DNA from: Candidatus Woesearchaeota archaeon
Lineage (GTDB): Archaea > Nanobdellota > Nanobdellia > Woesearchaeales > JACPIF01
NCBI GenBank assembly: GCA_016188215.1
Contig: JACPIF010000010.1
Location: forward strand, 43,174 to 107,173
Length of the DNA: 64,000 nt
Direction of reading: 5' to 3'
How positions within the stretch are numbered: position 1 is the stretch's first letter; every line of letters begins with the position of its first letter. A program made the position numbers and the translations under genes. Positions 1 to 64,000 of this stretch are shown here, one piece after another. Below the pieces are notes generated by a model. It was given only the letters and a program-made list of their open reading frames with translations. It ran no database searches and was not told the DNA's origin.

Positions 1-282
1 GACGCATTTGCCTTCCATTACAGGAAGCGCAGCTTCCGCGCCGATATTCCCCAGGCCAAGGACCGCACTTCCATCGCTTACGACTGCTACTGTGTTGCTC
101 TTGAACGTGTAGTCATACACCTTGCCCTTGTCAGCTGCTATCTCCCTGCAAGGCTCAGCAACGCCGGGCGTGTAGGCAAGGCTTAAGTCATCCTTTGTTT
201 CAACCTTTACTTTTGGAAGAATTGATACTTTGCCTTTGTTTTTGGAATGAAGCTCCAGGGCTTTTCTTTTGAGATCATCCAT
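1..282 (-). CDS. maeA: NAD(P)-dependent malic enzyme, N-terminal part (gene continues beyond window start)
   Basis: Minus-strand translation from ATG (280-282) reads [73 protein letters not shown], the conserved malic-enzyme N-terminus. It is absent from the ORF track because no stop lies in the window. Confidence 0.6.
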
Positions 283-379
283 AATTTTTCAGTATTAGAA
301 CTGCTATTTAAATCTAGCCATAATACTTTACTCAGGCATATTAAAACTTTTCAGGTGCATGAAAAAGACTGGGGAATAG

Positions 380-1333
380 TCAGAGCCCCAGAAGCATGGT
401 AGAGATTCTAGCGGCATAAGCCACGTGCTGGTGTAAATATCGCCTGGGATGTCCTCTGGTCTCCGAGATATACTGAATTGCATTAAGAATGTTTGAAGGC
501 ACCATCTCATCCCAGGATTTCAGGCCTGGAAGCTTTTTCTCTGCGCACCGCTCAACCAAGCTAGGATACATGGATAAACACTGCTCATATCCGGTGATAA
601 GCGTCGGGATTCCATAAGCTCGGCCTCTTGCTTTTGTTTTTCTACTGGATATAGCTCTATAAAGATCCTCTGGACTTGTCCCCCTGAATTTTGTGTACGC
701 CGTAGCCCCGACCGGAAAATGCAAGTCACTTGCTCCAAGGACTGCAAACGGCTTTTTACCGTGCCAAACGCTATAGCCAGCCAATAGAAATTTCGTCCAG
801 TAGTTTGCTACCGTTTGAGTATATGGCGCGTTAATTACTTCAACAGCATCAAAAGGCAGTGTAAAAATCTTTCTCCCCACTCCCTTGTAATGCATTCCCT
901 CACCTCCAAACCCAACAAAAGGGAGTACAAGGAGCGTGAAAGGATGCGGCGCCACTGCAAGCCCGCCTTGCTCTTTTATGGCAGCTATGGTCTCGGAAGC
1001 GGACATCTTGTCTGGAACATGTTGCTTGAGATATAACCCTATAATGTGGCCTTCAAGAGAGGTGACCTCTTCGCCAGTCACAATTTTCGGATATATTTCC
1101 TGCTCCGACATGGATTGCCTATAGACATATTCAAGAATTCTGAGGGCACCTTCAAGCGTGTCGTGGTCAGTGATAGCTATGACATGGCGCGCCAACCTCC
1201 GCCTTTTGTCAAGCATCCTTAGATTCATCTGCCTGTAAATCTCAGCGACGTGCTCTGGAGAAAGATAAGAATCTCCATGCTTGCCATGAAAAGTATGGAT
1301 ATGCGTATCTGCCCTGCCTATGTGTCTGTTCAT
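380..1333 (-). CDS. PHP-domain metal-dependent phosphoesterase
   Basis: The 317-aa ORF has His-rich PHP motifs (HIHTFHGKHGDS.., ITDHDTLEGA, VAPHPF). Confidence 0.65.
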   Translation of the reverse strand: MNRHIGRADTHIHTFHGKHGDSYLSPEHVAEIYRQMNLRMLDKRRRLARHVIAITDHDTLEGALRILEYVYRQSMSEQEIYPKIVTGEEVTSLEGHIIGLYLKQHVPDKMSASETIAAIKEQGGLAVAPHPFTLLVLPFVGFGGEGMHYKGVGRKIFTLPFDAVEVINAPYTQTVANYWTKFLLAGYSVWHGKKPFAVLGASDLHFPVGATAYTKFRGTSPEDLYRAISSRKTKARGRAYGIPTLITGYEQCLSMYPSLVERCAEKKLPGLKSWDEMVPSNILNAIQYISETRGHPRRYLHQHVAYAARISTMLLGL

Positions 1334-1357
1334 TAGCCAATAATTCAGTGCATCAGT

Positions 1358-1801
1358 TTAAATAATCTTTGCAGATGAGTTCAGAGTTTTAATGAGGGAG
1401 ACGCAAGCCTCAGTGACCTGCTTGGCTCTCTTGATGCGGACAACTGCCTGCTCAGGCGTCATCTTTGGTCCATTAATGCCAAGCACCACGGGTTTGTTAT
1501 AAAGCAAAGAAAGCTCGCTCAGCTTCTCAGCAACTGTGTATGCAATAAGCTCGTCATGGCCTGTCTCGCCTTTTATTATAACTCCGAGCGTCACAATCCC
1601 GTCAACATCCTCTTTCTCAAGCATCATCCTGGCTGCAAGCGGAATATCAAAACTGCCTGGCACCTTAATCACTTTCTGCACTTTGACGTCAAGATTCTTT
1701 GCAGTAAGTTCAGCTAGCTCAAGCATCTTATCTGTTATTTCCTTGTGCATCTGTGATACCACTATGCCTATTTTGTGTTTCATGTCATCCTTATTGGGCA
1801 T
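1358..1801 (-). CDS. ribH: 6,7-dimethyl-8-ribityllumazine synthase
   Basis: The 147-aa product reads KIGIVVSQMHKEITDKMLE..VPGSFDIPLAA..GVIIKGETGHDELIA, the lumazine synthase fold and motifs. It sits beside ribC. Confidence 0.75.
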   Translation of the reverse strand: MPNKDDMKHKIGIVVSQMHKEITDKMLELAELTAKNLDVKVQKVIKVPGSFDIPLAARMMLEKEDVDGIVTLGVIIKGETGHDELIAYTVAEKLSELSLLYNKPVVLGINGPKMTPEQAVVRIKRAKQVTEACVSLIKTLNSSAKII

Positions 1802-1884
1802 ATTTAGTTTTTGGGCGCTTTTTTAAAAGCGCATGTTGAAAGGTTTCCTTTCCGAATGATGCTATTTTTTCGTTTTTTCCCAAA

Positions 1885-3065
<1,181 letters not shown>

Positions 3066-3226
3066 GCACCAAAAGAACATAGTTGCTACTTATAAATGTT
3101 ATGATACTTAAGAATGGGTAGGTATTTCTTTAGAGGACATCATCCCACCTTTCATCGTACGGGTTACTCCAAGTTCTCCTCAAAGATGATTCGCTCAGTA
3201 ACATAAAAGCTTTAGTTTCATTCACC

Positions 3227-3475
3227 CTAAGCCAATCCAAGTGCCTTCTTAATAGCAGGCTTATCAAAGCCAACGATAATCTCTTCTCCAATCTCTATGA
3301 CCGGCACGCCCATCTGGCCGCTCTTCTCTATCATGTGCTCGGCAGCCTCGCGGTTTGCAGATACATCTATATCGTCAAACTCTACCTTGTTCGCCTTGAA
3401 GAACTCCTTAGCCATTTTGCAGTAAGGGCATGTCGGAGTTGAATAGATAATGACCTTTTGCTTTGCTTTTGCCAT
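3227..3475 (-). CDS. glutaredoxin-like protein (CPYC)
   Basis: The 82-aa product reads VIIYSTPTCPYCKMAKEFF..GQMGVPVIEIGEEIIVGFD, a glutaredoxin/NrdH fold. Confidence 0.75.
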   Translation of the reverse strand: MAKAKQKVIIYSTPTCPYCKMAKEFFKANKVEFDDIDVSANREAAEHMIEKSGQMGVPVIEIGEEIIVGFDKPAIKKALGLA

Positions 3476-3721
3476 CTTAATGCCTTTTCAACTTGGATAG
3501 GAATATTGGTATATATATTTTATCCCTTAATAATCGGATATCCGATATTTAGGCCTTATATCCTTTAAAAGACTTGTGAATAAAGCAAGCAAAATCTTTA
3601 TAAATAGGTAAGTCTTACACTTACTGTAAAGGTAAAGTTTGGGTAGAATTTACATTCATTTTAAATGCAGCACGGCATGGGGTTTTTGACACCTCTTTTC
3701 CTCATGCCAGTGCTCATTTCC

Positions 3722-3931
3722 TTATAATGGGTATGGGTAAGCTATTTCTGAGCAATAGGAACTTAGGCTTTGATTCACATCAGCTATAATAGGTTTTGGA
3801 ATGCTTCCTCTCTTGTATGGCGGGTTATAGATCTTATCTTCTTTGCTATATGTCTGAAGCTCTGAGCAACCAATTAGAAGTAGTGCAACTAATGCAAAAC
3901 TAACAAACCTGGTGTAGCGAGACATATTCAA
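3722..3931 (-). CDS. small lipoprotein candidate
   Basis: There is a signal peptide with a LIGC lipobox. It is short and overlaps the next ORF by 30 nt. Confidence 0.3.
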   Translation of the reverse strand: MNMSRYTRFVSFALVALLLIGCSELQTYSKEDKIYNPPYKRGSIPKPIIADVNQSLSSYCSEIAYPYPL

Positions 3932-4502
3932 TATGGGGCAAAGCCCCTTGATAATCCTTTTGTTCGGCTTTTTCTATAGCAAGCTTGGCTTCCTGCTTAA
4001 GCCTGTCAAAGTCACGGTAGTATGCAGGCAGGAGCTTTCTGGCCTCTTCTGACTGCCTTACCCAATCCTCGTAACCATTATTAGAAGCTTGTGCAGCATG
4101 CTCTATCCTATCTGTATCATTGAAAGCTATGTAAAGCTTGAGATGGTCTATTTCATGGGGAACACAGATTAAGGGTTCACCTGTTTCAACATAGGAATAG
4201 ATGAAAGACAAACTATGGCCAATATGCTCTCCCTGATTGTGCTCAGCGAGCCATAGTGTTTCTAAATAGAAGTCTTCCATTGCGTGATCTTCCAGAGGAA
4301 GCACCAACTCAATGCCCCTTATATCTTCTGGCGTCAAATTTCTGGTGTAGCTTTCTAATTCAAGTTCGCCAATGGCAGCTAGTATCTGCTCCTTGCGCTC
4401 AAATGATTTCCGTCCTATCTCAGGCTGCTCATTGACAACAGCTGCGTTGCAGCCTGCAAGGAAAATTGCTAAAATGATAAACAATGCAAGAATCTGCTTC
4501 AT
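3900..4502 (-). CDS. lipoprotein of unknown function
   Basis: There is a signal peptide with lipobox LAGCNAA. The rest has no recognisable family. Confidence 0.45.
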   Translation of the reverse strand: MKQILALFIILAIFLAGCNAAVVNEQPEIGRKSFERKEQILAAIGELELESYTRNLTPEDIRGIELVLPLEDHAMEDFYLETLWLAEHNQGEHIGHSLSFIYSYVETGEPLICVPHEIDHLKLYIAFNDTDRIEHAAQASNNGYEDWVRQSEEARKLLPAYYRDFDRLKQEAKLAIEKAEQKDYQGALPHIEYVSLHQVC

Positions 4503-4553
4503 TGTTTTACAAGAGATGTAAAGCTTACTTATAAAGGTTTTGGAATTCTGCGA

Positions 4554-5129
4554 TTAGGAATCAAGAGCCTTTTTGATCTCTTGTTCCATAATTTCCTTAG
4601 TTATCTTACCAAAGAATCTGTTTGTAATAATCCCCTCTTTATTTATGAAGTATGTAACGGGCATGCCCCTCAGGATGTATACGTTTGACACATCTTCATT
4701 GCTGTCCAGCAGTATAGGATAGGTGACTGAAACAGGAAGGTTTTCTTTGGCATAAGAAAATGCAATCTCTTTCTTTTCCCCGCGGTTTACGCCTAAGATA
4801 ACAGCATCATCTTCATGCTTTTTGCCGACTGCCTCAAAATCAGGCATCTCGTCCAAGCAAAACGGGCACCAGGACGCCCAGAAGTTGAGGACAACAACCT
4901 TTTCACCTCTGAAATCAGAGAGCTTTATCAGCTTGCCATCCAAATCCTGCAATATAAAGTTTGGGGCTTGTGCGCCTATCTCTATGCCTGTTTGAGGGGT
5001 TTTCTTAACACCAAGGACCTGCCCCTGAGGGATACCGCTTGTTGCATAGGGTTTTTCTATCAGTACAATGGCAACGATGATTGCGGCAACAGCAATTCCG
5101 AGCAGAATATGTTTCGTATTCTTCTTCAT
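4554..5129 (-). CDS. membrane-anchored TlpA/ResA-family thiol-disulfide oxidoreductase
   Basis: An N-terminal TM anchor is followed by a thioredoxin fold with the WASWCPFC motif. Confidence 0.75.
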   Translation of the reverse strand: MKKNTKHILLGIAVAAIIVAIVLIEKPYATSGIPQGQVLGVKKTPQTGIEIGAQAPNFILQDLDGKLIKLSDFRGEKVVVLNFWASWCPFCLDEMPDFEAVGKKHEDDAVILGVNRGEKKEIAFSYAKENLPVSVTYPILLDSNEDVSNVYILRGMPVTYFINKEGIITNRFFGKITKEIMEQEIKKALDS

Positions 5130-5188
5130 AATGAGAAAGAGAATTTGCCTCTATTTAAACATTTATCAGATTTGGATTATGAAACAAA

Positions 5189-5830
5189 TTAAAGCTTCAC
5201 ATCATTCCTTAGTTCAGCAATGGCCTTTTCCGGATTCTCAGAGAACATTATAGCAGAGCCAACCACAATCTGGTTAACCCCTTCTTTAGCAGCTAAACGC
5301 GCAGTGCCGACTTTCATAGAGCCGTCTGTCTCTATAACAATAGTGCTGTTTAGTTTCCTGACCTGCTTTATTTTCTTGAGAGCATCCTCTACGAACGGGG
5401 CGCCATACTGCCCTGGAACTACAGTCATTATCACTACCTGATCCAGCTTTGGGATAAGGTTCCTGATGGTTGATACCGGGGTATCCGGGTTTATTGCAAT
5501 GCCTGCCCTGCGCTTCTTCCCCTTTATCCGCACAATTGTGTCCAGCGCTTCCTTCTCGCCACTGCATGCCTCGTAATGGAATATCACTGTGTCACAGTAT
5601 GGTGTGTAATCCTTTACGTGCAGCCAGGGCTCCTCTATCATAAGGTGAGCTTCTACCTTTGGCTTTATTTTTACCCCTTTGAGAGCATCACTGGCGACTG
5701 TCTTAGAAGCAACAAATGAGCCGTCCATCACGTCAAAGTGGAGCTTTTTTGCCAAATCCCCCACTTTTTTCAGCTTGGCAAGAAAATCATCCTTGCTGAA
5801 TGCTATGATGGAGGGGATTATCTCAACCAT
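5189..5830 (-). CDS. rpe: ribulose-phosphate 3-epimerase
   Basis: PSIIAFSKDD..HFDVMDGSFV..EAHLMIEEP..VIMTVVPGQYGAPF..VIETDGSM are the typical Rpe motifs. Confidence 0.8.
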   Translation of the reverse strand: MVEIIPSIIAFSKDDFLAKLKKVGDLAKKLHFDVMDGSFVASKTVASDALKGVKIKPKVEAHLMIEEPWLHVKDYTPYCDTVIFHYEACSGEKEALDTIVRIKGKKRRAGIAINPDTPVSTIRNLIPKLDQVVIMTVVPGQYGAPFVEDALKKIKQVRKLNSTIVIETDGSMKVGTARLAAKEGVNQIVVGSAIMFSENPEKAIAELRNDVKL

Positions 5831-5832
5831 TG

Positions 5833-6345
5833 TTAATGTTCCATATCACTAATCATATCCAGCCTTCTCTGATGCCTGCCGCCTTCAAACTTTGTTGTGA
5901 GGAAAATATCGATAAGTTTCTTGACCTTTATCAAGCTAATTTTCTTAGGCTTTAAGTCCATAAGCACTTTTTCACCTTTCATCTTGCTAAGCTTTTTGTA
6001 AAATCCTGTGAAATCAAGTCCGTTCAGGCACAGGACATTGATATTGTTGTGGCTTCTTCCAAGGTAGACAGCATCTTCAGTTGTAAGCTCAGCAGCCCTT
6101 ATCCCTTTCACCTTATTTGCAGCTATCGCAACACCAGTGCCAGAGCCGCATACAATAATCCCCCTGCTTTCAGGATCTTTGGCAACAGCTTCTGCAACCT
6201 TCCTGGCGTATACAGGGTAATCATCATCCTTATCAAATGCCGCAGGCCCTGCATCAACTGCCGGCACCTTCCTGCCTTTAAGGTACTTTACAATATCATT
6301 CTTGAGAAAGAAGCCGTTATGGTCTGCGCCTACGATGACCTTCAT
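5833..6345 (-). CDS. rpiB: ribose-5-phosphate isomerase B
   Basis: MKVIVGADHNGF..GIIVCGSGTGVAIAANKVKGIRAA is the RpiB/LacAB signature. Start is placed at the internal ATG 6343-6345 (MKVIVGADH). Confidence 0.8.
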   Translation of the reverse strand: MKVIVGADHNGFFLKNDIVKYLKGRKVPAVDAGPAAFDKDDDYPVYARKVAEAVAKDPESRGIIVCGSGTGVAIAANKVKGIRAAELTTEDAVYLGRSHNNINVLCLNGLDFTGFYKKLSKMKGEKVLMDLKPKKISLIKVKKLIDIFLTTKFEGGRHQRRLDMISDMEH

Positions 6346-6409
6346 GTAATAAACCAGTATCAAGACATATTTAAAGGTATCTGGCTTCACTTATGTCTTA
6401 GTTGTTGAA

Positions 6410-6480
6410 TCTCCCCAGCCGGATTTGAACCAGCACACATCGGGTTACAGCCGATTGCTCTGCCATTGAGCTATGGGGAG
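6410..6480 (-). tRNA. tRNA-Tyr (anticodon GTA), class I (short variable arm, archaeal type)
   Basis: The minus-strand sequence is CTCCCCA-TA-GCTC-AATGGCA-GAGC-A-ATCGG-CTGTAAC-CCGAT-GTGT-GCTGG-TTCAAAT-CCGGC-TGGGGAG. It has a 7-bp acceptor stem, D, anticodon and T arms, and a T-loop TTCAAAT. No CCA is encoded. Confidence 0.8.
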
Positions 6481-6703
6481 AATAAAGCAAAGCTAGCAAA
6501 CAATGACGGCCTGAATTAAACCAGAATTATGAATTAAAGGAGAAAATTTCACAGTCTGGGAAAACAGGCCAGACTACAGATAATAGTAGAATCTAAAGTT
6601 AGGACTAGCAAAAACTTCTGCACTACAATTCATTATATGTATTTTTGCTGTCATAATACGTAATAATACGTAATTAGTTTGAATAGCTATTTAAACATTT
6701 TGA

Positions 6704-7633
6704 TTAGCCTTTCCCAGCACTACCAAACAGCATAATCCTTCTCTCAACGGTCTGCTGCACAAGCTGTTTGGCAGGGTTCAGTATTTTCCGCGGATCAAAC
6801 TCTCCAGGATTCTTTGCAAGGAACTCCCGCTCTGCAGCTGTGAATGAAAGCCGCAAGTCTGTGTCTGTGTTAATCTTGCAGATGCCATTCTTAATGGCCT
6901 GTTGTATCTGGGAGTCTGGGACACCGGATACATCCTGCAGTTTCGCGCCATATTTTACTGCTTTCTTTACAATATCCTTTGGAACGCCCGATGCCCCGTG
7001 CAGCACTAATGGAATCTTTACCTTGCTCCTTATCTGCTTGAGACGCTTTATATCAAGCCTGCCGCTGCCCTTGAACTTGTAAGCTCCGTGTGACGTGCCA
7101 ATTGCGACTGCAAGGCTATCTACACATGTCTTTTCAACAAATTGCTTTGCATATGCAGGATCAGTCAGGATAATCCTGCGCGCTTCCACCTTGTCCTCAG
7201 CTCCTCCTATAGTGCCCAGCTCAGCCTCAACAGAAACTCCTTTTTTATGGCAAAGAGCAACTACTTTTTTCGTAACTGCAACATTCTTGCGAAATTCGTA
7301 TTGAGAAGCGTCTATCATAACAGATGTGTAGCCTTCCCTGATGCACTGCTTTATAGTGTTGAGGCTCTTTCCATGGTCAAGGTGCAGCACAATAGGAATC
7401 TTGCTCTCGTGAGCAGCAGTCTTGATCATGCCTGCGAGATATTTCAGGCCAGCATACTCTATGGCGCCTTCTGTAGTCTGTAGTATAACCGGAGACCTTA
7501 GCTTCATGGCAGCAGCCACAATAGCCTGCATCATCTCAAGGTCATTGACGTTAAAAGCTCCAACTGCATACCTGCCTTTTTGGGCCTTAGAAAGCACCTC
7601 TTTTGAGCTGACGAGCATAGTTTCATTATTCAT
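6704..7633 (-). CDS. fba: class II fructose-bisphosphate aldolase
   Basis: GRYAVGAFNVNDLEMMQAIV..PVILQTTEGA..IVLHLDHG..HGAYKF are the class II FBA/tagatose-BP aldolase motifs. Confidence 0.8.
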   Translation of the reverse strand: MNNETMLVSSKEVLSKAQKGRYAVGAFNVNDLEMMQAIVAAAMKLRSPVILQTTEGAIEYAGLKYLAGMIKTAAHESKIPIVLHLDHGKSLNTIKQCIREGYTSVMIDASQYEFRKNVAVTKKVVALCHKKGVSVEAELGTIGGAEDKVEARRIILTDPAYAKQFVEKTCVDSLAVAIGTSHGAYKFKGSGRLDIKRLKQIRSKVKIPLVLHGASGVPKDIVKKAVKYGAKLQDVSGVPDSQIQQAIKNGICKINTDTDLRLSFTAAEREFLAKNPGEFDPRKILNPAKQLVQQTVERRIMLFGSAGKG

Positions 7634-7702
7634 TAAATGATTATATAATAGTTTTGATTTGAAAGCAACTTTCTTATATCACCTCTTTCTTCTATCATCC
7701 AA

Positions 7703-8002
7703 ATGAAAAACCTAATCTGGTATCTCCTTTTAGGAACAAGAGGTGGGGAAACAAGAGCCAAGATTCTCCTTGCTATTAACAAGAAGCCGATGAACGCAAA
7801 CCAGCTTGCTACCCGCCTTAAGCTTGATTACAAGACAATTCAGCACCATGTAAAGATTTTGACTGATAACCGGTTGCTTGCTCCGATAAACAATGGCAAA
7901 TACGGGGCAGCCTACTTTATCTCTGAAGAAATGAAAAGCCTATGGAAGGAGTTTGGCAAGGTTTGGGCTCAATTTGGGAATAATCTGGGAAAAAGTAAAT
8001 AA
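7703..8002 (+). CDS. winged-helix (ArsR/TrmB-like) transcriptional regulator
   Basis: The HTH segment is TRAKILLAINKKPMNANQLATRLKLDYKTIQHHVKILTDNRLL. Confidence 0.5.
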   Translation: MKNLIWYLLLGTRGGETRAKILLAINKKPMNANQLATRLKLDYKTIQHHVKILTDNRLLAPINNGKYGAAYFISEEMKSLWKEFGKVWAQFGNNLGKSK

Positions 8003-8027
8003 ACAGCAAAGGGATGGGTGATCTACA

Positions 8028-8312
8028 ATGGAACTTGAGATGCAGGCGACATTTGCGCTTACAGGCATAAACATACTGCTGTTACTTTCGTTGGCATACA
8101 TATACGGAAGGAACTGGATGAAAGTAAAGACAAGCTTCAGCACCGGCCTGCTGCTGTTCACTGCCATATTCCTCATCCAAAGCATCACTTCATTTTACTT
8201 TTACATGACTGAGATGCCTTACTTTGTCGAGATGGTGAGCCTGCACGTATTGATACTTACCGTGCTTCAGACTATAGCGTTTTCAGTGCTGAATGTAATA
8301 TCATGGAAATGA
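8028..8312 (+). CDS. small membrane protein (3 predicted TM)
   Basis: Only hydrophobic segments are seen, with no family recognised. Confidence 0.35.
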   Translation: MELEMQATFALTGINILLLLSLAYIYGRNWMKVKTSFSTGLLLFTAIFLIQSITSFYFYMTEMPYFVEMVSLHVLILTVLQTIAFSVLNVISWK

Positions 8313-8471
8313 AAGGGTAAACTATAACAAAGAGCAACGGGTTGAGCTGTGTGGTATGTGTCCTCCGTTATCGGTAGAACCACAAAAGTACGGAGGACTT
8401 GTTGAAGTGCACAGTTGGTGCTCGTTGTGCAAAAGAGTAGTTTTCCAAATAAAGACTATGGAGGTATAACC

Positions 8472-9230
8472 ATGAGAATCATAACACTATTCGTTGCTCT
8501 ACTGGCACTATCTGTTTTTGTTGCAGGATGCACCAATGCAGTTACACAAGACAATCAGATGGTGGAAAAGAAAGCAATGGAAGGTAAGAATGTCATGGAC
8601 AATGAAATGATGGCAGAGGAAGGCTTTGAGATGAAGGATGGGAAGATGCTCATGGTGAATGAAAAGACAAAGGCCATGGTCCTGATGACAGAAAATGCTA
8701 TACTAGCGGATGGGACTAAGGTAAGCACGGCTGGCCAGATTATGAGGCCTAACGGCACTATTTTTATGCTTCAAGAAGGGGAATCTATATGGATGGACGG
8801 CTCTTTCATGAAGGCTGGGGAAGTGATGGAAGAAGAATCAGGTATGATGGGAAAAGATGAATATAGAGGAGCAATCCTTGCAGGCACTACAACTCCATAC
8901 CTAGATTTCAATAAAGAAGACTACGATAAGGCTTTGGCAGAGAATAAAGTTATTCTGCTCAATTTTTATGCAAGCTGGTGCCCCACATGCAAAGCTGAGC
9001 ATCCTGAGGCAGTTGCTGCCTTTAATGAGCTGAATCTTCCTAATGTTATGGGTTTCAGGGTCCACTTTAAGGATGATTTTGCAGGGGCAGACGAAACCGC
9101 GCTTGCAAAGCAGTTCGGCATTCCGTACCAGCACACGAAGGTCATAATAAAGAATGGGGAAAGAGTGCTAAAAGCGCCCGATGCTTGGGACAAGCAAAGG
9201 TATATAAGCGAAATTACAAGGTACTCATAA
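8472..9230 (+). CDS. lipoprotein with Met-rich repeat domain and C-terminal thioredoxin-like domain
   Basis: The SD GGAGGT lies 6 nt before ATG 8472. The product has a lipobox VAGCTNA, a Met-rich region (MxxM, KDGKMLMVNEK..) and then NFYASWCPTCKAEHPE. Confidence 0.6.
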   Translation: MRIITLFVALLALSVFVAGCTNAVTQDNQMVEKKAMEGKNVMDNEMMAEEGFEMKDGKMLMVNEKTKAMVLMTENAILADGTKVSTAGQIMRPNGTIFMLQEGESIWMDGSFMKAGEVMEEESGMMGKDEYRGAILAGTTTPYLDFNKEDYDKALAENKVILLNFYASWCPTCKAEHPEAVAAFNELNLPNVMGFRVHFKDDFAGADETALAKQFGIPYQHTKVIIKNGERVLKAPDAWDKQRYISEITRYS

Positions 9231-9231
9231 C

Positions 9232-9939
9232 ATGGTTGAAGTCAGCGTTATTGCAGCATTTCTTGCAGGCATCGTATCGTTCCTGAGCCCCTGCGTGCTG
9301 CCCATCATACCTGGATTCCTTGCATACCTTTCCGGAACTTCGTTTGATAATCCTGCAGGTGCACGCTGGAGGATATTTTTCAACAGCGTTGCATTTGTGC
9401 TGGGATTCTCTCTGGTTTTTGCATTGCTGGGAGTATTGCTCAATACAGTGCTTGACAGAATAGCATATTCAACCCAACTATGGCTTTCTCGGATAGGAGG
9501 AATTATCATCATCTTGTTTGGCCTGTATCTGCTTGGCTTGATCAAAGTTAATTTCCTTGAGCGGGAGCATAAGCTTAAGGTAAAAAAGAGGTTTAGCATC
9601 ACTTATGTAACCTCTTTCATCTTTGGAGCAGCATTTGCAGTGGGCTGGACACCATGTGTTGGAGCAGTGCTAGGCTCGATATTCGCATTGGCTGTCTCAA
9701 ATCCGGGCACCAGCTTCCTGCTCCTGAGCAGCTATGCCGTCGGATTGGGCATCCCGTTCCTGCTTGTAGGGTTGTTCTCGGCTCAGGCACTGACATTCAT
9801 AAACAAGCTTGGGCCATTCTTACGGTACTTCAACATAGTCATAGGCATACTGCTCATCATACTGGGCATACTTGTCTTTACGCAAACGCTTAACGTGATA
9901 GCTAATTTCAGCCTGCTCAATTATTTTCTCCTGAAATAA
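9232..9939 (+). CDS. ccdA: cytochrome c-type biogenesis / disulfide electron transporter CcdA (DsbD family)
   Basis: The 6-TM protein has LSPCVLPIIPGFLAY and a second conserved Cys (WTPCVGAVLG). Confidence 0.8.
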   Translation: MVEVSVIAAFLAGIVSFLSPCVLPIIPGFLAYLSGTSFDNPAGARWRIFFNSVAFVLGFSLVFALLGVLLNTVLDRIAYSTQLWLSRIGGIIIILFGLYLLGLIKVNFLEREHKLKVKKRFSITYVTSFIFGAAFAVGWTPCVGAVLGSIFALAVSNPGTSFLLLSSYAVGLGIPFLLVGLFSAQALTFINKLGPFLRYFNIVIGILLIILGILVFTQTLNVIANFSLLNYFLLK

Positions 9940-9942
9940 AAA

Positions 9943-11052
9943 ATGGCACCTATAAAACGCTCTAGAAGTATCCAAAATAGGTACAAGAATTACATTCTTC
10001 TTGGACTTCTATTTGCCATTATACTGTCAATATTCTTTATACAGAAACTGAAGGTACAGCAAGGCAATACAACTGTGACTGAGCTTTCAGTAAAGGACAG
10101 CTCAGAAAGGGTAGAAGATAAAGCTGGACAGTATTCGCGGGCTGTTGAGCTTGTTAATCCTGATGGATACATCAATACTGGTGATAAGCCCATAACGATA
10201 GCAGAGCATATAGGGAAGGATGTCATATTGGTAGACTTCTGGACATACAGCTGCATCAACTGCCAAAGAACTCTCCCTTACCTTACTGCATGGCATGAAA
10301 AGTATGGCGATAAGGGGCTGGTCATAATAGGGATTCATACACCTGAGTTTGATTTTGAAAAGGATTATGACAATGTAAAAAGAGCTGTGGAGAAATTTGG
10401 CATTAAATATCCGGTGGTGCAGGATAATAATTACCAGACATGGAGAGCCTACCAGAACAGGTACTGGCCGCATAAATATCTGATTGACATAGACGGCTTT
10501 ATTGTCTATGACCACATTGGGGAAGGGGCGTATGAAGAGACTGAACGGAAGATACAAGAGCTGCTTGAGGAAAGGAATACTGTCCTGCGGATGAAGGAAG
10601 AAATCAGTAAGGATATCGCACAGCCTGAGGCTGAGAAGCCTGGTGCAATTGGTACTCCTGAGATATACTTCGGGTATGGGTTCTCAAGAAACCAGATGGG
10701 CAATGCAGAAGGGTGGCAGCCTGGGAAGACCGTTGCTTATATGATCCCTGACAAGGCACAGCCCAATAAGTTCTACTTGCAGGGCGAATGGCTCAACAAC
10801 AAGGACAACATGGAGCTCAAGAGCCAGGGCGCTATCCTGCTTGCTTATTTTGCAAAGAACGTCAACCTAGTTGCAGGAGCGGAAGAGCCTGTTGAAATAA
10901 CCGTGCTCTTGGACGGAGAAGAATACAGGAAGCTGACTGTCTCTGATTTTGACCTTTACAATATAGTGTCAATGAACGAGAGCAATACCCATGTTTTAGA
11001 AATTGTAGCTTCAAAGCCGGGATTGATGGCTTATACGTTTACGTTTGGTTAA
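9943..11052 (+). CDS. membrane-anchored thioredoxin-like protein (DipZ C-terminal-domain type, CxxC = CINC)
   Basis: A TM anchor is followed by DFWTYSCINCQRTLPYL..IIGIHTPEFDFEK..YWPHKYLID. The gene immediately follows ccdA (a split DipZ arrangement). It is a paralog of 22725-23714. Confidence 0.7.
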   Translation: MAPIKRSRSIQNRYKNYILLGLLFAIILSIFFIQKLKVQQGNTTVTELSVKDSSERVEDKAGQYSRAVELVNPDGYINTGDKPITIAEHIGKDVILVDFWTYSCINCQRTLPYLTAWHEKYGDKGLVIIGIHTPEFDFEKDYDNVKRAVEKFGIKYPVVQDNNYQTWRAYQNRYWPHKYLIDIDGFIVYDHIGEGAYEETERKIQELLEERNTVLRMKEEISKDIAQPEAEKPGAIGTPEIYFGYGFSRNQMGNAEGWQPGKTVAYMIPDKAQPNKFYLQGEWLNNKDNMELKSQGAILLAYFAKNVNLVAGAEEPVEITVLLDGEEYRKLTVSDFDLYNIVSMNESNTHVLEIVASKPGLMAYTFTFG

Positions 11053-12002
11053 GCCGGCTCAATATGGTTCTTGCTGATATAAGTATAGGCCTGATAACAC
11101 GCTTTGACCCCTTCCCCTACTCCTGTAATTGCCTGCTTGAATTCGCTGTCTGCAACGTCGCCTGCGGCATAAACTCCTGGGATATTTGTCCGTGACTCCT
11201 TGTCAATTATAATCTCGCCTTTGGCATCAATTGCAACGCCAAGCTCTTTTGCAAGCCCTGACCTGGGAATGTGGCCTATTGCGATGAAAATAGCATCCAG
11301 CCTGAATTCAGCGCTGCCATTGTACGGATTGTCAAGCAGCACATGGGTCACCTTCTTTCCGTCGCCCTTGATTTCCTTGACATTAGTCTTGTAGATGATC
11401 TCTATCTTTTGATTAGCCATAACCCTTTCATAGTTTATTGGCTCAGGCCGTATCTTCTCGCCGCGGTAGATCATGTACACTTTCTTTGCCCACTGCGTCA
11501 ATACGAGGGCATCCTTGGCTGCACTGTCGCTTCCCCCAACTATTGCCATCACTTTATCCTGGTAAACTGCTCCGTCGCATAATGCGCAGTAATGCACGCC
11601 CTTGTTTGCGTACTGCTCCTCACCAGGCACATCCAGCTTTTTCCATTCCGAGCCAGTTGCAAATATGACAGTCTTTGCATCATGGTAATGCTCTTCATCA
11701 GTATGCACCCTGAAATGGTGGTGTCCGTTCTTGGCTGGGAATTTTTCCACTTTAATGGCTTTTTCTTCAGCAAATCTTACATGTTTGCTGTAATCCTGCG
11801 CGTGCTCCTTAACCTTGTCGGCAAGCTCCTGCCCGGTGAGCCTGATAAAGCCAGGATAGTTCTCAACAACATCCGTCAGTATAATAGTGCCTCCTGGCTT
11901 GCCTTCTATGACAAGGGTCTTCAGGTTAAGCCGGCCGCAGTACATGGCAGTGCCGTAGCCCACGACACCGCCTCCTATAATGATGACATCGTATAAGGTC
12001 AT
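11049..12002 (-). CDS. trxB: thioredoxin reductase-like FAD/NAD(P)H disulfide oxidoreductase
   Basis: The product has an FAD site (DVIIIGGGVVG), a redox CxxC (CALCDG) and an NADPH site (GGSDSAAKDA). Start is placed at ATG 12000-12002. Confidence 0.7.
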   Translation of the reverse strand: MTLYDVIIIGGGVVGYGTAMYCGRLNLKTLVIEGKPGGTIILTDVVENYPGFIRLTGQELADKVKEHAQDYSKHVRFAEEKAIKVEKFPAKNGHHHFRVHTDEEHYHDAKTVIFATGSEWKKLDVPGEEQYANKGVHYCALCDGAVYQDKVMAIVGGSDSAAKDALVLTQWAKKVYMIYRGEKIRPEPINYERVMANQKIEIIYKTNVKEIKGDGKKVTHVLLDNPYNGSAEFRLDAIFIAIGHIPRSGLAKELGVAIDAKGEIIIDKESRTNIPGVYAAGDVADSEFKQAITGVGEGVKACYQAYTYISKNHIEPA

Positions 12003-12060
12003 AAGGCTCAAAAACAAGAAATAGTTTATAAATGTTAGTTTTAGCCCCGTGTCTAAGGAA

Positions 12061-12852
12061 TTATAGCAAGTCTGCAAGCTTTTTAATATCCCTGTTCGCG
12101 ACGTGCGTATAAATCTGTGTAGTCTGCAAATTTGAGTGCCCCAGCAGCTTCTGGATATGCCTTATATCAGCGCCTGCTTCCAGCAGATGCGTTGCAAAGC
12201 TGTGCCTAAAAGTATGTGGAGTCACTCTTTTCCTTATGCCTGCTCTTTTTGCCGCATTCTTTACGATCATCTGGATAGACCGTTTATTGTATTTTCTCCC
12301 AAGATTTGAGACAAGCGCAAGACCTTCTCTTTTCAAATTAAAATATTCAATAAATTCTTTCAATTTGCCATGCAGAAAGATTATCCTCTCCTTTCCGCCC
12401 TTGGCTGTCTTAAGGTGGATTATGTCTCTCTTAAAATCTATGTCTTCCCACTCCAGATTAACCAGTTCGCTAAGCCTTATGCCAGTGTAATAAAGGGACA
12501 TCAAGACCAGCCTGTGCCTTAAGTTCAGCGTAGTCTCGAGCATGCCATTAACTTCCTCTTTGCTCAATACCAGAGGCAGCTTTCCCCTGCTCCTGGCAAG
12601 AGGTATATTCTCATCAAACTTCTGTCCCAGAATGTTCCCGTAAAAGAACTTCAAGGCAAAATACGCGCTCCTTATGCTGGACCTGCTCTTTTCAGTATAT
12701 CCTAACAGGAATTCCCTTGGCTGCAGGCCTGATCTGATAAACTTTCTTATTAAATAAAGGTAAGCCCTCTCAGTCTGCCTTGAATATTTCCTGAGCCTCA
12801 GCTCTTCCAGCAGCTTATCCAAATAAGCCTGATCATCCCCCATCAATCCCAT
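12061..12852 (-). CDS. xerA: tyrosine recombinase (XerA/XerC/XerD family)
   Basis: The C-terminal catalytic motifs are HTFRHSFATHLLEAGADIRHIQKLLGHSNLQTTQIYTH. The N-terminal core-binding domain is present. Confidence 0.8.
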   Translation of the reverse strand: MGLMGDDQAYLDKLLEELRLRKYSRQTERAYLYLIRKFIRSGLQPREFLLGYTEKSRSSIRSAYFALKFFYGNILGQKFDENIPLARSRGKLPLVLSKEEVNGMLETTLNLRHRLVLMSLYYTGIRLSELVNLEWEDIDFKRDIIHLKTAKGGKERIIFLHGKLKEFIEYFNLKREGLALVSNLGRKYNKRSIQMIVKNAAKRAGIRKRVTPHTFRHSFATHLLEAGADIRHIQKLLGHSNLQTTQIYTHVANRDIKKLADLL

Positions 12853-13049
12853 AGAATAACACTTTGTATATAAATATTCGCTTTAACCCTCATAACAAAC
12901 TATTAAACAGCAATTAAAACTGCGTTTAATAGTTGTTAAACTCAATAAATTTGAAGTCCTACAAAACAAAAGAGGGCTGTTTTCCTTAATAATGTAAAAG
13001 GGTGTTTTAAGTTTAGAAGAACTTATACCAATATGCATTTTCTTATTTT

Positions 13050-14462
13050 TCACTCCCAAAGCGATTCCTTCCCTTCGTCTGAAAACGCAATAATTACAGG
13101 TGTGCTAGGTTTAAAATTATCTTCTATTAGCCGGTTAGGCACGATTAAGATTCCATTTACCAAAGTGCCTGATGAGCCGCCAAGTTTCTCTTTCCAGATT
13201 ACATTTCCATTTTCTGCATTAAAGCTGTAAAAGTATTCATCGCCCCCTTCGCCAACTCCAAAATAAACTTTGTTGTCTGCCAAGACTGGTGATGAGTCAG
13301 CATTTGCCTTGCCAAAATTATATTCCCATACAATCTTGCCATCTTTTTGATCTAAAGCAAGGAATTTTCCCTCATAAGTGCCAATAAATACCTTGCCGTA
13401 GCCTAATGCAGCAGCAGCTGAAACACCAATCAATTCCTCAGCACCAGAAGCAATTTTGTTTTTCCAGATTAAGCTGCCGTCTTTTGCATTTAAAGCGTAA
13501 AAATAGCCGTTTTCCGCACCAACATAAACAATTCCATCTAAAATAGCGGGAGTTGCATGAATCAAATTTAATTTTCCTTGGATATAATCTACTTTAAACC
13601 TCCACAATTCTTTTCCATTTTCTGCGTCTAAAGCATATAAATGGCTCGGCATAGCATTGTTTCTTTGCGAGCCTTCTGTTCCAACAAAAATAACCCCGTT
13701 ATAATAAGCAGGAGAAGAATGAACAACTTCAGCATATTCCAAGTATTTTTTCCATATTAAGTTCCCATTATCAGCATTTAATGCATAAATGTTTCCAGAA
13801 TCATCACCAACAAAGACTTTATTGTCTGCAAACAAAGGCAATGAATGCGAAACTCCTTTCTGGGTTTGGTATTTCCATAAAAACTTTCCTGTGTTCTCGT
13901 TTAATGCGTAAACAAATCCCGGCGGAAGATTTCTCAGGTTATCGCCAGCATTAACGCTTACAAAAAGTTTTCCATTGCCAGCTGCAAGACCTCTTGGAAA
14001 GAAACTCCTCCCATTCTCGGCATAAGACCAGACTTTTTTCCCTGTGTTAAGGTCCAGCGCAAATATATGTTCTGGAGCGATAAAAACCTTATTATCATTA
14101 ATTATAGGCCAGTTGCCCTCAAAATTGCCATCATAATCTATTTGCATAAAATCATCAAAAGTCCATTTCCACAGAACATTGGGTTTAGAAGGCACTTTAG
14201 AGGTTGAAAAACCAGTTCTTGCATTGTTGCCGTGAAAAGTTGGCCAGTTTGTTTCTTTATCTTCTGGTTTTTCTACAGGCTTTTCTTCAATTGGTTCTTT
14301 TGGAACAGCTTCTTGTTGCGGCTCTGTTATTTTTTCAGCAGATGCTTCTTTAACCTTTTCTATAGGTTTTATCGTTTCAGTATCTTTTTTTCCTACTTGT
14401 TGAATGCAACCGATGATAAAAACTGCTAAAAATACAACTAACAATATGGTTATTTTTTTCAT
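13050..14462 (-). CDS. PQQ-repeat beta-propeller lipoprotein
   Basis: A signal peptide with lipobox IIGC and a Pro/Glu/Lys-rich linker precede repeated (A/Y)LD/N..GK..W motifs typical of PQQ/BamB-like propellers. Confidence 0.65.
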   Translation of the reverse strand: MKKITILLVVFLAVFIIGCIQQVGKKDTETIKPIEKVKEASAEKITEPQQEAVPKEPIEEKPVEKPEDKETNWPTFHGNNARTGFSTSKVPSKPNVLWKWTFDDFMQIDYDGNFEGNWPIINDNKVFIAPEHIFALDLNTGKKVWSYAENGRSFFPRGLAAGNGKLFVSVNAGDNLRNLPPGFVYALNENTGKFLWKYQTQKGVSHSLPLFADNKVFVGDDSGNIYALNADNGNLIWKKYLEYAEVVHSSPAYYNGVIFVGTEGSQRNNAMPSHLYALDAENGKELWRFKVDYIQGKLNLIHATPAILDGIVYVGAENGYFYALNAKDGSLIWKNKIASGAEELIGVSAAAALGYGKVFIGTYEGKFLALDQKDGKIVWEYNFGKANADSSPVLADNKVYFGVGEGGDEYFYSFNAENGNVIWKEKLGGSSGTLVNGILIVPNRLIEDNFKPSTPVIIAFSDEGKESLWE

Positions 14463-14463
14463 T

Positions 14464-14913
14464 TCATAACCACTTAAAAGACTCTCTGACTTCCTGATTA
14501 TTTTTCAGCTTTATAAATACTAAGCCAAGTATGATTACAATTACCATTACAAGAAAGCTTCCATAAAAAAATCTGTTTAAGAGATGTAAAATATATTGTT
14601 TAATAGTGGGGTCGGAATAAGGAAATAAAAATACCCTAAAAACAAAAGCTTTTAGTCCATGGATTATAAAAGAGTATAATATTCCCAAAAACAAAACATT
14701 TTTTATATTAAAATTGTAGTATAAAGTAAGCTTAACCACAGACAAAGCAACCATTATTGCCCATAAAGCCTGTGTCAGATTTAATATATAAGGATAGTTT
14801 CTGCTTAGTGGAAGCACAACATAATATTGCGATACAACAACCAAAATAGCAATAAGAATATAATATCTTATTGGCCAAATATACTCTTTTAAAGTTTTTC
14901 CAAATATTTTCAT
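14464..14913 (-). CDS. membrane protein, unknown function (4 TM)
   Basis: Only hydrophobic helices are seen. The stop overlaps the start of the upstream gene. Confidence 0.4.
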   Translation of the reverse strand: MKIFGKTLKEYIWPIRYYILIAILVVVSQYYVVLPLSRNYPYILNLTQALWAIMVALSVVKLTLYYNFNIKNVLFLGILYSFIIHGLKAFVFRVFLFPYSDPTIKQYILHLLNRFFYGSFLVMVIVIILGLVFIKLKNNQEVRESFKWL

Positions 14914-16637
14914 TTTCCAAACAGACTCCTTAAAAAATCAATAATTTTCTCAAAAAATCCCTTCTTTTGAATCTCAGTATCCCTATTGTCTATTTCGTCT
15001 TTATCATTTAATCTATCACTCTTTTCAATAAGTTCTTCATTTAAATCACAGTTTTCTCCACAACAATCTTTATAACAGTTTTCTTTTGTTTCAGAACCTT
15101 CGCACATTCCATCCCCACAGATAGATTCTTTTATTATTGCATCTGCCTCCTTAGCAATTTCTTCCTTTAACCCTTTTTCTGGATTATATATGGGATGATG
15201 CCCTTCAGATAGATATTGGGCAGCACCAGTTCCAGCCACAATATAGGTGCCGTCGACAGAGATTGCAACGCTAGCAACCCATGAATCAGTTTTATAATTC
15301 CATATAGGAATTTTGCTTTCTTTAGAGAGAAGATAGACATTTTTATCCTTGCTTCCCGCAGCGATATAATTTCCGTCTTGCGAGATAGAAACATAACCAA
15401 CTCTTTCATCAGCCTCAAACTTCCATAACGGTTGATCTTTGTCTTTATCAATTAAATATATGTTATGGTCTCCGCTTCCAACAGCTATATACTTACCATT
15501 AGAAGATATATCTACAGAGCGAACCCACCAATCGGTTGTCCAGGTTTTTAAAGGAGTATTTTTATCATTTAAGAAAAGAAAAATTGAAGTGTATGTATTT
15601 GCACTATCCAACCCATAGATAGTATATTTTCCATCTCTTGACATTGCTGCAGTCCAGACAGGAGCATCCGGGCTGGTCTTAAACTTTGTTAAGGGAACAT
15701 TGTTTTCTATAGAAAAGAGATATGCCATCTCTTCGGGAGAATGAGAGCCAGCAGCAACTAATCTGCCATCAGAAGAAACAGACAAGCCATGGACATCCGA
15801 TGTTGCTTGGTATTTCCAAAGCGGTTTATTGCTCTTCCTAGAAAAGAAGATAAGCTCGTCACTGAATTATGTTCCCACAGCAAGATATTCACCATCAGCA
15901 GAGATAGAAACAGCATAGATACCAATATTATCTTTATATGTCCATACTAATTTTCCACTTTCTGAAAAGAGATTTAAAGATTCACGGCAACCACCAACGA
16001 TATACTTTCCATCAGCAGATATATCAACCCAGCCACTTCCGCCAGAGGGATCTTCTGCTCCAGTCTCGCATTGGTATTTCCATAAAGGCTGATTACTATC
16101 TTTAGAAAAAAAGTAGATATAATTATTTGTTTTTACGGCAATGCGGCTGCCATCATCTGAAATTACGGCATTTTGTACTTGGTTTTTTCCAATATCATAA
16201 CTCCAAAGAGGTTCATTATTTTCTTTAGAGAAGAAATAAATCTTGTTGGTTTCCAATTTTTCAGAAATAATATTAACTGGAGCCAGAGTGCCACCATACC
16301 AAGGTAGTTTAGCAGTCTCTTTTCCATCGCTTGCTTCAAAGCGATAGTCAAAACTATCATTTTGTTTCCAACTGAATTCATATACCACTCCTGTTTTATA
16401 ATTTCCGCTTATCTTTCTCATCTCTTTTGCTTCGGTCCCGGTAAAAATGATTTTGACATACTCTGGAGCATCATCATCTTCATCGGTATAAGTAACCTGG
16501 TAAACAATAAGAGTGCCAGGTGTTGCAACAGGCGGTTCTGCATGTCCCTCTATCAATTTTGGAGGAGAATTAGCAAAGGCAATAGCAGACCCTAAAATTA
16601 GAAATACAATTCCAAAAATAATTGCTTTTTTCACCAT
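14910..16637 (-). pseudogene. secreted WD40/PQQ-like beta-propeller protein interrupted by a single in-frame TAA (15867-15869)
   Basis: ORFs 15867-16637 and 14910-15785 are in the same frame. Translating through gives ..LAVGT*FSDELIFFSRKSNKPLWKYQATSDVHGL(S)VSSDGRLVAAGS.., which continues the repeat pattern (PLWKY/PIWNY, S/DGxYIxxG). The N-terminus has a signal peptide and the C-terminus is a Cys-rich tail. Confidence 0.55.
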
Positions 16638-17140
16638 ACGCCTCTTTTATATTAGCATAATAAAACTATTATTTAAATGCTTCTCAAAACGCCCCTAAAT
16701 GTAATTTCTTTAAGAGCCTTTGGTTTGGAACGGAAAACTGCCCTTTACTTCTTGTTCTTGACGTATCGCTTTGCTCATTGGATAGAACGCCCTCTTTCTC
16801 GACTTTGATTTTTTGCCTTCGGCATCGTTGCACTAAAAATCAAGTCCTAACGGACGAGTTTGACAGGGCTCGATGTTATATTCAATTTGCCCCCGAGCCC
16901 GAATTGAGCTAAGAAAACGTATAAATCATCTTTATGTAAGGTTGTATTTCATCAGGTTTAACTTTAAGTTTTGCTGTATCTGAAATTAGTCTTGACAATG
17001 GTTGTGATACTTCTTGATGTGTTGTTACTCCTAACAAACCGTTTTCTGGAGTTCAATTGGATTCACTTTGATGAGTTAAAGGGTTTATTCCTTCTACTTG
17101 CATTCCAAAATCTCCAAATTGAGTACAAAATTTAATAAAA

Positions 17141-17497
17141 TTAACTTGTCACTTCATCAAATTTTCTGAGAAATTCCTGAATTTCTTCGTTAAGTCTTTC
17201 CGGTAAATATTTAGAAATAGCTTTGATAGATTCTTCATTCATTGTTTCAAAAAAGGACACAAACACAGCATCTTGTACATCTTTATCACCTTCATTATTA
17301 CATCTTAATATGAACTTTGCGATTCTTTTTAACAGCTTTTGGTCGTTTTGTTGTATTGTTTTTTCAGCAAGTCGTTTCAGATCTCCAAATACAAGATTAA
17401 TTCCTATTTTATGATATTCTTTTTCATGAACTGATTCAAATTCAGGAATTTCTTTGAGTAATTCTTGAATAAAATTTTCTTCAGCTATTTTGCTCAT
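17141..17497 (-). CDS. hypothetical cytoplasmic protein
   Basis: The ORF is 118 aa with no motif recognised. It lies in the AT-rich block. Confidence 0.4.
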   Translation of the reverse strand: MSKIAEENFIQELLKEIPEFESVHEKEYHKIGINLVFGDLKRLAEKTIQQNDQKLLKRIAKFILRCNNEGDKDVQDAVFVSFFETMNEESIKAISKYLPERLNEEIQEFLRKFDEVTS

Positions 17498-17710
17498 AAT
17501 ATCTATTATTTTATTTTATTATTTAAATATATCGGTGGATTGGCGGATTTGCAACTTCCATCGACCACATAGCATTCTCGCTACGCTCGGGGCATTTAAC
17601 AGGAATTAAACGCACATGCTCTTGCAGAGCATTCGGGTTTCGCTCCCTCTTTGAAAATTTGCATATCCTCTGAACAAGATTTAAATACTGCTCTGCCCAT
17701 TAAAACAAAT

Positions 17711-19732
17711 ATGGCAAAGTGTTTTGCACTCCTCATGATTTCCCTAATCTTTCTTGTTAGTTGCGCGCAGCAAGATAGGCCCACTGAGAACGCAATTCAA
17801 CCGCCGGCACGGCAACAAATTGAGCAACAGCCAGAGACAGAAGAGAATATTCAAGTACCTCCAGAGCAGACCCTGCCGCCACCTCAACCTGTGCGGCAAC
17901 AGCAACAATCCTGGCAGCCTGGTGGAATTGCAATACAAGGAACTTATGCAGATGCCGAGATTGCGGAGCTTGGTGATGGCAATTACAGGATGTATTATTC
18001 CATTGAGCCGGAAGTTCCTGGAAACAAATTGGAAGTCTTCTCAGCAACATCAACAGACGGAACAAATTGGGTAAAAGAAGATGGGATAAGAAAGGAGTTT
18101 GCGACGTTCCCTGATGTAGTAAAGCTTCCGGATGGGCGGTTTAGGATGTATTTCCAGAATGCAGGCGTGATAAAAAGCGCAACATCGCATGACGGCTTAA
18201 CTTGGGTTGATGATCCAGGTGTTAGAATTGATAAGGATGAACCCGGGTTTATCCTGGAGAATGTAGGCGCTCAAGGCACAATTAGATTGGAAGATGGGAC
18301 TTACATCATGCTTTATCGCGGCACAATTGATGAACCATATAGAACTGCTGAAAAGATCCCTAACAAGGATACGCACATCTATTTCCGGGCAACCTCAAAA
18401 GACGGCCTGGATTTTGAAAAGAAGGGATTGGCCATTGACTCCAGGAACGAGGTTCTGCTTGGTGCAGCTGATGGGGCCGAATGGGTGAAGTGGGATCAGA
18501 CTTCAGAGAAAGTTGAACTAAGAATCTACTTCTGGAGCTATGCGGGTGTTTATCATGCGATTTACCAGGAGGGGCTCTTCTCCGAGCCAGTCTTTGACTT
18601 TACTAATAAAGAGGATAATATGGCTAAATTCCCGCCTAATCCCCCTTCTGATCCTACATTTGCAAAAATCAAAGGCAAATGGCTCATGTACTATGGGCAG
18701 CATACAAAGGGGATTTACTATGCGACATTTGAAACGCAAGAGACACAAATGGCGGATAAAGCTGCACCTGCGGCACAAGGAGCTTCCACAGGGATTCCTG
18801 AGAGTATAGAAAGCAATTGCATAGGCTTCTTAGTTGGGATACCCAGCGAGGTGAGGACAATCCTATTGACAGGAGCAGGATGGGCAAGGCCTCATCCAGG
18901 CCCATTTGTATGGGATCATGTAGAGCCTCAACAGGGAAATTTCAATTTTGAGGCGACAGATGATTACGTGAAAAATGCGCAGGACAATAATATTGCGATG
19001 CTTGCCACAGTCTGGCCATATTCAGTTTGGGATCAGTCAGCCTGCCATGGCAGCGAATGCCAGGTATCTTCCGATGATCAGTTCCTGAAGCCCTTGGAGC
19101 AGCTGCCCAAATCAAGATGTGCCCCCTGCAGCCTTGATAGCTATGATAGATTCCTGACAAAAATAGTTGAAAGGTATGACGGTGACGGAATTGACGATAT
19201 GCCTGGGTTGAGGATTCCTGTAAAATATTGGGAAATCCTGAACGAGCCGGAGATGAATGAGCCTGACTTGACGTTCTACAAGGGGACGCAAGAGGAATAT
19301 GTTGGGATATTGAAGAACAGTAATAAGGCCGTAAAGACAGCCTGCGCAGACTGCAAGATTGTCCAGGGCGGCGCAGCAGGCATAAGATCTGGTATGCTCT
19401 CTTACTGGGGAAAAATATTTGATTTAGGAGGAGCTGCCTACTTTGACATAGCAAACATACACTATATCAATTCCGGTGACTTAAATTCACTCAATGTGAA
19501 AGATTTCAAAAACTTAATGCAAGAAAAAAATGTTGTTAAGCCAATATGGGTGACTGAAGCTGAATACAGTTCTGAGTCCCAAATTGAAACGTCTGTAAAT
19601 GGGGCGCTAAATGCAGGCGCATCAAAGATATTCTTCACAAGGTTTATTGTAGGGCAGAGAAGCCCGCCACCTCCCGGTCAATATTCGGCGATTTACGAGA
19701 AAATAACCGAACTGTGTCCAAAAATCTCCTGA
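17711..19732 (+). CDS. secreted two-domain glycoside hydrolase (N-terminal beta-propeller-like domain + clan GH-A TIM-barrel with WEILNEP motif)
   Basis: A lipoprotein signal (LVSCAQQ) and a Pro/Gln linker lead into a propeller-like domain (DGTNW..DGRFRMY..DGLTW). After that come KYWEILNEPE (acid/base Glu) and IWVTEAEYS (nucleophile-like). Confidence 0.55.
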   Translation: MAKCFALLMISLIFLVSCAQQDRPTENAIQPPARQQIEQQPETEENIQVPPEQTLPPPQPVRQQQQSWQPGGIAIQGTYADAEIAELGDGNYRMYYSIEPEVPGNKLEVFSATSTDGTNWVKEDGIRKEFATFPDVVKLPDGRFRMYFQNAGVIKSATSHDGLTWVDDPGVRIDKDEPGFILENVGAQGTIRLEDGTYIMLYRGTIDEPYRTAEKIPNKDTHIYFRATSKDGLDFEKKGLAIDSRNEVLLGAADGAEWVKWDQTSEKVELRIYFWSYAGVYHAIYQEGLFSEPVFDFTNKEDNMAKFPPNPPSDPTFAKIKGKWLMYYGQHTKGIYYATFETQETQMADKAAPAAQGASTGIPESIESNCIGFLVGIPSEVRTILLTGAGWARPHPGPFVWDHVEPQQGNFNFEATDDYVKNAQDNNIAMLATVWPYSVWDQSACHGSECQVSSDDQFLKPLEQLPKSRCAPCSLDSYDRFLTKIVERYDGDGIDDMPGLRIPVKYWEILNEPEMNEPDLTFYKGTQEEYVGILKNSNKAVKTACADCKIVQGGAAGIRSGMLSYWGKIFDLGGAAYFDIANIHYINSGDLNSLNVKDFKNLMQEKNVVKPIWVTEAEYSSESQIETSVNGALNAGASKIFFTRFIVGQRSPPPPGQYSAIYEKITELCPKIS

Positions 19733-19817
19733 ACAAGAATAAAGTGATATTAACTAAGATTACACAAAGCTGGGCAAAACAAGCGATTATTGCTAATAGT
19801 TAACAATTAGCGCTCTT

Positions 19818-20063
19818 CTAATCAATAATCCCCAGAGCCATCTTGATAGCCCTCTTATCATAGCCAACGATTATTTCTCCTTCAATGTCAAATACAGGCA
19901 CGCCCATCTGCCCGGATTTGTCTATCATTTCCTGGACTTTTTCAGGATGCTCCTCCAGGTTCATTTCCTCCCATTGGATATTCTTCTCCCTGAAAAAGCG
20001 CTTGGCCTGCTCGCAATAGACACAGGCTGATGTTGTGTACATGATGATTTTCTTCTGTATCAT
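19818..20063 (-). CDS. glutaredoxin-like protein (CVYC)
   Basis: MIQKKIIMYTTSACVYCEQAKRFF..GQMGVPVFDIEGEIIVGYD is a paralog of 3227-3475. Confidence 0.7.
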   Translation of the reverse strand: MIQKKIIMYTTSACVYCEQAKRFFREKNIQWEEMNLEEHPEKVQEMIDKSGQMGVPVFDIEGEIIVGYDKRAIKMALGIID

Positions 20064-20067
20064 AGTC

Positions 20068-20799
20068 TCAGATATCCTTGATTGCAACGAAATTGCCCCT
20101 TAATAATTTAACTTGCTTGTCCATTATCTTTACTATCCTTGCCTTTTGGCTTGATTTCCTGATAGTTATAACATCTCCTGCCTCGAGCATTGGCATTTTG
20201 TGGCTGTTGTCCGAAACTAATAATGCCGGGCCCCTGAGCACCTTTACCTTTATTACAGCATTCTCGTCTGCAAACAACGGCTTGTCACGAGTGACTGCAT
20301 TATTGAATGCTATCCCCAGTCCCTTACTGAATGATTTTCCAGTCATGGAATTAAAGTATGCAGTGCTGCCGTGCGGTGTTGCAACCAATACACCATCACC
20401 GATCACAAGCTCTTTGATAATTCTGCCATTGATTGACACTTGAAGCCTGACAGCATGCGGGACTTTATGGTGTATGTCAATCTCATTAAGCGCAATGAAC
20501 CTCTGCGGCAGGTTATTGATGCGGGCTTCAAGCTTAAGCTGCTCAACAATGCTGTATTTTCCTGCTTTTAGGGCATTGAATATGGTAGCATAATCATGCT
20601 TAGGGCAAGTCTTGCATATCTTGCTGTGGCGGATCAGCACCCTTGGAATGCCGGGATAGACCCGCTCCCCATAAAGGGATGTCCCATCGCCGCCAAAGGA
20701 GATTACCAAATCTGGATTCTTTTTAACTACGGTAAAGCCATGCTCTTTTAGAGGGACTTTAACCAGGTGAGCGCTCTTGCCTACGACAGCAACTTTCAT
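20068..20799 (-). CDS. nadK: NAD kinase
   Basis: The motifs are GGDGT (ISFGGDGTSL), NEIDIHH and DGVLVATPHGSTAYFNS. Start is placed at ATG 20797-20799 (MKVAVVGK). Confidence 0.75.
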   Translation of the reverse strand: MKVAVVGKSAHLVKVPLKEHGFTVVKKNPDLVISFGGDGTSLYGERVYPGIPRVLIRHSKICKTCPKHDYATIFNALKAGKYSIVEQLKLEARINNLPQRFIALNEIDIHHKVPHAVRLQVSINGRIIKELVIGDGVLVATPHGSTAYFNSMTGKSFSKGLGIAFNNAVTRDKPLFADENAVIKVKVLRGPALLVSDNSHKMPMLEAGDVITIRKSSQKARIVKIMDKQVKLLRGNFVAIKDI

Positions 20800-20888
20800 G
20801 GACAAGAAACATAAAATTATGGTATATAAAACCATTGATTTTTAGACACGGAATACTATGTATTCTGTTGTATAAATGTTGGGTATGG

Positions 20889-21263
20889 CTAAGGCTCAAT
20901 CCGCTTTATTTCCAAATTGTTGAAATCATTATCATAAGAAACAAATTCAGTGCAGCTATTAAGCATGGCAGTACTGTAATTTATTAAGTCAAATATGTTA
21001 AGGTTATACCTTTCTACCCTTTTAATGCTTTCAAACAATAGGTTCTTATCTAAAGAGACTATTTTGCTCTTGCCCTTAAACAGCGCCTTGATGCATTTTG
21101 AGGCATAGACCTTATTATTCCTTATGATTGATATGGCATGCTGCGCCTCAACAAGGCATAAAGTATTTGTGACAAAATCCTGGGATAGAACTTTCCTGCA
21201 TCTTTCTTTGTCTTCATTATCTGTAAATGCCTTAATAATAATATTTGAGTCTACAAATCTCAT
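20889..21263 (-). CDS. vapC: PIN-domain toxin VapC
   Basis: MRFVDSNIIIKAF..(D) carries the PIN acidic residues. It overlaps the upstream antitoxin gene by 4 nt. Confidence 0.65.
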   Translation of the reverse strand: MRFVDSNIIIKAFTDNEDKERCRKVLSQDFVTNTLCLVEAQHAISIIRNNKVYASKCIKALFKGKSKIVSLDKNLLFESIKRVERYNLNIFDLINYSTAMLNSCTEFVSYDNDFNNLEIKRIEP

Positions 21264-21487
21264 CGCCTATGCCTCAATTCATGGCTGAGATCCAGCACTT
21301 CCTCAGTTGTATATCTTTTTTTCTGTTTTAGGGCATCGCATTCCTTAAACATCTCTTCCATTGATGGTGTGTCCTCCTCCTTGAGTATCCTCTTAATAAC
21401 TGAGTCATAGCTCTCCCGAGGGTGCGCCTTCTTCTGCTCCAGCTTTCTTCTTGTGTCATCCTTCACTTGAATGCTCGTTATTCCCAT
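21260..21487 (-). CDS. vapB: antitoxin (VapB-like, putative RHH/CopG-type)
   Basis: The ORF is 75 aa and sits immediately upstream of, and overlapping, the PIN gene. Confidence 0.5.
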   Translation of the reverse strand: MGITSIQVKDDTRRKLEQKKAHPRESYDSVIKRILKEEDTPSMEEMFKECDALKQKKRYTTEEVLDLSHELRHRR

Positions 21488-21569
21488 TTTTTAGTCCGTT
21501 CTATAGATTATTATAGATAATTATATATATCTATAGGTATATAAAGCTTTCTATTCTAAAGACAGCTTC

Positions 21570-21718
21570 TAATAGTAAAGTGCAGAAATAATGGAACTTA
21601 TATATAAAGCACTTTACTATTCTAGCAAATCTCGCAAATCACAGAAACACCTTGTGTTTCTGGGACAAGGAAACCAAAAGTTTCCTATGAGTTCAATAAT
21701 TAACGAGATTTGCTATAA
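21570..21718 (+). repeat. 149-bp repeat, copy 1 (inverted partner at 48081-48228)
   Basis: The reverse complement of 48081-48228 matches 21570-21718 except for one 1-nt indel (tatatataaagc vs tatatataagc). The repeat contains internal hairpins agaaacac/gtgtttct and ggaaac-caaaa-gtttcc. Confidence 0.85.
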
Positions 21719-21891
21719 GAACAGAGGTAGCAGTTTACTTTAGCGCATGCTGTATTATTCCCAGATTGCAGCTTTTATGCTTACTGCACCATTCTTCACA
21801 CTTCTCTGCCCATGCCTTGTCTGCATACGCAAACCCGCACTCTTTGCAGATAAAGGATTTCATGCTCTAACAATGACCTTACACTATAAAA

Positions 21892-22359
21892 ATGTTTTTA
21901 AACACAACTATACCTCCTTTCTATATGGTAGACTGGAATGTGATTAGGTATATTACCGATAAGATTGGGCAAGGTGAGCAGCCCGCAGCCATTAAGCAGC
22001 AGCTTGTAGCAAATGGCTATGACATGAAGCTCATCAATGAGTCATTTACCCAGGCGATCCCATGGCTCAAGCAGGAGGATGCAGATAAAATTAAGGCTAT
22101 GCAGGCAGCAGATAAGCCAGTAGTTCAGCCGCCAGCCCAGCCAGCCCAAAGCGCTCAGCAGGCCCCAAAGCCGGTTGAGCAGTCTACTCAACCTCAATCA
22201 GCACCAAACCCACAGCCTGTTGCAGAACCTACAGTTAGCCAGACAGTTCAAGGGCAGGAAGAGCCAAAGCAAAAATTAAAAATCAAGAAATCCTGGGTAT
22301 ATACCTCAATTGCAGCAGTTGTTATAGCTATAGTTGCACTGTATGCCCTTCTGCGCTAA
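21892..22359 (+). CDS. Pro/Gln-rich protein with C-terminal TM anchor
   Basis: The product has low-complexity PAQPAQSAQQAPKP and a C-terminal hydrophobic helix. Confidence 0.4.
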   Translation: MFLNTTIPPFYMVDWNVIRYITDKIGQGEQPAAIKQQLVANGYDMKLINESFTQAIPWLKQEDADKIKAMQAADKPVVQPPAQPAQSAQQAPKPVEQSTQPQSAPNPQPVAEPTVSQTVQGQEEPKQKLKIKKSWVYTSIAAVVIAIVALYALLR

Positions 22360-22410
22360 ATTTTCAAGGTTGCCATAATCTTTAAAAACACCTCAAAAAT
22401 CTACATCCTT

Positions 22411-22692
22411 ATGACACTTGCTGACATAGCAGGACTACCTACATCTTTGATGCCGGCAGTTGAGCTTAGAAATATACATTTCTATGAAGAAAGATCCTTA
22501 TATGATGAGGCTATCTTAAGAAAACTGCAGGAAGGCCTGCGCGACAAAAGAGATGCATTGTACAGGGCTGTTGAAATGTCACAACATGGCCCAGCCAAGG
22601 AATTTCTGCTGCATAGGGCTGCATCCTGTGTTGTTGTGCTTATGGATATCAAACAAGCCTTAAATGCCAAGGCTCATGGGGCGTATTCATAA
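22411..22692 (+). CDS. hypothetical protein
   Basis: The ORF is 93 aa with no family recognised. Confidence 0.3.
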   Translation: MTLADIAGLPTSLMPAVELRNIHFYEERSLYDEAILRKLQEGLRDKRDALYRAVEMSQHGPAKEFLLHRAASCVVVLMDIKQALNAKAHGAYS

Positions 22693-22724
22693 TCTTTTTA
22701 TAGTTTCATTCACATAATGAAAGC

Positions 22725-23714
22725 ATGAACATAATTAGAACCCTTGCTGGCAGGTCTCCAGAGCTGAATGGCGTCGTAGCATGGATAAATTCCAAGCCCC
22801 TGTTCCTCAGGAACCTTCATGGCAAGGTAGTATTGATAGATTTCTGGACATACAGCTGCGTTAATTGCTTAAATACAATCCCGCATATGAAGGCATTGCA
22901 TAAAAAATATGCAAAGCATGGGCTTGTTATCATTGGAGTGCACACCCCTGAATTCACATTTGAGAAAAATACGGATAATGTAAAGGCTGCTGTCAAGCGA
23001 TTAGGCATTGAATACCCTGTGGTGGTTGATTCTGAGCTTGAGGTGTGGAATGCATTTGGCAACAGCTATTGGCCAAGGCAATACCTGATCAATAAGGAAG
23101 GTAAGATAATATATGACCACGTAGGTGAAGGGGGTTATGAGGAAATAGAACGGAATGTGAGAAAGGCGCTTGCTGAAGCCGGCGCCAATTTAAATAGGGA
23201 AGCGCAGATTGCAGCCCCTAAAGAAAAAAGCAGGGCAAAGGGATTCCTGTTCATTACGCCAGAGATTTATCTGGGATATGCGCGCAGCAAAGGGTTTGGC
23301 AATGCCAAAGTATGCATTCCCGGAAGCTGTGAGCATTATGTTGATGCAAAGGAGCACGTTGAGCATATCCCTTACCTCCATGGCGACTGGGCGCAGCACA
23401 AGGAATTCTTGGGCCACGAAAAGGGAGAATCTGGCTATATCGCATTAAAATATGTGGCAAGGAAAGCAAACATTGTACTCGGCTCTGCATCAGGAAAGCC
23501 TTACACTATGGCTGTTACCCTTGACGGCAAGCCTGTCCCTAAAAATATGGCTGGAAGCGATATAAAAAGGGATGATAAAACTGGTGCAACCTACATACTG
23601 GTTGACAGGCCGGACATGTACAACCTTACCAGCATCCCGGAATTTGAGAAACATGAGTTAAGGCTTATTACAAATAGTGATGATTGTGCAGCTTATACAT
23701 TTACTTTCAGCTAA
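22725..23714 (+). CDS. thioredoxin-like protein, DipZ-C-type (CxxC = CVNC), soluble paralog of 9943-11052
   Basis: DFWTYSCVNCLNTIPHM..IIGVHTPEFTFEK..YWPRQYLIN is collinear with 9943-11052, including the C-terminal AYTFTF(S/G) end. No TM segment is present. Confidence 0.7.
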   Translation: MNIIRTLAGRSPELNGVVAWINSKPLFLRNLHGKVVLIDFWTYSCVNCLNTIPHMKALHKKYAKHGLVIIGVHTPEFTFEKNTDNVKAAVKRLGIEYPVVVDSELEVWNAFGNSYWPRQYLINKEGKIIYDHVGEGGYEEIERNVRKALAEAGANLNREAQIAAPKEKSRAKGFLFITPEIYLGYARSKGFGNAKVCIPGSCEHYVDAKEHVEHIPYLHGDWAQHKEFLGHEKGESGYIALKYVARKANIVLGSASGKPYTMAVTLDGKPVPKNMAGSDIKRDDKTGATYILVDRPDMYNLTSIPEFEKHELRLITNSDDCAAYTFTFS

Positions 23715-24296
23715 TCATTTCTTGCTGAATATCCGCGCGTTATTGGTTACGCTGGCAAGCTGCCGGTCAATATCTTCCTGGCTGCCTTCACCATATGTAA
23801 CTAATATCTTGTCAAGGTCAAAGAACTCATAATCCTTGTAATTATCTATGAGCATCCCGTTGACGTACACCCTCAGCTTCTTAGTGGTTGTGTCGCACAG
23901 CTTCCTGCTTTCAAAAGTAATGCAATTCCCTTCAAAGGCAAATCCAAGGGTGCTCAAAAAATAGCCTATTGTTACACCTGTTGCATGCTTATGTAGCACA
24001 TCCCCTCTACCCTCTTCAAGGTGTACAAATTTATCAGTAAGCTGGTATCTCAGTTGGGACAAGTCAAGTTGAGTTCCATCAACATATATTGCAATATCCG
24101 CATGCTCATGCACGCTCCCAAGCTGACCAACTTTCTGGTGATTAATGAATTCAGGGCGCGGATAATCAGGAAGGGGTTTCCTGAGATGCTCCGGCAGCTG
24201 CTCCTCATTGTCTGTGAACTGTTTATACAGGACAATAATGAAAAGCAATACAATTGCAGCCCCTCCTATGTACAAATAGATTCTCTTGGTTTTCAT
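23715..24296 (-). CDS. membrane-anchored His-rich protein, unknown function
   Basis: There is an N-terminal TM segment, and HEHADIAIYVDG..HLEEGRGDVLHKH suggests metal ligands. Confidence 0.4.
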   Translation of the reverse strand: MKTKRIYLYIGGAAIVLLFIIVLYKQFTDNEEQLPEHLRKPLPDYPRPEFINHQKVGQLGSVHEHADIAIYVDGTQLDLSQLRYQLTDKFVHLEEGRGDVLHKHATGVTIGYFLSTLGFAFEGNCITFESRKLCDTTTKKLRVYVNGMLIDNYKDYEFFDLDKILVTYGEGSQEDIDRQLASVTNNARIFSKK

Positions 24297-25246
24297 GGCG
24301 TGTCCAGCTCTTCTACAACTTTAATCAGATACAACCGTGCAAATGCCAGTGCAGGGATAACAAGCACAAAACCAAGTACAAGTGCAAGCCATTGATTTGC
24401 TGATCCTACAAGCTGAAGCAAGTAGTTTATTGTTATAAAGATTCCTGTCAATATCAAGAATAATGGAAGAAGATACTGGATATTTAGAACTCCTAATGAA
24501 AATGAGCTGCGGTATGTCCCCCAGTCCCTGTATTTCCCGAGCAGCCCGTAGGAGATAAAGGCAAAATATGACAATACAATCAGGTATACGAACAGCGACC
24601 AGTACACAAGAGCAGCGCTGCTTGGCTGGTTCAGCCTTAAAGCACGCTGTGCAATATATCCATAAACAATGTTAGTACCATAATAGAGCAGGAATAATAT
24701 GTACCACAAAATGTTAATCCTGAAGAATTGCCATAAGAATTTGTAGAATGCTAACCCCTTATTAGCTTGTTTCTTTGCAATAAACCATGCAATTCCCTGG
24801 AAAAAGCAGTATAAAAAATAAGCTATTAATGATAGTATCAACAGCAGCAACAAAAAGTTCCTTAAGTAATATCCTGTCGGATCCCCTGCGAATGCGCCTA
24901 TTATGCCTTTTGTCGGCACAAGCTCGCTTATCTCAGCATGGCGGTCTTGGGCAACATAGGCAATTGCCTGCACATGCTCAAGTATCTTTATCCAGATTGG
25001 GGCTGTGATGAAGCCGTATATGAGGAAAAACAGCATATCAAATATTCCCGGCAGCAGGATGTAAGATTTATGCGCAGCCATATGCCCAAGCGTTTCCCTG
25101 AATTTCCGGACTAGGATGAAATTAGATACTTCACTATTTTCCTGCTTTATACTCTTTTTCATGGGGTAGGAAGCGCCGCCGGGTATGGGAAAACGTATCC
25201 TATGAGCATTGAGAATAGCAGTATCAACAGTAGAATTACTAGGCAT
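24293..25246 (-). CDS. polytopic membrane protein, unknown function
   Basis: About 8 hydrophobic helices are predicted. The gene is translationally coupled (4-nt overlap) to 23715-24296. Confidence 0.45.
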   Translation of the reverse strand: MPSNSTVDTAILNAHRIRFPIPGGASYPMKKSIKQENSEVSNFILVRKFRETLGHMAAHKSYILLPGIFDMLFFLIYGFITAPIWIKILEHVQAIAYVAQDRHAEISELVPTKGIIGAFAGDPTGYYLRNFLLLLLILSLIAYFLYCFFQGIAWFIAKKQANKGLAFYKFLWQFFRINILWYILFLLYYGTNIVYGYIAQRALRLNQPSSAALVYWSLFVYLIVLSYFAFISYGLLGKYRDWGTYRSSFSLGVLNIQYLLPLFLILTGIFITINYLLQLVGSANQWLALVLGFVLVIPALAFARLYLIKVVEELDTP

Positions 25247-25267
25247 ATCGCCAAAGTGAATACATCC

Positions 25268-26059
25268 TTACTTATTTTCATGATTCCTCTTTAACCGGTA
25301 CAGCATGATAGCTCCGCCCACAAACATGGGAAAAGTGAGCAGCTGACCCATGGTAAAGTAGCCCAAGAAGAAGCCAAGCTGTGAATCCGGCTCTTTCACA
25401 AATTCTATCAGGAACCGCAGAAGGCCGTACATTGTGACAAAGCTCCAGAACAGGAACCCGTCCGGAAGCATCTTATCTTTGATCTTCCATAAGGTTGCAA
25501 AGATGGCAAGATTCTTTAGCGATTCATATAACTGGCTGGGATGCCTGAATCCTTCTGCATCCGGAAATTTCACGCCCCAGGGCATCTCAGTTACCCTGCC
25601 GTATACCTCTCCATTGAGGAAATTGCCTATCCTTCCGAGAGCAAGGCCGATGGCAGCAGGTATCACTGCTATATCAGCAAGCTTATAGAAGCTGATCTTC
25701 TTTTTCCTGCAGAAATACCAGCCTGCAAGCGCCGCTCCCGCTAATCCGCCATGGAACGACAATCCGCCATGCCACACCGCAACCATCTCCAGGGGATTCT
25801 GGAGGTAATATTGAAGGTTGTAGAAAACAATGTAAAATACCCTTGCCCCTGCCACCACACCTACCAGGATGTACAGGATAAGGTCGGCTGCATCATCATC
25901 AGTAATGCCCAGCTTTCGCTGCTTAGCCAGGTATCTTATCATGAAATACGCTATGATGAATGAGAGCATGTAGAGCATGCCGTAATACCGTATCTCAAAG
26001 TTCGCGCCAAAGAGCGTGAAATCAAACAGTGTAGGATTTATGTTATGGATAAATACCAT
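25268..26059 (-). CDS. lgt: prolipoprotein diacylglyceryl transferase
   Basis: GANFEIRYYGMLYMLSFI..AGARVFY..ALGRIGNFLNGEVYGRVT..RHPSQLYESL are the Lgt signature motifs. Start is placed at the internal ATG 26057-26059. Confidence 0.7.
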   Translation of the reverse strand: MVFIHNINPTLFDFTLFGANFEIRYYGMLYMLSFIIAYFMIRYLAKQRKLGITDDDAADLILYILVGVVAGARVFYIVFYNLQYYLQNPLEMVAVWHGGLSFHGGLAGAALAGWYFCRKKKISFYKLADIAVIPAAIGLALGRIGNFLNGEVYGRVTEMPWGVKFPDAEGFRHPSQLYESLKNLAIFATLWKIKDKMLPDGFLFWSFVTMYGLLRFLIEFVKEPDSQLGFFLGYFTMGQLLTFPMFVGGAIMLYRLKRNHENK

Positions 26060-26182
26060 CTTGGAACACAAAAATCCGCTGGCATTTAAAGCTTGCGGAA
26101 GCTTGTCTCCATTGACAGAATATAAGTTTTCAGACAAAGAAATGCACCAACCTTTAAAAAGACCCGTTTTATTGATGGCCAC

Positions 26183-27001
26183 ATGGTCAATTATAGTGCA
26201 GAACTTATGGAATTTTACAGGATGAGCAGCCAGGTTAGCGGAATAGCAGCTGCCATTAAAGAAATGGAACCAAGGCTTCCTCCTGATCATACATTTGTAG
26301 ACATAGGGGCGCATTCCGGCCTTCTTACGAAAGAAATAATCAGACATTTGAATCCGGCAGCCGCGTATGCTTGTGAACCCCTACCAGACCCATATCAGAC
26401 CTTGCGGCGAAGAAGATATCATAAAGAAACATCTGTCACTGTTGATAATCTTGATTTTGCAGGGTGGTACAGGAAGCATGGAAGCAGGCTGGAAGGAAAG
26501 GTAGACCTGCTGCTGAACTCGCACACATTCTGCCATTACCCGCAACGTAGCTGGGAGGGTGTATTTGAAAAATGCAGCGGCTTGCTAAGCCAAGCTGGCT
26601 TGCATATTATTATAATAGACGCTGAGCAGAATCCGCTCGCCTTGCTGAAGCCTGAAGTTGAGAAAAAGCTGAAAGGAATCCGAAAAGTTCCAGTATATGG
26701 CAATTTTGTAACCGGCTACGACATTGAGCAATTTCTCAAGGCACGAAACATTGCCTATGAGCGTGGGGGTATTGAAAAGCCAATCACAATAAAATTGAGC
26801 GATGACTCGGAGAGGCAATTTGCAAGATTGCTCGGTTTCTTATTTAGATACAGGGCAGAGGACGTGATGCACTATGCAGACCCCCTTATAAAGAAACATC
26901 TTAACCGGTACGGTCCCTTCAGGACATCATTTGGAGTGAAATCACAGCCTGTCTTTCAGATTCCGCGAGTGCAAGACGTATTTTTATTAGGGAAATCTTA
27001 G
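26183..27001 (+). CDS. putative SAM-dependent methyltransferase (FkbM-like)
   Basis: The glycine-rich motif I is VDIGAHSGLLTKEI. The call is weak. Confidence 0.4.
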   Translation: MVNYSAELMEFYRMSSQVSGIAAAIKEMEPRLPPDHTFVDIGAHSGLLTKEIIRHLNPAAAYACEPLPDPYQTLRRRRYHKETSVTVDNLDFAGWYRKHGSRLEGKVDLLLNSHTFCHYPQRSWEGVFEKCSGLLSQAGLHIIIIDAEQNPLALLKPEVEKKLKGIRKVPVYGNFVTGYDIEQFLKARNIAYERGGIEKPITIKLSDDSERQFARLLGFLFRYRAEDVMHYADPLIKKHLNRYGPFRTSFGVKSQPVFQIPRVQDVFLLGKS

Positions 27002-27078
27002 CTTCTGTATCTCTACCCCCTACATAACACAGCAGCTGTGGAAAAGCTTTAATAGAATGCTGTTATTCTGAAGCCGGT

Positions 27079-27378
27079 ATGAAAAGAACTATTGATGCCA
27101 AAGTTTTAGAAGGGAATTCCGCTGTATTGGAAGCGCTTTCTTTTGCCTATAGGCTGGAAAGATGCACTCTTGACGATTTTCAAAGTAGGGGATTGTCAGT
27201 AGGTGCAAGAGCATTATTGGATAAGGGATATCTAAGAAGAGAATCTGGAGAGGACACAGCAGCTGAAGGAGGCGTTATTATTACAGATACTGGAAAAAGA
27301 TTATACGAGCAAGCACTTAAATATGCCGCCACTGTTCTCAAACTAGACACTAGTACGCCACAAACTTCTCCACCTTGA
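27079..27378 (+). CDS. hypothetical protein
   Basis: The ORF is 99 aa with no family recognised. Confidence 0.3.
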   Translation: MKRTIDAKVLEGNSAVLEALSFAYRLERCTLDDFQSRGLSVGARALLDKGYLRRESGEDTAAEGGVIITDTGKRLYEQALKYAATVLKLDTSTPQTSPP

Positions 27379-27413
27379 TCAGTTCCGGTTTGTGAACAAT
27401 ATTCTCTTAGCCA

Positions 27414-30029
27414 CTATATCTTGTGAGCCCTCATCAACAACGAATTCATCACGACACTCACAGAGCTGAAAGCCATGGCAGCTGCTGCTATCATCGGATT
27501 TAATAGGAATCCAAAGTATGGGAATAGAATGCCTGCGGCAATAGGTATCCCGACTATGTTATAGATAAAAGCCCAGAACAGGTTCTGCTTGATCTTCCTT
27601 ATAGTATACCTGCTCAGCTCAATTGCTTTTGGAACATCCCGCACATCATTCCTCATTAATACTATATTCCCGGTCTCAAGCGCAACGTCAGTCCCTGAGC
27701 CTACGGCAATACCTATATCTGCCGTGGCAAGCGCAGGAGCATCATTTATACCGTCACCTATCATTGCAACAACCTTGCCCTTTGCCTGCAGCTCTTTTAC
27801 CTTCTTTTCTTTCTCCTCAGGCAATACCTGTGCAAATACTTTATCTGCAGGGATGCCAAGCTGCCCGGCAATTGCCTCAGCTGTTTCCTTGTTGTCGCCG
27901 GTTATCATGTATACATCAATCTTCTTGCGCTGCAGCTCAGCTACAGCTTCCTTTGCGCCTTCAGTGATGGTGTCTGCAACCGCTATGACCCCTTCTGCCT
28001 TTCCGTCAAGCGCAGCAACAATCGTCGTCTTCCCCTGCTTTTGGAACTCGCTGATCTTTGCCTCAAGGAATGAAACATCAATCTTCTGCTCACGCAGGAA
28101 CTCAGGGTTGCCCAATACTGCCTTCTTTTTCTGGTAACTGCCTATGAGCCCTTTTCCGGGGACAGCCTTGAAATCCTTGAATTCCTTTCCTGCTATCCCC
28201 TTCTTTTTTGCATGATTCACAATAGCCTGCCCTATGGGATGCTCGGAGCCTTTTTCTGCTGACGCAGCTACCTCAAGCAGCCTGTTTTCATCTGCCACTG
28301 CAAATACGTCAGTTACCTCAGGCTTCCCCTTTGTCAGTGTTCCTGTCTTGTCAAATATGATTGCATTTAGCTTGTATGCAGTTTCAAGCGCTTCTCCACT
28401 CTTGATCAGGACGCCCTGCTCAGCCCCCTTTCCAGTGCCTACCATGATGGCAGTCGGCGTAGCTAATCCCAAGGCGCAAGGGCATGCTATGATTAGCACT
28501 GCAATGAAGACACTTAGTGAGAATACCAGCTTTCCAAGTTTTTCATATGCACCAAGCTGGTCTCCAGACAGCCATGCCTGCCCTAAAAAATACCATGCTG
28601 CGAATGAAAGCAATGCAATGACAATAACAACAGGGACAAAATACGCACTTACCCTGTCTGCAAGCCTCTGTATAGGAGCCTTACTGCCCTGCGCCTCTTC
28701 AACCAGTCTGATGATGTGAGCAAGTGTCGTATCCTTGCCAACTTTCTCTGCCCTGAATCTCAGAAGCCCATTCCCGTTTATAGTCCCGCCAAAAAGCCTG
28801 TCACCCGGCTTCTTATCAACAGGCTTTGATTCACCTGTCAGCATTGACTCGTCTGCATATGAAGTGCCCTCTGTGATGGTGCCATCCACCGGTATCCTTT
28901 CCCCGGGCCTCACAATGACAATGTCCCCCACTCTGATGTCATCAACCTCTATTGTTATCTCTTTGCCGTTTCGCAGCACTCTGGCTGTCTTCGGCTGCAG
29001 TTGCATCAGCTTCTTTATGGCAGCAGATGTCTTGCCCTTCGCCTTTGCCTCAATATATCTCCCTAAGATGATAAGGGTGGTGATGATGGCTGCTGTATCA
29101 TAATACACCCCAATGCTCCCCCGTGCAATAAAAAATTCAGGGAATAATGTAACCAGGGCACTGTACAGGTATGCAGCAGTAGTGCCTATGGCTATCAGCG
29201 TGTTCATGTCTGCAGTCCTGTTCTTTAATGCCACCCATGTTGAGCTGTAGAACTGCCATCCCACCCAGAATTGGACAGGAGCAGTCAGTATAAGCAATAC
29301 ATAAAGATTAGTCAGGAAATCAGGAACAAACGGGAAGAATTCAGGAAAGCTGCCGAGCAGGATAACGGTGGATAGGAGCGCTCCTATAATAAATTTCTTC
29401 TTCAACTCATACATCTCTCTATCCCGCGCCTGCTGCTCAAGGTCTGCTATATTCCCTGTTTCTTCTATTGGAGTGTAACCTGAGCCCTTTATTGCATTCT
29501 TTATTGCAGTCAGGTCTATATGGCTTGGGTCAAATTTTATCTCTGCCCTCTCATTTGCGTAGTTCAGGCTTACGTTTTGGATGCCGTCAAGTTTTTTCAG
29601 GGCTTTCTCAACAATCTCTACACAATGCGGCGAATGCATGCCGAGCACTTTGAGGCGCACAAACTCCGCTCTTTCGGATGTGGCAGGTTTGGGTGCAACA
29701 AGCGCTTTGTATCCTGTGCTGTTGATAGCCTTATAGACATCAGTTTCCTGAACTTTAGTAGGATCAAATGTGACGGTGGCGCGCTCAGTTCCATAATTGA
29801 CGCTGGCTGCCATAATCCCCGAAGTCTTCTTCAGGGCTTTCTCTACAGTCACGGCGCAGGATGCGCAATGCATGCCCCTTATTGGCACAATAATTGTTTT
29901 TTCCTTGCCGCTTTGTGAGGCATGAGTTAAATGGTTGATATTCAGCTCGCGCTTGGCTGCCTTTTTAGCCCTGACAGTATGCTTGGCATTCTTACCTTTG
30001 CTTTTACTTATATGCTTCTTTCCTGCCAT
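27414..30029 (-). CDS. copA: copper-translocating P1B-type ATPase
   Basis: Two N-terminal HMA domains are present ([15 protein letters not shown] and degenerate [15 protein letters not shown]). The core motifs are TGE (TGESKPV), CPC ([12 protein letters not shown]), DKTGTLT and [10 protein letters not shown]. Confidence 0.9.
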
Positions 30030-30030
30030 A

Positions 30031-30951
30031 TTACCTTAAGTCCCAGGCAAATTCCCTCCTATTGCCATGGTCAGATATTACAAGTTTAATAGACTTTGCC
30101 TGCTGGTTTATATCAGGAAAACTTAGGATGCCTTCCCTATGGTGGCCTCCAGGCGGGCTGCCTTCCCAGGAAACAGGCTGGTAAGCATCCTCCAAATCAT
30201 CGTAAAGGAGTGCAATCTTTGTGACATCAAAATCAAGCTCAACAGAATGTGTATTAATGCTTACCTTGAATTCAGAGGAGCTTACTGGCGTCACGGTAAA
30301 ATCAACATTATTCTGGCTGCTTGTCTGAGCTGCAGGGAACTTGTATGCAGCTTGTATCGGGGATGAGCCACCATCTTCCGAAAGGAAATAAAAAGAGGCA
30401 GCTACGGTAATAATTGAAGCAACAAGAAGCGCATAAAATATACTCTTAATCTTACGGCCTTTATCAATAGACCTGCTGCCCATTATGCTTGACATATAAA
30501 CTATGCCTAAAGCATTAGACAGCAGTCCAATCAGGAGGAAGGCAGTCTGGTATTTTGTAAAGAAGATGCCAAGGGCTGCGATGCCGAGGAAGGGAGCTAT
30601 ATCTGAAACATGGTGCGCACAGCACGCCACCATGGAGGTTGCTGAAGCGCCTGTTGAAACAGCAGCAGAGGCAGTGGCAGCCTTATGCATGGCATCACGC
30701 ATGTAGAAAAACATGCCCATCTGGACGCCGAACCCCACTGATAACGGAACCATCCAGTACCAAAGCGCCACGAAATTGTCTAATGCAAATTCTGCGCCGC
30801 CAAGCAGGGAGGCGACTATGAAGTAAAACATAAGCAGGGCTGCGCTTGCAGATATACCTATTATGAAGTATTTTTCTTTTGTTTCAGAAATCGAAGGTTT
30901 CTGAGACCCAGAACTTTGTTCTTTTGTTTCCGTATAAAAGGTTTTTTTCAT
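30031..30951 (-). CDS. membrane protein with CC..HH motif and soluble C-terminal domain (copper-operon partner)
   Basis: About 5 TM helices carry [17 protein letters not shown], and the tail ends PGGHHREG. The stop is 2 nt before the copA start. Confidence 0.5.
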
Positions 30952-31571
30952 TTTATTGCCTCAATAAAATCAATATTTCTTTTTGCTCTGGAGAGCCTAA
31001 TATTCCTAAACTTTGCCTGTTTAATAAAAAGAGGAATCTTGCCTTCATAATTATCTTTTCCTTCCTCAATATATAGCGGAATCCACATTAACATCGTCAT
31101 AAGTAGACCTTTTGGCTTTCCAAAATCAGTAACTATAAGCCTTCCTCCTTTCCTTAGGATCCTATACATTTCCCTGAATGCTGCAATTTTTTGAGGTGTC
31201 TTAAGGTGGTGAATCGCCAGAGTAGTTGTAATAACATCAAAGCTTTCATTAGGGAAAGGAAGCTTCTCAGCAGACCCATGAATGTATTTTATCTTTAAAT
31301 TGTTTTGGAGTGCTTTGCTCTTTGCTATACGCAATGCCTGCATATCAGGATCAAGGCCAGTAACTTCTAGATTGTGATATTTAGTCTTGTACAGCCTCGT
31401 CATTATACCTGTGCCGCATCCAATATCCAACAGCTTCCCTTTGCTTGGCAAAGCGGCTTTGCTTAGCAAATCTTTCCTGAACTTATCTCCAAGACCGATA
31501 ATGCTGCAGAGCAAGTCATAAAATCTTGTCAAAAAATGATATCTAAGGGGAGGGATATATCCATCTGCCAT
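30948..31571 (-). CDS. class I SAM-dependent methyltransferase (UbiE/Methyltransf_11-like)
   Basis: The motif LLDIGCGTGIMTRL..FDVITTTLAIHHL is present. The gene overlaps the downstream gene by 4 nt, indicating translational coupling inside the copper operon. Confidence 0.65.
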   Translation of the reverse strand: MADGYIPPLRYHFLTRFYDLLCSIIGLGDKFRKDLLSKAALPSKGKLLDIGCGTGIMTRLYKTKYHNLEVTGLDPDMQALRIAKSKALQNNLKIKYIHGSAEKLPFPNESFDVITTTLAIHHLKTPQKIAAFREMYRILRKGGRLIVTDFGKPKGLLMTMLMWIPLYIEEGKDNYEGKIPLFIKQAKFRNIRLSRAKRNIDFIEAIK

Positions 31572-31579
31572 TATATCAC

Positions 31580-31813
31580 CTAATGCCTATGCCCAGCTCC
31601 CTTACCATGGCGCATGCCGTACATCATCACCACATGCACCAGGATCATTGCACCAATTGCGATAAGCGTAAGCAGCGCATTATTCTTCCACCCAAAGTAC
31701 GGAGCTATTGCAAAAATAGCTATTGGAACTAGGCAGGCAAGCATCATAAGCCACATAGAATGGCCATGACCATCTGCAATGCCATATGTCTTCTTGGCAC
31801 TACCGGTTCCCAT
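31580..31813 (-). CDS. small His-rich membrane protein (DUF2933-like)
   Basis: GHGHSMWLMMLACLVPIAIF plus a His-rich tail (HGKGAGHRH) resembles the small proteins often found beside metal ATPases. Confidence 0.45.
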   Translation of the reverse strand: MGTGSAKKTYGIADGHGHSMWLMMLACLVPIAIFAIAPYFGWKNNALLTLIAIGAMILVHVVMMYGMRHGKGAGHRH

Positions 31814-32081
31814 AAGATCCCAGCCAGTTATAGATAAATGCAAATAAATATCCAGTGATTGCGGCCACTATAAACCATACGATCATGCCTGCAGCAATCC
31901 CTATAACGCTAAGGTTCTTTACTGCAATGCTGCCGATATCCACACTGTGGAACAGCATATTCGCTACACGTACAGTTGCCCCCAGCGGGAACACTGCAAC
32001 GAGCACCGCGCAGAGCAATGATATGCCTGCTGCCGTCGTGCCCAATGCAACCGCAGCAACATTCGGATTAAGTCGTTCCAT
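31800..32081 (-). CDS. small membrane protein (3 TM)
   Basis: This is the first gene of the copA-containing minus-strand operon. It is hydrophobic with no family recognised. Confidence 0.4.
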   Translation of the reverse strand: MERLNPNVAAVALGTTAAGISLLCAVLVAVFPLGATVRVANMLFHSVDIGSIAVKNLSVIGIAAGMIVWFIVAAITGYLFAFIYNWLGSYGNR

Positions 32082-32099
32082 TTTTATCTTCCTCCTTGC

Positions 32100-32240
32100 A
32101 TCTTAAAGATATATCTTATTTTGACATATAGTGAAACTAACAAATATTTAAATCTTTGCATTATATCCTATTTTGATATATGAGATTGCTTGGCAATCTC
32201 GGATACTCAAAAATAGGTCTATTTTTGATATATCAAGAAA
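32100..32240. promoter_or_regulatory. divergent promoter region with three ~52-bp-spaced ATTTTGAYATAT motifs and a perfect 8-3-8 palindrome
   Basis: The motif occurs at about 32114-32130, 32167-32182 and 32218-32234. The palindrome gagattgc-ttg-gcaatctc is at 32182-32200. The outer motifs sit about 25-30 nt from the two divergent start codons, which is a TATA-like position. Confidence 0.4.
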
Positions 32241-32260
32241 TACAAAGTTATTTATAATTC

Positions 32261-32698
32261 ATGCCATCCCCAATTGATATGGCAGACATCAAAGTGACCA
32301 ACATGGTGAAGTTCTACACGCTGAGCCTCCTGGCAGCGGGCCCTAAACACGGCTATGAGCTCCTCAAGGAACTGGAAGGCAGGCTGGGCAGGAAGATGAG
32401 CGCCTCCCATGTGTACCCTTTCCTAAACAGCCTGAAGCAGAAGCGGCTGGTTACCATCAACCGGAGGGGCGGCCGCGAAAAAAAGGTATACCAATTGACC
32501 CCGAATGGCAAGGCTTTCACCAGGCGGATGTTCGTAAAGTTTGGGGACCTCATCTCGCTTGCCATTGAGCCGAAGCTTACAATCTGCATGCAATGCGGCT
32601 GCAAAGTATATGAAGGCGGGCATGAGGAAAGCGTAGGTGGCAAAGCCATGAAGTTCTGCTGCCAATATTGCGCCAGGTCATACCGCTCCCGGCACTAG
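32261..32698 (+). CDS. PadR-family winged-helix regulator fused to C-terminal Cys-rich (zinc-ribbon/metal-binding-like) tail
   Basis: The PadR core is LAAGPKHGYELLKELE..HVYPFLNSLKQKRLV. The tail is CMQCGCKVYEGGHEE..KFCCQYCARSY. Confidence 0.55.
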   Translation: MPSPIDMADIKVTNMVKFYTLSLLAAGPKHGYELLKELEGRLGRKMSASHVYPFLNSLKQKRLVTINRRGGREKKVYQLTPNGKAFTRRMFVKFGDLISLAIEPKLTICMQCGCKVYEGGHEESVGGKAMKFCCQYCARSYRSRH

Positions 32699-32707
32699 CT
32701 ACTCCTG

Positions 32708-33229
32708 TTATTCCTTGCAGCAGTCCACCAGCTTCTTGACCATAAGCGAAAAGCGGCGCATCATCCCTTTCTCTGCATCCTCCTTCTGTAGGGCATCAGG
32801 TTTCCTGGCAGACTGACTGAATTCCTCAACTGCAACAAGCTTCAGATTTATAGCAAAGAATAATGAGTACATGTTGAAGGCAGCAGTGAAGAATTCCTCT
32901 GCCTCCTCAATATTTTTCCTTGAAAGCTCTTTTGTGCCGACTTCCATGAGGCGCATGCTGGCAGCCAGCAGATGCTTGCTGATGCACCATTCCTCCCCTT
33001 TAGGGCTCTTCACTATCTTGGCAAGCATCTTTTTCCGTAATTCGCGGACACTGTCCAGCATCTCAAGATACTTGCGGTTTCCGGTCTTCATGGCAGTAAA
33101 ATAAAGATGCTCTTCCAGGCTGAGCAGGTTCATTATGCCTATGCTAAGATCCTCGTCCCTTGAAAGATCAGCGCTCCCTTTCTTCTGCTCTTCCAGTTTC
33201 CTGAGCCAAACCTGTATCTCTTCTTCCAT
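32708..33229 (-). CDS. hypothetical cytoplasmic protein
   Basis: The ORF is 173 aa and helical, with a C-terminal CC. Confidence 0.35.
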   Translation of the reverse strand: MEEEIQVWLRKLEEQKKGSADLSRDEDLSIGIMNLLSLEEHLYFTAMKTGNRKYLEMLDSVRELRKKMLAKIVKSPKGEEWCISKHLLAASMRLMEVGTKELSRKNIEEAEEFFTAAFNMYSLFFAINLKLVAVEEFSQSARKPDALQKEDAEKGMMRRFSLMVKKLVDCCKE

Positions 33230-33239
33230 GCAGACCTCC

Positions 33240-33782
33240 TCATACGATAAAGTACAATCCCAGCCAGCCTAAGCCTAAGGCCATTACAGTCAACGCAACC
33301 CCCTGGTAGGGGAACAGGACCTTGCCCCGCACAGCCTTAATCCTCACATGAGTCCAGTAAGCAATAATGGTGAGCAATGCGCCAAAGGCGCTGCCAAACA
33401 GCATCTTTGGAATCCAGTACACCTTGTTCAGCAATGTTCCGGGCTCTCCGCCAAGCAGGATTGGCAAATATAGCATATCATTATTGATGTACAGCAGTGG
33501 CATTACTGTCAGCAATAAGGAACTGACCGTAAGCACTGATTTTTGGAATGGAACCTTGGCTCCGTATCTTCTTTCTATAACCAGTGCAAACCATAATCCT
33601 GTGGATATCCCGAAAGCGCCCAGCATCAATCCTATGAGGCTTGGGTCAAAGCCATAATAGCTTGCAGAGGCAGCAGCGCTACCCACAGCTATGGTACATA
33701 GAGGGCAATGCGCCCATGCCTGCGGCATCCTTAACAGCAGAAGTGCCGGGAGTGCAAAAAGCCAAAAAATTACCTTTTTCAT
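33240..33782 (-). CDS. membrane protein with N-terminal HCPLC motif
   Basis: Start is placed at ATG 33780-33782 (MKKVIF). The signal-like N-terminus is followed by AHCPLCT and about 5 TM helices. Confidence 0.45.
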   Translation of the reverse strand: MKKVIFWLFALPALLLLRMPQAWAHCPLCTIAVGSAAASASYYGFDPSLIGLMLGAFGISTGLWFALVIERRYGAKVPFQKSVLTVSSLLLTVMPLLYINNDMLYLPILLGGEPGTLLNKVYWIPKMLFGSAFGALLTIIAYWTHVRIKAVRGKVLFPYQGVALTVMALGLGWLGLYFIV

Positions 33783-33784
33783 GG

Positions 33785-33943
33785 TTAATGACAGCACCCG
33801 CCCTTCTTTGAATTTTTAGCATTTTTCTCGTATTGCTGAACACATGCACTTGAGCAAAACCACTCATCATGCTTCCGTATCCCCTTGCCTTTTTCTTCTT
33901 TCATTCCACAAATTGGATCTTTTTTCCTTAGGAAGCCAAACAT
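33785..33943 (-). CDS. YHS/TRASH-domain metal-binding protein
   Basis: DPICGMKEEKGKGIRKHDEWFCSSACVQQYE matches the YHS pattern (DPVCGM.V....YYFCS..C...F). The C-terminus ends GGCCH. Confidence 0.6.
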   Translation of the reverse strand: MFGFLRKKDPICGMKEEKGKGIRKHDEWFCSSACVQQYEKNAKNSKKGGCCH

Positions 33944-33944
33944 T

Positions 33945-34283
33945 TTAACAACCCCCAACCATGCCGGATGATGAAGGTGTTGCTCCTTGCTGCACTCCCG
34001 CAGGAAGCACGCCATGGTGCTCATACATCATCTTATCGTTCTCTGACCATGAGGATATGTCAAGCGATTGCTGCCCTGCCACTGATGCTCCAGACGCAAT
34101 CTCTCCCCTTAGTGTATTTATCTGGAATGCCTGCACTACTACAAACAGCAGCACAAGGCTGACCATGCCGAGGATTATGTAGCTCCTTAGCTTGCCCTGG
34201 CCTGATTCATGGCTCTCTCCAGCTTTTTCCTTGCTGTGTGAGCCACAGCAATCCTCTACTCCTTTTTCGTCTCTATGTCTCAT
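33945..34283 (-). CDS. single-TM protein ending in C-terminal MVGGC
   Basis: The N-terminus has DCCGSH, one TM follows, and the protein ends ..SSSGMVGGC. The SD GGAGGT lies 8 nt upstream. Confidence 0.5.
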   Translation of the reverse strand: MRHRDEKGVEDCCGSHSKEKAGESHESGQGKLRSYIILGMVSLVLLFVVVQAFQINTLRGEIASGASVAGQQSLDISSWSENDKMMYEHHGVLPAGVQQGATPSSSGMVGGC

Positions 34284-34392
34284 TTTTGATACCTCCGAAT
34301 TTATGAGGAGGTTCCAAATTCCTGTTTGATACCTCCGAATTTATGAGGAGGTTCCAAATTCCTGTTTGATACCTCCGAATTTATGAGGGGGT
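34284..34392. repeat. 40-bp direct repeat x2.7 in 5' region of 33945-34283
   Basis: The unit tttgatacctccgaatttatgaggaggttccaaattcctg repeats with period 40. Each unit has the inverted repeat cctcc-N10-ggagg. Confidence 0.85.
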
Positions 34393-34453
34393 CAGAAACC
34401 GAGAAAAGCTATGCTTTTCTGGTCCCGAAAATCTATGGATTTTCGTGGAATTA

Positions 34454-35107
34454 TTAATTTTCTATACCCCTGTACTTGTTTGATGCTATATTTATGTAAT
34501 TCAGTTCAATCCCTTTCTTCTGCATGACTGCAGCTTTCTCAGCCATTATATCCGGGAAAAACAATGTTTTCCACTTGCCAAGCTCTTCAAGAATCTCATC
34601 ATCAGTGAATTCTGAGCCGTGGTTCCTGATGAGATATTTTGCAACGCCGCGCATCGCGAAGCTGTGCTGGCATCCGCATGCAGCTTCCCCATTCTGGAAT
34701 ATTATTGAATCTGTGCCGCAGCAATATTCGCAGCTTATCTGGCTGGCAATGCTGATGTACCTTTCCTTTTCCTCGCCTGAAAGCCTGATACCAGTATCAA
34801 GCCTTCCGAGCTTAGCTATAGTACCGTCAGCCTTCTTCTGGTCCTGCAGCGAGATGTCGTCATAGCTGACACTGAGCTCGGCGCCGTATATCCTTGGCAT
34901 TCCTTTTGGGAATATGTCAGGCAGGTTCTCCTTGGCCGGCTGTGCCTGCACACCTTGCTGCATGATGGCCTGCCCTTGTATAGTATTGGAGGGAGCATTC
35001 ATGCTTCCCATACCCATCAGCTGGAATTCGTTGAATCCAGCTATGAACATGCCTGCAACCAATAATCCTAATACCAAGCGATCTATATTATCAATCTGCA
35101 TTTGCAA
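34454..35107 (-). CDS. membrane-anchored Cys-rich protein, CxxCC..CGC family (paralog of 43851-44579)
   Basis: ISCEYCCGTDSIIFQNGEAACGCQHSFAMRGVAKYLI.NH..TDDEILEELGKWK is collinear with ISCEFCCGAPSVVDNNGRDLCGCSHAQSFMGLSKYLIKTH..TNDEILLELTKWK. Confidence 0.5.
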   Translation of the reverse strand: MQMQIDNIDRLVLGLLVAGMFIAGFNEFQLMGMGSMNAPSNTIQGQAIMQQGVQAQPAKENLPDIFPKGMPRIYGAELSVSYDDISLQDQKKADGTIAKLGRLDTGIRLSGEEKERYISIASQISCEYCCGTDSIIFQNGEAACGCQHSFAMRGVAKYLIRNHGSEFTDDEILEELGKWKTLFFPDIMAEKAAVMQKKGIELNYINIASNKYRGIEN

Positions 35108-35197
35108 TCACCAGTCTTTTGATGCAAAGAAACAGCTTATCTATTTACTGATGAAACTAGTTTCATTAGAAGTTTCGTATAGAATTATCTATTTGGT

Positions 35198-35674
35198 CTA
35201 TTTAAGAACAACTATATTAGTCATGCCCCTTCTCTTCTTCTCAAGGATGCCCTTGCTCTCCATCTTGTCCAGGATACGTGTCATGCGCACCTTGCTCAGG
35301 CCCATCTCCTTGATAATGTCTGACTGGTATGCAGAGCCTTCCCTGGCCTTGACGAATTCATACACCTGTTTCTCATTAGCGTCAAGCCTGCTTAGGTCAA
35401 CTGGTTTGATGAGAGCTTTTTCGCCTGCCTTATAAAAAAACATAAGGTAGATCCCTACGCCCAGCATGATAAAGGTTATGCCAAACGCTATAGTGAGCAG
35501 CCAGGAGAGGTTGCTTTTATGGGCAGGATTATCCTGGATCTTTATTCCTTGCTCATGGGCGCTTTCGCACAGTAGCCTGGCCTGCTCATCTGTGGTTACC
35601 TTTACGAAGGCAAGGATAAACAACAGGATGATTGATACTGTAAGGAGCCCTGCTCCAATTGTCTTTGTCTGCAT
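35198..35674 (-). CDS. membrane-anchored winged-HTH (MarR/TrmB-like) protein
   Basis: Two TM segments are followed by a C-terminal wHTH (EKQVYEFVKAREGSAYQSDIIKEMGLSKVRMTRILDKMESKGIL). Confidence 0.45.
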   Translation of the reverse strand: MQTKTIGAGLLTVSIILLFILAFVKVTTDEQARLLCESAHEQGIKIQDNPAHKSNLSWLLTIAFGITFIMLGVGIYLMFFYKAGEKALIKPVDLSRLDANEKQVYEFVKAREGSAYQSDIIKEMGLSKVRMTRILDKMESKGILEKKRRGMTNIVVLK

Positions 35675-35695
35675 AGTGCTATAGAAAATAGGGGG

Positions 35696-36262
35696 CTATT
35701 TATCTTTCTTTCGCTTGGCCTTTATTTGCTTACCAAGCAGCTTTCTTTTTTGATATTGCATATGGAAAAATACAAGGGCAAATGAAAAGAGCAGGATGAT
35801 CCAATTCCACTTGAAGAAGGTAGGCTGGCCCCATGAAACTAGCCCTGGAAAGGGAACTTGCTGGAGCGGCCAGAACGGTTTTAGCTCAAACACGTTCTTG
35901 TGGGTAAATATGTCCATGGTGATGTGCAGGGCAAGCGCGAAAGTGGCTGGAGCTGTGTATTCCCTATAAGTGAAGTACAGGATTACCGCAATCAAAGCAA
36001 TAAAGAAATAATTGTGGTTGATGTAATACCAGGTGAACATCCATTGCGGGAAATGAGGGGCAATCTGGTAGAAATCACTTCTAGCTGGAAAATGAGTGAG
36101 CATATAGAAGAACTGAGGCGCGAACAGCAAGTCAATCCCGAAGCCTGCAATGACTGCAGTAGCAATTTTCTTCTTTGTGTTGAAATAGCCGGCAGTTGGC
36201 TTCCACTGGCTTAGAAGGTATACTATTACGAATGTCCATAACGCGTGGGCAGCAACATCCAT
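35696..36262 (-). CDS. polytopic membrane protein, unknown function
   Basis: The product is hydrophobic and His/aromatic-rich, with a lysine-rich C-terminus. Confidence 0.4.
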   Translation of the reverse strand: MDVAAHALWTFVIVYLLSQWKPTAGYFNTKKKIATAVIAGFGIDLLFAPQFFYMLTHFPARSDFYQIAPHFPQWMFTWYYINHNYFFIALIAVILYFTYREYTAPATFALALHITMDIFTHKNVFELKPFWPLQQVPFPGLVSWGQPTFFKWNWIILLFSFALVFFHMQYQKRKLLGKQIKAKRKKDK

Positions 36263-36320
36263 GTTTAGAGAAAGAGTTATTTACTATATAAAACGGTACT
36301 AAACTAACGAGGATATTAGT

Positions 36321-36446
36321 CGGTGAGCTGAAGCTTACCTCCAGGGCGACGTTGGTCCCCCGAATCGCGAGTTTGCTGCGCATCGGGGGACTTTTGGGCA
36401 CAGTGCGCGAGCAGATGCGAGCGCTTCCGCGCAGCAGCGCGGTGCA
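36321..36446. other. GC-rich structured island in AT-rich intergenic DNA (candidate ncRNA/structured element)
   Basis: A 9-bp perfect stem gtcccccga/tcgggggac (36354-36390) is followed by GC-rich palindromic runs (gcgcttccgcgc). It shares collinear motifs with 50080-50165. Confidence 0.3.
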
Positions 36447-36491
36447 AGTTTTATTGTTTAAATGTTTTAAAGAAATAGCTAACTCCAAGTC

Positions 36492-37034
36492 TTATTTGCC
36501 CATCTTTAGCATGACACTCTGAAACAGCCTGTAGTTCTTGTGCTTCATGAATTTGAGGCGCTGCTCTGCAGGGAGGGTGTATATAAAATCATGCATCATG
36601 TGAAGCGCCTTGCGCACATCTTCCTTGGCTATCTGATGCTCCCTGTTCTTAGCGTGATGCTCGGCCCTAAACCGGTCCATGACCTTTCCCTTAAACCTTA
36701 GATCTTTTATTTTAAAGATAGCATCCATTACCGCATCCCTTGTCTTCTTCAAGTCTGCCTGCATAAGCTTCTCGCGGGCAAGGAGCACTGCTATCTTATT
36801 CTTCAGCTCATTCTCTGGCCTGAATTCCTGCTTGGCACGCTCATTATGCCTGGCTGCAAGGAAATGCAGGGTATATAATGATATGAACATAACTGCCAGC
36901 CCATAGACAGAAAGCGGGATGTTATTATTCAACAGGCCGAGCAGCAAGAAGGCGGCGCCTGCAATGAAAAAAAGGTTATCCAGAACCCTCAGTACTATGT
37001 TGCCCTCTATCTCATTATGGAATGCCTTGAGCAT
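36492..37034 (-). CDS. membrane protein with 2 TM and charged coiled-coil tail
   Basis: Only hydrophobicity and charge pattern support this call. Confidence 0.4.
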   Translation of the reverse strand: MLKAFHNEIEGNIVLRVLDNLFFIAGAAFLLLGLLNNNIPLSVYGLAVMFISLYTLHFLAARHNERAKQEFRPENELKNKIAVLLAREKLMQADLKKTRDAVMDAIFKIKDLRFKGKVMDRFRAEHHAKNREHQIAKEDVRKALHMMHDFIYTLPAEQRLKFMKHKNYRLFQSVMLKMGK

Positions 37035-37170
37035 CTACCTACCCCTTTTTAATTAAGTACACGCTTATTGCTATATAAAGTTAACGGTGCATCTATACTA
37101 GAAAAGAAAATAAAAAATAAAATCTTATCATGCGCTATTGGGCTCTTCAATGTTTATGCTTTATTGAAAT

Positions 37171-37434
37171 TTATTTAAGGATTTTACCATCAGTAAAAGC
37201 CCATTGAGCTATGCCAAATAAACCCATTATAGTGTATAAAGCCATTCCACTAAAGACGGCCAAATATTGCCACCCAGAAACTGTCTGGGTTACACCATAA
37301 AGTGCTATGCCCAATCCAAAGATGGTTGTGGCATTTGTTAGGTTCTGATTCATGTTTTTTCTCCTAAGACCTAATCTTTTTGCTTTAGCTTGAGCTAGCC
37401 CTGAAAAGATACACAAATTTAATATAGAACTCAA
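37171..37434 (-). CDS. small membrane protein
   Basis: The 87-aa product has 2 TM. Confidence 0.35.
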   Translation of the reverse strand: MSSILNLCIFSGLAQAKAKRLGLRRKNMNQNLTNATTIFGLGIALYGVTQTVSGWQYLAVFSGMALYTIMGLFGIAQWAFTDGKILK

Positions 37435-37573
37435 CCAACTCGACTCTTTGCTAAATGAGAGCTAGTGAGCCTATTGGGTTTACTTGCTAGCCTAGCAAGC
37501 TTCGGCTTGTTAGATCTTATTTTTGTCCATTCTGACTGTAACTCGTACTTAAACTTTATGATGGTAACGGCGC

Positions 37574-39199
37574 TCAGGCAGCCCTCGGAGGCTCTCCCTC
37601 TTTCTTTGCCCTTCGGTACATGAGCCAGGCAACACCAACTGCTATGAAGGTGCTCACGATAAGAATTATGTTCACAGGATTTGAGAATGTCTGCCTTGCA
37701 AATGCTGCAATCTCCCTGACCTGCAGCGTATCCTCTACCTTGTTTGCTATATCGGACACTGTTGCAGATACGTTTGCCTTGTCCTTGAGGCTCTCAACCG
37801 GGATATTAAAATATTTCTCTTCAGGAGGAGTATAAGGGGCTTCAACAAAAAGCTCGTATCTCCTGGTTAAGCTGAGCAGTTGGTCGTATTCAGTCATATA
37901 CTTGACATGTATGGTCACATTAAATGTGGTATTTTCAGTTACCGCAGGTGCAGTAAATGTATCATTGAATACCGTAATGCTTGAATAATTTTGCAGCTTC
38001 ATGTCAAGCGTCTTCTGCACAGCCCGGAATCCTGGCATGCCAGAGCCAACAGAGGCATCAATGCCGTCATAGTAATACTTTTCAGTATTGCTCTTGAGGG
38101 ATGCAGTAATTGTAATGGGCTTGCCTGCAGCAGCATGTGAAGGCGCATTATATATTATCTCAAGGGGTTTTGCTGCGACTGTTACGTTTGCATAGCTTAC
38201 ATACACCTTTTCCAGGCCTTGCACAACATAAGATGCCTTGAGCGGAATAGAGAAGTTTCCCGAGCTTATGGCAAGAAGCCGGACCCATGCAGATATAGCA
38301 TTTCCCTTTGAGAGCTGGCTATCCCATGAAAGCGTATTGCCATCCTTTTCAAACTCATATGTCTTGTTTGCTATCGTAAACCCTTTAGGCACTTCTATAA
38401 CAAATGAAATGCTTTGATTGTCTCCTGCCAACACGTTTCTTACAGAAGCGTTGAGCTCAACATAATCGCCTACTTCAAGAAAATTTGTGGAAACGCTTTT
38501 CTGGATCTCAAAGCTGCCATTCTTGATGTCCAGCTCAATAACGCCAAGAAGAACAGTCTTGTTAGCTACGCCATTATTGTAGCTCAGGTTTCCTGTAATG
38601 CTGAACTTTCCAGCTTCTCCAGGGCGTACTTCGTATGGGCAGCTCAGCCTCTGGTTAGGCGCAAGCTTGCCTTCCCAGGATACAATGCCTGAGCCAAGTG
38701 TGCAGTCGCTCTTCTTAGCCTCCAATGAAAAGCTTGCAGGGAACTTCTGCACGAACGTAACATTAGCTGCTTCCCGCGAGCCGGTGTTCTCAATTGTTGC
38801 TGTTATTGTAAAGGTATCTTCAATGGTACCCTCATCCTTATCTGCAACTTGCGACGCAGTTGCCTCTGCGCTCTGCCGGGTAAGGGTTATATACGCCTTA
38901 TAGTAGCGCTCCTTGGTGATAGGATCAGTGCGGTTGTGCTGCACGTCATCAACGCAGAGCTGAATGAAATCCTCAACATCGCAGAAGGTGGCATAAACCT
39001 TTAGAAGGGTGCCACCAAATTCCAGGACTACATATTTTGGGTCATCGCTCAGCACAAAATTATAGAGCGTTCCGCCAATTGTCATGTTTTCCTGCTTGAT
39101 CCAGCCTTTGATTATTGTTTCATTACCTGCAAAAGCAAAGGAGCTGAATATGCTTAACAGGAAAATAAGAAGGCAGGGCCTCAGGATACACCTTTTCAT
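37574..39199 (-). CDS. cell-surface glycoprotein candidate (signal peptide, DUF11/CARDB-like repeats, C-terminal TM anchor)
   Basis: Start is placed at ATG 39197-39199 (MKRCILRPCLLIFLL..AFAG). There are more than 15 N-x-S/T sequons. The C-terminus has a TM helix plus a basic tail. Confidence 0.55.
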   Translation of the reverse strand: MKRCILRPCLLIFLLSIFSSFAFAGNETIIKGWIKQENMTIGGTLYNFVLSDDPKYVVLEFGGTLLKVYATFCDVEDFIQLCVDDVQHNRTDPITKERYYKAYITLTRQSAEATASQVADKDEGTIEDTFTITATIENTGSREAANVTFVQKFPASFSLEAKKSDCTLGSGIVSWEGKLAPNQRLSCPYEVRPGEAGKFSITGNLSYNNGVANKTVLLGVIELDIKNGSFEIQKSVSTNFLEVGDYVELNASVRNVLAGDNQSISFVIEVPKGFTIANKTYEFEKDGNTLSWDSQLSKGNAISAWVRLLAISSGNFSIPLKASYVVQGLEKVYVSYANVTVAAKPLEIIYNAPSHAAAGKPITITASLKSNTEKYYYDGIDASVGSGMPGFRAVQKTLDMKLQNYSSITVFNDTFTAPAVTENTTFNVTIHVKYMTEYDQLLSLTRRYELFVEAPYTPPEEKYFNIPVESLKDKANVSATVSDIANKVEDTLQVREIAAFARQTFSNPVNIILIVSTFIAVGVAWLMYRRAKKEGEPPRAA

Positions 39200-39227
39200 G
39201 ATATACAAAGGTATGCACTGCTTTAAA

Positions 39228-40067
39228 TTAGTTTCTTTTAACCTGGTACAGCCTTGGAAAGTAAAACCTGTTGAAATAGACTGCAACGTACATAATAACC
39301 AGGAACAGCGCAATCATGATATATAAGTATACTGCGTACTGGAATTCTGTCGTATCCCTGAAGAAGAAATACATGAATGCGCTTCCCGCCAGGTATATGA
39401 TGCTGAAGAGTGTAAGGGCCAGCAAGAGGCTGATATATACTGCAAAATTCCTCAACTTGAATGTAAACCTGAGCGCCTGCTTTATGGATGGCATGATTGA
39501 TTGAGTATTGAAGTAAGCGGCAATCAAAGCATTATAGTATAGATATGCAAGAATGGCTATTGGTATCACGATAATAAGCCTTAGGTACTGGATAAAAACA
39601 GCGCGAACAGAGAACTGTATAATCATCATGACAAAGGTCAGGGCTGCGTAGAGCACAGCACTATTAAGCAACATTATAAAGTATAGCTTCCAGAACTTCC
39701 TGAAATTCAGACTAGTGCCCAGTTTGCTTATTGCAATATCAGTGATGCAATACCTGAAGAAAACCAGGCTGAAGAGCAGCAGCGCAGCATACAGGAGCCT
39801 GAGCCCCTGCAAAGCTATGCCTGTAAGAGGGCCGAATGCCACAGTGATGTAGTACAGCACTGTCTGGTTAAAAGCCATGATAAAAACGTAAGGGATGACG
39901 TAAAGGAATGTAAGTACAGATAATATGTCAAATGCAACAAGAAGCCAGTTGTAATGCCTTAGCTGCTTTATATCAGCATATGAATGGTAGAATTGCGTGC
40001 TTCTGAAACTTTCATTTAGCCTATTGAATATGCTTTGGCTGCCTCTTTTATCTGCCTTTTTTATCAT
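39228..40067 (-). CDS. polytopic membrane protein, unknown function
   Basis: About 7 hydrophobic helices are predicted. Confidence 0.45.
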   Translation of the reverse strand: MIKKADKRGSQSIFNRLNESFRSTQFYHSYADIKQLRHYNWLLVAFDILSVLTFLYVIPYVFIMAFNQTVLYYITVAFGPLTGIALQGLRLLYAALLLFSLVFFRYCITDIAISKLGTSLNFRKFWKLYFIMLLNSAVLYAALTFVMMIIQFSVRAVFIQYLRLIIVIPIAILAYLYYNALIAAYFNTQSIMPSIKQALRFTFKLRNFAVYISLLLALTLFSIIYLAGSAFMYFFFRDTTEFQYAVYLYIMIALFLVIMYVAVYFNRFYFPRLYQVKRN

Positions 40068-40075
40068 CTCTAAAC

Positions 40076-41074
40076 CTATTTGAGCTTGAGCTTTAAATTC
40101 TTATCTTTTTGCTTGCTGGACTGCCTGGCCTTGCCACTTCTTCTCCAAAAGTAGACCATCAATATAATAAATGCTGCCAACAGCAGCCCGCCAAGGATAT
40201 TGCCGAGAGCAGAGCCGAACAGTTTGCGCTGCCAGTCATAGAAGAGCAATTTGCCGCCGAACATGCTGAAGGCATTGAACTTCCAGGTTCCTCTGTAAAC
40301 GTAGATGATAACTCCCATTGCGATTAAAAGCAAGCCTCCGAGCATGTTGCTTGAATTAAATGCAAACCTGCCAAGATAGATTGTCTTGCCGCGCATCCAG
40401 GGCTTGCTTCCAAGATCATAGCGGTCATATAATCCTGCTATGATGAACAATGGGACAAGAATACCTATCCCGTAAAAGAAGAATAGCAATGTTGCATAGA
40501 AGAAATTGTGCAAATAAGTTGCCATGACAAGAATTCCTACTAAGATAGGCCCTAAACAGGCGCTCCACCCAACAACAAAGAACATACCTAGAAGGTACAT
40601 GCCAAGGTAATCATGCCTGAACCTTCCGGGCTTGATGAACGAGGAAAATCCTTTGCCAAAGAACAGCATTATGCCTAAAGCAATAAGAAGCAGCCCGGAC
40701 ACCTGGGGCAATATGGATGACTCTTCCTGTAAAAAGAGAAATGATTTTCCTATATAGGCTGCAATTAAGCCGAGAGCTATAAACACTGTCATAAACCCGG
40801 CAGAAAATGCAAGCATTACCCTAAAGATATCCTTCTTTTCCTTAAAGGTAAATGCGAAGAAAGCAGGAAGTGTAGTTGCAGTGCATGGGCTCAGCAAGCT
40901 GATGAATCCTGCAAGGAAAGCTATGAGGAATGATATGTTCCTCACATTAGCTTCAGCATCCTGCTGGTTTGATGCCATGGCATTCAGCAGGCTCTGCGGC
41001 AGCTGCTGGGGATATGCAATCGGTATAAATAATAAGACAAGAAATAAAAAAATAACTATATTTTTGGTTTTCAT
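40076..41074 (-). CDS. DsbD/CcdA-family transmembrane disulfide electron transporter (extended)
   Basis: A signal peptide is followed by LSPCTATTLPAFFAF and a second conserved Cys (WSACLGPILVG). Confidence 0.7.
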   Translation of the reverse strand: MKTKNIVIFLFLVLLFIPIAYPQQLPQSLLNAMASNQQDAEANVRNISFLIAFLAGFISLLSPCTATTLPAFFAFTFKEKKDIFRVMLAFSAGFMTVFIALGLIAAYIGKSFLFLQEESSILPQVSGLLLIALGIMLFFGKGFSSFIKPGRFRHDYLGMYLLGMFFVVGWSACLGPILVGILVMATYLHNFFYATLLFFFYGIGILVPLFIIAGLYDRYDLGSKPWMRGKTIYLGRFAFNSSNMLGGLLLIAMGVIIYVYRGTWKFNAFSMFGGKLLFYDWQRKLFGSALGNILGGLLLAAFIILMVYFWRRSGKARQSSKQKDKNLKLKLK

Positions 41075-41075
41075 A

Positions 41076-41498
41076 CTACCTGACGATAATGCTGCCTTTC
41101 ATGTCACTATGGCCTGAGCCGCAGAAAACAGTGCATATCATGCCTGGATTGAATGTTCCTGTCTTGTCTGCAACAAATTCAATAGTCTGGGTCTCGTTAG
41201 GCGGCAGCCTGACGCTCTCCACGCCGAAATCAGGCAGTGCCATGCCGTGGGTTACATCAATGCTTGTCACTTTCAGCCTTACCCTGTCCCCTTTATTGAC
41301 TTCAATAGTACTGGGAATAAATTCCCATCTCTTTGCAGTAATCTCAAATTCCTTGACGGGAATTGTCACGCTATTTCCAGTATTATCTCCGGTATTATCT
41401 CCAGTATCCTCTTCAGTATCAGTTCCCTGAACTATTGGCTGAGTCTGCGTGCAGCCTGCTAAAAGCAGGAGAGCGATCAATATAAGATATTTTTTCAT
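41076..41498 (-). CDS. cupredoxin-domain lipoprotein with CuA-like C-x3-C-x3-H-x2-M motif
   Basis: The lipobox is LAGCTQT. The motif EFITAKRWEFIPSTIEVNKGDRV..THGMALPDFG..GMICTVFCGSGHSDMKG has COX2/NosZ-like CuA ligand spacing. Confidence 0.6.
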   Translation of the reverse strand: MKKYLILIALLLLAGCTQTQPIVQGTDTEEDTGDNTGDNTGNSVTIPVKEFEITAKRWEFIPSTIEVNKGDRVRLKVTSIDVTHGMALPDFGVESVRLPPNETQTIEFVADKTGTFNPGMICTVFCGSGHSDMKGSIIVR

Positions 41499-41528
41499 GT
41501 AGACCTCTGAAAAGCTATTTCTCTGAAA

Positions 41529-42767
41529 CTATTGAGCCTGCGGCTGCGGCTCAACAACCTTATTGCTCTTTAGATCCTTATAAGTGCCCAGCGCTTCAGT
41601 AAACCTGAACACATAAACAGCCTCACCAGTGGCTGTATCGTTAGTTGCGGTGCCGACCTCTTTCCATAGTTCCACCACCTGCGGATAGGCTTCCAAATCA
41701 TTGGAAAGGAAAATTGTAGGAACCTTTGTTATATTATAATTCTGCAGGAATCTTTTGCCTTCATTTGATGAGATATCATATGTGTGCTCATCCCCTGTTG
41801 TGACCCCTAAGCTAGCCAATATCTGCTTGTGAAGGGCAGCATCATAGCATGCAGTGCAGCTTTTGTCAGTGATATAGGTTATATCAACCAACCCCACAAT
41901 ATCTTTTTTCTGCAGGTCATAGTAAGGCATGGCGACTTCCCGTAATATATATGAGCCGTCTGCTTCATGCGTTCCTACTGCAGCCCAGTTCTGCTGTACA
42001 GCCTCATAATCGCCAATGCTGTCGCTGAACACCAATGCAGGCAATTTCTTTATGCTATACTTGCTGAGCAGCTGCTGCCCTTCCTTTGAAGAGGCTTCAT
42101 ATTTTTTTTCATCATTGATATAAACGCCGGCTGCCTTAGCCTGCACCAGGAATTCATTCAGGTCAGTGCAGTTTCTGCAACCATCCTTAAATATAAGGAC
42201 AGCACTTACCACACCTTTCAGGCTGCCTGTCTTCAAGTCAATGTACGGCGCAGGGGTTGCAAGGACATAAGCATCATCCCTTTTCTCAAGCTGCTGTGCC
42301 AGGCCGCTCTTTTCAACCTCGCCGGTTACTATCAACGCAGGGATACGCTCAATGCTATATTGTGCTATAAGCTCCCGGGCCTGCGCATCGTTTCTCTCAT
42401 AAACTGTTTCTTTTGTTACAGTAACCTTGCCTTCCTTGAGCAATTCTACAAGCCTTTCAAGCGCAACGCAGTTTGTGCAGCTGCTGTCTTTAATAGTGAC
42501 AAACTGGAGCTGCGCCGGCTTTGACTGCTCCTCAGCCTGTGCAACTGTATTTTTTATCTGGCCCTGCAATATAAACAGGATTATCACATTGACAATCAAT
42601 ATGGCTGCAAGCCCTATAAGAAGGACGTTTCTCCAGTTTTCCCAGTCAAACTGCTTATCCCTAGCCATTGGCTCCAGGCGCTTTTCGTGTTTCAAACCTC
42701 CTGGTTTGAGACTAGGAACAAAGTTCCTATGCTTCATTTTATGCCCTTTCTGCTTTCCAGTATCCAT
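41529..42767 (-). CDS. membrane-anchored protein with three tandem thioredoxin-fold CxxC modules
   Basis: A TM anchor is followed by three repeats: SCTNC..RIPALIVTGE, GCRNC..KLPALVFSD and SCTACYDA..KVPTIFLSN. Confidence 0.55.
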   Translation of the reverse strand: MDTGKQKGHKMKHRNFVPSLKPGGLKHEKRLEPMARDKQFDWENWRNVLLIGLAAILIVNVIILFILQGQIKNTVAQAEEQSKPAQLQFVTIKDSSCTNCVALERLVELLKEGKVTVTKETVYERNDAQARELIAQYSIERIPALIVTGEVEKSGLAQQLEKRDDAYVLATPAPYIDLKTGSLKGVVSAVLIFKDGCRNCTDLNEFLVQAKAAGVYINDEKKYEASSKEGQQLLSKYSIKKLPALVFSDSIGDYEAVQQNWAAVGTHEADGSYILREVAMPYYDLQKKDIVGLVDITYITDKSCTACYDAALHKQILASLGVTTGDEHTYDISSNEGKRFLQNYNITKVPTIFLSNDLEAYPQVVELWKEVGTATNDTATGEAVYVFRFTEALGTYKDLKSNKVVEPQPQAQ

Positions 42768-42780
42768 CGTATCAACTCTT

Positions 42781-43281
42781 TTACACTACTTGGCTGCCTT
42801 GCCCGGCTTCTGTATCTTGATTTGCTGCCATTCCCGAGAGCGGGCATCCTGTTAGCTGTGACAGCCTATCAAAGCTTTGTACACCCTCATACCGCTCGCC
42901 ATTGATTTCCCATGTAGGGGTTTTCCTGATGCCTTGAGTTTCCTTGTAGTCCTTATAATTGACATACTTGAATGAATTGCCAAACCAGGCTGCCTGCTGT
43001 TTCGTATACTGGCACCAGCCAATTGCACCGTACATGACTGCGCCTTTATCCGTAAGGCATTTTGCAAATGCGTCATACTGCCCTGGCTTGAATTTAGCTG
43101 AGTATATTGAATATGAAAGCCCGCCGAAGATCAATACAATGATGACAGCAGCACTAATGAAATAAAGCCTTGTTTTCCGGCTTTTTTCACCCTGAAATCT
43201 TGCCAGGTCAGCCTCATGCTGCTTTCTGAGCGCTTCTGCCTGCTCCCTGTGCCTTTGCTGCGCTAGCTTAGAACTATCCAT
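42781..43281 (-). CDS. membrane-anchored VKOR-associated-type thioredoxin-like domain with CxxT in place of CxxC
   Basis: VMYGAIGWCQYTKQQAAWFGNSFKYVNY..TPTWEINGERYEGVQSFDRL resembles the Trx domain fused to bacterial VKORs. The second Cys is Thr. Confidence 0.5.
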   Translation of the reverse strand: MDSSKLAQQRHREQAEALRKQHEADLARFQGEKSRKTRLYFISAAVIIVLIFGGLSYSIYSAKFKPGQYDAFAKCLTDKGAVMYGAIGWCQYTKQQAAWFGNSFKYVNYKDYKETQGIRKTPTWEINGERYEGVQSFDRLSQLTGCPLSGMAANQDTEAGQGSQVV

Positions 43282-43308
43282 TGTGCATGCATTTTCTTGT
43301 GCATAATA

Positions 43309-43533
43309 TTATGCAGATGGCGCTCCTGCACTGGCTGCATCAGCTGCCGCGCCTGTGTCTGCTGCAGGCGCTGCGACTCCGCATCCGCCGCCTACGGCAG
43401 CCTGCTGCCCCTGAGGCTGGCCCTGATATGCCGCATATCCTGATGGCGTCTGGTTTTTAGTGCATCCTGCCAAAAGCAGAAGAGAGATGCTTATAACCAA
43501 TGCCACAACTAAAATTCCTTTTCTCATTAGCAT
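43309..43533 (-). CDS. small Gly/Ala-rich lipoprotein
   Basis: The lipobox is LAGCTKN, with a GGGCGV motif. Confidence 0.4.
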   Translation of the reverse strand: MLMRKGILVVALVISISLLLLAGCTKNQTPSGYAAYQGQPQGQQAAVGGGCGVAAPAADTGAAADAASAGAPSA

Positions 43534-43620
43534 TACCCCCGTATTTTATTATTTCAAAATAAAATAATAAGCAAGCAAAAATAGCCTGCTATTTAAAGCT
43601 TGTTGCCCGCGTACAGTCCG

Positions 43621-43857
43621 CTAACAGCCGCCTACCATTGTCGGCAGGTTCTGGATGCTTGACGGCACATTCGGGCTGCCCTGCTGTCCGGACTGGCTTA
43701 CTGTGTTTTGGGCAGTTCCGCCTACTTTCAACTGGCCGCTTGCCAGCTTGCTTTTCAGGCCTACTAACTGAACTGCCTGCACCAAGGTTACTAATACCAG
43801 CACTACCAGCACAATCACGATTACTGTATTCTTGTTCATTTCTAAACCTCCTAACAA
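43621..43857 (-). CDS. single-TM protein ending in C-terminal MVGGC
   Basis: The protein has a TM and a Gln/Ser-rich tail, and ends ..IQNLPTMVGGC. Confidence 0.5.
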   Translation of the reverse strand: MLGGLEMNKNTVIVIVLVVLVLVTLVQAVQLVGLKSKLASGQLKVGGTAQNTVSQSGQQGSPNVPSSIQNLPTMVGGC

Positions 43858-44579
43858 CCTCCTACCATTGCCGGCAGCGCGCCTATGCTTGAGGTATCGC
43901 CTGTGCTTAGCTTGCTCAAGAGCTGCGCATCGTTTAGGCTGGATGCAGTGAGCTCCATGTCATTGCTCAGCAAGGCTGCTGCCTTTTCTACCATATTCCT
44001 GGGGTAGTATAAAGATTTCCATTTTGTCAATTCAAGCAGGATCTCATCATTTGTATATTCAGGATGCGTCTTGATGAGATATTTTGACAGGCCCATGAAT
44101 GATTGCGCATGGGAGCATCCGCACAGGTCCCTTCCATTGTTGTCAACTACTGAAGGTGCCCCGCAGCAGAACTCACAGCTGATCCTTGTGCCAATGTCAA
44201 TATACCTCTGCTTTTCATCACCAGTCAGGCTGCCTGTTGGCACTTGGCCATGGAGGCTCGCCAGCCTGTTAAGGCTATTTACTGGATCGTCATATGAGAC
44301 TCCAAGCTCAGGCCCCCACTCGGGAGTTCCAGTAGGTATCAACGCGTTGATTGCATCCTGGACATTATCGCCTGTGCGCTTCACTTCAAGGGCAAGCTCG
44401 CCGCTCGTTCCTTTAGTCATCTTGCTGCCTGAAGGGGTAAACGTCTTAGATATAGTATTTGTGCTCAAAGGGCCAGGGCTTGCAATGGTTGCAATCTGGA
44501 ACCAATTGAATAGAATCAGGAGTGCGACCGCACCAATCACGTATAAGCTGTATCTTTCAACAAATTCGTTGCTTTTCAT
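43851..44579 (-). CDS. membrane-anchored Cys-rich protein, CxxCC..CGC family, with C-terminal MVGGC
   Basis: It is a paralog of 34454-35107 and ends ..IGALPAMVGGC. Confidence 0.55.
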   Translation of the reverse strand: MKSNEFVERYSLYVIGAVALLILFNWFQIATIASPGPLSTNTISKTFTPSGSKMTKGTSGELALEVKRTGDNVQDAINALIPTGTPEWGPELGVSYDDPVNSLNRLASLHGQVPTGSLTGDEKQRYIDIGTRISCEFCCGAPSVVDNNGRDLCGCSHAQSFMGLSKYLIKTHPEYTNDEILLELTKWKSLYYPRNMVEKAAALLSNDMELTASSLNDAQLLSKLSTGDTSSIGALPAMVGGC

Positions 44580-44685
44580 GCGCCCTCAAAAATAAGATCT
44601 GAATCCCCGACGAAAGACATACTGTTACAACCTTTGTAAAACTTAAAGTATATAAAGTTTTCGCTTGATTTTTATGATTTGGCAT

Positions 44686-44733
44686 TATTCTCGTATTCTC
44701 GTATTCTCCTATTCTCCTATTCTCCTATTCTCC
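44686..44733. repeat. 8-bp microsatellite (TATTCTCS)x6 in divergent promoter
   Basis: The repeat reads tattctcg tattctcg tattctcc tattctcc tattctcc tattctcc and is followed by tatataatc. Confidence 0.8.
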
Positions 44734-44808
44734 TATATAATCATTAAAGCATATAAGGGCAATTGTTATAAATAGTATTCTTTCAATAAGAGGAAAGCGG
44801 GTGGTAGA

Positions 44809-45303
44809 ATGACCCTTATGACAGCTGAAATTGGCGAAAGAAGAGATGAAAGGCTCCTTGAAGACAGTGTAGATGCATTAATAGGACAGACAACAGGCGC
44901 CTCCTCAGATGAAAAGTTTGTAACCAGGATAATGTATGAGAATCAGCCATTTATTGATATCTTTGGAGACTCTGCTCAAGTATACATTCGCGGAACTTCA
45001 CCAAAAATGCCTGATAGGCTCAGAAGGATAGTTCAAGACAAAGAGAAAATTGAGGGTGGATCTGATGCTAATTCTGTGGTAGCCGATATTGAAAATGAGC
45101 CAGGGATAACTAAATCTATAGAGATGGTGAGGCGAATTGGGTTGCTTGGAAAAAACATAATAGATGTGTATAGGGCTTCAAGGCAAGTCCATGTCCGTGT
45201 TCCCTCCTCGCGATTGCCTGATATATTGCAGGAAGTCTTACGGTTGTACCAGCATGAGGGTTATGGCATCTCTGGTGGCGCACCATCTGCAGGGTTCTTT
45301 TAG
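44809..45303 (+). CDS. hypothetical cytoplasmic protein
   Basis: The ORF is 164 aa with no family recognised. Confidence 0.4.
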   Translation: MTLMTAEIGERRDERLLEDSVDALIGQTTGASSDEKFVTRIMYENQPFIDIFGDSAQVYIRGTSPKMPDRLRRIVQDKEKIEGGSDANSVVADIENEPGITKSIEMVRRIGLLGKNIIDVYRASRQVHVRVPSSRLPDILQEVLRLYQHEGYGISGGAPSAGFF

Positions 45304-45418
45304 ATCTAACTCAATGGAAAAACAAAGTTTTTTCATGGGATTTGAAAAAGAATTTTTCAATTTTTGAACCTTTACAAAAAGCGTAAAGTATTTATAGTTT
45401 GCAGGGAATCTGCATGGC

Positions 45419-45778
45419 ATGAGACGACTCAGGTTTGCCGGGACTAATGATTCTGTGCTGAGCCCGCTTGAAAATGATGTTCTAAAGATTCTGTGGCCTG
45501 ACAAGAGGATGAAGGTGCGCGCAATCTACGACAGGCTGAAAGGGAAGCGAAAGGTTGCCTTGTCAAGCATTGCGGTGATCCTGGACAGGCTGCATGAGCG
45601 CTCTATTGTTGAGCGGCAGATTGAGACAGGCAGAGGAGGGGTGCGCTATATATACTTCCCTAAGAAAAACAAGCAGGAATTTGAGACCGAGATCGTCGAA
45701 TCCACTGTCAATTCACTCATAAACAAGTTCGGGCAGACTGCAATCAGTTATTTCAATGAGCGGTTTTCAAAACGGTAG
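45419..45778 (+). CDS. BlaI/MecI/CopY-family winged-helix repressor
   Basis: LSPLENDVLKILWPDKRMKVRAIYDRL...ALSSIAVILDRLHERSIVERQ fits the family. Confidence 0.6.
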   Translation: MRRLRFAGTNDSVLSPLENDVLKILWPDKRMKVRAIYDRLKGKRKVALSSIAVILDRLHERSIVERQIETGRGGVRYIYFPKKNKQEFETEIVESTVNSLINKFGQTAISYFNERFSKR

Positions 45779-45817
45779 GTTTAAAAGGGCAATAAGCTTT
45801 GAAAAAGAGGGGTTACC

Positions 45818-46564
45818 ATGGATCTAACGTGCTCAAGCTGCGCATATGCGTTTTTTACTGATCCCTTAAAGATGGGATTGGTACTTGTATCTTTTACCCT
45901 AGCCATAGCTTTTTTCCTGTATCTAAGATATGCAAGGGGCATAAGCAACGGAAGGAAACTCGGCCTGATATATGCCCACATATTCTTCCTGGTCTTCCCG
46001 GTTGTGTTTTATATGCTCTTTAGGGGATGTACTACATACTTCTCAAATTGTGACCAGCTCAAACCTGTCATAGCGCTGCTGTTCCTGACCGGCCTTACAG
46101 CAGGATTGCTGGGGGCAGTAATAGCTCCATTCCTCTTTATCAGGAAGCATGCCAGGATATCAATCCCATTAAGGGAAGGGCATCTTGCTGATGTTGTCAG
46201 GAAGCACGGCGGCAGGAAAAAGGCACAGCTGTACATGCTTGATACTGCCAAGCCGCTGGCATTTTCCACGTCTCACTTCAGCCATAAGATATTTGTCTCA
46301 ATCGGGCTGGCAGACCTGCTTACAAAGAAAGAAAAGGAAGCTGTCGTGCTGCACGAGCTCGCGCATCTTCATAATAAATCCTCGCTGCTGAAAAGCTCAA
46401 CCTTCCTGCTTGGCCTGGTGTCGCCGCTTTCAAACTTCTCAAGCATACATAGTGTAACGCAGGAGGAAGAGAAGGCAGACAGGTTTGCCGCGGCGAGGCA
46501 AGGCACCTGGCGCTATGTGCGGTCTGCAAAACAGAAGATTAACGAATTCTATAGAGAATCCTGA
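45818..46564 (+). CDS. BlaR1-like M56-family membrane metalloprotease
   Basis: About 4 TM helices carry HExxH (VVLHELAHLHNK). The gene is adjacent to the BlaI-like repressor. Confidence 0.6.
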   Translation: MDLTCSSCAYAFFTDPLKMGLVLVSFTLAIAFFLYLRYARGISNGRKLGLIYAHIFFLVFPVVFYMLFRGCTTYFSNCDQLKPVIALLFLTGLTAGLLGAVIAPFLFIRKHARISIPLREGHLADVVRKHGGRKKAQLYMLDTAKPLAFSTSHFSHKIFVSIGLADLLTKKEKEAVVLHELAHLHNKSSLLKSSTFLLGLVSPLSNFSSIHSVTQEEEKADRFAAARQGTWRYVRSAKQKINEFYRES

Positions 46565-46617
46565 GTATGCCTTATAGTCTATAATTTTAAATAAAAGAGA
46601 ACTTAAAGGATCGCCTT

Positions 46618-47784
46618 ATGGTACGGATAGTAATTCTTGGAGCAGGATTCGGCGGCGTATATGCTGCGCTCCGCCTGCAAAAAGGGCTCAGGAAAGGGGA
46701 TTCATTGGTTGTAGTAAGCATCCAAAAGGATTTTGTGTTCACGCCCCTGCTTCATGAGGTCTCTGCAGGCTTCCTCAGCGCTTCAGACGTCTCTATACCA
46801 TTATCTTCACTTCTCAGGAAGTGCCAGCTGATACAGGGGGATGTCAAAAGCATTGACTTTAATAGGCAGGTTGTGGCGGCTGGCTCTAAAAAAGTTCCTT
46901 ATGATTTACTGCTCATTGCATTAGGCGCAATGCCCAATAAGAGCGTTCTATCCCATATAAATATAAAGCAGCGCAGGAAGTTCCTGCAGCTCAAGACAGT
47001 GCATGACGCCAAGGCTCTCCATAAGAGACTGGCTGATCCGCATAAGCAAAAAAGCGTCCTTGTTATCGGAGCCGGAGCAACAGGCATTGAGGCTGCAGCT
47101 GAGGCAAAAGAATTTTTCAAAGAAAATGGATTCAATGGAGCCAAAGTCTCTATTGTGCAGGACCTGCCTGATATATTTTTAGATAAGCCTGCGAGTTTCA
47201 GGAATTATATTAAAAAAAGCCTTGGAAGGCAGAATATTACTATTTTCTATGACGCCCTGCTTGCTTCCTATGCGGATGATACTGCGGTCATTCAAACGCC
47301 TGAAGGGAAAAAGAAGATTGAGGCTACAGTGCCACTATTGGCAGCAGGCGTGATTCCTGTCCCTGTCAAGACATTTCCTAAGATTACCGATGAAAAGGGA
47401 TTTTTTAATGTCAATCAATTCCTTGAAGTAAAAGGAGCAAAGAGCGTATGGGCAGTGGGAGATATCTCCTTATATCTCAATCCTGTAGACAAAAAGCCAG
47501 TCCCCATGCTTGCACAGGCCGCTAAAGATGAGGGGATATTTGCCGCAGGGAACATAGCCGCCAAGCTCAGCGGTAAGCCGCAGAAAGCCTACAAGTTCCA
47601 CAGCAAAGGTTTCCTGCTTTCACTTGGGAAGTTTGATGGTGTTGGGAATGCGTTCGGCATTCCTGTAAAGGGGTTCATTGCGTGGTGGCTGAAGCGCACT
47701 GCATATGCGATGGAAGCCCCGGGATTTTCAAATAAGCTGAGGATGTTCTGGAGATTGAGTATTGCATCGCTGTTCAAGAGGTAA
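46618..47784 (+). CDS. type II NADH dehydrogenase-like FAD-dependent oxidoreductase
   Basis: RIVILGAGFGGVYAA..FTPLLHEVSAG is the NDH-2/SQR-type Rossmann pattern. A second GxGxxG (LVIGAGATGIEAA) is present. Confidence 0.65.
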   Translation: MVRIVILGAGFGGVYAALRLQKGLRKGDSLVVVSIQKDFVFTPLLHEVSAGFLSASDVSIPLSSLLRKCQLIQGDVKSIDFNRQVVAAGSKKVPYDLLLIALGAMPNKSVLSHINIKQRRKFLQLKTVHDAKALHKRLADPHKQKSVLVIGAGATGIEAAAEAKEFFKENGFNGAKVSIVQDLPDIFLDKPASFRNYIKKSLGRQNITIFYDALLASYADDTAVIQTPEGKKKIEATVPLLAAGVIPVPVKTFPKITDEKGFFNVNQFLEVKGAKSVWAVGDISLYLNPVDKKPVPMLAQAAKDEGIFAAGNIAAKLSGKPQKAYKFHSKGFLLSLGKFDGVGNAFGIPVKGFIAWWLKRTAYAMEAPGFSNKLRMFWRLSIASLFKR

Positions 47785-47786
47785 AG

Positions 47787-48029
47787 TATTTAATTAAGTC
47801 CTTTTTTGCAAAGCCATTCAAGTGGGGCAGGATAAAAGCGAGATGCAGGAAATTTGCTGCGCTTCATTCAGTTGATGATTATTATGTCCCCCTGCAGCAT
47901 GCAGGTGTCTTAAAGAGAAGACTAAATGCAGAGCTTATAATAAAATACAACATGAGGCATTTCTCAAACTCAGACGGAATCAAAAAACTGCCTGACGGGC
48001 TGAAAGCCCTGCTGAAGATGGCAAAGTAA
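47787..48029 (+). pseudogene. 3' remnant of alpha/beta-hydrolase (YdeN/RBBP9-like serine hydrolase); no start codon
   Basis: The frame reads ..ALHSVDDYYVPLQHAGVLKRRLNAELIIKYNMRHFSNSDG..*, matching the C-terminal catalytic Asp/His region (hS.DD..VP...L...l.AEli...n.GHF). The N-terminal two thirds are absent. Confidence 0.5.
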
Positions 48030-48080
48030 ATCAAATAAAGAGTTCAACAAAAAACAATAAAAGGAAAATAAAAGAAGATT

Positions 48081-48228
48081 TTATAGCAAATCTCGTTAAT
48101 TATTGAACTCATAGGAAACTTTTGGTTTCCTTGTCCCAGAAACACAAGGTGTTTCTGTGATTTGCGAGATTTGCTAGAATAGTAAAGTGCTTATATATAA
48201 GTTCCATTATTTCTGCACTTTACTATTA
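48081..48228 (-). repeat. 149-bp repeat, copy 2 (inverted relative to 21570-21718)
   Basis: See copy 1. The last 3 nt supply the TAA stop of the DoxX gene. Confidence 0.85.
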
Positions 48229-48660
48229 CATCTCCTTCTTCCACAGCATTTTCTCAAGGCTCAACGGTCCTGGTCCTGAAACTATCAGTGCCAGTGCTAT
48301 GCCGAGCAGCCCCAGGTCGAGCTCGTAGCCGCCCAGGAGGCCCATGGCCCACTTGACCTTCCAGATAGCTACAATCATGACAATAGCTATCAGCGCAGCT
48401 GCGTACCTGGTGAAGATACCAAGGAGCACTGCAATGCCGCCGACAAATTCAACGAGCGCCACAAGGTAGGCTGTTGCTGTCACCGCGGGAAATCCTAAGC
48501 TGGTGAGCATGCCCATCCAGGCTTCCATGCCGGGCATCATGCCAAATAATTTGCCCCACCCATGGGCAATAAATACAATACCCAACACAACACGAAGAAT
48601 AACAGGTGCCCAATCACTGTGCTTTGACAGTTGTTTGCTCCACATCATATCCACCTCCAA
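48226..48660 (-). CDS. DoxX-family membrane protein
   Basis: APVILRVVLGIVFIAHGWGKL.. fits the DoxX four-TM pattern. Confidence 0.65.
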   Translation of the reverse strand: MEVDMMWSKQLSKHSDWAPVILRVVLGIVFIAHGWGKLFGMMPGMEAWMGMLTSLGFPAVTATAYLVALVEFVGGIAVLLGIFTRYAAALIAIVMIVAIWKVKWAMGLLGGYELDLGLLGIALALIVSGPGPLSLEKMLWKKEM

Positions 48661-48725
48661 TAGTCTGATATATAGTAATTAAAAGGTGTATTCTATTATA
48701 ATATTAAAAGATTTCTATATTAAAG

Positions 48726-49133
48726 TTATATTAAAGAGAATAAAACAGCAATCATGAGATTAATAGCAGCAGAGCCCAAACATACCATGCATCTAGTCTT
48801 TAGCTTTGCTACCAGAATGTATGTCAGATATAGGGACATGGCTGCTACGAACCACACTAATGCCAGAAAGGGAATCCTGTATCCGCTATCAGTAAAGAAC
48901 AGGGTAAAGCTTACTGCAATCAGCGCAGCGTAATAAAAAACTGAGAGCACATAATTTGGCACATAGAATATGCGCGCATACCTTGTTTTGACCAGTGAGG
49001 TACACTTGTCTCCTGCACACAGCATTGTATGCCTGTGCTCTTCTTTTCTGAGATGGTGCGTATAGATGAAATGCGCATTAAGCAGGAAGCCGAGGAGTGC
49101 AAGGGCTCTGATGGTATAAATAGGCAACGCCAT
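48726..49133 (-). CDS. vitamin K epoxide reductase (VKOR)-family thiol oxidoreductase
   Basis: It has the loop Cys pair CAGDKC and the TM4 active site CMVCLGSA, with 4 TM helices. Confidence 0.6.
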   Translation of the reverse strand: MALPIYTIRALALLGFLLNAHFIYTHHLRKEEHRHTMLCAGDKCTSLVKTRYARIFYVPNYVLSVFYYAALIAVSFTLFFTDSGYRIPFLALVWFVAAMSLYLTYILVAKLKTRCMVCLGSAAINLMIAVLFSLI

Positions 49134-49249
49134 GACAAGATAATGATATTGAAGATATTAAAGCTTGCCTGAGTCCTTCTAAGTGAAGCAGCTTAGCCAT
49201 TTCAAAAACCAAAAGTATTATATACTATGAACTTTTACTAGGAATTACT

Positions 49250-49492
49250 ATGGGAATCTCAAAAATCACAAGGAATTTCCAGGTGACGCTGCCCAGGGAT
49301 GTGAGGGAACTTAAGAACCTCCGTGTTGGCGAGAAAGTCCTGTTTGTAATAGAAGGCAGCAGGGTTGATCTCGTTAAAATTGATAAGAACATTATAAAGG
49401 ATGCTGCTGGTCTGTGGGCAGGACAGAAGGAAACAGGCATTGCATATGAAGCAAGGTTAAGGAAAGGGTGGGTTAAACGGCAGGCAGCATAA
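49250..49492 (+). CDS. vapB: AbrB/SpoVT/MazE-type antitoxin
   Basis: KITRNFQVTLPRDVRELKNLRVGEKVLFVIEG is the swapped-hairpin motif. A PIN gene follows. Confidence 0.6.
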   Translation: MGISKITRNFQVTLPRDVRELKNLRVGEKVLFVIEGSRVDLVKIDKNIIKDAAGLWAGQKETGIAYEARLRKGWVKRQAA

Positions 49493-49863
49493 TTCTTTTA
49501 GACACCAATATCTTTGTTGATCATCTTAGGAATTATCCTCCTGCTGTACACTTTTTTGGCTCTTTGTCCACTAATGAGGGGATTATTTTTTCGGCAATAA
49601 CTGAGGCAGAGCTGCTTGCGGGCAAGGCAAACAGTGATAATGATAAAAGAGAAAGGCTTTTACATTTTCTTCACCGATGGGATAAGAAAGTTGTAGACAA
49701 TGCAGTTTCGGCTCTTGCCGGGGATATAAGCAGGACTTACGGCCTTTCCATACCAGATGCAATAATAGCAGCAACCTGCATACTTAATAATGCAGAGCTC
49801 TTAACTAAAAACCTCAAGGATTTTAAGAAATTAAAAGAGTTAAAAATGCGCAGCCCTTACTAG
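49489..49863 (+). CDS. vapC: PIN-domain toxin VapC whose ancestral ATG start appears mutated to ATA
   Basis: The frame reads (I)ILLDTNIFVDHLRNYP..FSAITEAELLAG..AIIAATCILNNAELLTKN with PIN motifs. The first in-frame ATG is 25 codons in, after the catalytic Asp. The junction cATAAtt equals an ATGA overlap with G>A. Confidence 0.5.
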   Translation: MILLDTNIFVDHLRNYPPAVHFFGSLSTNEGIIFSAITEAELLAGKANSDNDKRERLLHFLHRWDKKVVDNAVSALAGDISRTYGLSIPDAIIAATCILNNAELLTKNLKDFKKLKELKMRSPY

Positions 49864-50079
49864 CATTACCCAAACCTTAGCATGATGCTATCGCTGCCTC
49901 CAATATCTTTTTCTGCAGGATTAGGGGTACGGTGCACCGTATAGCCTCTAAATGAAAGAATAGCGAGCTCAACAGAACTCGCAAACATTCTTCTTACTGC
50001 TCTTTGGCTGCTGCCTTTCTTTGGATTTCTTCATGTTTTTCACCTCTTTGGTTCCTTTATTTGTTGAACACTTTAACAT

Positions 50080-50165
50080 GTACCGCGCCGGCGTTGGATA
50101 GCGCTCGCTTACGGCTCGCGCGCTAAACAAGTCCTGCGGACGGCACTGGCGCACTGGTGATTCCT
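50080..50165. other. GC-rich island downstream of kefB-like gene (related to 36321-36446)
   Basis: In reverse complement it reads agtgcgc..gcgcgagc..gcgagcgct..gcgcggtaca, the same motif order as 36391-36446. Confidence 0.25.
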
Positions 50166-50173
50166 AACCTGCT

Positions 50174-52129
50174 TTACTGCTTCTTCTGCACCTCTACTTC
50201 CTTCTCCAGGAATAGCTCGTGATGCTCCTCAATATGGAGCTTCTGGGGGTCCTTGACCTCAACTACTTTCTTCAGGTCCTGGGAGACCTCGTTAATGATG
50301 TCCTGGGCTGTAATCATGGTGTCTACAGCTGTCTTCTGCACCTTATGGGCGACTTTACTGCTCTCGCCTATCTTGTGCGTTATGTTCTTCAGGAAGGTGT
50401 CAATCTCTACCATCATGGTGTCCTGCTCATACAGCTTCCTCTGCATGTATTCCTTCTTACGCAGCTCTTCTATATGGTTAAGCTTGGAATTGACAATTGA
50501 GTTTAGATCCTTGTTTACAGACTCTACAATAAGGCTGACTTGTTTTTCTCCGAGATAGTTTGGCAGTATGACATAGTCTGCGCCTTCGTTGTACAGGTCT
50601 AAGGAGTCTTTTACCTTATTAGCAGTAAGGATGACAACTGCTTTCCTGTTTGCCTCTCTAGTCTTTTTGATTAGCACCATGCTGTTGAATATGTCTGGAA
50701 TAGTTGATATCACTATCTGGACTTTCTCAAAATTGACTTTCTCAAGCACATCAACCTGGCTTATGTCACCATAGAGGCAGTTCATGGATTGGGTCTTGAG
50801 AGATTTTATCACATTAGGATTGTTATCAATGACCAGCACATCCTTCTTTGCCTCCTTAAACCTGCTTATGAGCGCAGGATCAAGGTTCTCATAGCCATAT
50901 ACTACCACTTCTGCATCACTCTTGCCTGCCTCAAGCACATGCCCTGGCCTGAAAAATCTGTCAAGGAATTTCATATTCTCAAAATAGCGGTGATATATGA
51001 ACAGGTTGTACTTTATAGCGTATGAAGAGAGCGCCATGCTTACTATTATCAACAGTATTGTAAGAGAGAGCATGCTGCTGTCCACATGGCCTAATAAGAT
51101 GCCTTGTGCAACAACTATCAAGCCGAACTCGCTTATCTGGCCAAGGCCTATACCTGAATAAACTGCTGTCTTCTTGTCATAGCCCTGCCATATAACTAGG
51201 AATATGATCAGTAATGGCTTCAGGATGAATGTTATGCCTAGCAGCACAAGCAGTGGTATGAATACAGTCTTTATTGTTGAAGGGACTATCTGTATGCCTA
51301 ATGAGACAAAGAACAGTGCATTGAAGAATATTGCAAGGCTCTTTATCCTTGAAGTTAGGTCTAGTGAATATGGAAGGTTCGCTATCATGACGCCTGCAAG
51401 GAATGCTCCTATTGATACTGAGAAGCCAAGGTAGCTTGCAACCATGGTAAGTACAAAGCAGAGCGCTAAGCTGGCTACAAACAGGAGCTCCTGATACTTT
51501 GCTGTGAAGTCAAACAGCCTGTTAAGCAGGAACCTGCTCATGAAGTAGGCTGTTGCAAGCAGCAGGATACCTTTGCCTAAGTAGGATGGTATGTATAATA
51601 TTGAAAAATTGCTCAGGTTTGATAATAATGATAGCGCAACTATAACCATTATATCCTGCAATACCAAGATACCGACTATTATCCTACCGTGCAGCGTGTC
51701 AATCTCTTTTTTTTCTGCAAGTAAAGAGACAACCAAGAGTGTTGAGCTGAATGCGAGGACAACAGCAAGGTATATAGATTGTATCCAGGTGAAGCCTATC
51801 ACCTTTACAATGCCTATGCTGAATAAAAACGTAAGTAGGATCTGAAGGCTGCCAGCAAGCAGCACGACTCTGCCCACTTCCTTGAGCTTGTTTATATTTA
51901 GCTCTAAGCCCACTACAAATAAGAGGAAGGTTATGCCAAGCTCTGAGAGCGATATGATGGTCTCTTCACTGCTTATGAAATTCAAGCCGAACGGGCCGAT
52001 AGCTAAGCCTGCGAATATGTACGCAAGTATCATGGGCTGCTTGAAGTACTTTATGATAATGCCTGCAAGCGCCGCGAACACGATTATGATTCCTATATCT
52101 CTCAGGATGTACTCTACCATTGCCACCAC
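50174..52129 (-). CDS. CPA2-family cation:proton antiporter with TrkA-N/RCK domain and coiled-coil C-terminal extension (KefB-like)
   Basis: There are 12-13 TM helices (AYIFAGLAIGPFGLNFI..). The RCK Rossmann is VVVYGYENL..VLVIDNNP. The C-terminus is acidic and Lys-rich. Confidence 0.8.
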   Translation of the reverse strand: MVAMVEYILRDIGIIIVFAALAGIIIKYFKQPMILAYIFAGLAIGPFGLNFISSEETIISLSELGITFLLFVVGLELNINKLKEVGRVVLLAGSLQILLTFLFSIGIVKVIGFTWIQSIYLAVVLAFSSTLLVVSLLAEKKEIDTLHGRIIVGILVLQDIMVIVALSLLSNLSNFSILYIPSYLGKGILLLATAYFMSRFLLNRLFDFTAKYQELLFVASLALCFVLTMVASYLGFSVSIGAFLAGVMIANLPYSLDLTSRIKSLAIFFNALFFVSLGIQIVPSTIKTVFIPLLVLLGITFILKPLLIIFLVIWQGYDKKTAVYSGIGLGQISEFGLIVVAQGILLGHVDSSMLSLTILLIIVSMALSSYAIKYNLFIYHRYFENMKFLDRFFRPGHVLEAGKSDAEVVVYGYENLDPALISRFKEAKKDVLVIDNNPNVIKSLKTQSMNCLYGDISQVDVLEKVNFEKVQIVISTIPDIFNSMVLIKKTREANRKAVVILTANKVKDSLDLYNEGADYVILPNYLGEKQVSLIVESVNKDLNSIVNSKLNHIEELRKKEYMQRKLYEQDTMMVEIDTFLKNITHKIGESSKVAHKVQKTAVDTMITAQDIINEVSQDLKKVVEVKDPQKLHIEEHHELFLEKEVEVQKKQ

Positions 52130-52370
52130 CCCACTTATTTACTCGAGGGAAGCCCTCTGTGCTGGTTCAAACTGCTCAAGAATGAAATGCAGGAATTTGT
52201 GGAATTCCTGATGCCTGTTGTCGCTGCTCATAGTTGCTCACCGCTGGTCACTACCTTACCACCTGTATCTTTCTTCTCTCTGTGAATTTTATTGGTTATT
52301 ACTAGTATACTAATTAGTATACTGATATATAAATTTAATGGTTCAAATAGGAAATGATATATGAAAAGAA

Positions 52371-52736
52371 TCAAAAGAGCATGTCTTCGCTTTTTTCCTT
52401 GTCGTATATTCCATTGAACTTAAAGAAATCTTCACTTACTTTAAAGCCGTACAGAATAATCATCTCTTTCCTTATGATTGCCTGCATAATAATTTCAGAG
52501 AGCCTCTGGCAAGTCTTCTTTTCTACCATAACAGAGCTTGCTTTCATATGTTGCGCATCACTCTCCCTATTTGCATCTACCTCCAAATTAGAAAAAATTG
52601 ATGCTGAATTGCAATTCGTATTTAATTGGTAGGGATAAAGTTTGATGGGCGGTGTGATCCTTTGGCCGTATGCAGGTGCGGCTACAAGAATCCCCAATAA
52701 GCCAATGGCAATGGCTTTGTTTATCATCTTCTTCAA
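52371..52736 (-). CDS. small secreted protein
   Basis: A signal peptide (LGILVAAPAYG) is present. No family is recognised. Confidence 0.4.
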   Translation of the reverse strand: MKKMINKAIAIGLLGILVAAPAYGQRITPPIKLYPYQLNTNCNSASIFSNLEVDANRESDAQHMKASSVMVEKKTCQRLSEIIMQAIIRKEMIILYGFKVSEDFFKFNGIYDKEKSEDMLF

Positions 52737-52841
52737 GGATATTGGATTCTATTTAAATACATCTTGCCGGTTCCCGGTTGTCAGGAAAGATTTATATATA
52801 AATTCAAGAATATATTTGCAAATACATATAACCCCTAGGAG

Positions 52842-53204
52842 GTGGTTTATATCGCAGACGTACAAAAGACATATGCGATGGTTTTGGGTGCAGTCTTAGT
52901 TCTAGTTGGTTTGCTGGGTTTTGTTATGGAAAGCCCATTGTTAGGACTCTTCGGCGTTAACGCTGCCCAGAATATATTGCATCTGGTTGGCGGAGCACTT
53001 GGATTATGGCTCGGCTACAAAGGATCAGGAAAGGCCTACAACATGTGGACCGGTATAATTGCTGCAGTCGTTGCAGTAATGTGGTGGGTCCCTGGCGCAA
53101 GTGGGTTGCTGGTGAGCGTCTTCAATATCAACGCAACCATAACATACCTGCATGCAGCCATTGCAGTGGTATCACTGGCAGTAGCATTTGGGGTAAAGGA
53201 ATAA
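52842..53204 (+). CDS. DUF4383-like small membrane protein
   Basis: KTYAMVLGAVLVLVGLLGF..VNAAQNILHLVGGALG fits the family. The start is uncertain (a GTG inside AGGAGGTG). Confidence 0.45.
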   Translation: MVYIADVQKTYAMVLGAVLVLVGLLGFVMESPLLGLFGVNAAQNILHLVGGALGLWLGYKGSGKAYNMWTGIIAAVVAVMWWVPGASGLLVSVFNINATITYLHAAIAVVSLAVAFGVKE

Positions 53205-53515
53205 GTCCTTTATTTCCTTTTTTATTTTATTCTTCTCATTAAGAACCAAATCAGTTTTGAACAGGCGTCGCAGACTCCCGAAATGGACATATCAGTTCTA
53301 AGTGGTTTCACAGAGCAATAAATTTGGCTCTAAATTAGGCAGCTTCTTTCACAGATACAATGCTCATTATTAGTCTAGCATGGTTAAACAAGAGTGCAAA
53401 TAATGCAAAGACGAAATGTGCAGGAACTAAATTTCAACAAGTCCTCAGGCGGCGGACAGCCTCCTGCAAATCTTATATGTAAAGTAATAAATATAACCTT
53501 TATCTAAAGAAATAT

Positions 53516-53755
53516 GTGGATAAGAAAAGGCTCATTGACACAATCGGGATTATACTGCTGTTCATAGGCATGTTCTATGCATTCCTGCCGCATGCTTTAC
53601 ATGGTGTAGTGCTTGGCTCTTTGGATGATGAGTCAAGCCATTTGAAGCATGTTGTGGTAGGGATAACTTTGGTTGTGGTTTCCCTAGGAATGCTCGTATA
53701 CAGCAATAGGAGACTAGATGATGGCAAAAAAAGAAACATTCGGCGGAAGCGCTAA
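53516..53755 (+). CDS. small membrane protein
   Basis: The product has 2 TM and a basic tail. It overlaps the next gene start. Confidence 0.3.
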   Translation: MDKKRLIDTIGIILLFIGMFYAFLPHALHGVVLGSLDDESSHLKHVVVGITLVVVSLGMLVYSNRRLDDGKKRNIRRKR

Positions 53756-54383
53756 AACAGGCGCATCACTGTTGTCAGGCATTGAGCGGAAATTAGTCCA
53801 AAAGTATGTTTCGTATATACCACCATGGCTTGAGACTTATCATCTTACCCTGCTCACTATCCTCTGGAGCCTGCTTATCATTGCGTTCAGCTACCTTGCC
53901 AGGTCTGACATTAAATGGCTGTGGCTTGTCTCACTATGTATAATACTGCAATACATCAGCGATTTGTTTGACGGTGCAGTAGGCAGATACAGGGATACAG
54001 GGCTTGTAAAGTGGGGCTATTACATGGACCACTTTCTGGATTATGTCTTTCTCTGCTCTGTCCTTATTGGCTATTCGCTGATCCTGCCAGGCAACTTCTA
54101 TCTTCTGTTTTTCATCCTCGCTATTTTCGGCGCATTCATGGTGAATTCCTACCTCTCTTTTGCCGCTACCAACGAATTCAAGATAGCATACCTAAAGATA
54201 GGCCCGACTGAAGTCAGAATCATCTTTATCATCATCAATACTTCACTGATAATGTTTGGAAGAATCTATATGGCGAAGGCTTTGCCCTACATTCTCATAC
54301 TCTCACTTCTCGGGCTCTGCGTTGTGGTGTACAGAACCCAGAGCTATATATGGGGCATTGACATGGCGAATAAGAAGAAATAA
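53718..54383 (+). CDS. CDP-alcohol phosphatidyltransferase family protein
   Basis: The motif D-G-x2-A-R (SDLFDGAVGRYRD) is followed by G..D...D spacing, with multiple TM helices. Confidence 0.65.
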   Translation: MMAKKETFGGSAKTGASLLSGIERKLVQKYVSYIPPWLETYHLTLLTILWSLLIIAFSYLARSDIKWLWLVSLCIILQYISDLFDGAVGRYRDTGLVKWGYYMDHFLDYVFLCSVLIGYSLILPGNFYLLFFILAIFGAFMVNSYLSFAATNEFKIAYLKIGPTEVRIIFIIINTSLIMFGRIYMAKALPYILILSLLGLCVVVYRTQSYIWGIDMANKKK

Positions 54384-56000
54384 TTATTTCTTTCTGAATT
54401 TACCTTTCTCAATATCCTCTATCGTATGCTTGAAATCCGCATCCTTGGCTGGCTTCTCGAGCTTGTGCTCCTGCTCTTCCTCAACGACGCGCTTCACGAA
54501 CTGCTGCACGTATTTCTCTTTTTCAGGCCCTGCATCCTTAGTATCAGGCTTCTTGGGCCGCAGCTGCGGCTGCTTCTCTTTTTTCGGCTGCCTGTCAATG
54601 ATAAAGGGATGCATTGAGCCGCCTTCGCTGGGGCGTATTGCAAGGAATCTGTTGAATGTAAATATAGTTGAGTGCCCCAGAGGAAGCTCAATCAATCTCA
54701 CTTCCTTCAGTTTAGGGGCAAAGTAGAGTGCCATGACCAATCTAAGCACCCCAGATATTACAAACACTGCAGGGATTGCAGACAATAAAAGGGCATCACG
54801 CAGGTGGTATAATAGGTAGCTTCCCAGGGAAGCCCCTGCTAATAATCCTATTGCAACGTAAAAGTTATAGTATGCAATGCATCTTATCCTGTTTTCCGGC
54901 CGCACTGCATCAAATACAAAGTTAGAGGCTGCAAGATTGAATCCGGCCCATACTGCTCCTGAAAATAATTGCACAAGAACCAGCCACCATATCTTAGTGG
55001 AAAAGACCCAGAGAATGGGTATCCAGGGTATCAACAGCGAGCTGATCAGCATGACCCTCCTTGTCCCCAGCTTGTCAATGGTCTTGCCCCATATGCCAAG
55101 GAACAGAAAGCTGGAAATGACTTCTAAAGCGGTCAGGCTCATGAAGAGGAAGTATGAGAAATGCAGATCCTGCAGCATGTACACGGCAAGGAACGGCGAG
55201 GCGATATGCGCAGCGAACTTAAAGGATGTAATAAATAAGACAAACATACCATAGTTGGTATGTGTCATCTGCCTGGTAAAGTCAAGAAGGGAAAACTCAT
55301 TTTTGATATTTGGTGTGAATGGAGGTTCGTAAATCCTTGACTTGAAATATGCTGATGTGAACCTGAAGATAATTGCAAGGCTGAAGAGTATGGTAAATCC
55401 GACAAAAACATTCCTTGGCTGGAAATAATTGAGGATTAATCCTGCTGCAAACGTCGCAATAAATGTTGCCAATCCCACGAAACGGTTCCTTTTTCCAAAG
55501 AACTCGCCTCGCTGGTTGCTCGGGACGAGATCACCTAAAATGCTGTTCCATACAGGGACAACCAAAGCTCCAATGCCTGCCTGCAATGTTATCAATGCCA
55601 GCAGGAGCCAGGTATTACCATTTGCAATATACGGTATCAGTAGAATCGGGATCCATACTATGGCCTGCAGGAATGCTGCAGCGACCATTATCTTTTTCCG
55701 GCTTTTAATAAGCTTGAGAAGAGCCGGCTCAAAAAGCTGAAAAAAAGCCCCTATCAGTTCAGGGAACGATGCTAAAAGCCCAATAATTGTGTTGGAAGCC
55801 TTGAGTGCGAGCGCGAACGGAATGATGTAGGATTGTGTCAAGCCCTGCATGACTGAGCTGGCCATTGCATCCTTGATAGTAGTGTTAAGGCTTTTTTCTA
55901 CCTTAACGTAGCTGGGTTCCTCTTTCTGCTCACCCTTTTTAGGGCCAGCACCCTTTTGCAGCACCTTTTTGCTGCTTTTTGCCTCTTTTTCATCAGCCAT
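54384..56000 (-). CDS. MFS transporter with Lys-rich termini
   Basis: There are 12 predicted TM helices with MFS loop motifs. The N- and C-terminal extensions are Lys/Glu-rich. Confidence 0.7.
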   Translation of the reverse strand: MADEKEAKSSKKVLQKGAGPKKGEQKEEPSYVKVEKSLNTTIKDAMASSVMQGLTQSYIIPFALALKASNTIIGLLASFPELIGAFFQLFEPALLKLIKSRKKIMVAAAFLQAIVWIPILLIPYIANGNTWLLLALITLQAGIGALVVPVWNSILGDLVPSNQRGEFFGKRNRFVGLATFIATFAAGLILNYFQPRNVFVGFTILFSLAIIFRFTSAYFKSRIYEPPFTPNIKNEFSLLDFTRQMTHTNYGMFVLFITSFKFAAHIASPFLAVYMLQDLHFSYFLFMSLTALEVISSFLFLGIWGKTIDKLGTRRVMLISSLLIPWIPILWVFSTKIWWLVLVQLFSGAVWAGFNLAASNFVFDAVRPENRIRCIAYYNFYVAIGLLAGASLGSYLLYHLRDALLLSAIPAVFVISGVLRLVMALYFAPKLKEVRLIELPLGHSTIFTFNRFLAIRPSEGGSMHPFIIDRQPKKEKQPQLRPKKPDTKDAGPEKEKYVQQFVKRVVEEEQEHKLEKPAKDADFKHTIEDIEKGKFRKK

Positions 56001-56240
56001 GAGAGAAACAGTAAATTTTTAGTGAGCTGGTTTATAGATTTTTCTGATAAATGGGCTAATATGGAAGAAAGTTTAAAATGTCCCAACTCTTCTCTACAAT
56101 AATGGCAAATCGCGGAACGGATATAGGAGGGCTTGCTATGCTGCTTATAAGGGCTGCAGTGATAGGTTCCTTAATCTGGATGGGGACTTGTAATAATACT
56201 AATGGCAACACTCCACAATATATCCAGCTTGATAACTACA

Positions 56241-56918
56241 CTAAATCCTATCAGGATAATCAGAAAAAACCCCATCAACCCTATAATCCCGCATCCTATC
56301 AATAAGCCTCATGCTGTTTACAGTCCATACAAAGACCTTTATGCCCTGCTCATGCAGTTCCCTTACCATATCCCTAGTTACAGCTACAAAATGGAGGTGC
56401 ACTGAGTATGGCTTATACTGTTTTATGGCTGCACTAAGATTTCTTGTCGGCTTATTGTACAGAAGCCCAATCCTTATCCGAGGACTCAATTTTTTAATGC
56501 GCAGCAGTTCATCTTTTATAAATGAGGAGACAATGAAATGCCTGTAGCCCCATCGCTTTTTTGAGACGTATTCATTTATGAGCCTGCATACTGGCGCTGC
56601 GCTCCTGCGATCTTTCAGCTCAATGTTGACAGCAGCTTTCTTATTTATAAGATCAAGGGCTTCCCGCAGTGAAGGGATATGCTGGTTCTTGGCCAGCCTT
56701 ATCATCTGGACTGTCTCAAGCGTGTGGTGCGTTATGCTCAGGTATTTGTATCCGACCCAAACCTTCTGGTCGTGGCAGACAACCAATTTCCTATCTTTAG
56801 TCAGCTGTACATCAAGCTCTATGATGTCTGCATCCAGTTCCAGCGCTTTCCTGATTGCAAGGAGCGTGTTGCCGGGCTCGTAGCCGGATGCGCCGCGGTG
56901 GGCTATTGAAAGCATCAT
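56241..56918 (-). CDS. glycerophosphodiester phosphodiesterase
   Basis: IAHRGASGYEPGNTLLAIRKALELDADIIELDVQLTKDRKLVVCHD.. is the GDPD catalytic motif. Confidence 0.75.
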   Translation of the reverse strand: MMLSIAHRGASGYEPGNTLLAIRKALELDADIIELDVQLTKDRKLVVCHDQKVWVGYKYLSITHHTLETVQMIRLAKNQHIPSLREALDLINKKAAVNIELKDRRSAAPVCRLINEYVSKKRWGYRHFIVSSFIKDELLRIKKLSPRIRIGLLYNKPTRNLSAAIKQYKPYSVHLHFVAVTRDMVRELHEQGIKVFVWTVNSMRLIDRMRDYRVDGVFSDYPDRI

Positions 56919-57076
56919 TACTTTCTATTTTTTTAAATAGATATATAAATATAGCCTACGTCAATAACTTCATGGAGAAGTCTAGATTTGGATCACAACC
57001 TAAACTACAGAAATTTAAGAAGAACAACAGAGCAAGGTTTCATGAGTAATACGATTAAACACTTAAACACTAAATC

Positions 57077-57086
57077 TTTATAAATA
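57077..57086 (+). promoter_or_regulatory. TATA box (tttataaata) about 26 nt upstream of srp54 ATG, implying a leaderless mRNA
   Basis: The archaeal TATA consensus occurs at the expected distance, and there is no SD. Confidence 0.4.
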
Positions 57087-57106
57087 ATCACATAATAGCT
57101 TGCACC

Positions 57107-58468
57107 ATGGTATTAGACAAGCTTGGAAGCTCACTGAAAGAGACATTGCAGAAGATAGCCCGCTCTGTGTTTGTAGATGACAAGCTAGTCAATGAATTAG
57201 TTAAAGATATTCAGAGAGCATTGCTGCAGGCTGATGTCAATGTCAGGCTGGTGTTTGAGCTTACTGAGCGGATCAAGCAAAAAGCGTTGAAGGACGAGAC
57301 TCCTACTTCTATCAGCAAGAAAGAGCACCTTGTAAAGATAGTGTATGACGAGCTTGCGCAATTCCTGGGAGGGGAATCTTCAAAGCTTGAGGTAAGCGAT
57401 AAAAAGCCGTTCAAGATCATGCTTGTCGGCCTGTTTGGCTCAGGAAAGACAACTACCTCCGGGAAGTTAGCGCGGTATTTTACAAAAAGGGGGCATAAGG
57501 TTGCGCTGGTCGGCCTGGACATACATCGTCCTGCAGCCATGGAGCAGATAGAGCAGGTTGCAAAGCAGGCGCAGGTTCCTGTTTTTATTGACAAGAAGAT
57601 AAAAGACCCGCTCAAGATATGGGATCACTATGAGAAAGAATTGCATAAATATGATATCCTGATAATTGACACTGCAGGAAGGGACGCGCTTTCTGAAGAT
57701 TTGATTGAAGAGATAGAAGCTGTTAACAAAAGATTGCAGCCTGATGAGAATCTGCTTGTAATTTCAGCTGATATAGGGCAGGCTGCGCAGCGCCAGGCAG
57801 AGCAGTTCCATAAAAGCTGCGGGATCACTGGTGTTATCATAACAAAAATGGACGGCACGGCGAAAGGAGGAGGGGCATTGTCTGCATGTGCCGCTACTCA
57901 CGCGCCTATCAGGTTTATAGGGGTTGGGGAGAAGCTTGATGATTTAGAGCAGTTCAACCCGAAAGGGTTTGTCGGTAGATTGCTGGGGATGGGCGATATT
58001 GAAGCGCTGCTGGAGAAAGCCTCTGGAGCGATAACCGAGGAGGAAGCGCAGGATTTAGGCGAGAAATTCATGAAAGGCGAGTTTTCACTCATTGATCTGT
58101 ACCAGCAGATGGAAGCCATGAAGAAGATGGGAAGCATAGGCAAATTGGTTGAGATGATACCTGGATTTAGCCAGCTGCACATGCCAAAAGAAATGCTTGA
58201 CGTGCAGGAGGGGAAGTTGGAAAAATGGCGCCATGCCATGGATTCAATGACTAAGGAGGAACTGGAGGATCCTGAGGTGATATCTTCTGCACGGATTGAA
58301 AGGATTTCAAAGGGTTCCGGGGTTGCGACTTATGACATACGGGAGATGATAAAGCAATACAGGCAGAGCAAGAAGATGATGAAGATGTTTAAAGGCACCA
58401 AGGACATGGGCAAGATGATGAAGAAGATGCAGGGCATGATGGGCAAGGGCGCCAAATTTACTAGGTAA
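57107..58468 (+). CDS. srp54: signal recognition particle protein SRP54
   Basis: MVLDKLGSSLKETLQKI..LLQADVNVRLV.. is the N-domain. The G domain has GLFGSGKTTT, DTAGR and TKMDG. The M domain is Met-rich. Confidence 0.9.
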   Translation: MVLDKLGSSLKETLQKIARSVFVDDKLVNELVKDIQRALLQADVNVRLVFELTERIKQKALKDETPTSISKKEHLVKIVYDELAQFLGGESSKLEVSDKKPFKIMLVGLFGSGKTTTSGKLARYFTKRGHKVALVGLDIHRPAAMEQIEQVAKQAQVPVFIDKKIKDPLKIWDHYEKELHKYDILIIDTAGRDALSEDLIEEIEAVNKRLQPDENLLVISADIGQAAQRQAEQFHKSCGITGVIITKMDGTAKGGGALSACAATHAPIRFIGVGEKLDDLEQFNPKGFVGRLLGMGDIEALLEKASGAITEEEAQDLGEKFMKGEFSLIDLYQQMEAMKKMGSIGKLVEMIPGFSQLHMPKEMLDVQEGKLEKWRHAMDSMTKEELEDPEVISSARIERISKGSGVATYDIREMIKQYRQSKKMMKMFKGTKDMGKMMKKMQGMMGKGAKFTR

Positions 58469-58509
58469 GAATAGAAATCTTTAATAGCTAGTTCAAGGAT
58501 GATTACCCC

Positions 58510-60102
58510 ATGGGTAAAAGAGGGCAGGCTGCTTTAGAATTCTTGATGAATTACGGTATTGCTATAATGGTTGTCCTTATCGCGCTTGGGGCTTTGGCTT
58601 ATTTCGGTCTCTTGAATCCTGCAAAGATATTGCCTTCTGCTTGCTTTCTTGAGCCTGGGCTTGCGTGCATTGAGACGAAGGTGAACAGGGATTCAGTTGT
58701 GCTAAGGATCCGCAATGGAAAGGGGGAAAACCTGAATATCAGCAGTATCAAAGTTGCAAACTGCAACGGCTCAGCCTCAGGATACTTAAAAGATGGCACA
58801 GTCGGAGAGTACATCATAGGCAGCTGCAACAATAATCCCAATTTTAAGTATTCAAGCACCATAAACATCACGTATGCCGGACAGAAAAGCGACGTGGTCC
58901 ATGCAAAGATAGGGAGCATCGTGGACACTGTTGAGAATAACTGCGGCAACGGGACTAACTGCGGATGCCTTGACATTGACACAAGCTGCGGGGCTTACCC
59001 AAGCTGCAATAACTGCAATGCACAGGATTCCTATTCTGCAAATTACTGTACTGGAGCTGACGTGTATAGGGATTTCTTTAACTATGGCTGCGCAAGCCAG
59101 GCATGCGCCCTTACAACAACGCCTGAATTACTGCAGAGCTGTACTGGAGGAACGTGCTCTGGAGGCTCATGCGCTTGTCTGGGAACAGATATTAATTGTG
59201 GTACTTATCCTGGGTGCAATAACTGCAATAACCTGGATTCGTATTCAGCTAATTACTGCAATGGTAATTCAGTTTATAAGAATTTCACTAATTACGGATG
59301 TGCAAGCCAGACCTGTTCATCAACAACAACTCCTGAACTGCAGCAGAACTGTGCAGGAAGCAATGGGATCTGCCAAAATGGCGCGTGCAGCTGTGCAAAT
59401 TCTGATGCCAGTTGCGGAACATACCCAAGCTGCAATAATTGTGCCTCAAATAATGGAAAATGCCAGTCAGGATCCTGTGCATGCTCAAACACACAATCAA
59501 GCTGCGGAACTTATCCAAGCTGCTCAGCATGCGGCGCAAACCAGGCCTGCCAAGGCAATCAATGCGTCACGACAAGCTGCTCTGACGGGACCCCTGTCAA
59601 TACCTGCTCTGCTACTAAACCGCAGTACTGCAATTCCGGCGGAACTTTAGTCAATAGCTGCAGCACGTGCGGTTGTCCTTCAGGCAAAGTATGCCAAGGA
59701 GATGGGAGTTGTGTGAATGCAGTTGCTCAGTTTAGTGCGAGTTATAGTAACCTTTGCCCAAATTGTGGAAGTCAACCACCTGGTTATCCTGGTTCGCCTT
59801 ATAATTGGTGGAATTTTGATACAACTCTACGAGAGACTGGTGGTATCATTGGGGTTACTGTTAATCAAAGACAAAAATGTTTCAACAGTAATGTTTATGG
59901 TAGCTGGTGCGACCCAGTAAAGACTGATATTTCGATAAGATTTGGAACTAATTCTATCCTAGCGGGAGGACAAATTGTATGGAATAATAATGCTGTCTGG
60001 TTTTATCCCGGGCAAACTGTAACAGTAACAGAAACCTTTTGGGGAGTTGATGGAAACAGTAATAATGTGCAAGCTAGTTATAGTTTTAATGTAGTTTCAT
60101 AA
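58510..60102 (+). CDS. archaeal type IV pilin-like (class III signal peptide) protein fused to tandem Cys-rich repeat modules
   Basis: The N-terminus MGKRGQAALEFLMNYGIAIMVVLIALGALAYF is the class III signal pattern. Repeated modules follow, CG.YP.CNNCN..DSYSANYC.G..VY..F.NYGCASQ.C..TTTPEL, and then shorter SCGTYPSC units. The C-terminus is a CVNAVA module. Confidence 0.6.
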   Translation: MGKRGQAALEFLMNYGIAIMVVLIALGALAYFGLLNPAKILPSACFLEPGLACIETKVNRDSVVLRIRNGKGENLNISSIKVANCNGSASGYLKDGTVGEYIIGSCNNNPNFKYSSTINITYAGQKSDVVHAKIGSIVDTVENNCGNGTNCGCLDIDTSCGAYPSCNNCNAQDSYSANYCTGADVYRDFFNYGCASQACALTTTPELLQSCTGGTCSGGSCACLGTDINCGTYPGCNNCNNLDSYSANYCNGNSVYKNFTNYGCASQTCSSTTTPELQQNCAGSNGICQNGACSCANSDASCGTYPSCNNCASNNGKCQSGSCACSNTQSSCGTYPSCSACGANQACQGNQCVTTSCSDGTPVNTCSATKPQYCNSGGTLVNSCSTCGCPSGKVCQGDGSCVNAVAQFSASYSNLCPNCGSQPPGYPGSPYNWWNFDTTLRETGGIIGVTVNQRQKCFNSNVYGSWCDPVKTDISIRFGTNSILAGGQIVWNNNAVWFYPGQTVTVTETFWGVDGNSNNVQASYSFNVVS

Positions 60103-60104
60103 AA

Positions 60105-62717
60105 ATTGGAAAAAGAGGTAAGTCTCAGATAGCCGGAAATCCGATTCTTGCGTTGTTCTTTGCTGCAGGATTTATACTTATTGCAATCTTTGGATTCAAG
60201 GCGTACCATTACATTAAAGATAGCCAGTGCAGGGCCGCTCTTGTCAATCTACAGAGCAATGTAAGGTCTGATTTCATTGAATTGGCTTCAAGGCAAGGTT
60301 CAGTCAAGCAGAAATCATATGTCTACGGGTGTGATACCGATGCTATCTACTTTGTTGATGCTGCTCAGAATATTCCTCAAGATGCTTTTAACCGCAGCGC
60401 TGAGATCCAGAACAGCCTTTTCGGCAGCACAACTGACAACCTTTTTATTCTAAGAAAAGGCAAACTGTTCGCATCATTCAATATTGGTCAGCTCTCCCTT
60501 TCTCATCCGCATTACCGCTGCTTCAACACGACAGCTATTAAAAAGCTTGACATGCTGGTCCAAGGCGAAGGAAATGCAGTTTCTATTGAGCACACTGAAA
60601 ACTTTAAAGGCTCTGGATACGATTGCACTGACCATGAACTTCCGGAAGAGATTGCTGTCCAGCCGTCCATTGAAAAGGCAAGCAATATTATAGGGAATTC
60701 TGCTGATTATCTTGGGAGGACGTTTGACCTGGATCAAAGGCAGGCTATTGAACGGTTTAACGAGACGCAAGAAAGGGTTGAGATTGACCGCGAGTTCCAG
60801 GTTTTAGAGGGCGGGACAAAGGTAAAGATAAGTGCAGATCCAGTTATAGCATGGCACTTCGCTTCAATAGAAGGCAGGCAGGAAGCTAGCTATTTCATAC
60901 CTGATGTGGAGCTTAAAGAACGCTGCAAAGATTTGATTGATGGTGTTGGTCTTGCAGAGAATTTTGTGGATAGCATAGAAAAGATAGAAAATAATCCTCC
61001 TATACTTGCTGTGCCAAATCTTGTGCTTACAGAAGATACAAAACTGGTGGTTGATCTCAGCCGGTATATCTCGGATCCTGATACTAATAAAAAGGAGCTT
61101 ATTGCATCTATTGCCACTCCAACAAATATGCAGGCTATTATGAATGGCTTTACCCTAACACTTATTCCAAATCCTAATTGGTATGGAACTGAAACATTGT
61201 ATATCACTACAAGGGACGAAGCTGAGGCCACAACACAACAGATAACAGCTACTGTAGAGGCAGTTAATGATGCTCCTGTAATAACATCAACTCCTTTAAC
61301 ACAGATTGCCCAATATCAGGAATATTCATACAAGGTTGCTGCTTCTGATACTGAGCAGGATCCATTGAGCTATTCACTGGTTGAATATCCTGTCGGCATG
61401 TCAATTGATGCAGATGGCGTTATCAGCTGGGTACCACAGGTTTCAGGGAGCTTATCTACAGCCCAGGAATACACTCTTGATGTGCAGCATGTCAATAAAG
61501 CTCCGCAGTTTGCAGCTTTAACTGCAGCTACATTAAAGGGAATTGTAGGCAGCGATAATGGATTTAGGGATAATGTAGTTGCAAACCTTTGGATATTTGT
61601 GGCAGACGATAGTGATACAAAGAAACTCGAATACTCTGTTTCGTCACAGACAAATCCAAATTTGGTTACATGTTTTGTTGATGGCCTGAAAAACTTAGAC
61701 TGTAATGTAAAAAATAATTATGATGGCTACTCAGAGGTTACCTTAAGTGTAAGCGATGGCCAATTTAACGCATATGCTGTTTTAAGAATAAATATTGAAA
61801 AAAGTCTGTGCATTCCAAACGTCTTAAAGAAATGTGAAGACAGCAGAGTATACTGGTTTGATAGCTGTGATATAAAAGGCTCCCTTTACTATGACTGCAA
61901 AAAGAATTGGCTAAGAAATCAGTGCCGTGATGCCAAATGCTGCATCGGAAATGTTTTTTGCCAAGAGCCTATTCAAAGCTGCAAGGATGAATGCAAGCCT
62001 GAAGAAAGGCAGTGCTCCGGCTCAGGCGGCTACAGAGTTTGTGGCGACTCTAACAATGACGGATGCTTTGAATGGGGCTCAGTAACAAGCTGCGGCTCTG
62101 ATCACTGTGATGAATTCGGGAGCTGGTCTTGTAAAGACTCAAAATCAAGAACAAGGTCAAGGACTTGCTACAAGCAAGGCTGTGCTAATGGGAATTGCGA
62201 TTCAGCTCTATGGCAGGACACGCAGACAGAATCTTGCAGCTCAAACCGAGTATGCCTGGCTGGAAACTGTATTGCAGCTTGTATTCCACAGACTTGCTCT
62301 TCTCTTGGCAGGCAATGTGGTAGTTCCCCAGATGGCTGCGGTGGCACTTTGAATTGCGGAGGCTGTACCTCTAGTCAGAGATGTGACAATGGAAAATGTG
62401 TTAATGCTGTTGCAAGTTTAAGCATGGAATTTATCAATATCAATCATCAGCATTCTGATGGAAGGCATTACATTTATCACACTAGAGTTATAAAAGAAAT
62501 TAATGGTATTGGTGTCACACTAACATCCGGCCAGTTATGCATTCAAAATAGTGGATGTAATTCAGCCTCAGTCAATTACAGAATAAACGCAAATAGTCAA
62601 TATGTGTTTGATAATTATTTTTGGACAAGATACTCTTCTGATACATTCACATTAACTTATACCGGAATGGATGATAACGGAAATGCTGTTTCTGTGACAC
62701 AATCCTTTACTCATTAA
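60105..62717 (+). CDS. second pilin-like secreted protein with cadherin-like/putative-Ig domain and Cys-rich C-terminal region; probable non-AUG (ATT) start
   Basis: The ORF-track start is TTG 60153. In-frame upstream codons give (I)GKRGKSQIAGNPILALFFAAGFILIAIFGF, paralleling MGKRGQ.. of the upstream gene. Further in come NDAPVITSTPLTQ..YSYKVAASDTEQDPLSYSL..GMSIDADGVISWVP (a cadherin-like motif) and a C-terminal Cys-rich region that ends GKCVNAVA. Confidence 0.5.
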   Translation: MGKRGKSQIAGNPILALFFAAGFILIAIFGFKAYHYIKDSQCRAALVNLQSNVRSDFIELASRQGSVKQKSYVYGCDTDAIYFVDAAQNIPQDAFNRSAEIQNSLFGSTTDNLFILRKGKLFASFNIGQLSLSHPHYRCFNTTAIKKLDMLVQGEGNAVSIEHTENFKGSGYDCTDHELPEEIAVQPSIEKASNIIGNSADYLGRTFDLDQRQAIERFNETQERVEIDREFQVLEGGTKVKISADPVIAWHFASIEGRQEASYFIPDVELKERCKDLIDGVGLAENFVDSIEKIENNPPILAVPNLVLTEDTKLVVDLSRYISDPDTNKKELIASIATPTNMQAIMNGFTLTLIPNPNWYGTETLYITTRDEAEATTQQITATVEAVNDAPVITSTPLTQIAQYQEYSYKVAASDTEQDPLSYSLVEYPVGMSIDADGVISWVPQVSGSLSTAQEYTLDVQHVNKAPQFAALTAATLKGIVGSDNGFRDNVVANLWIFVADDSDTKKLEYSVSSQTNPNLVTCFVDGLKNLDCNVKNNYDGYSEVTLSVSDGQFNAYAVLRINIEKSLCIPNVLKKCEDSRVYWFDSCDIKGSLYYDCKKNWLRNQCRDAKCCIGNVFCQEPIQSCKDECKPEERQCSGSGGYRVCGDSNNDGCFEWGSVTSCGSDHCDEFGSWSCKDSKSRTRSRTCYKQGCANGNCDSALWQDTQTESCSSNRVCLAGNCIAACIPQTCSSLGRQCGSSPDGCGGTLNCGGCTSSQRCDNGKCVNAVASLSMEFININHQHSDGRHYIYHTRVIKEINGIGVTLTSGQLCIQNSGCNSASVNYRINANSQYVFDNYFWTRYSSDTFTLTYTGMDDNGNAVSVTQSFTH

Positions 62718-62727
62718 ATGGCTAGAA

Positions 62728-63381
62728 CTAAATACCGCCGCCGCCACCTGGACCCACAGGTGCTGGAGTGCTCTGAGGAGTATCATGCCCATGTTTACCG
62801 TTACCACTTAATTCTGCGCCTATTAGACCGTATGCTGTTCCATGTAGTACTGCCTCAATAGGGTTTTTTTCTTTTTTTTTCACAATATTTTCAAATATTT
62901 TACCGATGTACAAAACAGGAGCAAAAATTATACTTCCCCAGAAATGACCTCTCTCCTCTTCTGGTGTCTTGCTATTTTTAATTCTTTCTTTGGCATCATC
63001 TATAACACTCGATGGAGTATCATACAAAAATGTTTTGGGAGCCATTACTGCTCTTATTACAGTTTTTCTAGCAAAATCATAAGGTAAGCGCGCGATTCCT
63101 TCTAAATATTCACCTTCTTTGAATGCAGTATCAATTGATCTATCACTTAGTAAAGAATCCAACACTTTTTGACCTGGATTTTCTTCTTTTATATCTGTTG
63201 CAACGCTAGAACCGCTTGCTAATTGCGGAGAATTTAGTCTAGCAACACCTGCACATCCGTTCAAAACAGTTAATAATGTTACCGTAGCAACTACTTTACC
63301 TAACGGAGAATAAAATCTATCTGAGAGAGTTTTATAGCTTGTATTTGCTGCTTGCATTTTATTATAGCAGATAACTACCAC
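62728..63381 (-). CDS. lipoprotein of unknown function with Gly-rich C-terminus
   Basis: The lipobox is LNGCAG. The C-terminus is PAPVGPGGGGGI. Confidence 0.4.
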   Translation of the reverse strand: MVVICYNKMQAANTSYKTLSDRFYSPLGKVVATVTLLTVLNGCAGVARLNSPQLASGSSVATDIKEENPGQKVLDSLLSDRSIDTAFKEGEYLEGIARLPYDFARKTVIRAVMAPKTFLYDTPSSVIDDAKERIKNSKTPEEERGHFWGSIIFAPVLYIGKIFENIVKKKEKNPIEAVLHGTAYGLIGAELSGNGKHGHDTPQSTPAPVGPGGGGGI

Positions 63382-63467
63382 TATTTAAATCTTTCTACAT
63401 TCACCACTTTAAAGTTTATACAAGCCAAAAACCAAAATTTATATTATAGTAAACCACAAAACAGCCT

Positions 63468-64000
63468 ATGATAGCAATCCTATCGGATTTTGGGCATTCT
63501 GAATACCTTGGAGTGATGAAGGGCGTCATCAGGAAAACGTATCCTGAGGCTCAGATAACTGATCTGTATAATGACGTAAAAGCGCAGAACATCCTTGAGG
63601 GTGCCTGGATACTATTAAAGAGCTATTCACATTTTCCCAAAGGCACGGTATTTCTTGCGGTTGTTGACCCTGGTGTTGGTGGAAAACGAAATCCAATTGC
63701 TATAAAGACAAAAGACTATTACTTTGTGGGTCCTGACAACGGATTGATGTACCCTGCTGCCTCTGACAACGGGATAACTAAAGTAATCAAGCTGAGCGAT
63801 AAAGGGGCTTCAAAGACATTCCAGGGCAGGGACGTGTTTGCGGGCATTGCCGCAAGGATTGCAAAGGGCGAGAGATTTGAGAAGCTGGGTCATGCTGTAA
63901 AGCTGCAAAATAAGCTTGACTTCAGGCCGAAAGGAAGAGAAGGGAAGATTGTACGAGTAGACACCTTTGGCAATATCATAACAAATCTTTCACCTCTGAA
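63468..64000 (+). CDS. SAM hydroxide adenosyltransferase (DUF62 / fluorinase-chlorinase-like SAM hydrolase), 5' part; continues past window end
   Basis: MIAILSDFGHSEYLGVMKGVI..FLAVVDPGVGG..FVGPDNGL are the DUF62 motifs. No stop lies before the window end. Confidence 0.6.
   Translation, partial: MIAILSDFGHSEYLGVMKGVIRKTYPEAQITDLYNDVKAQNILEGAWILLKSYSHFPKGTVFLAVVDPGVGGKRNPIAIKTKDYYFVGPDNGLMYPAASDNGITKVIKLSDKGASKTFQGRDVFAGIAARIAKGERFEKLGHAVKLQNKLDFRPKGREGKIVRVDTFGNIITNLSPL

Follow-up and report, generated by a model that had tools for sequence, protein, structure and literature searches.

A near-terminal reactive cysteine on a mobile arm is found in DsrC/TusE, in the C-terminal cysteine pair of MerA and in the GCUG tail of mammalian TrxR, and these arms shuttle sulfur, Hg(II) or electrons to or from a buried centre. 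In SoxY, the extracytoplasmic carrier of the SoxYZ sulfur system, the substrate cysteine lies in a C-terminal GGCGG motif on a flexible arm that enters the active sites of partner proteins. Relays for CuA assembly and copper tolerance run from CcdA/DsbD through TlpA to Sco1 and PCuAC, or are formed by ScsABCD, and they include membrane-anchored copper handlers that use Cys, His or Met. Here we analyze, in a 64-kb stretch of DNA (the window), a pair of genes encoding a large and a small membrane protein, termed BIG and small, that by analogy appear to resemble the known Cys-arm carriers in functional kind.

A cysteine-rich membrane protein and its arm-only partner

BIG (43851-44579, minus strand) is a bitopic membrane protein of 242 residues, whose N-terminus is a TM helix with a conserved FNQxQ-type motif. 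Its Cys motifs are CEFCCG at residues 135-140 and CGCSH at 153-157, and the protein carries an MVGGC tail of its own, as described in the initial annotation, which had placed both reading frames of this locus (locus 2) correctly. The invariant columns of the alignment were C135, E136, C138, C139, C153, G154, C155, H157, R125, W187, K188 and P193. The C-terminal arm (SSIGALPAMVGGC) ends in ...GALPAMVGGC, followed by the stop codon; it is an invariant stretch of 13 residues, with Cys as the very last one.

In AlphaFold2 (AF2) predictions pLDDT was 89.1 for full-length BIG and 95.8 for the core (core pTM 0.92), with the putatively extracytoplasmic domain modeled as all-alpha. Arm residues in the core model scored about 92, i.e., the arm is predicted to be ordered on the domain. 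In the predicted secondary structure, beta-bridges at 135, 141, 145 and 151 precede a helix that starts at 156, and in a comparison with treble-clef and zinc-ribbon sites that used this prediction as its sole structural input, the spacing C135-x2-C138 ... C153-x-C155-x-H157 was compatible. The topology would be N-in, C-out, judging from the long, charged, His-rich N-terminal extensions of homologues and from the partner proteins; in these presumably cytoplasmic extensions His makes up 7.8% of residues, versus 1.3% overall, and several contain CC motifs. Among 10 long fusion members the sole Pfam match was an FKBP domain, fused to BIG in P0270. In P0286 and P0287, BLAST matched the multi-TM CPxC domain at the N-terminus to unannotated membrane proteins adjoining BIG in CPR loci.

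The small ORF spans 43621-43857 (minus strand) and encodes 78 residues if read from a TTG codon; read from the ATG at 43839 (43621-43839) it encodes 72. Because all 28 homologues begin at MNKNT, and because the ATG sits 8 nt past a GGAGG site, the latter start is the most likely on sequence grounds, giving an arm-only protein of 72 residues and a gap of 11 nt from the BIG stop codon. The 7-nt overlap between the two genes that had been reported earlier depends on the unlikely TTG start and can probably be discarded. The TM helix of small contains an invariant VQ within a conserved VQAxQL motif, and a low-complexity tether of about 35 residues connects it to the arm (SSIQNLPTMVGGC), which ends in ...IQNLPTMVGGC and a stop codon. 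When the profiles of BIG and small were compared with each other, only the last 13 residues aligned (probability 94.7%). A hairpin with a T-rich run just past the small gene (43560-43590, minus strand) is the likely terminator of the BIG-small transcript.

BIG and small form a real two-gene operon. We found 81 BIG genes in 80 species-representative loci, and in the 79 that could be evaluated the small partner lay directly downstream on the same strand in 77. The initial annotation had held that the Cys-rich protein and the MVGGC mini-protein are a novel, functionally linked module, and this is upheld by the pairing and by the fact that neither protein matched a known family. It had also accepted that the idea would fail if the small ORF were not conserved, and the ORF proved to be conserved. 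Apart from their small size, nothing suggests that the small ORFs are unexpressed chance ORFs, a possibility to which we attach practically no weight: there are 28 database homologues, tailed ORFs recur at a fixed position downstream of 77/79 BIG genes, with the reading frame maintained and a ribosome-binding site of their own, and both the VQ in the TM motif and the tail are invariant.

Distribution of the terminal motif and searches for relatives

In a six-frame scan of the window, MVGGC followed by a stop codon occurred exactly three times, i.e., in BIG, in small and in the small gene of a second locus (locus 1), compared with a chance expectation that we estimate, assuming uniform codon frequencies, at about 0.0007. 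The MVGGC end was present in 118 of the 120 best BIG homologues and in 113 of 118 from a search seeded with a CPR (Buchananbacteria) protein, while a G-x-C end was found in 77 of the 81 BIG genes of species-representative loci. An unbiased scan of metagenome DNA placed ~166 of 174 tail ORFs (~95%) in the BIG or small families, as assigned by our own reading. The hosts are almost exclusively DPANN archaea and CPR bacteria, and the nearest homologues of the module are labeled Woesearchaeota. The SRP54 protein of the window gave ambiguous scores against the bacterial and eukaryote-type models. The module is abundant: the CPR-seeded search yielded ~2,000 clusters at 90% identity, and species-representative genomes contain 260 loci.

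At the fifth position from the end, 192 members have Met and 21 have Gln, with Trp, Phe or Ile seen occasionally, a pattern that looks like that of a bulky docking anchor and less like that of an obligatory soft-metal ligand. A search for BIG columns co-varying with the switch from Met to Gln returned clade-level differences, with no specific partner column.

Searches at E <= 0.1 of Pfam-A and NCBIfam gave zero matches for BIG and, for small, weak sub-threshold matches of which none reached a curated cut-off. Relaxing the limit to E <= 10 for 31 BIG members against Pfam produced noise and no credible family. PF13798, the family of PCYCGC-motif proteins, has a C-G-C motif in a small Cys-rich protein, as does BIG, and hmmscan matched none of these 31 members to it even at E <= 10. 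PDB sequences, searched with a profile, gave nothing at E <= 10, Foldseek found no PDB fold match for the model of the BIG domain (pLDDT 96), and literature searches on MVGGC/VGGC tails in archaea, on CcdA and thioredoxin in DPANN, and on disulfides and copper in DPANN/Patescibacteria turned up nothing relevant. BIG-small is a new family, and the modeled domain of BIG is probably a new fold.

Several other explanations of the tail were considered. It does not fit a RiPP precursor, since the 'core' is invariant and is also borne by the putative enzyme, nor a general sorting tag, since it is limited to two families. Prenylation-type lipidation is unlikely given the probable extracytoplasmic location, and no supporting genes were noticed. 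A further idea is that the tail is a signal for processing or ligation, BIG being a Cys-His peptidase or transpeptidase that recognizes ...LPxMVGG/C and acts on its own C-terminus and that of small, in the manner of sortase on LPXTG or of Atg4 and deubiquitinases on -GG-X. The invariance of LPx and Gly-Gly just ahead of the final residue would suit such an enzyme, as would the invariant Cys, His and Glu of BIG and the ordering of the arm on the domain in the AF2 model. However, the stop codon comes right after the motif, with no TM helix or basic tail; the tail is found on two families only, one of them the putative enzyme; and a mere leaving group needs no invariant Cys. The first two of these features, together with the lack of an evident neighboring sortase, also set the tail apart from sortase, exosortase and archaeosortase signals. 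Among the conserved neighbor families, many of them unannotated, we noticed no gene for a sortase, an archaeosortase or any other conjugating enzyme, and the sole neighboring protease is the BlaR1-type partner of BlaI described below. We therefore regard a processing signal as improbable.

Locus 1 and the origin of the two arrangements

At locus 1 the BIG paralog (34454-35107, minus strand) keeps all the Cys/His motifs and has lost the C-terminal arm, ending in ...YRGIEN. Its neighbor, a small protein of type B (33945-34283, minus strand), has the tail SSSGMVGGC, a presumably cytoplasmic N-terminus rich in CC and His, a TM helix and the motif W.E.DKMMYEHHG; CC/His and KMMYEHHG motifs are a feature of type-B small proteins. 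At the head of type-B loci, here at 35198-35674 on the minus strand, is a membrane-bound winged-helix regulator with two TM helices and a MarR/DUF7343 domain. The two large paralogs of the window are 38% identical over 213 residues (E = 6e-42), a stretch that includes every Cys/His motif, so the refuting alternative named in the initial annotation, a similarity confined to low-complexity regions, can be dismissed.

The initial annotation had explained the difference between the loci by the fusion or splitting of genes, whereby the MVGGC segment passed between the large and the small protein. This would account for a large protein without the tail beside a neighbor that has it, and small does resemble BIG minus its globular domain, i.e., a TM helix with polar Q residues plus the common 13-residue arm. 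Against this, tailed BIG and a separate small protein are present together in 77/79 cases and in both synteny types, and locus-1 orthologues still carry the tail in P0119 and P0120 and in L042, L043, L065 and L072; those without it are L059, L076 and the window copy. In both synteny types, the ancestral and nearly universal state is a tailed large protein accompanied by a tailed mini-protein encoded separately. Since the pair is so generally co-present and the orthologues retain the tail, the window copy at locus 1 is best read from its sequence as tail loss, and a fusion or fission now appears very improbable. In the tail-less BIG genes (locus 1 of the window, L053, L059 and L076) every invariant Cys and His is retained and a tailed small gene lies immediately downstream, or in L057 just upstream, which argues that the arm can act in trans.

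Regulatory, redox and copper genes around the pair

The region upstream of BIG contains a TACAAAGGTTGTA dyad (TACA-N5-TGTA; 44626-44638), a putative operator of the BlaI/CopY type, that begins 59 nt upstream of the BIG ATG and lies 10 nt downstream of the TATA-like sequence TTTATATA (44649-44656). Dyads with a 5-nt spacer were present upstream of 28 of 78 BIG genes, compared with 2.75% of random 250-bp segments, and the window contains four TACA-N5-TGTA dyads where 0.7 would be expected. One of these is 6 nt upstream of a lipoprotein gene adjoining a gene for a TlpA-like redoxin, and another is upstream of a glutaredoxin gene. The 8-bp microsatellite to which the initial annotation drew attention is real (TATTCTCC, 6.4 copies with a period of 8, at 44686-44736 in the divergent intergenic region), but it is absent from the closest relative (L001), and the conserved promoter feature is the dyad.

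Divergently from BIG, at 45419-45778 on the plus strand, lies a gene whose product can be assigned to the BlaI/MecI/CopY family of repressors from its domain (Penicillinase_R, 50.2 bits against a cut-off of 22.6), its membrane-protease neighbor and the dyad. The next gene (45818-46564, plus strand) encodes an M48/BlaR1-like membrane metalloprotease with the motif HELAH (Peptidase_M48, 27.3 bits against a cut-off of 20.3; M56, 22.3, below the cut-off of 31), presumed to be the sensor partner of the repressor. The BlaI-like and protease genes are adjacent in ~35 loci; the former lies less than 3 kb from BIG in 34 loci and the latter in 35.

On the other side of the pair, all on the minus strand, is a series of further genes. 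The first (43309-43533) encodes a 74-residue lipoprotein with the lipobox LLAGC, a Q-rich linker and a GGGCGV motif, possibly a third tethered Gly-flanked Cys; this family directly follows the small gene in 11 loci. It is followed by a TM-anchored protein with a single thioredoxin-like domain, with WCQYT and conserved Cys residues (42781-43281; 23 loci, 20 of them with the gene less than 3 kb from BIG), and by a TM-anchored triple thioredoxin-like protein whose CTNC, CRNC and CTAC motifs are all conserved (41529-42767; less than 3 kb from BIG in 44 loci). Next come a lipoprotein with a CuA-type cupredoxin domain (41076-41498; H...CTVFCGSGHSDM; Pfam Cupredoxin_1 and COX2 above their cut-offs), a motif found in 13 loci, and a transmembrane thiol-disulfide electron transporter (40076-41074), assigned to the CcdA/DsbD type by domains scoring above cut-off (DsbD_2, 34.9 against 24.9; DsbD_TM, 31.3 against 27.1) and less than 3 kb from BIG in 45 loci. 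A DsbA-like protein occurs in 12 loci, within 3 kb in seven; the islands also contain a TlpA-like redoxin, a glutaredoxin and a thioredoxin reductase; and further neighbors are HMA, other cupredoxin-like and TRASH-motif proteins. CopA is less than 10 kb away in 16 of 81 loci, about 10 times the chance level that we roughly estimated for genomes of ~1 Mb. BIG-small belongs to a conserved island that unites the repressor and protease with CcdA, thioredoxin-like proteins and a CuA-type cupredoxin, often joined by CopA. CopA and cupredoxin are present at a minority of loci, and their association may simply mirror a general redox/metal island.

With CcdA and the multi-Trx proteins as its commonest neighbors, BIG could be a pure thiol-disulfide enzyme with no metal cargo, i.e., an extracytoplasmic reductase, peroxidase or isomerase. 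The terminal Cys of BIG's own arm, or that of small, would be 'resolving', forming a disulfide with a reactive Cys (C139, say, with H157 and R125 as activators); the chain from CcdA to the thioredoxin domains would then reduce this disulfide, as in 2-Cys peroxiredoxins or the C-terminal redox tails of TrxR. The invariance of R125 would fit this, as would the single fusion to an FKBP folding catalyst, a Met-to-Gln variation that suits a docking residue better than a ligand, and the presence in the islands of the DsbA-like, TlpA-like, glutaredoxin and thioredoxin reductase genes, two of them with the same candidate operator. Such an enzyme would, however, leave unexplained both the His-, CC- and Met-rich motifs on the two sides of the membrane and the enrichment of CopA, cupredoxin, HMA and TRASH proteins, and five invariant Cys and a His in knuckles resemble a metal site more than a simple redox pair. 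We consider it a rather unlikely explanation that nevertheless deserves to be kept in view.

A possible thiol relay, and its relation to known systems

Our preferred reading, which we put forward tentatively at somewhat short of an even chance, is that BIG-small is an extracytoplasmic thiol relay, in which terminal-Cys arms dock at the Cys/His centre of BIG and shuttle Cu(I) or electrons, with CcdA and the thioredoxin-like proteins keeping the arms reduced. BIG would expose a compact helical domain outside the cell on its single N-terminal TM anchor, with a centre in which a CxxC-C knuckle is followed by a short hairpin and then by a helix that opens with CGC-x-H. Small would be essentially the arm of BIG, linked to a membrane anchor by ~35 flexible residues. 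The Gly-Gly-Cys ends would be 'swinging arms' that thread into the Cys/His centre, BIG's own arm docking in cis and that of small in trans; pLDDT values and conservation are what suggest such docking. By thiol/thiolate exchange, the arms might then hand a thiophilic cargo between the centre and clients at the cell surface. This cargo would most likely be Cu(I), or otherwise reducing equivalents; both its identity and the direction of flow are our inference. CcdA and its thioredoxin-like neighbors would carry electrons across the membrane to hold the thiols reduced, and the divergently encoded repressor and protease would switch on the operon via the TACA-N5-TGTA operator over the promoter. The pointers to a copper role are, without exception, neighbors and motifs. 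Counted against the relay is that BIG and small are homologous to no known copper chaperone or oxidoreductase.

A broader proposal, which we offer as a speculation with the chances clearly against it, is that tethered free-Cys arms are non-diffusible stand-ins for soluble low-molecular-weight thiols or periplasmic metallochaperones, serviced by a Cys/His protein of new fold. They would represent an unrecognised surface chemistry in cells with no closed periplasm, transferred between domains (DPANN and CPR) and important for a surface-attached lifestyle. Much of microbial diversity belongs to DPANN and CPR, whose conserved surface proteins are mostly of unknown function. The present module combines an invariant terminal Cys on a Gly-Gly arm with its own sensor and regulator, and is placed with the few thiol-redox and copper genes of small genomes. 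Solving it would give a function to a large 'dark' family and probably to a new fold, show how thiols or copper are handled outside the membrane in cells without a periplasm, and offer a clear example in which a mini-protein copies the C-terminal arm of an enzyme.

The regulatory genes resemble BlaI/BlaR1 (MecI/MecR1) and CopY in combining a Penicillinase_R regulator with an M48/M56-like protease and a TACA...TGTA dyad at the target promoter. They differ in that the pair in the window has no penicillin-binding sensor domain and no CopY-type C-terminal CxC metal site, and the spacer of the dyad is 5 nt whereas that of the cop box is 2 nt. The relays of CuA assembly and the Scs system have their counterpart in the neighbors of BIG, i.e., an electron conduit, TM-anchored Trx-like proteins, a CuA cupredoxin and CopA. 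In the Pfam and NCBIfam searches BIG and small themselves showed no homology to Sco, PCuAC or ScsA, and, with an all-alpha predicted fold, BIG would share with Sco1/SenC and PCuAC an analogy of function at most. DsrC/TusE, MerA and TrxR are cytoplasmic, have known folds and are not homologous to BIG or small, and none of them is known to have a separate, membrane-tethered copy of its arm.

The likeness to SoxY is that the arm Cys of BIG and small also lies in an invariant, Gly-flanked C-terminal motif. No sox genes were noticed among the conserved neighbors that could be annotated (Trx, CcdA and BlaI proteins), and BIG has no match to the SoxY Pfam family. Unlike GGCGG, the VGGC-stop tail lacks the trailing GG, so that Cys is the last residue, and the arm of BIG-small is found twice, on the membrane-anchored Cys-rich domain and again on the arm-only mini-protein.

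The BIG-small gene pair and its family

BIG, the large protein of locus 2 (43621-44579), contains 242 residues and is encoded on the minus strand at 43851-44579. It has a single hydrophobic helix at the N-terminus, a linker of ~25 residues and a Cys-rich domain with the motifs CEFCCG (residues 135-140) and CGCSH (residues 153-157), and it ends in ...SSIGALPAMVGGC. Its partner, small, is the product of a 72-aa ORF on the same strand, whose ATG at 43839 lies 11 nt past the BIG stop and 8 nt past a GGAGG site. Small begins with MNKNTVIVIVLVVLVLVTLVQAVQL..., is rich in Ser, Gly and Gln in the middle and ends in ...SSIQNLPTMVGGC; a hairpin and T-run are located 3' of the gene. The initial annotation had used an upstream TTG start, giving a 78-aa protein and a 7-nt overlap with BIG, but the overlap is probably not real, because small homologues start with MNKNT (28/28). 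In a six-frame scan, MVGGC followed by a stop occurred only three times in the 64 kb (chance expectation ~0.0007, estimated with uniform codon frequencies), the third occurrence being small of the paralogous locus 1 (33945-34283, minus strand).

A scan of species-representative genomes yielded 260 loci, 80 of which, holding 81 BIG genes, were analysed. BIG ended in G-x-C in 77 of the 81, and among the 79 with enough flank, 77 had a small TM-plus-tail gene directly downstream on the same strand, at a median stop-to-stop distance of 256 nt. The conserved unit is the BIG-small pair. In profile-profile comparisons of BIG with small, only the last 13 residues aligned (SSI[Q/G]xLPxMVGGC, probability 94.7%). 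At five loci, several labelled Micrarchaeota, BIG ends in QVGGC, and so does its small partner. We also scanned metagenomes with an unbiased DNA pattern for P-x-M-V-G-G-C-stop. The 174 ORFs found, on 120 contigs, comprised 82 small, 67 BIG and 25 unclassified, the last being, by inspection, ~17 BIG/small variants or fragments and 8 short chance ORFs. Since the tail occurs almost entirely on BIG and small, we rejected the idea that it is a general tag on diverse cargo.

A protein search returned 203 relatives of BIG, each 'hypothetical' and without Pfam domains, with Woesearchaeota, Aenigmarchaeota and Nanoarchaeota as named hosts; 118 of the 120 best homologues ended in MVGGC. By exhaustive profile search the family forms 338 clusters at 50% identity. 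With a homologue from Buchananbacteria (CPR) as query, the number of proteins matched at E <= 1e-20 was 1,974, the named hosts being Buchananbacteria, Parcubacteria and Patescibacteria. The 120 best matches included 118 new proteins, and 113 of these had the MVGGC end. The CPR locus L049 carries bacterial-type genes as well, e.g., GAF-ANTAR and Lgt. Six loci (L001, L002, L015, L027, L030, L060) come from MAGs labelled 'uncultured Methanosarcinales', 'Binatia' or 'Gammaproteobacteria'; because they resemble DPANN loci, these records are probably mislabelled or mis-binned.

The invariant columns of BIG are G84, R125, C135, E136, C138, C139, G149, C153, G154, C155, H157, W187, K188 and P193, and in the tail P236, M238, V239, G240, G241 and C242 are nearly invariant. 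Among 249 family members the terminal Cys is present in all but ~14, the exceptions being fragments or tail-less forms. The fifth residue from the C-terminus is usually M (192 members), less often Q (21) and rarely W, F or I, a variation that argues for a docking anchor at this position rather than a required metal ligand. A processing or ligation signal is another reading of so constant a terminus, in our judgement a very improbable one.

Neither BIG nor small belongs to any Pfam or NCBIfam family at cut-off (small gave weak sub-threshold matches only), and a sequence profile search of the PDB gave no match. AF2 modelled full BIG with a pLDDT of 89.1 and residues 60-242 with a pLDDT of 95.8 and pTM of 0.92, the arm (the C-terminal ...LPxMVGGC) reaching ~92. 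A Foldseek search of the PDB with the BIG model returned no relative (best E 1.6, TM-scores ~0.2 or less), and a literature search on the module found no relevant work. On these grounds both families, and the BIG fold, appear to be new.

The paralogous locus 1

The BIG proteins of locus 1 (34454-35107, minus strand) and locus 2 are 38% identical over 213 residues (E = 6e-42). As the alignment spans every Cys and His motif, the paralogy proposed previously is genuine and not a product of low complexity. Locus-1 BIG ends in ...NKYRGIEN, without the tail. Its orthologues P0119, P0120, L042, L043, L065 and L072 keep it (...RGIE-x(5-12)-MVGGC), so that locus 1 shows tail loss; the BIG genes of L059 and L076 are truncated in the same way. 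The differing arrangement of the two loci had been ascribed to gene fusion or fission, moving the MVGGC segment between the large and small proteins. In either synteny type BIG as a rule carries a tail and is accompanied by a mini-protein with a tail of its own, and we regard such a fusion or fission as scarcely credible. The armless domain of locus-1 BIG retains every invariant residue and still has an arm-bearing partner, consistent with arms that can act in trans.

The segment between the locus-1 genes (34285-34453, minus strand) contains two perfect hairpins, CGAAAATC-CATA-GATTTTCG and GAAAAGC-ATA-GCTTTTC, and after them a 40-bp unit repeated in tandem 2.7 times, whose final copy provides the GGAGG ribosome-binding site of small. 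The window has only two other tandem repeats, and this one sits exactly where the paralog lost its tail.

Neighbouring genes and a putative operator

Clustering of ORFs from the 80 loci and the window revealed two recurrent arrangements. In type A, represented by locus 2, an M48/BlaR1-like protease (45818-46564, plus strand) and a BlaI-like repressor (45419-45778, plus strand) are divergent from BIG and small, which are sometimes followed by a lipoprotein with a GGGCGV motif; further downstream, in this order, lie a single-Trx protein (at some loci), a triple-Trx protein, a cupredoxin (at some loci) and CcdA (40076-41074, minus strand). Type B, represented by locus 1, comprises a membrane-bound wHTH regulator, BIG, small, an AHCPLC membrane protein and a cytoplasmic ...CC-x-E protein. 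Within 3 kb of BIG we found CcdA at 45 loci, the triple-Trx protein at 44, the M48 protease at 35, the BlaI-like repressor at 34, and the single-Trx protein and wHTH regulator at 20 each. Pfam confirmed the neighbour identities within the window.

The 74-aa lipoprotein (43309-43533, minus strand) has a lipobox, a Q-rich linker and the invariant GGGCGV motif; conserved directly 3' of small in 11 loci, it is possibly a third tethered Gly-flanked Cys. In the unannotated type-B pair (32708-33797, minus strand), the membrane protein has AHCPLC at its N-terminus, and the cytoplasmic protein is helical with ...CC-x-E at its C-terminus. The pair is conserved in type-B loci, including L042, L050, L056, L059 and L076, where it may take the place of CcdA/Trx as a transmembrane conduit for thiols or metal. 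The window also encodes a bacterial-type prolipoprotein diacylglyceryl transferase, Lgt (25268-26347, minus strand; Pfam LGT E = 8e-74, TIGR00544 above cut-off), although the closest relatives of this genome carry DPANN archaeal labels; the Lgt family recurs in 12 related loci, together with several lipobox lipoproteins. Several island proteins, at L009 (7885-8613), L026 (12928-13617), L105 and L197, have an unusual architecture in which a single TM helix joins a C2H2-type zinc finger on the cytoplasmic side to an external domain; among them are a DsbA-like protein and some small-protein variants, as well as a His-rich unknown domain. A second redox cluster (9232-12077) encodes a further CcdA (9232-9939), a Thioredoxin_10-domain redoxin (9943-11052) and thioredoxin reductase (11049-12077), so that genes for thiol-redox and metal functions make up an island covering much of the window.

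The BIG promoter contains a TATA-like TTTATATA (44649-44656) and, 10 nt after it, the dyad TACAAAGGTTGTA (44626-44638). Of 78 BIG genes, 28 have TACA-N(1-9)-TGTA in the upstream 250 nt, compared with 2.75% of random segments, and the spacer was exactly 5 in 30 of 32 occurrences. TACA-N5-TGTA has four sites in the window (0.7 expected), the other three being at 3616-3628, 4508-4520 and 53996-54008. Two of these adjoin thiol-redox genes. One precedes, by 6 nt, a lipoprotein gene without annotation (3900-4502), whose neighbour encodes a TlpA/AhpC-like redoxin (4554-5129); the other precedes the gene for a glutaredoxin (3227-3475). This enrichment and placement fit a putative BlaI/CopY-type operator and suggest a wider BlaI-type thiol-redox regulon. 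The 8-bp microsatellite noted earlier is real (TATTCTCC x 6.4, 44686-44736); it is located within the divergent promoter, 5' of the TATA box, and L001, the closest relative, lacks it. It may be incidental, or it could change the spacing of the promoter. A 164-aa ORF without a family match (44809-45303, plus strand) separates BIG from the BlaI-like gene; L001 has an ORF in that place, and in most relatives the two genes are directly divergent.

A candidate thiol relay

The long, charged, His-rich N-terminal extensions of BIG, which lack signal peptides, would place the N-terminus in the cytoplasm, and the Cys-rich domain and arms outside, where CcdA-dependent Trx proteins work. In the AF2 model of the segment C135-x2-C138-C139...C153-G-C155-x-H157, beta-bridges form at 135, 141, 145 and 151, and residue 156 opens a helix; the segment may resemble a treble-clef or zinc-ribbon-type knuckle with a spare Cys and His.

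Several features concern metals, and genes related to copper are frequent. Of 81 loci, 16 had CopA within 10 kb, about a tenfold excess over a rough expectation for ~1 Mb genomes, and a CuA-type cupredoxin (CxxxCxxxHxxM) was present in 13; HMA, other cupredoxin-like and TRASH-motif proteins were also found. The cytoplasmic extension, present in 48 of 211 BIG sequences, contains 7.8% His (1.3% overall), and CC is common. In small proteins of type B, CC/His motifs lie on the cytoplasmic side and W.E.[DE]KM[MQ]YEHHG on the external side. The window's copper cluster (27414-34024) includes CopA, which has two HMA domains and a CPC motif, and a translationally coupled VACCAHH-motif membrane protein (30031-30951). 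The cluster also has a PadR regulator whose C-terminal domain is of the TRASH type (32261-32698) and a YHS/TRASH-like 52-aa mini-protein ending in GGCCH (33785-33943), which begins directly after the locus-1 small gene. The cupredoxin lipoprotein gene of the window contains a 12-bp x 4 tandem repeat (41372-41419) encoding a repeated DTGDNTGDNTGN linker.

We tentatively propose, with slightly less than even confidence, a relay in which the arms of BIG and small would dock at the BIG centre, in cis or in trans, and exchange thiophilic cargo. CcdA and the Trx proteins would hold the arm and centre thiols reduced, and the BlaI/BlaR1-like pair would control expression. The metal motifs and neighbours would favour Cu(I) as the cargo, with electrons nearly as likely. 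A metal-free redox enzyme would sit easily beside CcdA and Trx proteins and less so beside those motifs, and we consider it rather unlikely.

That the relay is categorically new, providing tethered peptide thiols for cells without a periplasm, is a still less probable proposition. Its general logic has precedents, both in Cys arm carriers and in extracytoplasmic relays fed by CcdA/Trx. The Gly-Gly-Cys terminus of BIG and small is sterically minimal, and resembles the ends of the known swinging arms of SoxY (GGCGG), DsrC, MerA and TrxR.

What the first reader, a model, noticed from the sequence alone, without database searches (positions are those of the whole stretch)
58510..62717. Two large pilin-headed secreted proteins, a candidate pilus-tip adhesin pair
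Both genes begin with an archaeal class-III signal peptide (MGKRGQAALEFLMNYGIAIMVVLIAL.. and (I)GKRGKSQIAGNPILALFFAAGFILIAIFGF..). They then extend to 530 and about 870 aa. The first has Cys-dense tandem modules (two about 60-aa near-identical repeats CG.YP.CNNCN..DSYSANYC.G..VY..F.NYGCASQ.C..TTTPEL and four shorter SCGTYPSC units). The second has a cadherin-like/putative-Ig motif (NDAPV..YSYKV.A.D.D.DPLSYSL...P.GMSID..GVISWVP) and its own Cys-rich C-terminal region. Both end with a related CVNAVA-containing module. The second gene has no ATG or GTG where the pilin-like N-terminus begins. An ATT at 60105, 2 nt after the upstream stop, would give (M)GKRGK.. in parallel to the first gene. Giant pilin-fused adhesins would be natural host-attachment factors for an episymbiotic DPANN archaeon.
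Basis: partly seen in the sequence, partly recalled or inferred. Interest (0 to 1): 0.6.

Follow-up and report, generated by a model that had tools for sequence, protein, structure and literature searches.

The report
Archaeal pilin fused to binding modules
In a tiny groundwater archaeon (Woesearchaeota), one gene encodes a complete pilus subunit carrying a long cysteine-rich arm and an unknown end domain, probably to display a sticky module on a filament, while its larger neighbour is not pilin-headed and is a damaged copy here.

Summary
The window comes from a Candidatus Woesearchaeota genome.

**Gene 1 (58510-60102)** is a modular type IV pilin.
- Residues 1-145 form a complete Epd/UPF0333-type archaeal pilin, with leader MGKRG, Gln at +1 and Glu at +5.
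- This pilin part belongs to a family of thousands of stand-alone ~145-aa pilins. About half of those genes lie beside a pilus ATPase and platform genes.
- About 385 residues are grafted on: disulfide-rich modules and an uncharacterised ~125-aa terminal domain.

- Five of six sister assemblies read ATG at 60105-60107, where the window reads ATT. That base is their only difference from the window.
- Its head is not a pilin module. It fails the pilin N-terminal profile.
- Its relatives are never next to pilus genes (0 of 57 loci). They are often fused to, or paired with, an unknown multi-pass membrane protein.
- I read it as a membrane-anchored, cadherin-stalked surface protein that carries the same terminal domain as gene 1.
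- The window allele looks damaged: it lacks the ATG and has two in-frame deletions.

No pilus machinery lies in the 64 kb. Adhesion and tip location are inferred, not shown.

The parts
58480..58486 (+). TATA-like TTTAATA, 24-30 nt upstream of the ORF1 ATG. Possible promoter of the two-gene unit (inferred only).
   Evidence: Read directly. No archaeal promoter tool was available.
58510..60102 (+). ORF1, 530 aa, a modular type IV pilin (NCBI HYV81_04635, annotated 'hypothetical protein').
58510..58617 (+). Class III signal (leader MGKRG, predicted cleavage before Gln6) and hydrophobic helix alpha-1, with Glu at +5.
   Evidence: The motif [KR][SGA]|QAA[LM]EF is shared by 115 of the 120 listed family members. 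The family N-terminal profile scores 58 bits. AF2 predicts a helix at 5-31. Pfam PF04021 scores only 12.4 bits against a cut-off of 23.7.
58510..58944 (+). Complete pilin module (aa 1-145): alpha-1 plus an Ig-like beta-sandwich with four conserved Cys.
   Evidence: At least 6150 profile hits, mostly ~145-aa stand-alone proteins, some named UPF0333. pLDDT is above 90 for residues 41-140. Foldseek hits archaeal pilins 8fk7, 8q30 and 6w8u.
58966..59391 (+). Two 70-aa Cys-rich repeats (aa 153-222 and 223-294), 64% identical.
   Evidence: No Pfam, NCBIfam or PDB sequence match.
59392..59565 (+). Two short Cys-rich units (aa 295-324 and 325-352) that open with the same C..CGTYPSC motif.
59566..59727 (+). 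'CSDGT..CNSG..CGCP' Cys module (aa 353-406). It is repeated three times in homolog P0007 and is present in P0012.
59728..60099 (+). C-terminal beta-rich domain (aa 407-530), starting right after CVNAVA.
   Evidence: AF2 predicts beta strands with pLDDT about 80. A profile of this domain finds 143 cluster representatives, nearly always with the domain at the extreme C-terminus.
60105..60107 (+). ORF2 start codon site. ATT in the window and in L003; ATG in L001, L002, L004, L095 and L096.
   Evidence: It lies 2 nt after the ORF1 stop, so translational coupling is likely (inferred).
60105..62717 (+). ORF2, 870 aa. A stalked surface protein; the window allele is probably defective.
60105..60224 (+). 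KRGKSQ motif plus a single hydrophobic helix. Either a class-III-like signal or a plain membrane anchor; unresolved.
   Evidence: AF2 predicts a helix at 13-39. Relatives start MKKRG|Q. It fails the pilin N-terminal profile and Pfam. The equivalent segment is internal in fused relatives.
60225..60974 (+). ORF2-type membrane-proximal domain. It carries a 117-nt in-frame deletion (junction 60828/60829) that removes a conserved stretch, including a conserved Cys.
   Evidence: The AF2 model here has low confidence.
60990..61805 (+). Three cadherin/Ig-like domains (aa 296-385, 386-470, 500-567). The second has lost 11 residues (FKIKVQVSDGS; junction 61445/61446).
   Evidence: Pfam Big_9 and Cadherin_4. 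pLDDT is above 90 for most of the first domain. Foldseek hits tandem cadherin EC arrays at E 2e-8. The deletion is shown.
61872..62375 (+). Cys-rich spacer region (27 Cys).
   Evidence: AF2 confidence is low.
62376..62714 (+). C-terminal domain of the same family as ORF1's, about 30% identical to it.
   Evidence: The 98%-identical P0017 is hit by the domain profile at E 2.2e-24.

Best explanation
This is a two-gene unit in a Woesearchaeote (DPANN archaeon).

**Gene 1** is a modular type IV pilin.
- It is a complete Epd/UPF0333-type archaeal pilin module.
- Its C-terminus carries six disulfide-rich spacer modules and a ~125-aa beta-rich end domain.
- Proposed path: an EppA-like class III signal peptidase removes MGKRG before Gln6.
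- The hydrophobic helix (Glu at +5) then lets the pilus machinery insert the protein into an Epd-like filament. That machinery is an ATPase plus two platform genes, encoded elsewhere in the genome.
- The rigid cysteine-rich arm holds the end domain away from the filament, where it acts as a binding module.

**Gene 2**, 2 nt downstream, is a stalked surface protein.
- It has a KRG..SQ motif and one membrane helix, then a ~250-aa membrane-proximal domain.
- It continues with three cadherin/Ig-like domains, a cysteine-rich spacer and the same kind of end domain as gene 1.
- Its head is not a pilin module. I lean to the view that the helix anchors it in the membrane rather than putting it in a pilus.
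- In this genome gene 2 is a damaged allele: ATT for ATG, and two in-frame deletions of conserved sequence.

**Shown:** domain anatomy, family membership of the pilin module, linkage of that family to pilus genes, the shared end domain, and the allele differences.

**Inferred:** cleavage, incorporation into a filament, position in the filament, and binding or adhesion.
For: **ORF1 is a pilin**
- A profile of residues 1-145 finds at least 6150 proteins, mostly ~145-aa stand-alone proteins of Woesearchaeota and Nanoarchaeota. JGI names some of them UPF0333.
- The family motif is [KR][SGA]|QAA[LM]EFLMTYGWAI, with leaders of 4-29 residues. ORF1 fits it with a 5-residue leader.
- The family N-terminal profile scores ORF1 at 58 bits.
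- AF2 gives a helix at 5-31 and a beta domain at 44-141, with pLDDT above 90 for residues 41-140.
- Foldseek finds archaeal pilus subunits 8fk7, 8q30 and 6w8u at E 6e-4 to 2e-2.
- Gln at +1 is reported as essential for EppA processing in Methanococcus maripaludis (PMC4390842).

**The pilin family is linked to pilus machinery**
- Stand-alone pilin P0119 follows a T2SSE ATPase and two T2SSF genes, in an operon with five minor-pilin-like genes.
- Of 79 pilin loci from reference genomes, 42 have the ATPase and 45 the platform gene within 10 kb.
- ATPase plus two platform genes is the 'TFF system 1' layout reported for methanogens and DPANN (10.64898/2026.04.22.720090).

**Grafting of binding modules is a habit of this family**
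- 17 of 134 pilin ORFs are longer than 200 aa.
- Their cargo includes Laminin_G_3, polysaccharide lyase, CBM_4_9 and CBM96.

**The end domain behaves as a displayed module**
- It has 143 representatives and sits almost always at the extreme C-terminus.
- It is found behind at least five different class-III-like N-terminal types.

**ORF2**
- Start codon.
- Cadherin-like stalk.
- Deletions.
Against: - No pilus ATPase, platform protein or prepilin peptidase lies in the 64-kb window. The rest of the genome could not be searched.
- ORF1 and its relatives P0007 and P0011 stand outside pilus operons.
- Pfam Class_IIIsignal matches ORF1 only below threshold: 12.4 bits against a cut-off of 23.7.
- The Cys-rich arm is modelled with low confidence.
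- Neither the arm nor the end domain resembles any annotated binding domain. Binding is therefore argued only from position and from analogy.
- For ORF2, both the anchor and the class III reading fit the conserved [KR][GSA]Q motif.
Confidence: 0.6

Rival explanations
1. Both proteins are class-III-processed pilus subunits that sit together at the pilus tip as an adhesin pair for host attachment.
For: - The genes are adjacent and only 2 nt apart. The pair recurs in a second genome, L006.
- Both carry [KR][GS]Q before a hydrophobic helix. Relatives of ORF2 begin MKKRG|Q.
- ORF2 lacks Glu at +5. Tip subunits such as GspK in bacterial systems also lack it (analogy from my own knowledge; GspK's tip location is mentioned in PMC8179133).
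- Both share the end domain.
- In L006 the 3' ~470 nt of the two genes are 91.5% identical, as if they exchange that cassette.
Against: - ORF2's N-terminus gets no score from the pilin N-terminal profile or from Pfam.
- None of 57 loci of its N-domain family has a pilus ATPase, platform or pilin gene nearby. Sixteen of 25 loci with a full N-domain have a fused or adjacent multi-pass membrane protein instead.
- A close relative keeps ORF1 without ORF2.
- ORF2 is disrupted in the window and in L005 (frameshift). Its L006 ortholog is interrupted by an in-frame stop.
- Nothing tests tip location.
Confidence: 0.2
2. ORF1 is processed by the class III peptidase but is not polymerised into a long pilus. 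It would stay as a membrane-anchored or short pseudopilus-type surface protein, like the class-III sugar-binding proteins of the Sulfolobus bindosome.
For: - Class III signals on large non-filament proteins are known in archaea. Examples are the bindosome and the newly reported substrate-binding proteins with such signals (10.64898/2026.04.22.720090).
- ORF1 is encoded away from any pilus operon.
- A 385-residue load may be hard to pack into a filament body (inference).
Against: - ORF1 keeps the whole pilin module, not just the signal. Depending on the alignment, it is 30-57% identical to the stand-alone pilins, and it retains the conserved Cys and Glu at +5.
- Bacterial modular pilins with bulky modules are polymerised through their pilin module (PMC8179133).
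Confidence: 0.25
3. ORF2 in this genome is a recently inactivated pseudogene, and the locus now makes only ORF1.
For: - The start codon reads ATT, in the window and in L003.
- No product of ORF2 is on record from NCBI, whereas ORF1 and the paralog HYV81_01500 are.
- A 39-aa deletion removes a stretch conserved across the wider family, including a Cys. An 11-aa deletion removes part of an Ig-like domain.
- A sister allele (L005) is frameshifted at the same spot.
- An apparently intact paralog, with a different C-terminal cargo, exists in the same genome.
Against: - The frame stays open for 870 codons.
- Most sister assemblies keep ATG.
- Reinitiation on ATT, 2 nt after a stop codon, cannot be excluded.
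- The deletions could be variants tolerated in loops.
- The indel calls rest on assemblies, not on reads.
Confidence: 0.5

Closest known systems
Bacterial modular type IV pilins (Streptococcus sanguinis PilB and PilC, ETEC CofB; PMC8179133)
   Same: - An N-terminal pilin module carries a functional module grafted to its C-terminus.
- The design is used for adhesion to proteins or glycans.
- Relatives of ORF1 even carry ConA-like lectin modules, as PilC does.
   Different: - ORF1's pilin module is of the archaeal Epd/UPF0333 type (Ig-like sandwich, Gln at +1).
- The cargo is unannotated cysteine-rich modules plus an uncharacterised beta domain.
- Nothing has been tested experimentally.
- The published census covered only the bacterial signature IPR012902.
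Epd pili of Methanococcus maripaludis (EpdE and other DUF361/UPF0333 pilins, peptidase EppA; TFF system 1)
   Same: - The [KR]G|Q cleavage motif.
- The name UPF0333 given to family members.
- The operon layout of an ATPase plus two platform genes in relatives.
   Different: - ORF1 is 530 aa rather than a short pilin.
- Pfam PF04021 is matched only below threshold.
- No EppA homolog was looked for or found.
Class-III-signal surface proteins that are not filament subunits (Sulfolobus/Saccharolobus bindosome sugar-binding proteins)
   Same: A class III signal sits on a large functional extracellular protein encoded away from the assembly genes.
   Different: ORF1 has a full pilin fold after the helix and no substrate-binding-protein domain.
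Bacterial Big_9 / cadherin-like 'tandem-95 repeat' surface proteins and cadherin EC arrays
   Same: The centre of ORF2 is three tandem Ig/cadherin-like domains, the usual stalk of adhesins.
   Different: - There are only three domains.
- They are flanked by a family-specific N-domain, a Cys-rich region and the shared end domain.
- No calcium-binding motifs were checked.
Pilus-tip proteins PilY1/PilC and the minor pilin GspK
   Same: They are large proteins proposed to sit at a filament tip. GspK lacks Glu5, as ORF2 does.
   Different: There is no sequence or fold relation. Tip location here is pure analogy.

Membership tests
Type IV pilin / class III signal peptide protein (ORF1) | Short charged leader, [KR]-[GA] before the cleavage site, then about 20 hydrophobic residues (FlaFind-type pattern, quoted from memory). 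| tested here: met
   MGKRG|QAALEFLMNYGIAIMVVLIALGALAYF. RGQAAL fits the strict pattern.
Type IV pilin / class III signal peptide protein (ORF1) | Match to Pfam PF04021 Class_IIIsignal at its curated cut-off. | tested here: not met
   12.4 bits against a cut-off of 23.7, E 0.16, on residues 3-26. Nothing is reported when the longer sequences are scanned. The model is 27 positions long.
Woesearchaeotal UPF0333-type pilin family (ORF1 residues 1-145) | Sequence homology over the whole pilin module, including the N-terminal motif. | tested here: met
   At least 6150 profile hits. Identity to the 120 listed hits is 37-61% by BLASTP and 30-57% in the multiple alignment. The N-terminal profile scores 58 bits. 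The conserved Cys45, Cys53, Cys85 and Cys106 are present.
Type IV pilin fold (ORF1) | A long N-terminal helix followed by a globular beta domain that resembles solved archaeal pilins. | tested here: met
   AF2 gives helix 5-31 and strands 44-141, with pLDDT above 90 for residues 41-140. Foldseek hits 8fk7 at E 6.3e-4, 8q30 at 3e-3 and 6w8u at 1.7e-2.
Type IV pilus component (ORF1) | Assembly ATPase, platform protein and prepilin peptidase present in the same genome. | not testable with these tools
   None are in the 64-kb window. The genome is not among the reference genomes that could be scanned. For the pilin family as a whole, the linkage is met: 42 of 79 loci.
Type IV pilus component (ORF1, ORF2) | Cleavage by the class III signal peptidase and incorporation into a filament. 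| not testable with these tools
   This needs proteomics, biochemistry or imaging.
Modular pilin as defined in PMC8179133 (ORF1) | A pilin module plus at least one extra module not specific to pilus biology, joined at the C-terminus. | tested here: met
   Pilin module at 1-145, Cys-rich modules at 146-406, end domain at 407-530. The same end domain occurs behind other N-terminal types.
Type IV pilin / class III signal peptide protein (ORF2) | Strict FlaFind-type pattern, Pfam PF04021, or the pilin-family N-terminal profile. | tested here: not met
   RGKSQI and KSQIAG both break the strict pattern. There is no Pfam hit and no profile hit even at E 100.
Type IV pilin / class III signal peptide protein (ORF2) | The lineage's own cleavage grammar ([KR][SGA] then Gln) directly before a hydrophobic helix at the N-terminus. 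| tested here: inconclusive
   - For: KS|Q is present, and relatives start MKKRG|Q.
- Against: P0018 and the L006 ortholog have 27-44 extra residues before it.
- Against: in nine loci the segment follows a ~520-aa membrane domain.
Type IV pilus component (ORF2-type N-domain family) | Genomic linkage to pilus assembly or pilin genes. | tested here: not met
   None of 57 metagenome loci has an ATPase, platform or UPF0333 pilin homolog.
Cadherin-like / bacterial Ig-like domain proteins (ORF2 centre) | Pfam Big_9 or Cadherin_4 above the curated cut-off, and an Ig-like fold. | tested here: met
   Big_9 scores 48.1 bits (cut-off 23.6) and Cadherin_4 27.7 bits (cut-off 25.1). Foldseek hits cadherin EC arrays at E 2e-8.

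The most novel reading that the evidence does not exclude
The ~125-aa end domain would be a swappable host- or surface-recognition cassette of DPANN archaea, mounted on several kinds of carrier: a true pilin, minor-pilin-like heads, and the ORF2-type membrane stalk. Neighbouring genes would exchange it by gene conversion, as in L006.

ORF2 would be switched off and on at the population level. The signs are these:
- The only SNP in up to 12 kb across six samples hits its start codon.
- Two different deletions share one breakpoint.
- The ortholog in L006 carries a stop codon.

On this reading, the locus reflects selection on attachment factors of an episymbiont rather than plain decay.
Probability: 0.15. 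Interest if true: 0.7.

Novelty: new variant of a known kind. Interest (0 to 1): 0.45.

Why it matters
How DPANN archaea hold on to other cells or surfaces is largely unknown. The groundwater study of episymbiotic CPR bacteria and DPANN archaea (apparently the source of these samples, though its accession numbers were not found in the paper) states that type IV pilus components are missing in DPANN (10.1101/2020.05.14.094862).

- **Pili are common in these lineages.** Woesearchaeota and Nanoarchaeota carry a very large family of Epd-type pilins. About half of the loci examined lie beside an ATPase and platform genes.
- **Modular pilins exist in archaea.** A minority of these pilins carry grafted modules: lectin-like, carbohydrate-binding, lyase, or, as here, an unknown cysteine-rich arm with an unknown end domain. 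This extends the 'modular pilin' design, documented for bacteria, to archaea.
- **There are concrete targets for experiments.** The end domain and the ORF2-type ectodomain can be used in binding tests.

The finding is not a new principle, and no function has been shown.

Tried and rejected
**Ideas about the ORF2 start**
1. Frameshift or read-through joining ORF1 and ORF2. There is no slippery site at ..GTT TCA TAA AAA.., and a fusion would put the hydrophobic helix mid-protein. Dropped.
2. TTG at 60153 as the start. This would begin inside the hydrophobic helix, without the charged motif. Dropped once ATG alleles were found.
3. My own interim idea that 'ATT GGA' was a frame-shifted remnant of the Trp codon in the ..FSWKRG.. 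of P0018 and L006. Withdrawn. The codons align in frame (ATG GGA against TCG TGG), and sister contigs read ATG.

**Searches that found nothing or could not run**
4. ORF2's N-domain in reference genomes: 84 pattern matches, none confirmed.
5. An exact look-up of the paralog P0018 for its DNA: not on record.
6. Pfam, NCBIfam and PDB sequence searches for the Cys-rich modules and the end domain: nothing.
8. Pilus machinery in the window: none among the ORFs scanned.
9. DNA tandem or direct repeats as a source of the protein repeats: only one weak 49-nt family. The repeats are old and diverged.
10. An annotation for the multi-pass membrane partner of ORF2-type proteins: no Pfam, NCBIfam or PDB match.

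Full report
**What is there**

The region holds two same-strand ORFs. ORF1 runs 58510-60102 (530 aa, ATG start). A second frame is open from 60090 to 62717. Its first canonical start is TTG at 60153, but it reads IGKRGKSQIAGNPILALFF.. from an ATT at 60105, 2 nt after ORF1's TAA.

ORF1 is identical to NCBI protein HYV81_04635, a 'hypothetical protein' of a Candidatus Woesearchaeota archaeon. ORF2 has no exact product on record. Its best matches are:
- a 98%-identical fragment from a sister assembly (P0017);
- a 55%-identical ortholog (P0012);
- a 62%-identical paralog in the same genome, HYV81_01500 (P0018).

**ORF1 is a whole pilin with a load**

Alignment of ORF1's relatives shows a conserved head of about 145 residues, followed by variable tails. 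A profile of that head found at least 6150 proteins among 8000 scored candidates. Nearly all are ~145-aa stand-alone proteins from Woesearchaeota and Nanoarchaeota, and JGI calls some of them 'UPF0333 family'.

- In 115 of the 120 listed hits the N-terminus reads [KR][SGA]-Q-A-A-[LM]-E-F-L-M-T-Y-G-W-A-I after a leader of 4-29 residues; 5 is the most common length. ORF1 (MGKRG|QAALEFLMNYGIAI) fits, with Glu at +5.
- A profile of only this N-terminal stretch scores ORF1 and its orthologs at 45-58 bits.
- Pfam's 27-position Class_IIIsignal model sees ORF1 only weakly: 12.4 bits against a cut-off of 23.7.
- AlphaFold2, with a 132-sequence alignment, gives a helix at 5-31 and a beta domain at 44-141, with pLDDT above 90 for residues 41-140.
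- Foldseek against the PDB returns archaeal pilus subunits: Pyrobaculum 8fk7 at E 6e-4, Sulfolobus Aap 8q30, and 6w8u. It also returns generic Ig-like sandwiches.
- Gln at +1 is reported as essential for the pilin-specific peptidase EppA of Methanococcus maripaludis (PMC4390842).

**That pilin family belongs to pili**

The stand-alone pilin P0119 lies directly after a T2SSE-type ATPase and two T2SSF-type platform genes. A second pilin follows it, and five genes with class-III-like N-termini precede it.

In 79 pilin loci from reference genomes, 42 have a homolog of that ATPase and 45 a platform homolog within the available flanks of up to 10 kb. Among loci with at least 15 kb of sequence, 24 of 37 have the ATPase. 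An ATPase with two platform genes is the 'TFF system 1' (Epd-like) layout, which a 2026 preprint reports for methanogens and DPANN.

**The load**

After the head come several modules:
- two 70-aa cysteine-rich repeats, 64% identical;
- two short units that open with the same C..CGTYPSC motif;
- a 'CSDGT..CGCP' module, which other relatives repeat three times;
- a beta-rich domain of about 125 residues, which starts right after CVNAVA.

None of these matches Pfam, NCBIfam or PDB sequences. The arm is modelled with low confidence and the end domain with pLDDT of about 80.

A profile of the end domain finds 143 cluster representatives in 1.8 billion proteins. The domain is nearly always at the extreme C-terminus. 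Among the better hits of at least 250 aa, 20 of 39 begin with [KR][GAS] plus a hydrophobic helix, and several others are visibly truncated versions of these. There are at least five distinct N-terminal kinds:
- G|QAALEF;
- G|W[IM]RI.E;
- G|QFYL;
- the G|IS.VIG and G|IFFTID kinds;
- the ORF2 kind.

Within the pilin family, 17 of 134 ORFs are longer than 200 aa. Where the cargo can be named, it is Laminin_G_3, polysaccharide lyase, CBM_4_9 or CBM96. This is the 'modular pilin' design described for bacteria, in which a binding module is grafted on a pilin module and is probably shown at the tip (PMC8179133). Binding by ORF1's end domain is inferred from this pattern, not shown.

**ORF2: the start**

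Six per-sample assemblies carry ORF1 unchanged. Each differs from the window at exactly one base, or at none. That base is 60107.
- L001, L002, L004, L095 and L096 read ATG GGA AAA AGA GGT.
- Only L003 shares the window's ATT.

The window carries a start-codon variant.

**ORF2: the body**

Compared with both the paralog and the ortholog, the window lacks 39 residues at 60828/60829. That stretch is conserved across the wider family (..F.Y.E.IPK.C..L..Y..) and includes a Cys.

A sister contig, L005, has a different deletion at the same left breakpoint. It is 34 nt shorter than the full form, so it is frameshifted. The window also lacks 33 nt (FKIKVQVSDGS) inside the second Ig-like domain. The L006 ortholog has an in-frame TGA where the others have a Cys codon.

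Of the versions seen, only the paralog is uninterrupted and retains the 39-residue stretch. Its last ~190 residues are a Pro-rich linker and a different Cys-rich region, without a CVNAVA motif.

**ORF2: is the head pilin-like?**

In outline, yes: it has KRG, then KS|Q, then a hydrophobic helix, and AF2 predicts a helix at 13-39. Wider relatives of its N-domain begin MKKRG|Q.., MFKKRG|Q.. or MKKG|Q...

Several results speak against it:
- It fails the strict FlaFind-type pattern (recalled from memory), Pfam, and the pilin N-terminal profile, even at E 100.
- P0018 and the L006 ortholog carry 27-44 conserved extra residues before the motif.
- Of 57 metagenome loci with this N-domain, none has a pilus ATPase, platform or pilin gene.
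- Instead, an unannotated ~520-aa multi-pass membrane domain is fused in frame upstream of the motif in nine loci. One of these has no Met at the junction. The same domain is encoded divergently next door in seven more loci. Together that is 16 of the 25 loci with a full N-domain.

In those fused proteins the 'head' is an internal membrane helix. I therefore lean to a membrane anchor for ORF2, but the conserved [KR][GA]Q leaves cleavage open.

The rest of ORF2 is three cadherin/Ig-like domains, a Cys-rich region, and an end domain about 30% identical to ORF1's. The evidence for the Ig-like domains is Pfam Big_9 and Cadherin_4 above their cut-offs and Foldseek hits to cadherin EC arrays at E 2e-8.

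**Context**

ORF1 follows the SRP54 gene here and in a relative (L007), where ORF2 is absent. The pair recurs in L006. No pilus ATPase, platform protein or prepilin peptidase is among the window ORFs scanned. The rest of the genome could not be reached. The window does hold many thiol-disulfide genes, which suits proteins with 50 and 39 cysteines.

**Verdict**

ORF1 is a modular type IV pilin of an archaeal, Epd-like kind.
- ORF2 is a cadherin-stalked surface protein with the same end domain. It is probably membrane-anchored rather than pilus-borne, and it is probably defective in this genome.
- A 'tip adhesin pair for host attachment' remains a hypothesis.

The design is known from bacteria, and in outline from archaeal class-III-signal proteins. 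What is new is the archaeal pilin carrier, the uncharacterised arm and end domain, and the membrane-protein link of ORF2-type proteins.

Noticed in passing
window 60107: The single T/G difference at the ORF2 start codon is the only mismatch between the window and five per-sample contigs, which are up to 11.9 kb long. For one random SNP to hit these three bases has a chance of about 3 in 12,000.
   Followed up: yes
window 60828/60829 and 61445/61446; L005 429-511 and 1129-1161: Indel alleles inside ORF2 within one population. The window lacks 117 nt and 33 nt, both in frame. L005 lacks 34 nt relative to the paralog at the same left breakpoint (..AAAGATAA) and is frameshifted.
   Followed up: partly
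window 60428: Four independent contigs (L001, L002, L095, L096) all end at exactly this base, inside ORF2. L005 starts 28 nt before it. This suggests an assembly-graph branch caused by the paralog HYV81_01500 or by strain variants.
   Followed up: no
L006 2803-2805: There is an in-frame TGA in the ORF2 ortholog, at a position where the window and the paralog have a conserved Cys codon. It could be a nonsense mutation or a sequencing error. Recoding was not examined.
   Followed up: no
L006 1719-2187 and 4710-5178: The last ~470 nt of the ORF1-like and ORF2-like genes are 91.5% identical in that genome, while the window's pair shows no DNA similarity. This looks like recent gene conversion of the C-terminal cassette between neighbours.
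   Followed up: partly
L101 8411-9970 (also L103, L104, L105, L107, L108, L109, L113, L122; divergent neighbours in L100, L106, L110, L118-L121): An unannotated ~520-aa multi-pass membrane domain is fused to, or paired with, ORF2-type ectodomains. It has no Pfam, NCBIfam or PDB sequence match, and no homolog in the window.
   Followed up: partly
window 4554-5129, 8415-9230, 9232-9939, 9943-11052, 11049-12077, 22725-23714, 40076-41074, 41529-42767, 48726-49133: The window holds an unusual number of thiol-disulfide genes: thioredoxin/peroxiredoxin-like proteins, two DsbD-type membrane proteins, a thioredoxin-reductase-like flavoprotein and a VKOR. This fits a need to form disulfides in cysteine-rich surface proteins.
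   Followed up: no
window 62728-63381 (minus strand), especially 62870-62882: The downstream ORF has a lipobox-like LLTVLNGC and a Gly-rich C-end. Six mismatches to L005 cluster within 13 nt. The genes at the same position in L006 (5232-6323) and L013 (9495-10928) carry Hint/intein-like domains.
   Followed up: no
L086 8731-9948 and 9992-11854; L021 10001-10915; L020 2191-3090; L032 643-1863: Other members of the same pilin-head family carry polysaccharide lyase, Laminin_G_3 or CBM_4_9 modules. L086 has two such modular pilins in tandem.
   Followed up: partly
P0018 (HYV81_01500, elsewhere in the same genome): The paralog of ORF2 keeps the N-domain and Ig-like domains. It ends in a Pro-rich linker and a different Cys-rich region, with no CVNAVA motif by eye, so the C-terminal cargo appears to have been swapped. 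This was not tested with the end-domain profile.
   Followed up: no
window 12061-12852; 13050-16637; 37574-39313: Other genes noted in the window: a tyrosine integrase, a run of three PQQ/WD40-type beta-propeller proteins, and a 579-aa DUF11 surface-type protein.
   Followed up: no
literature, 10.1101/2020.05.14.094862: The groundwater study of CPR bacteria and DPANN archaea states that type IV pilus components are missing in DPANN genomes. Here, 42 of 79 Woesearchaeota/Nanoarchaeota pilin loci lie next to a T2SSE-type ATPase.
   Followed up: partly
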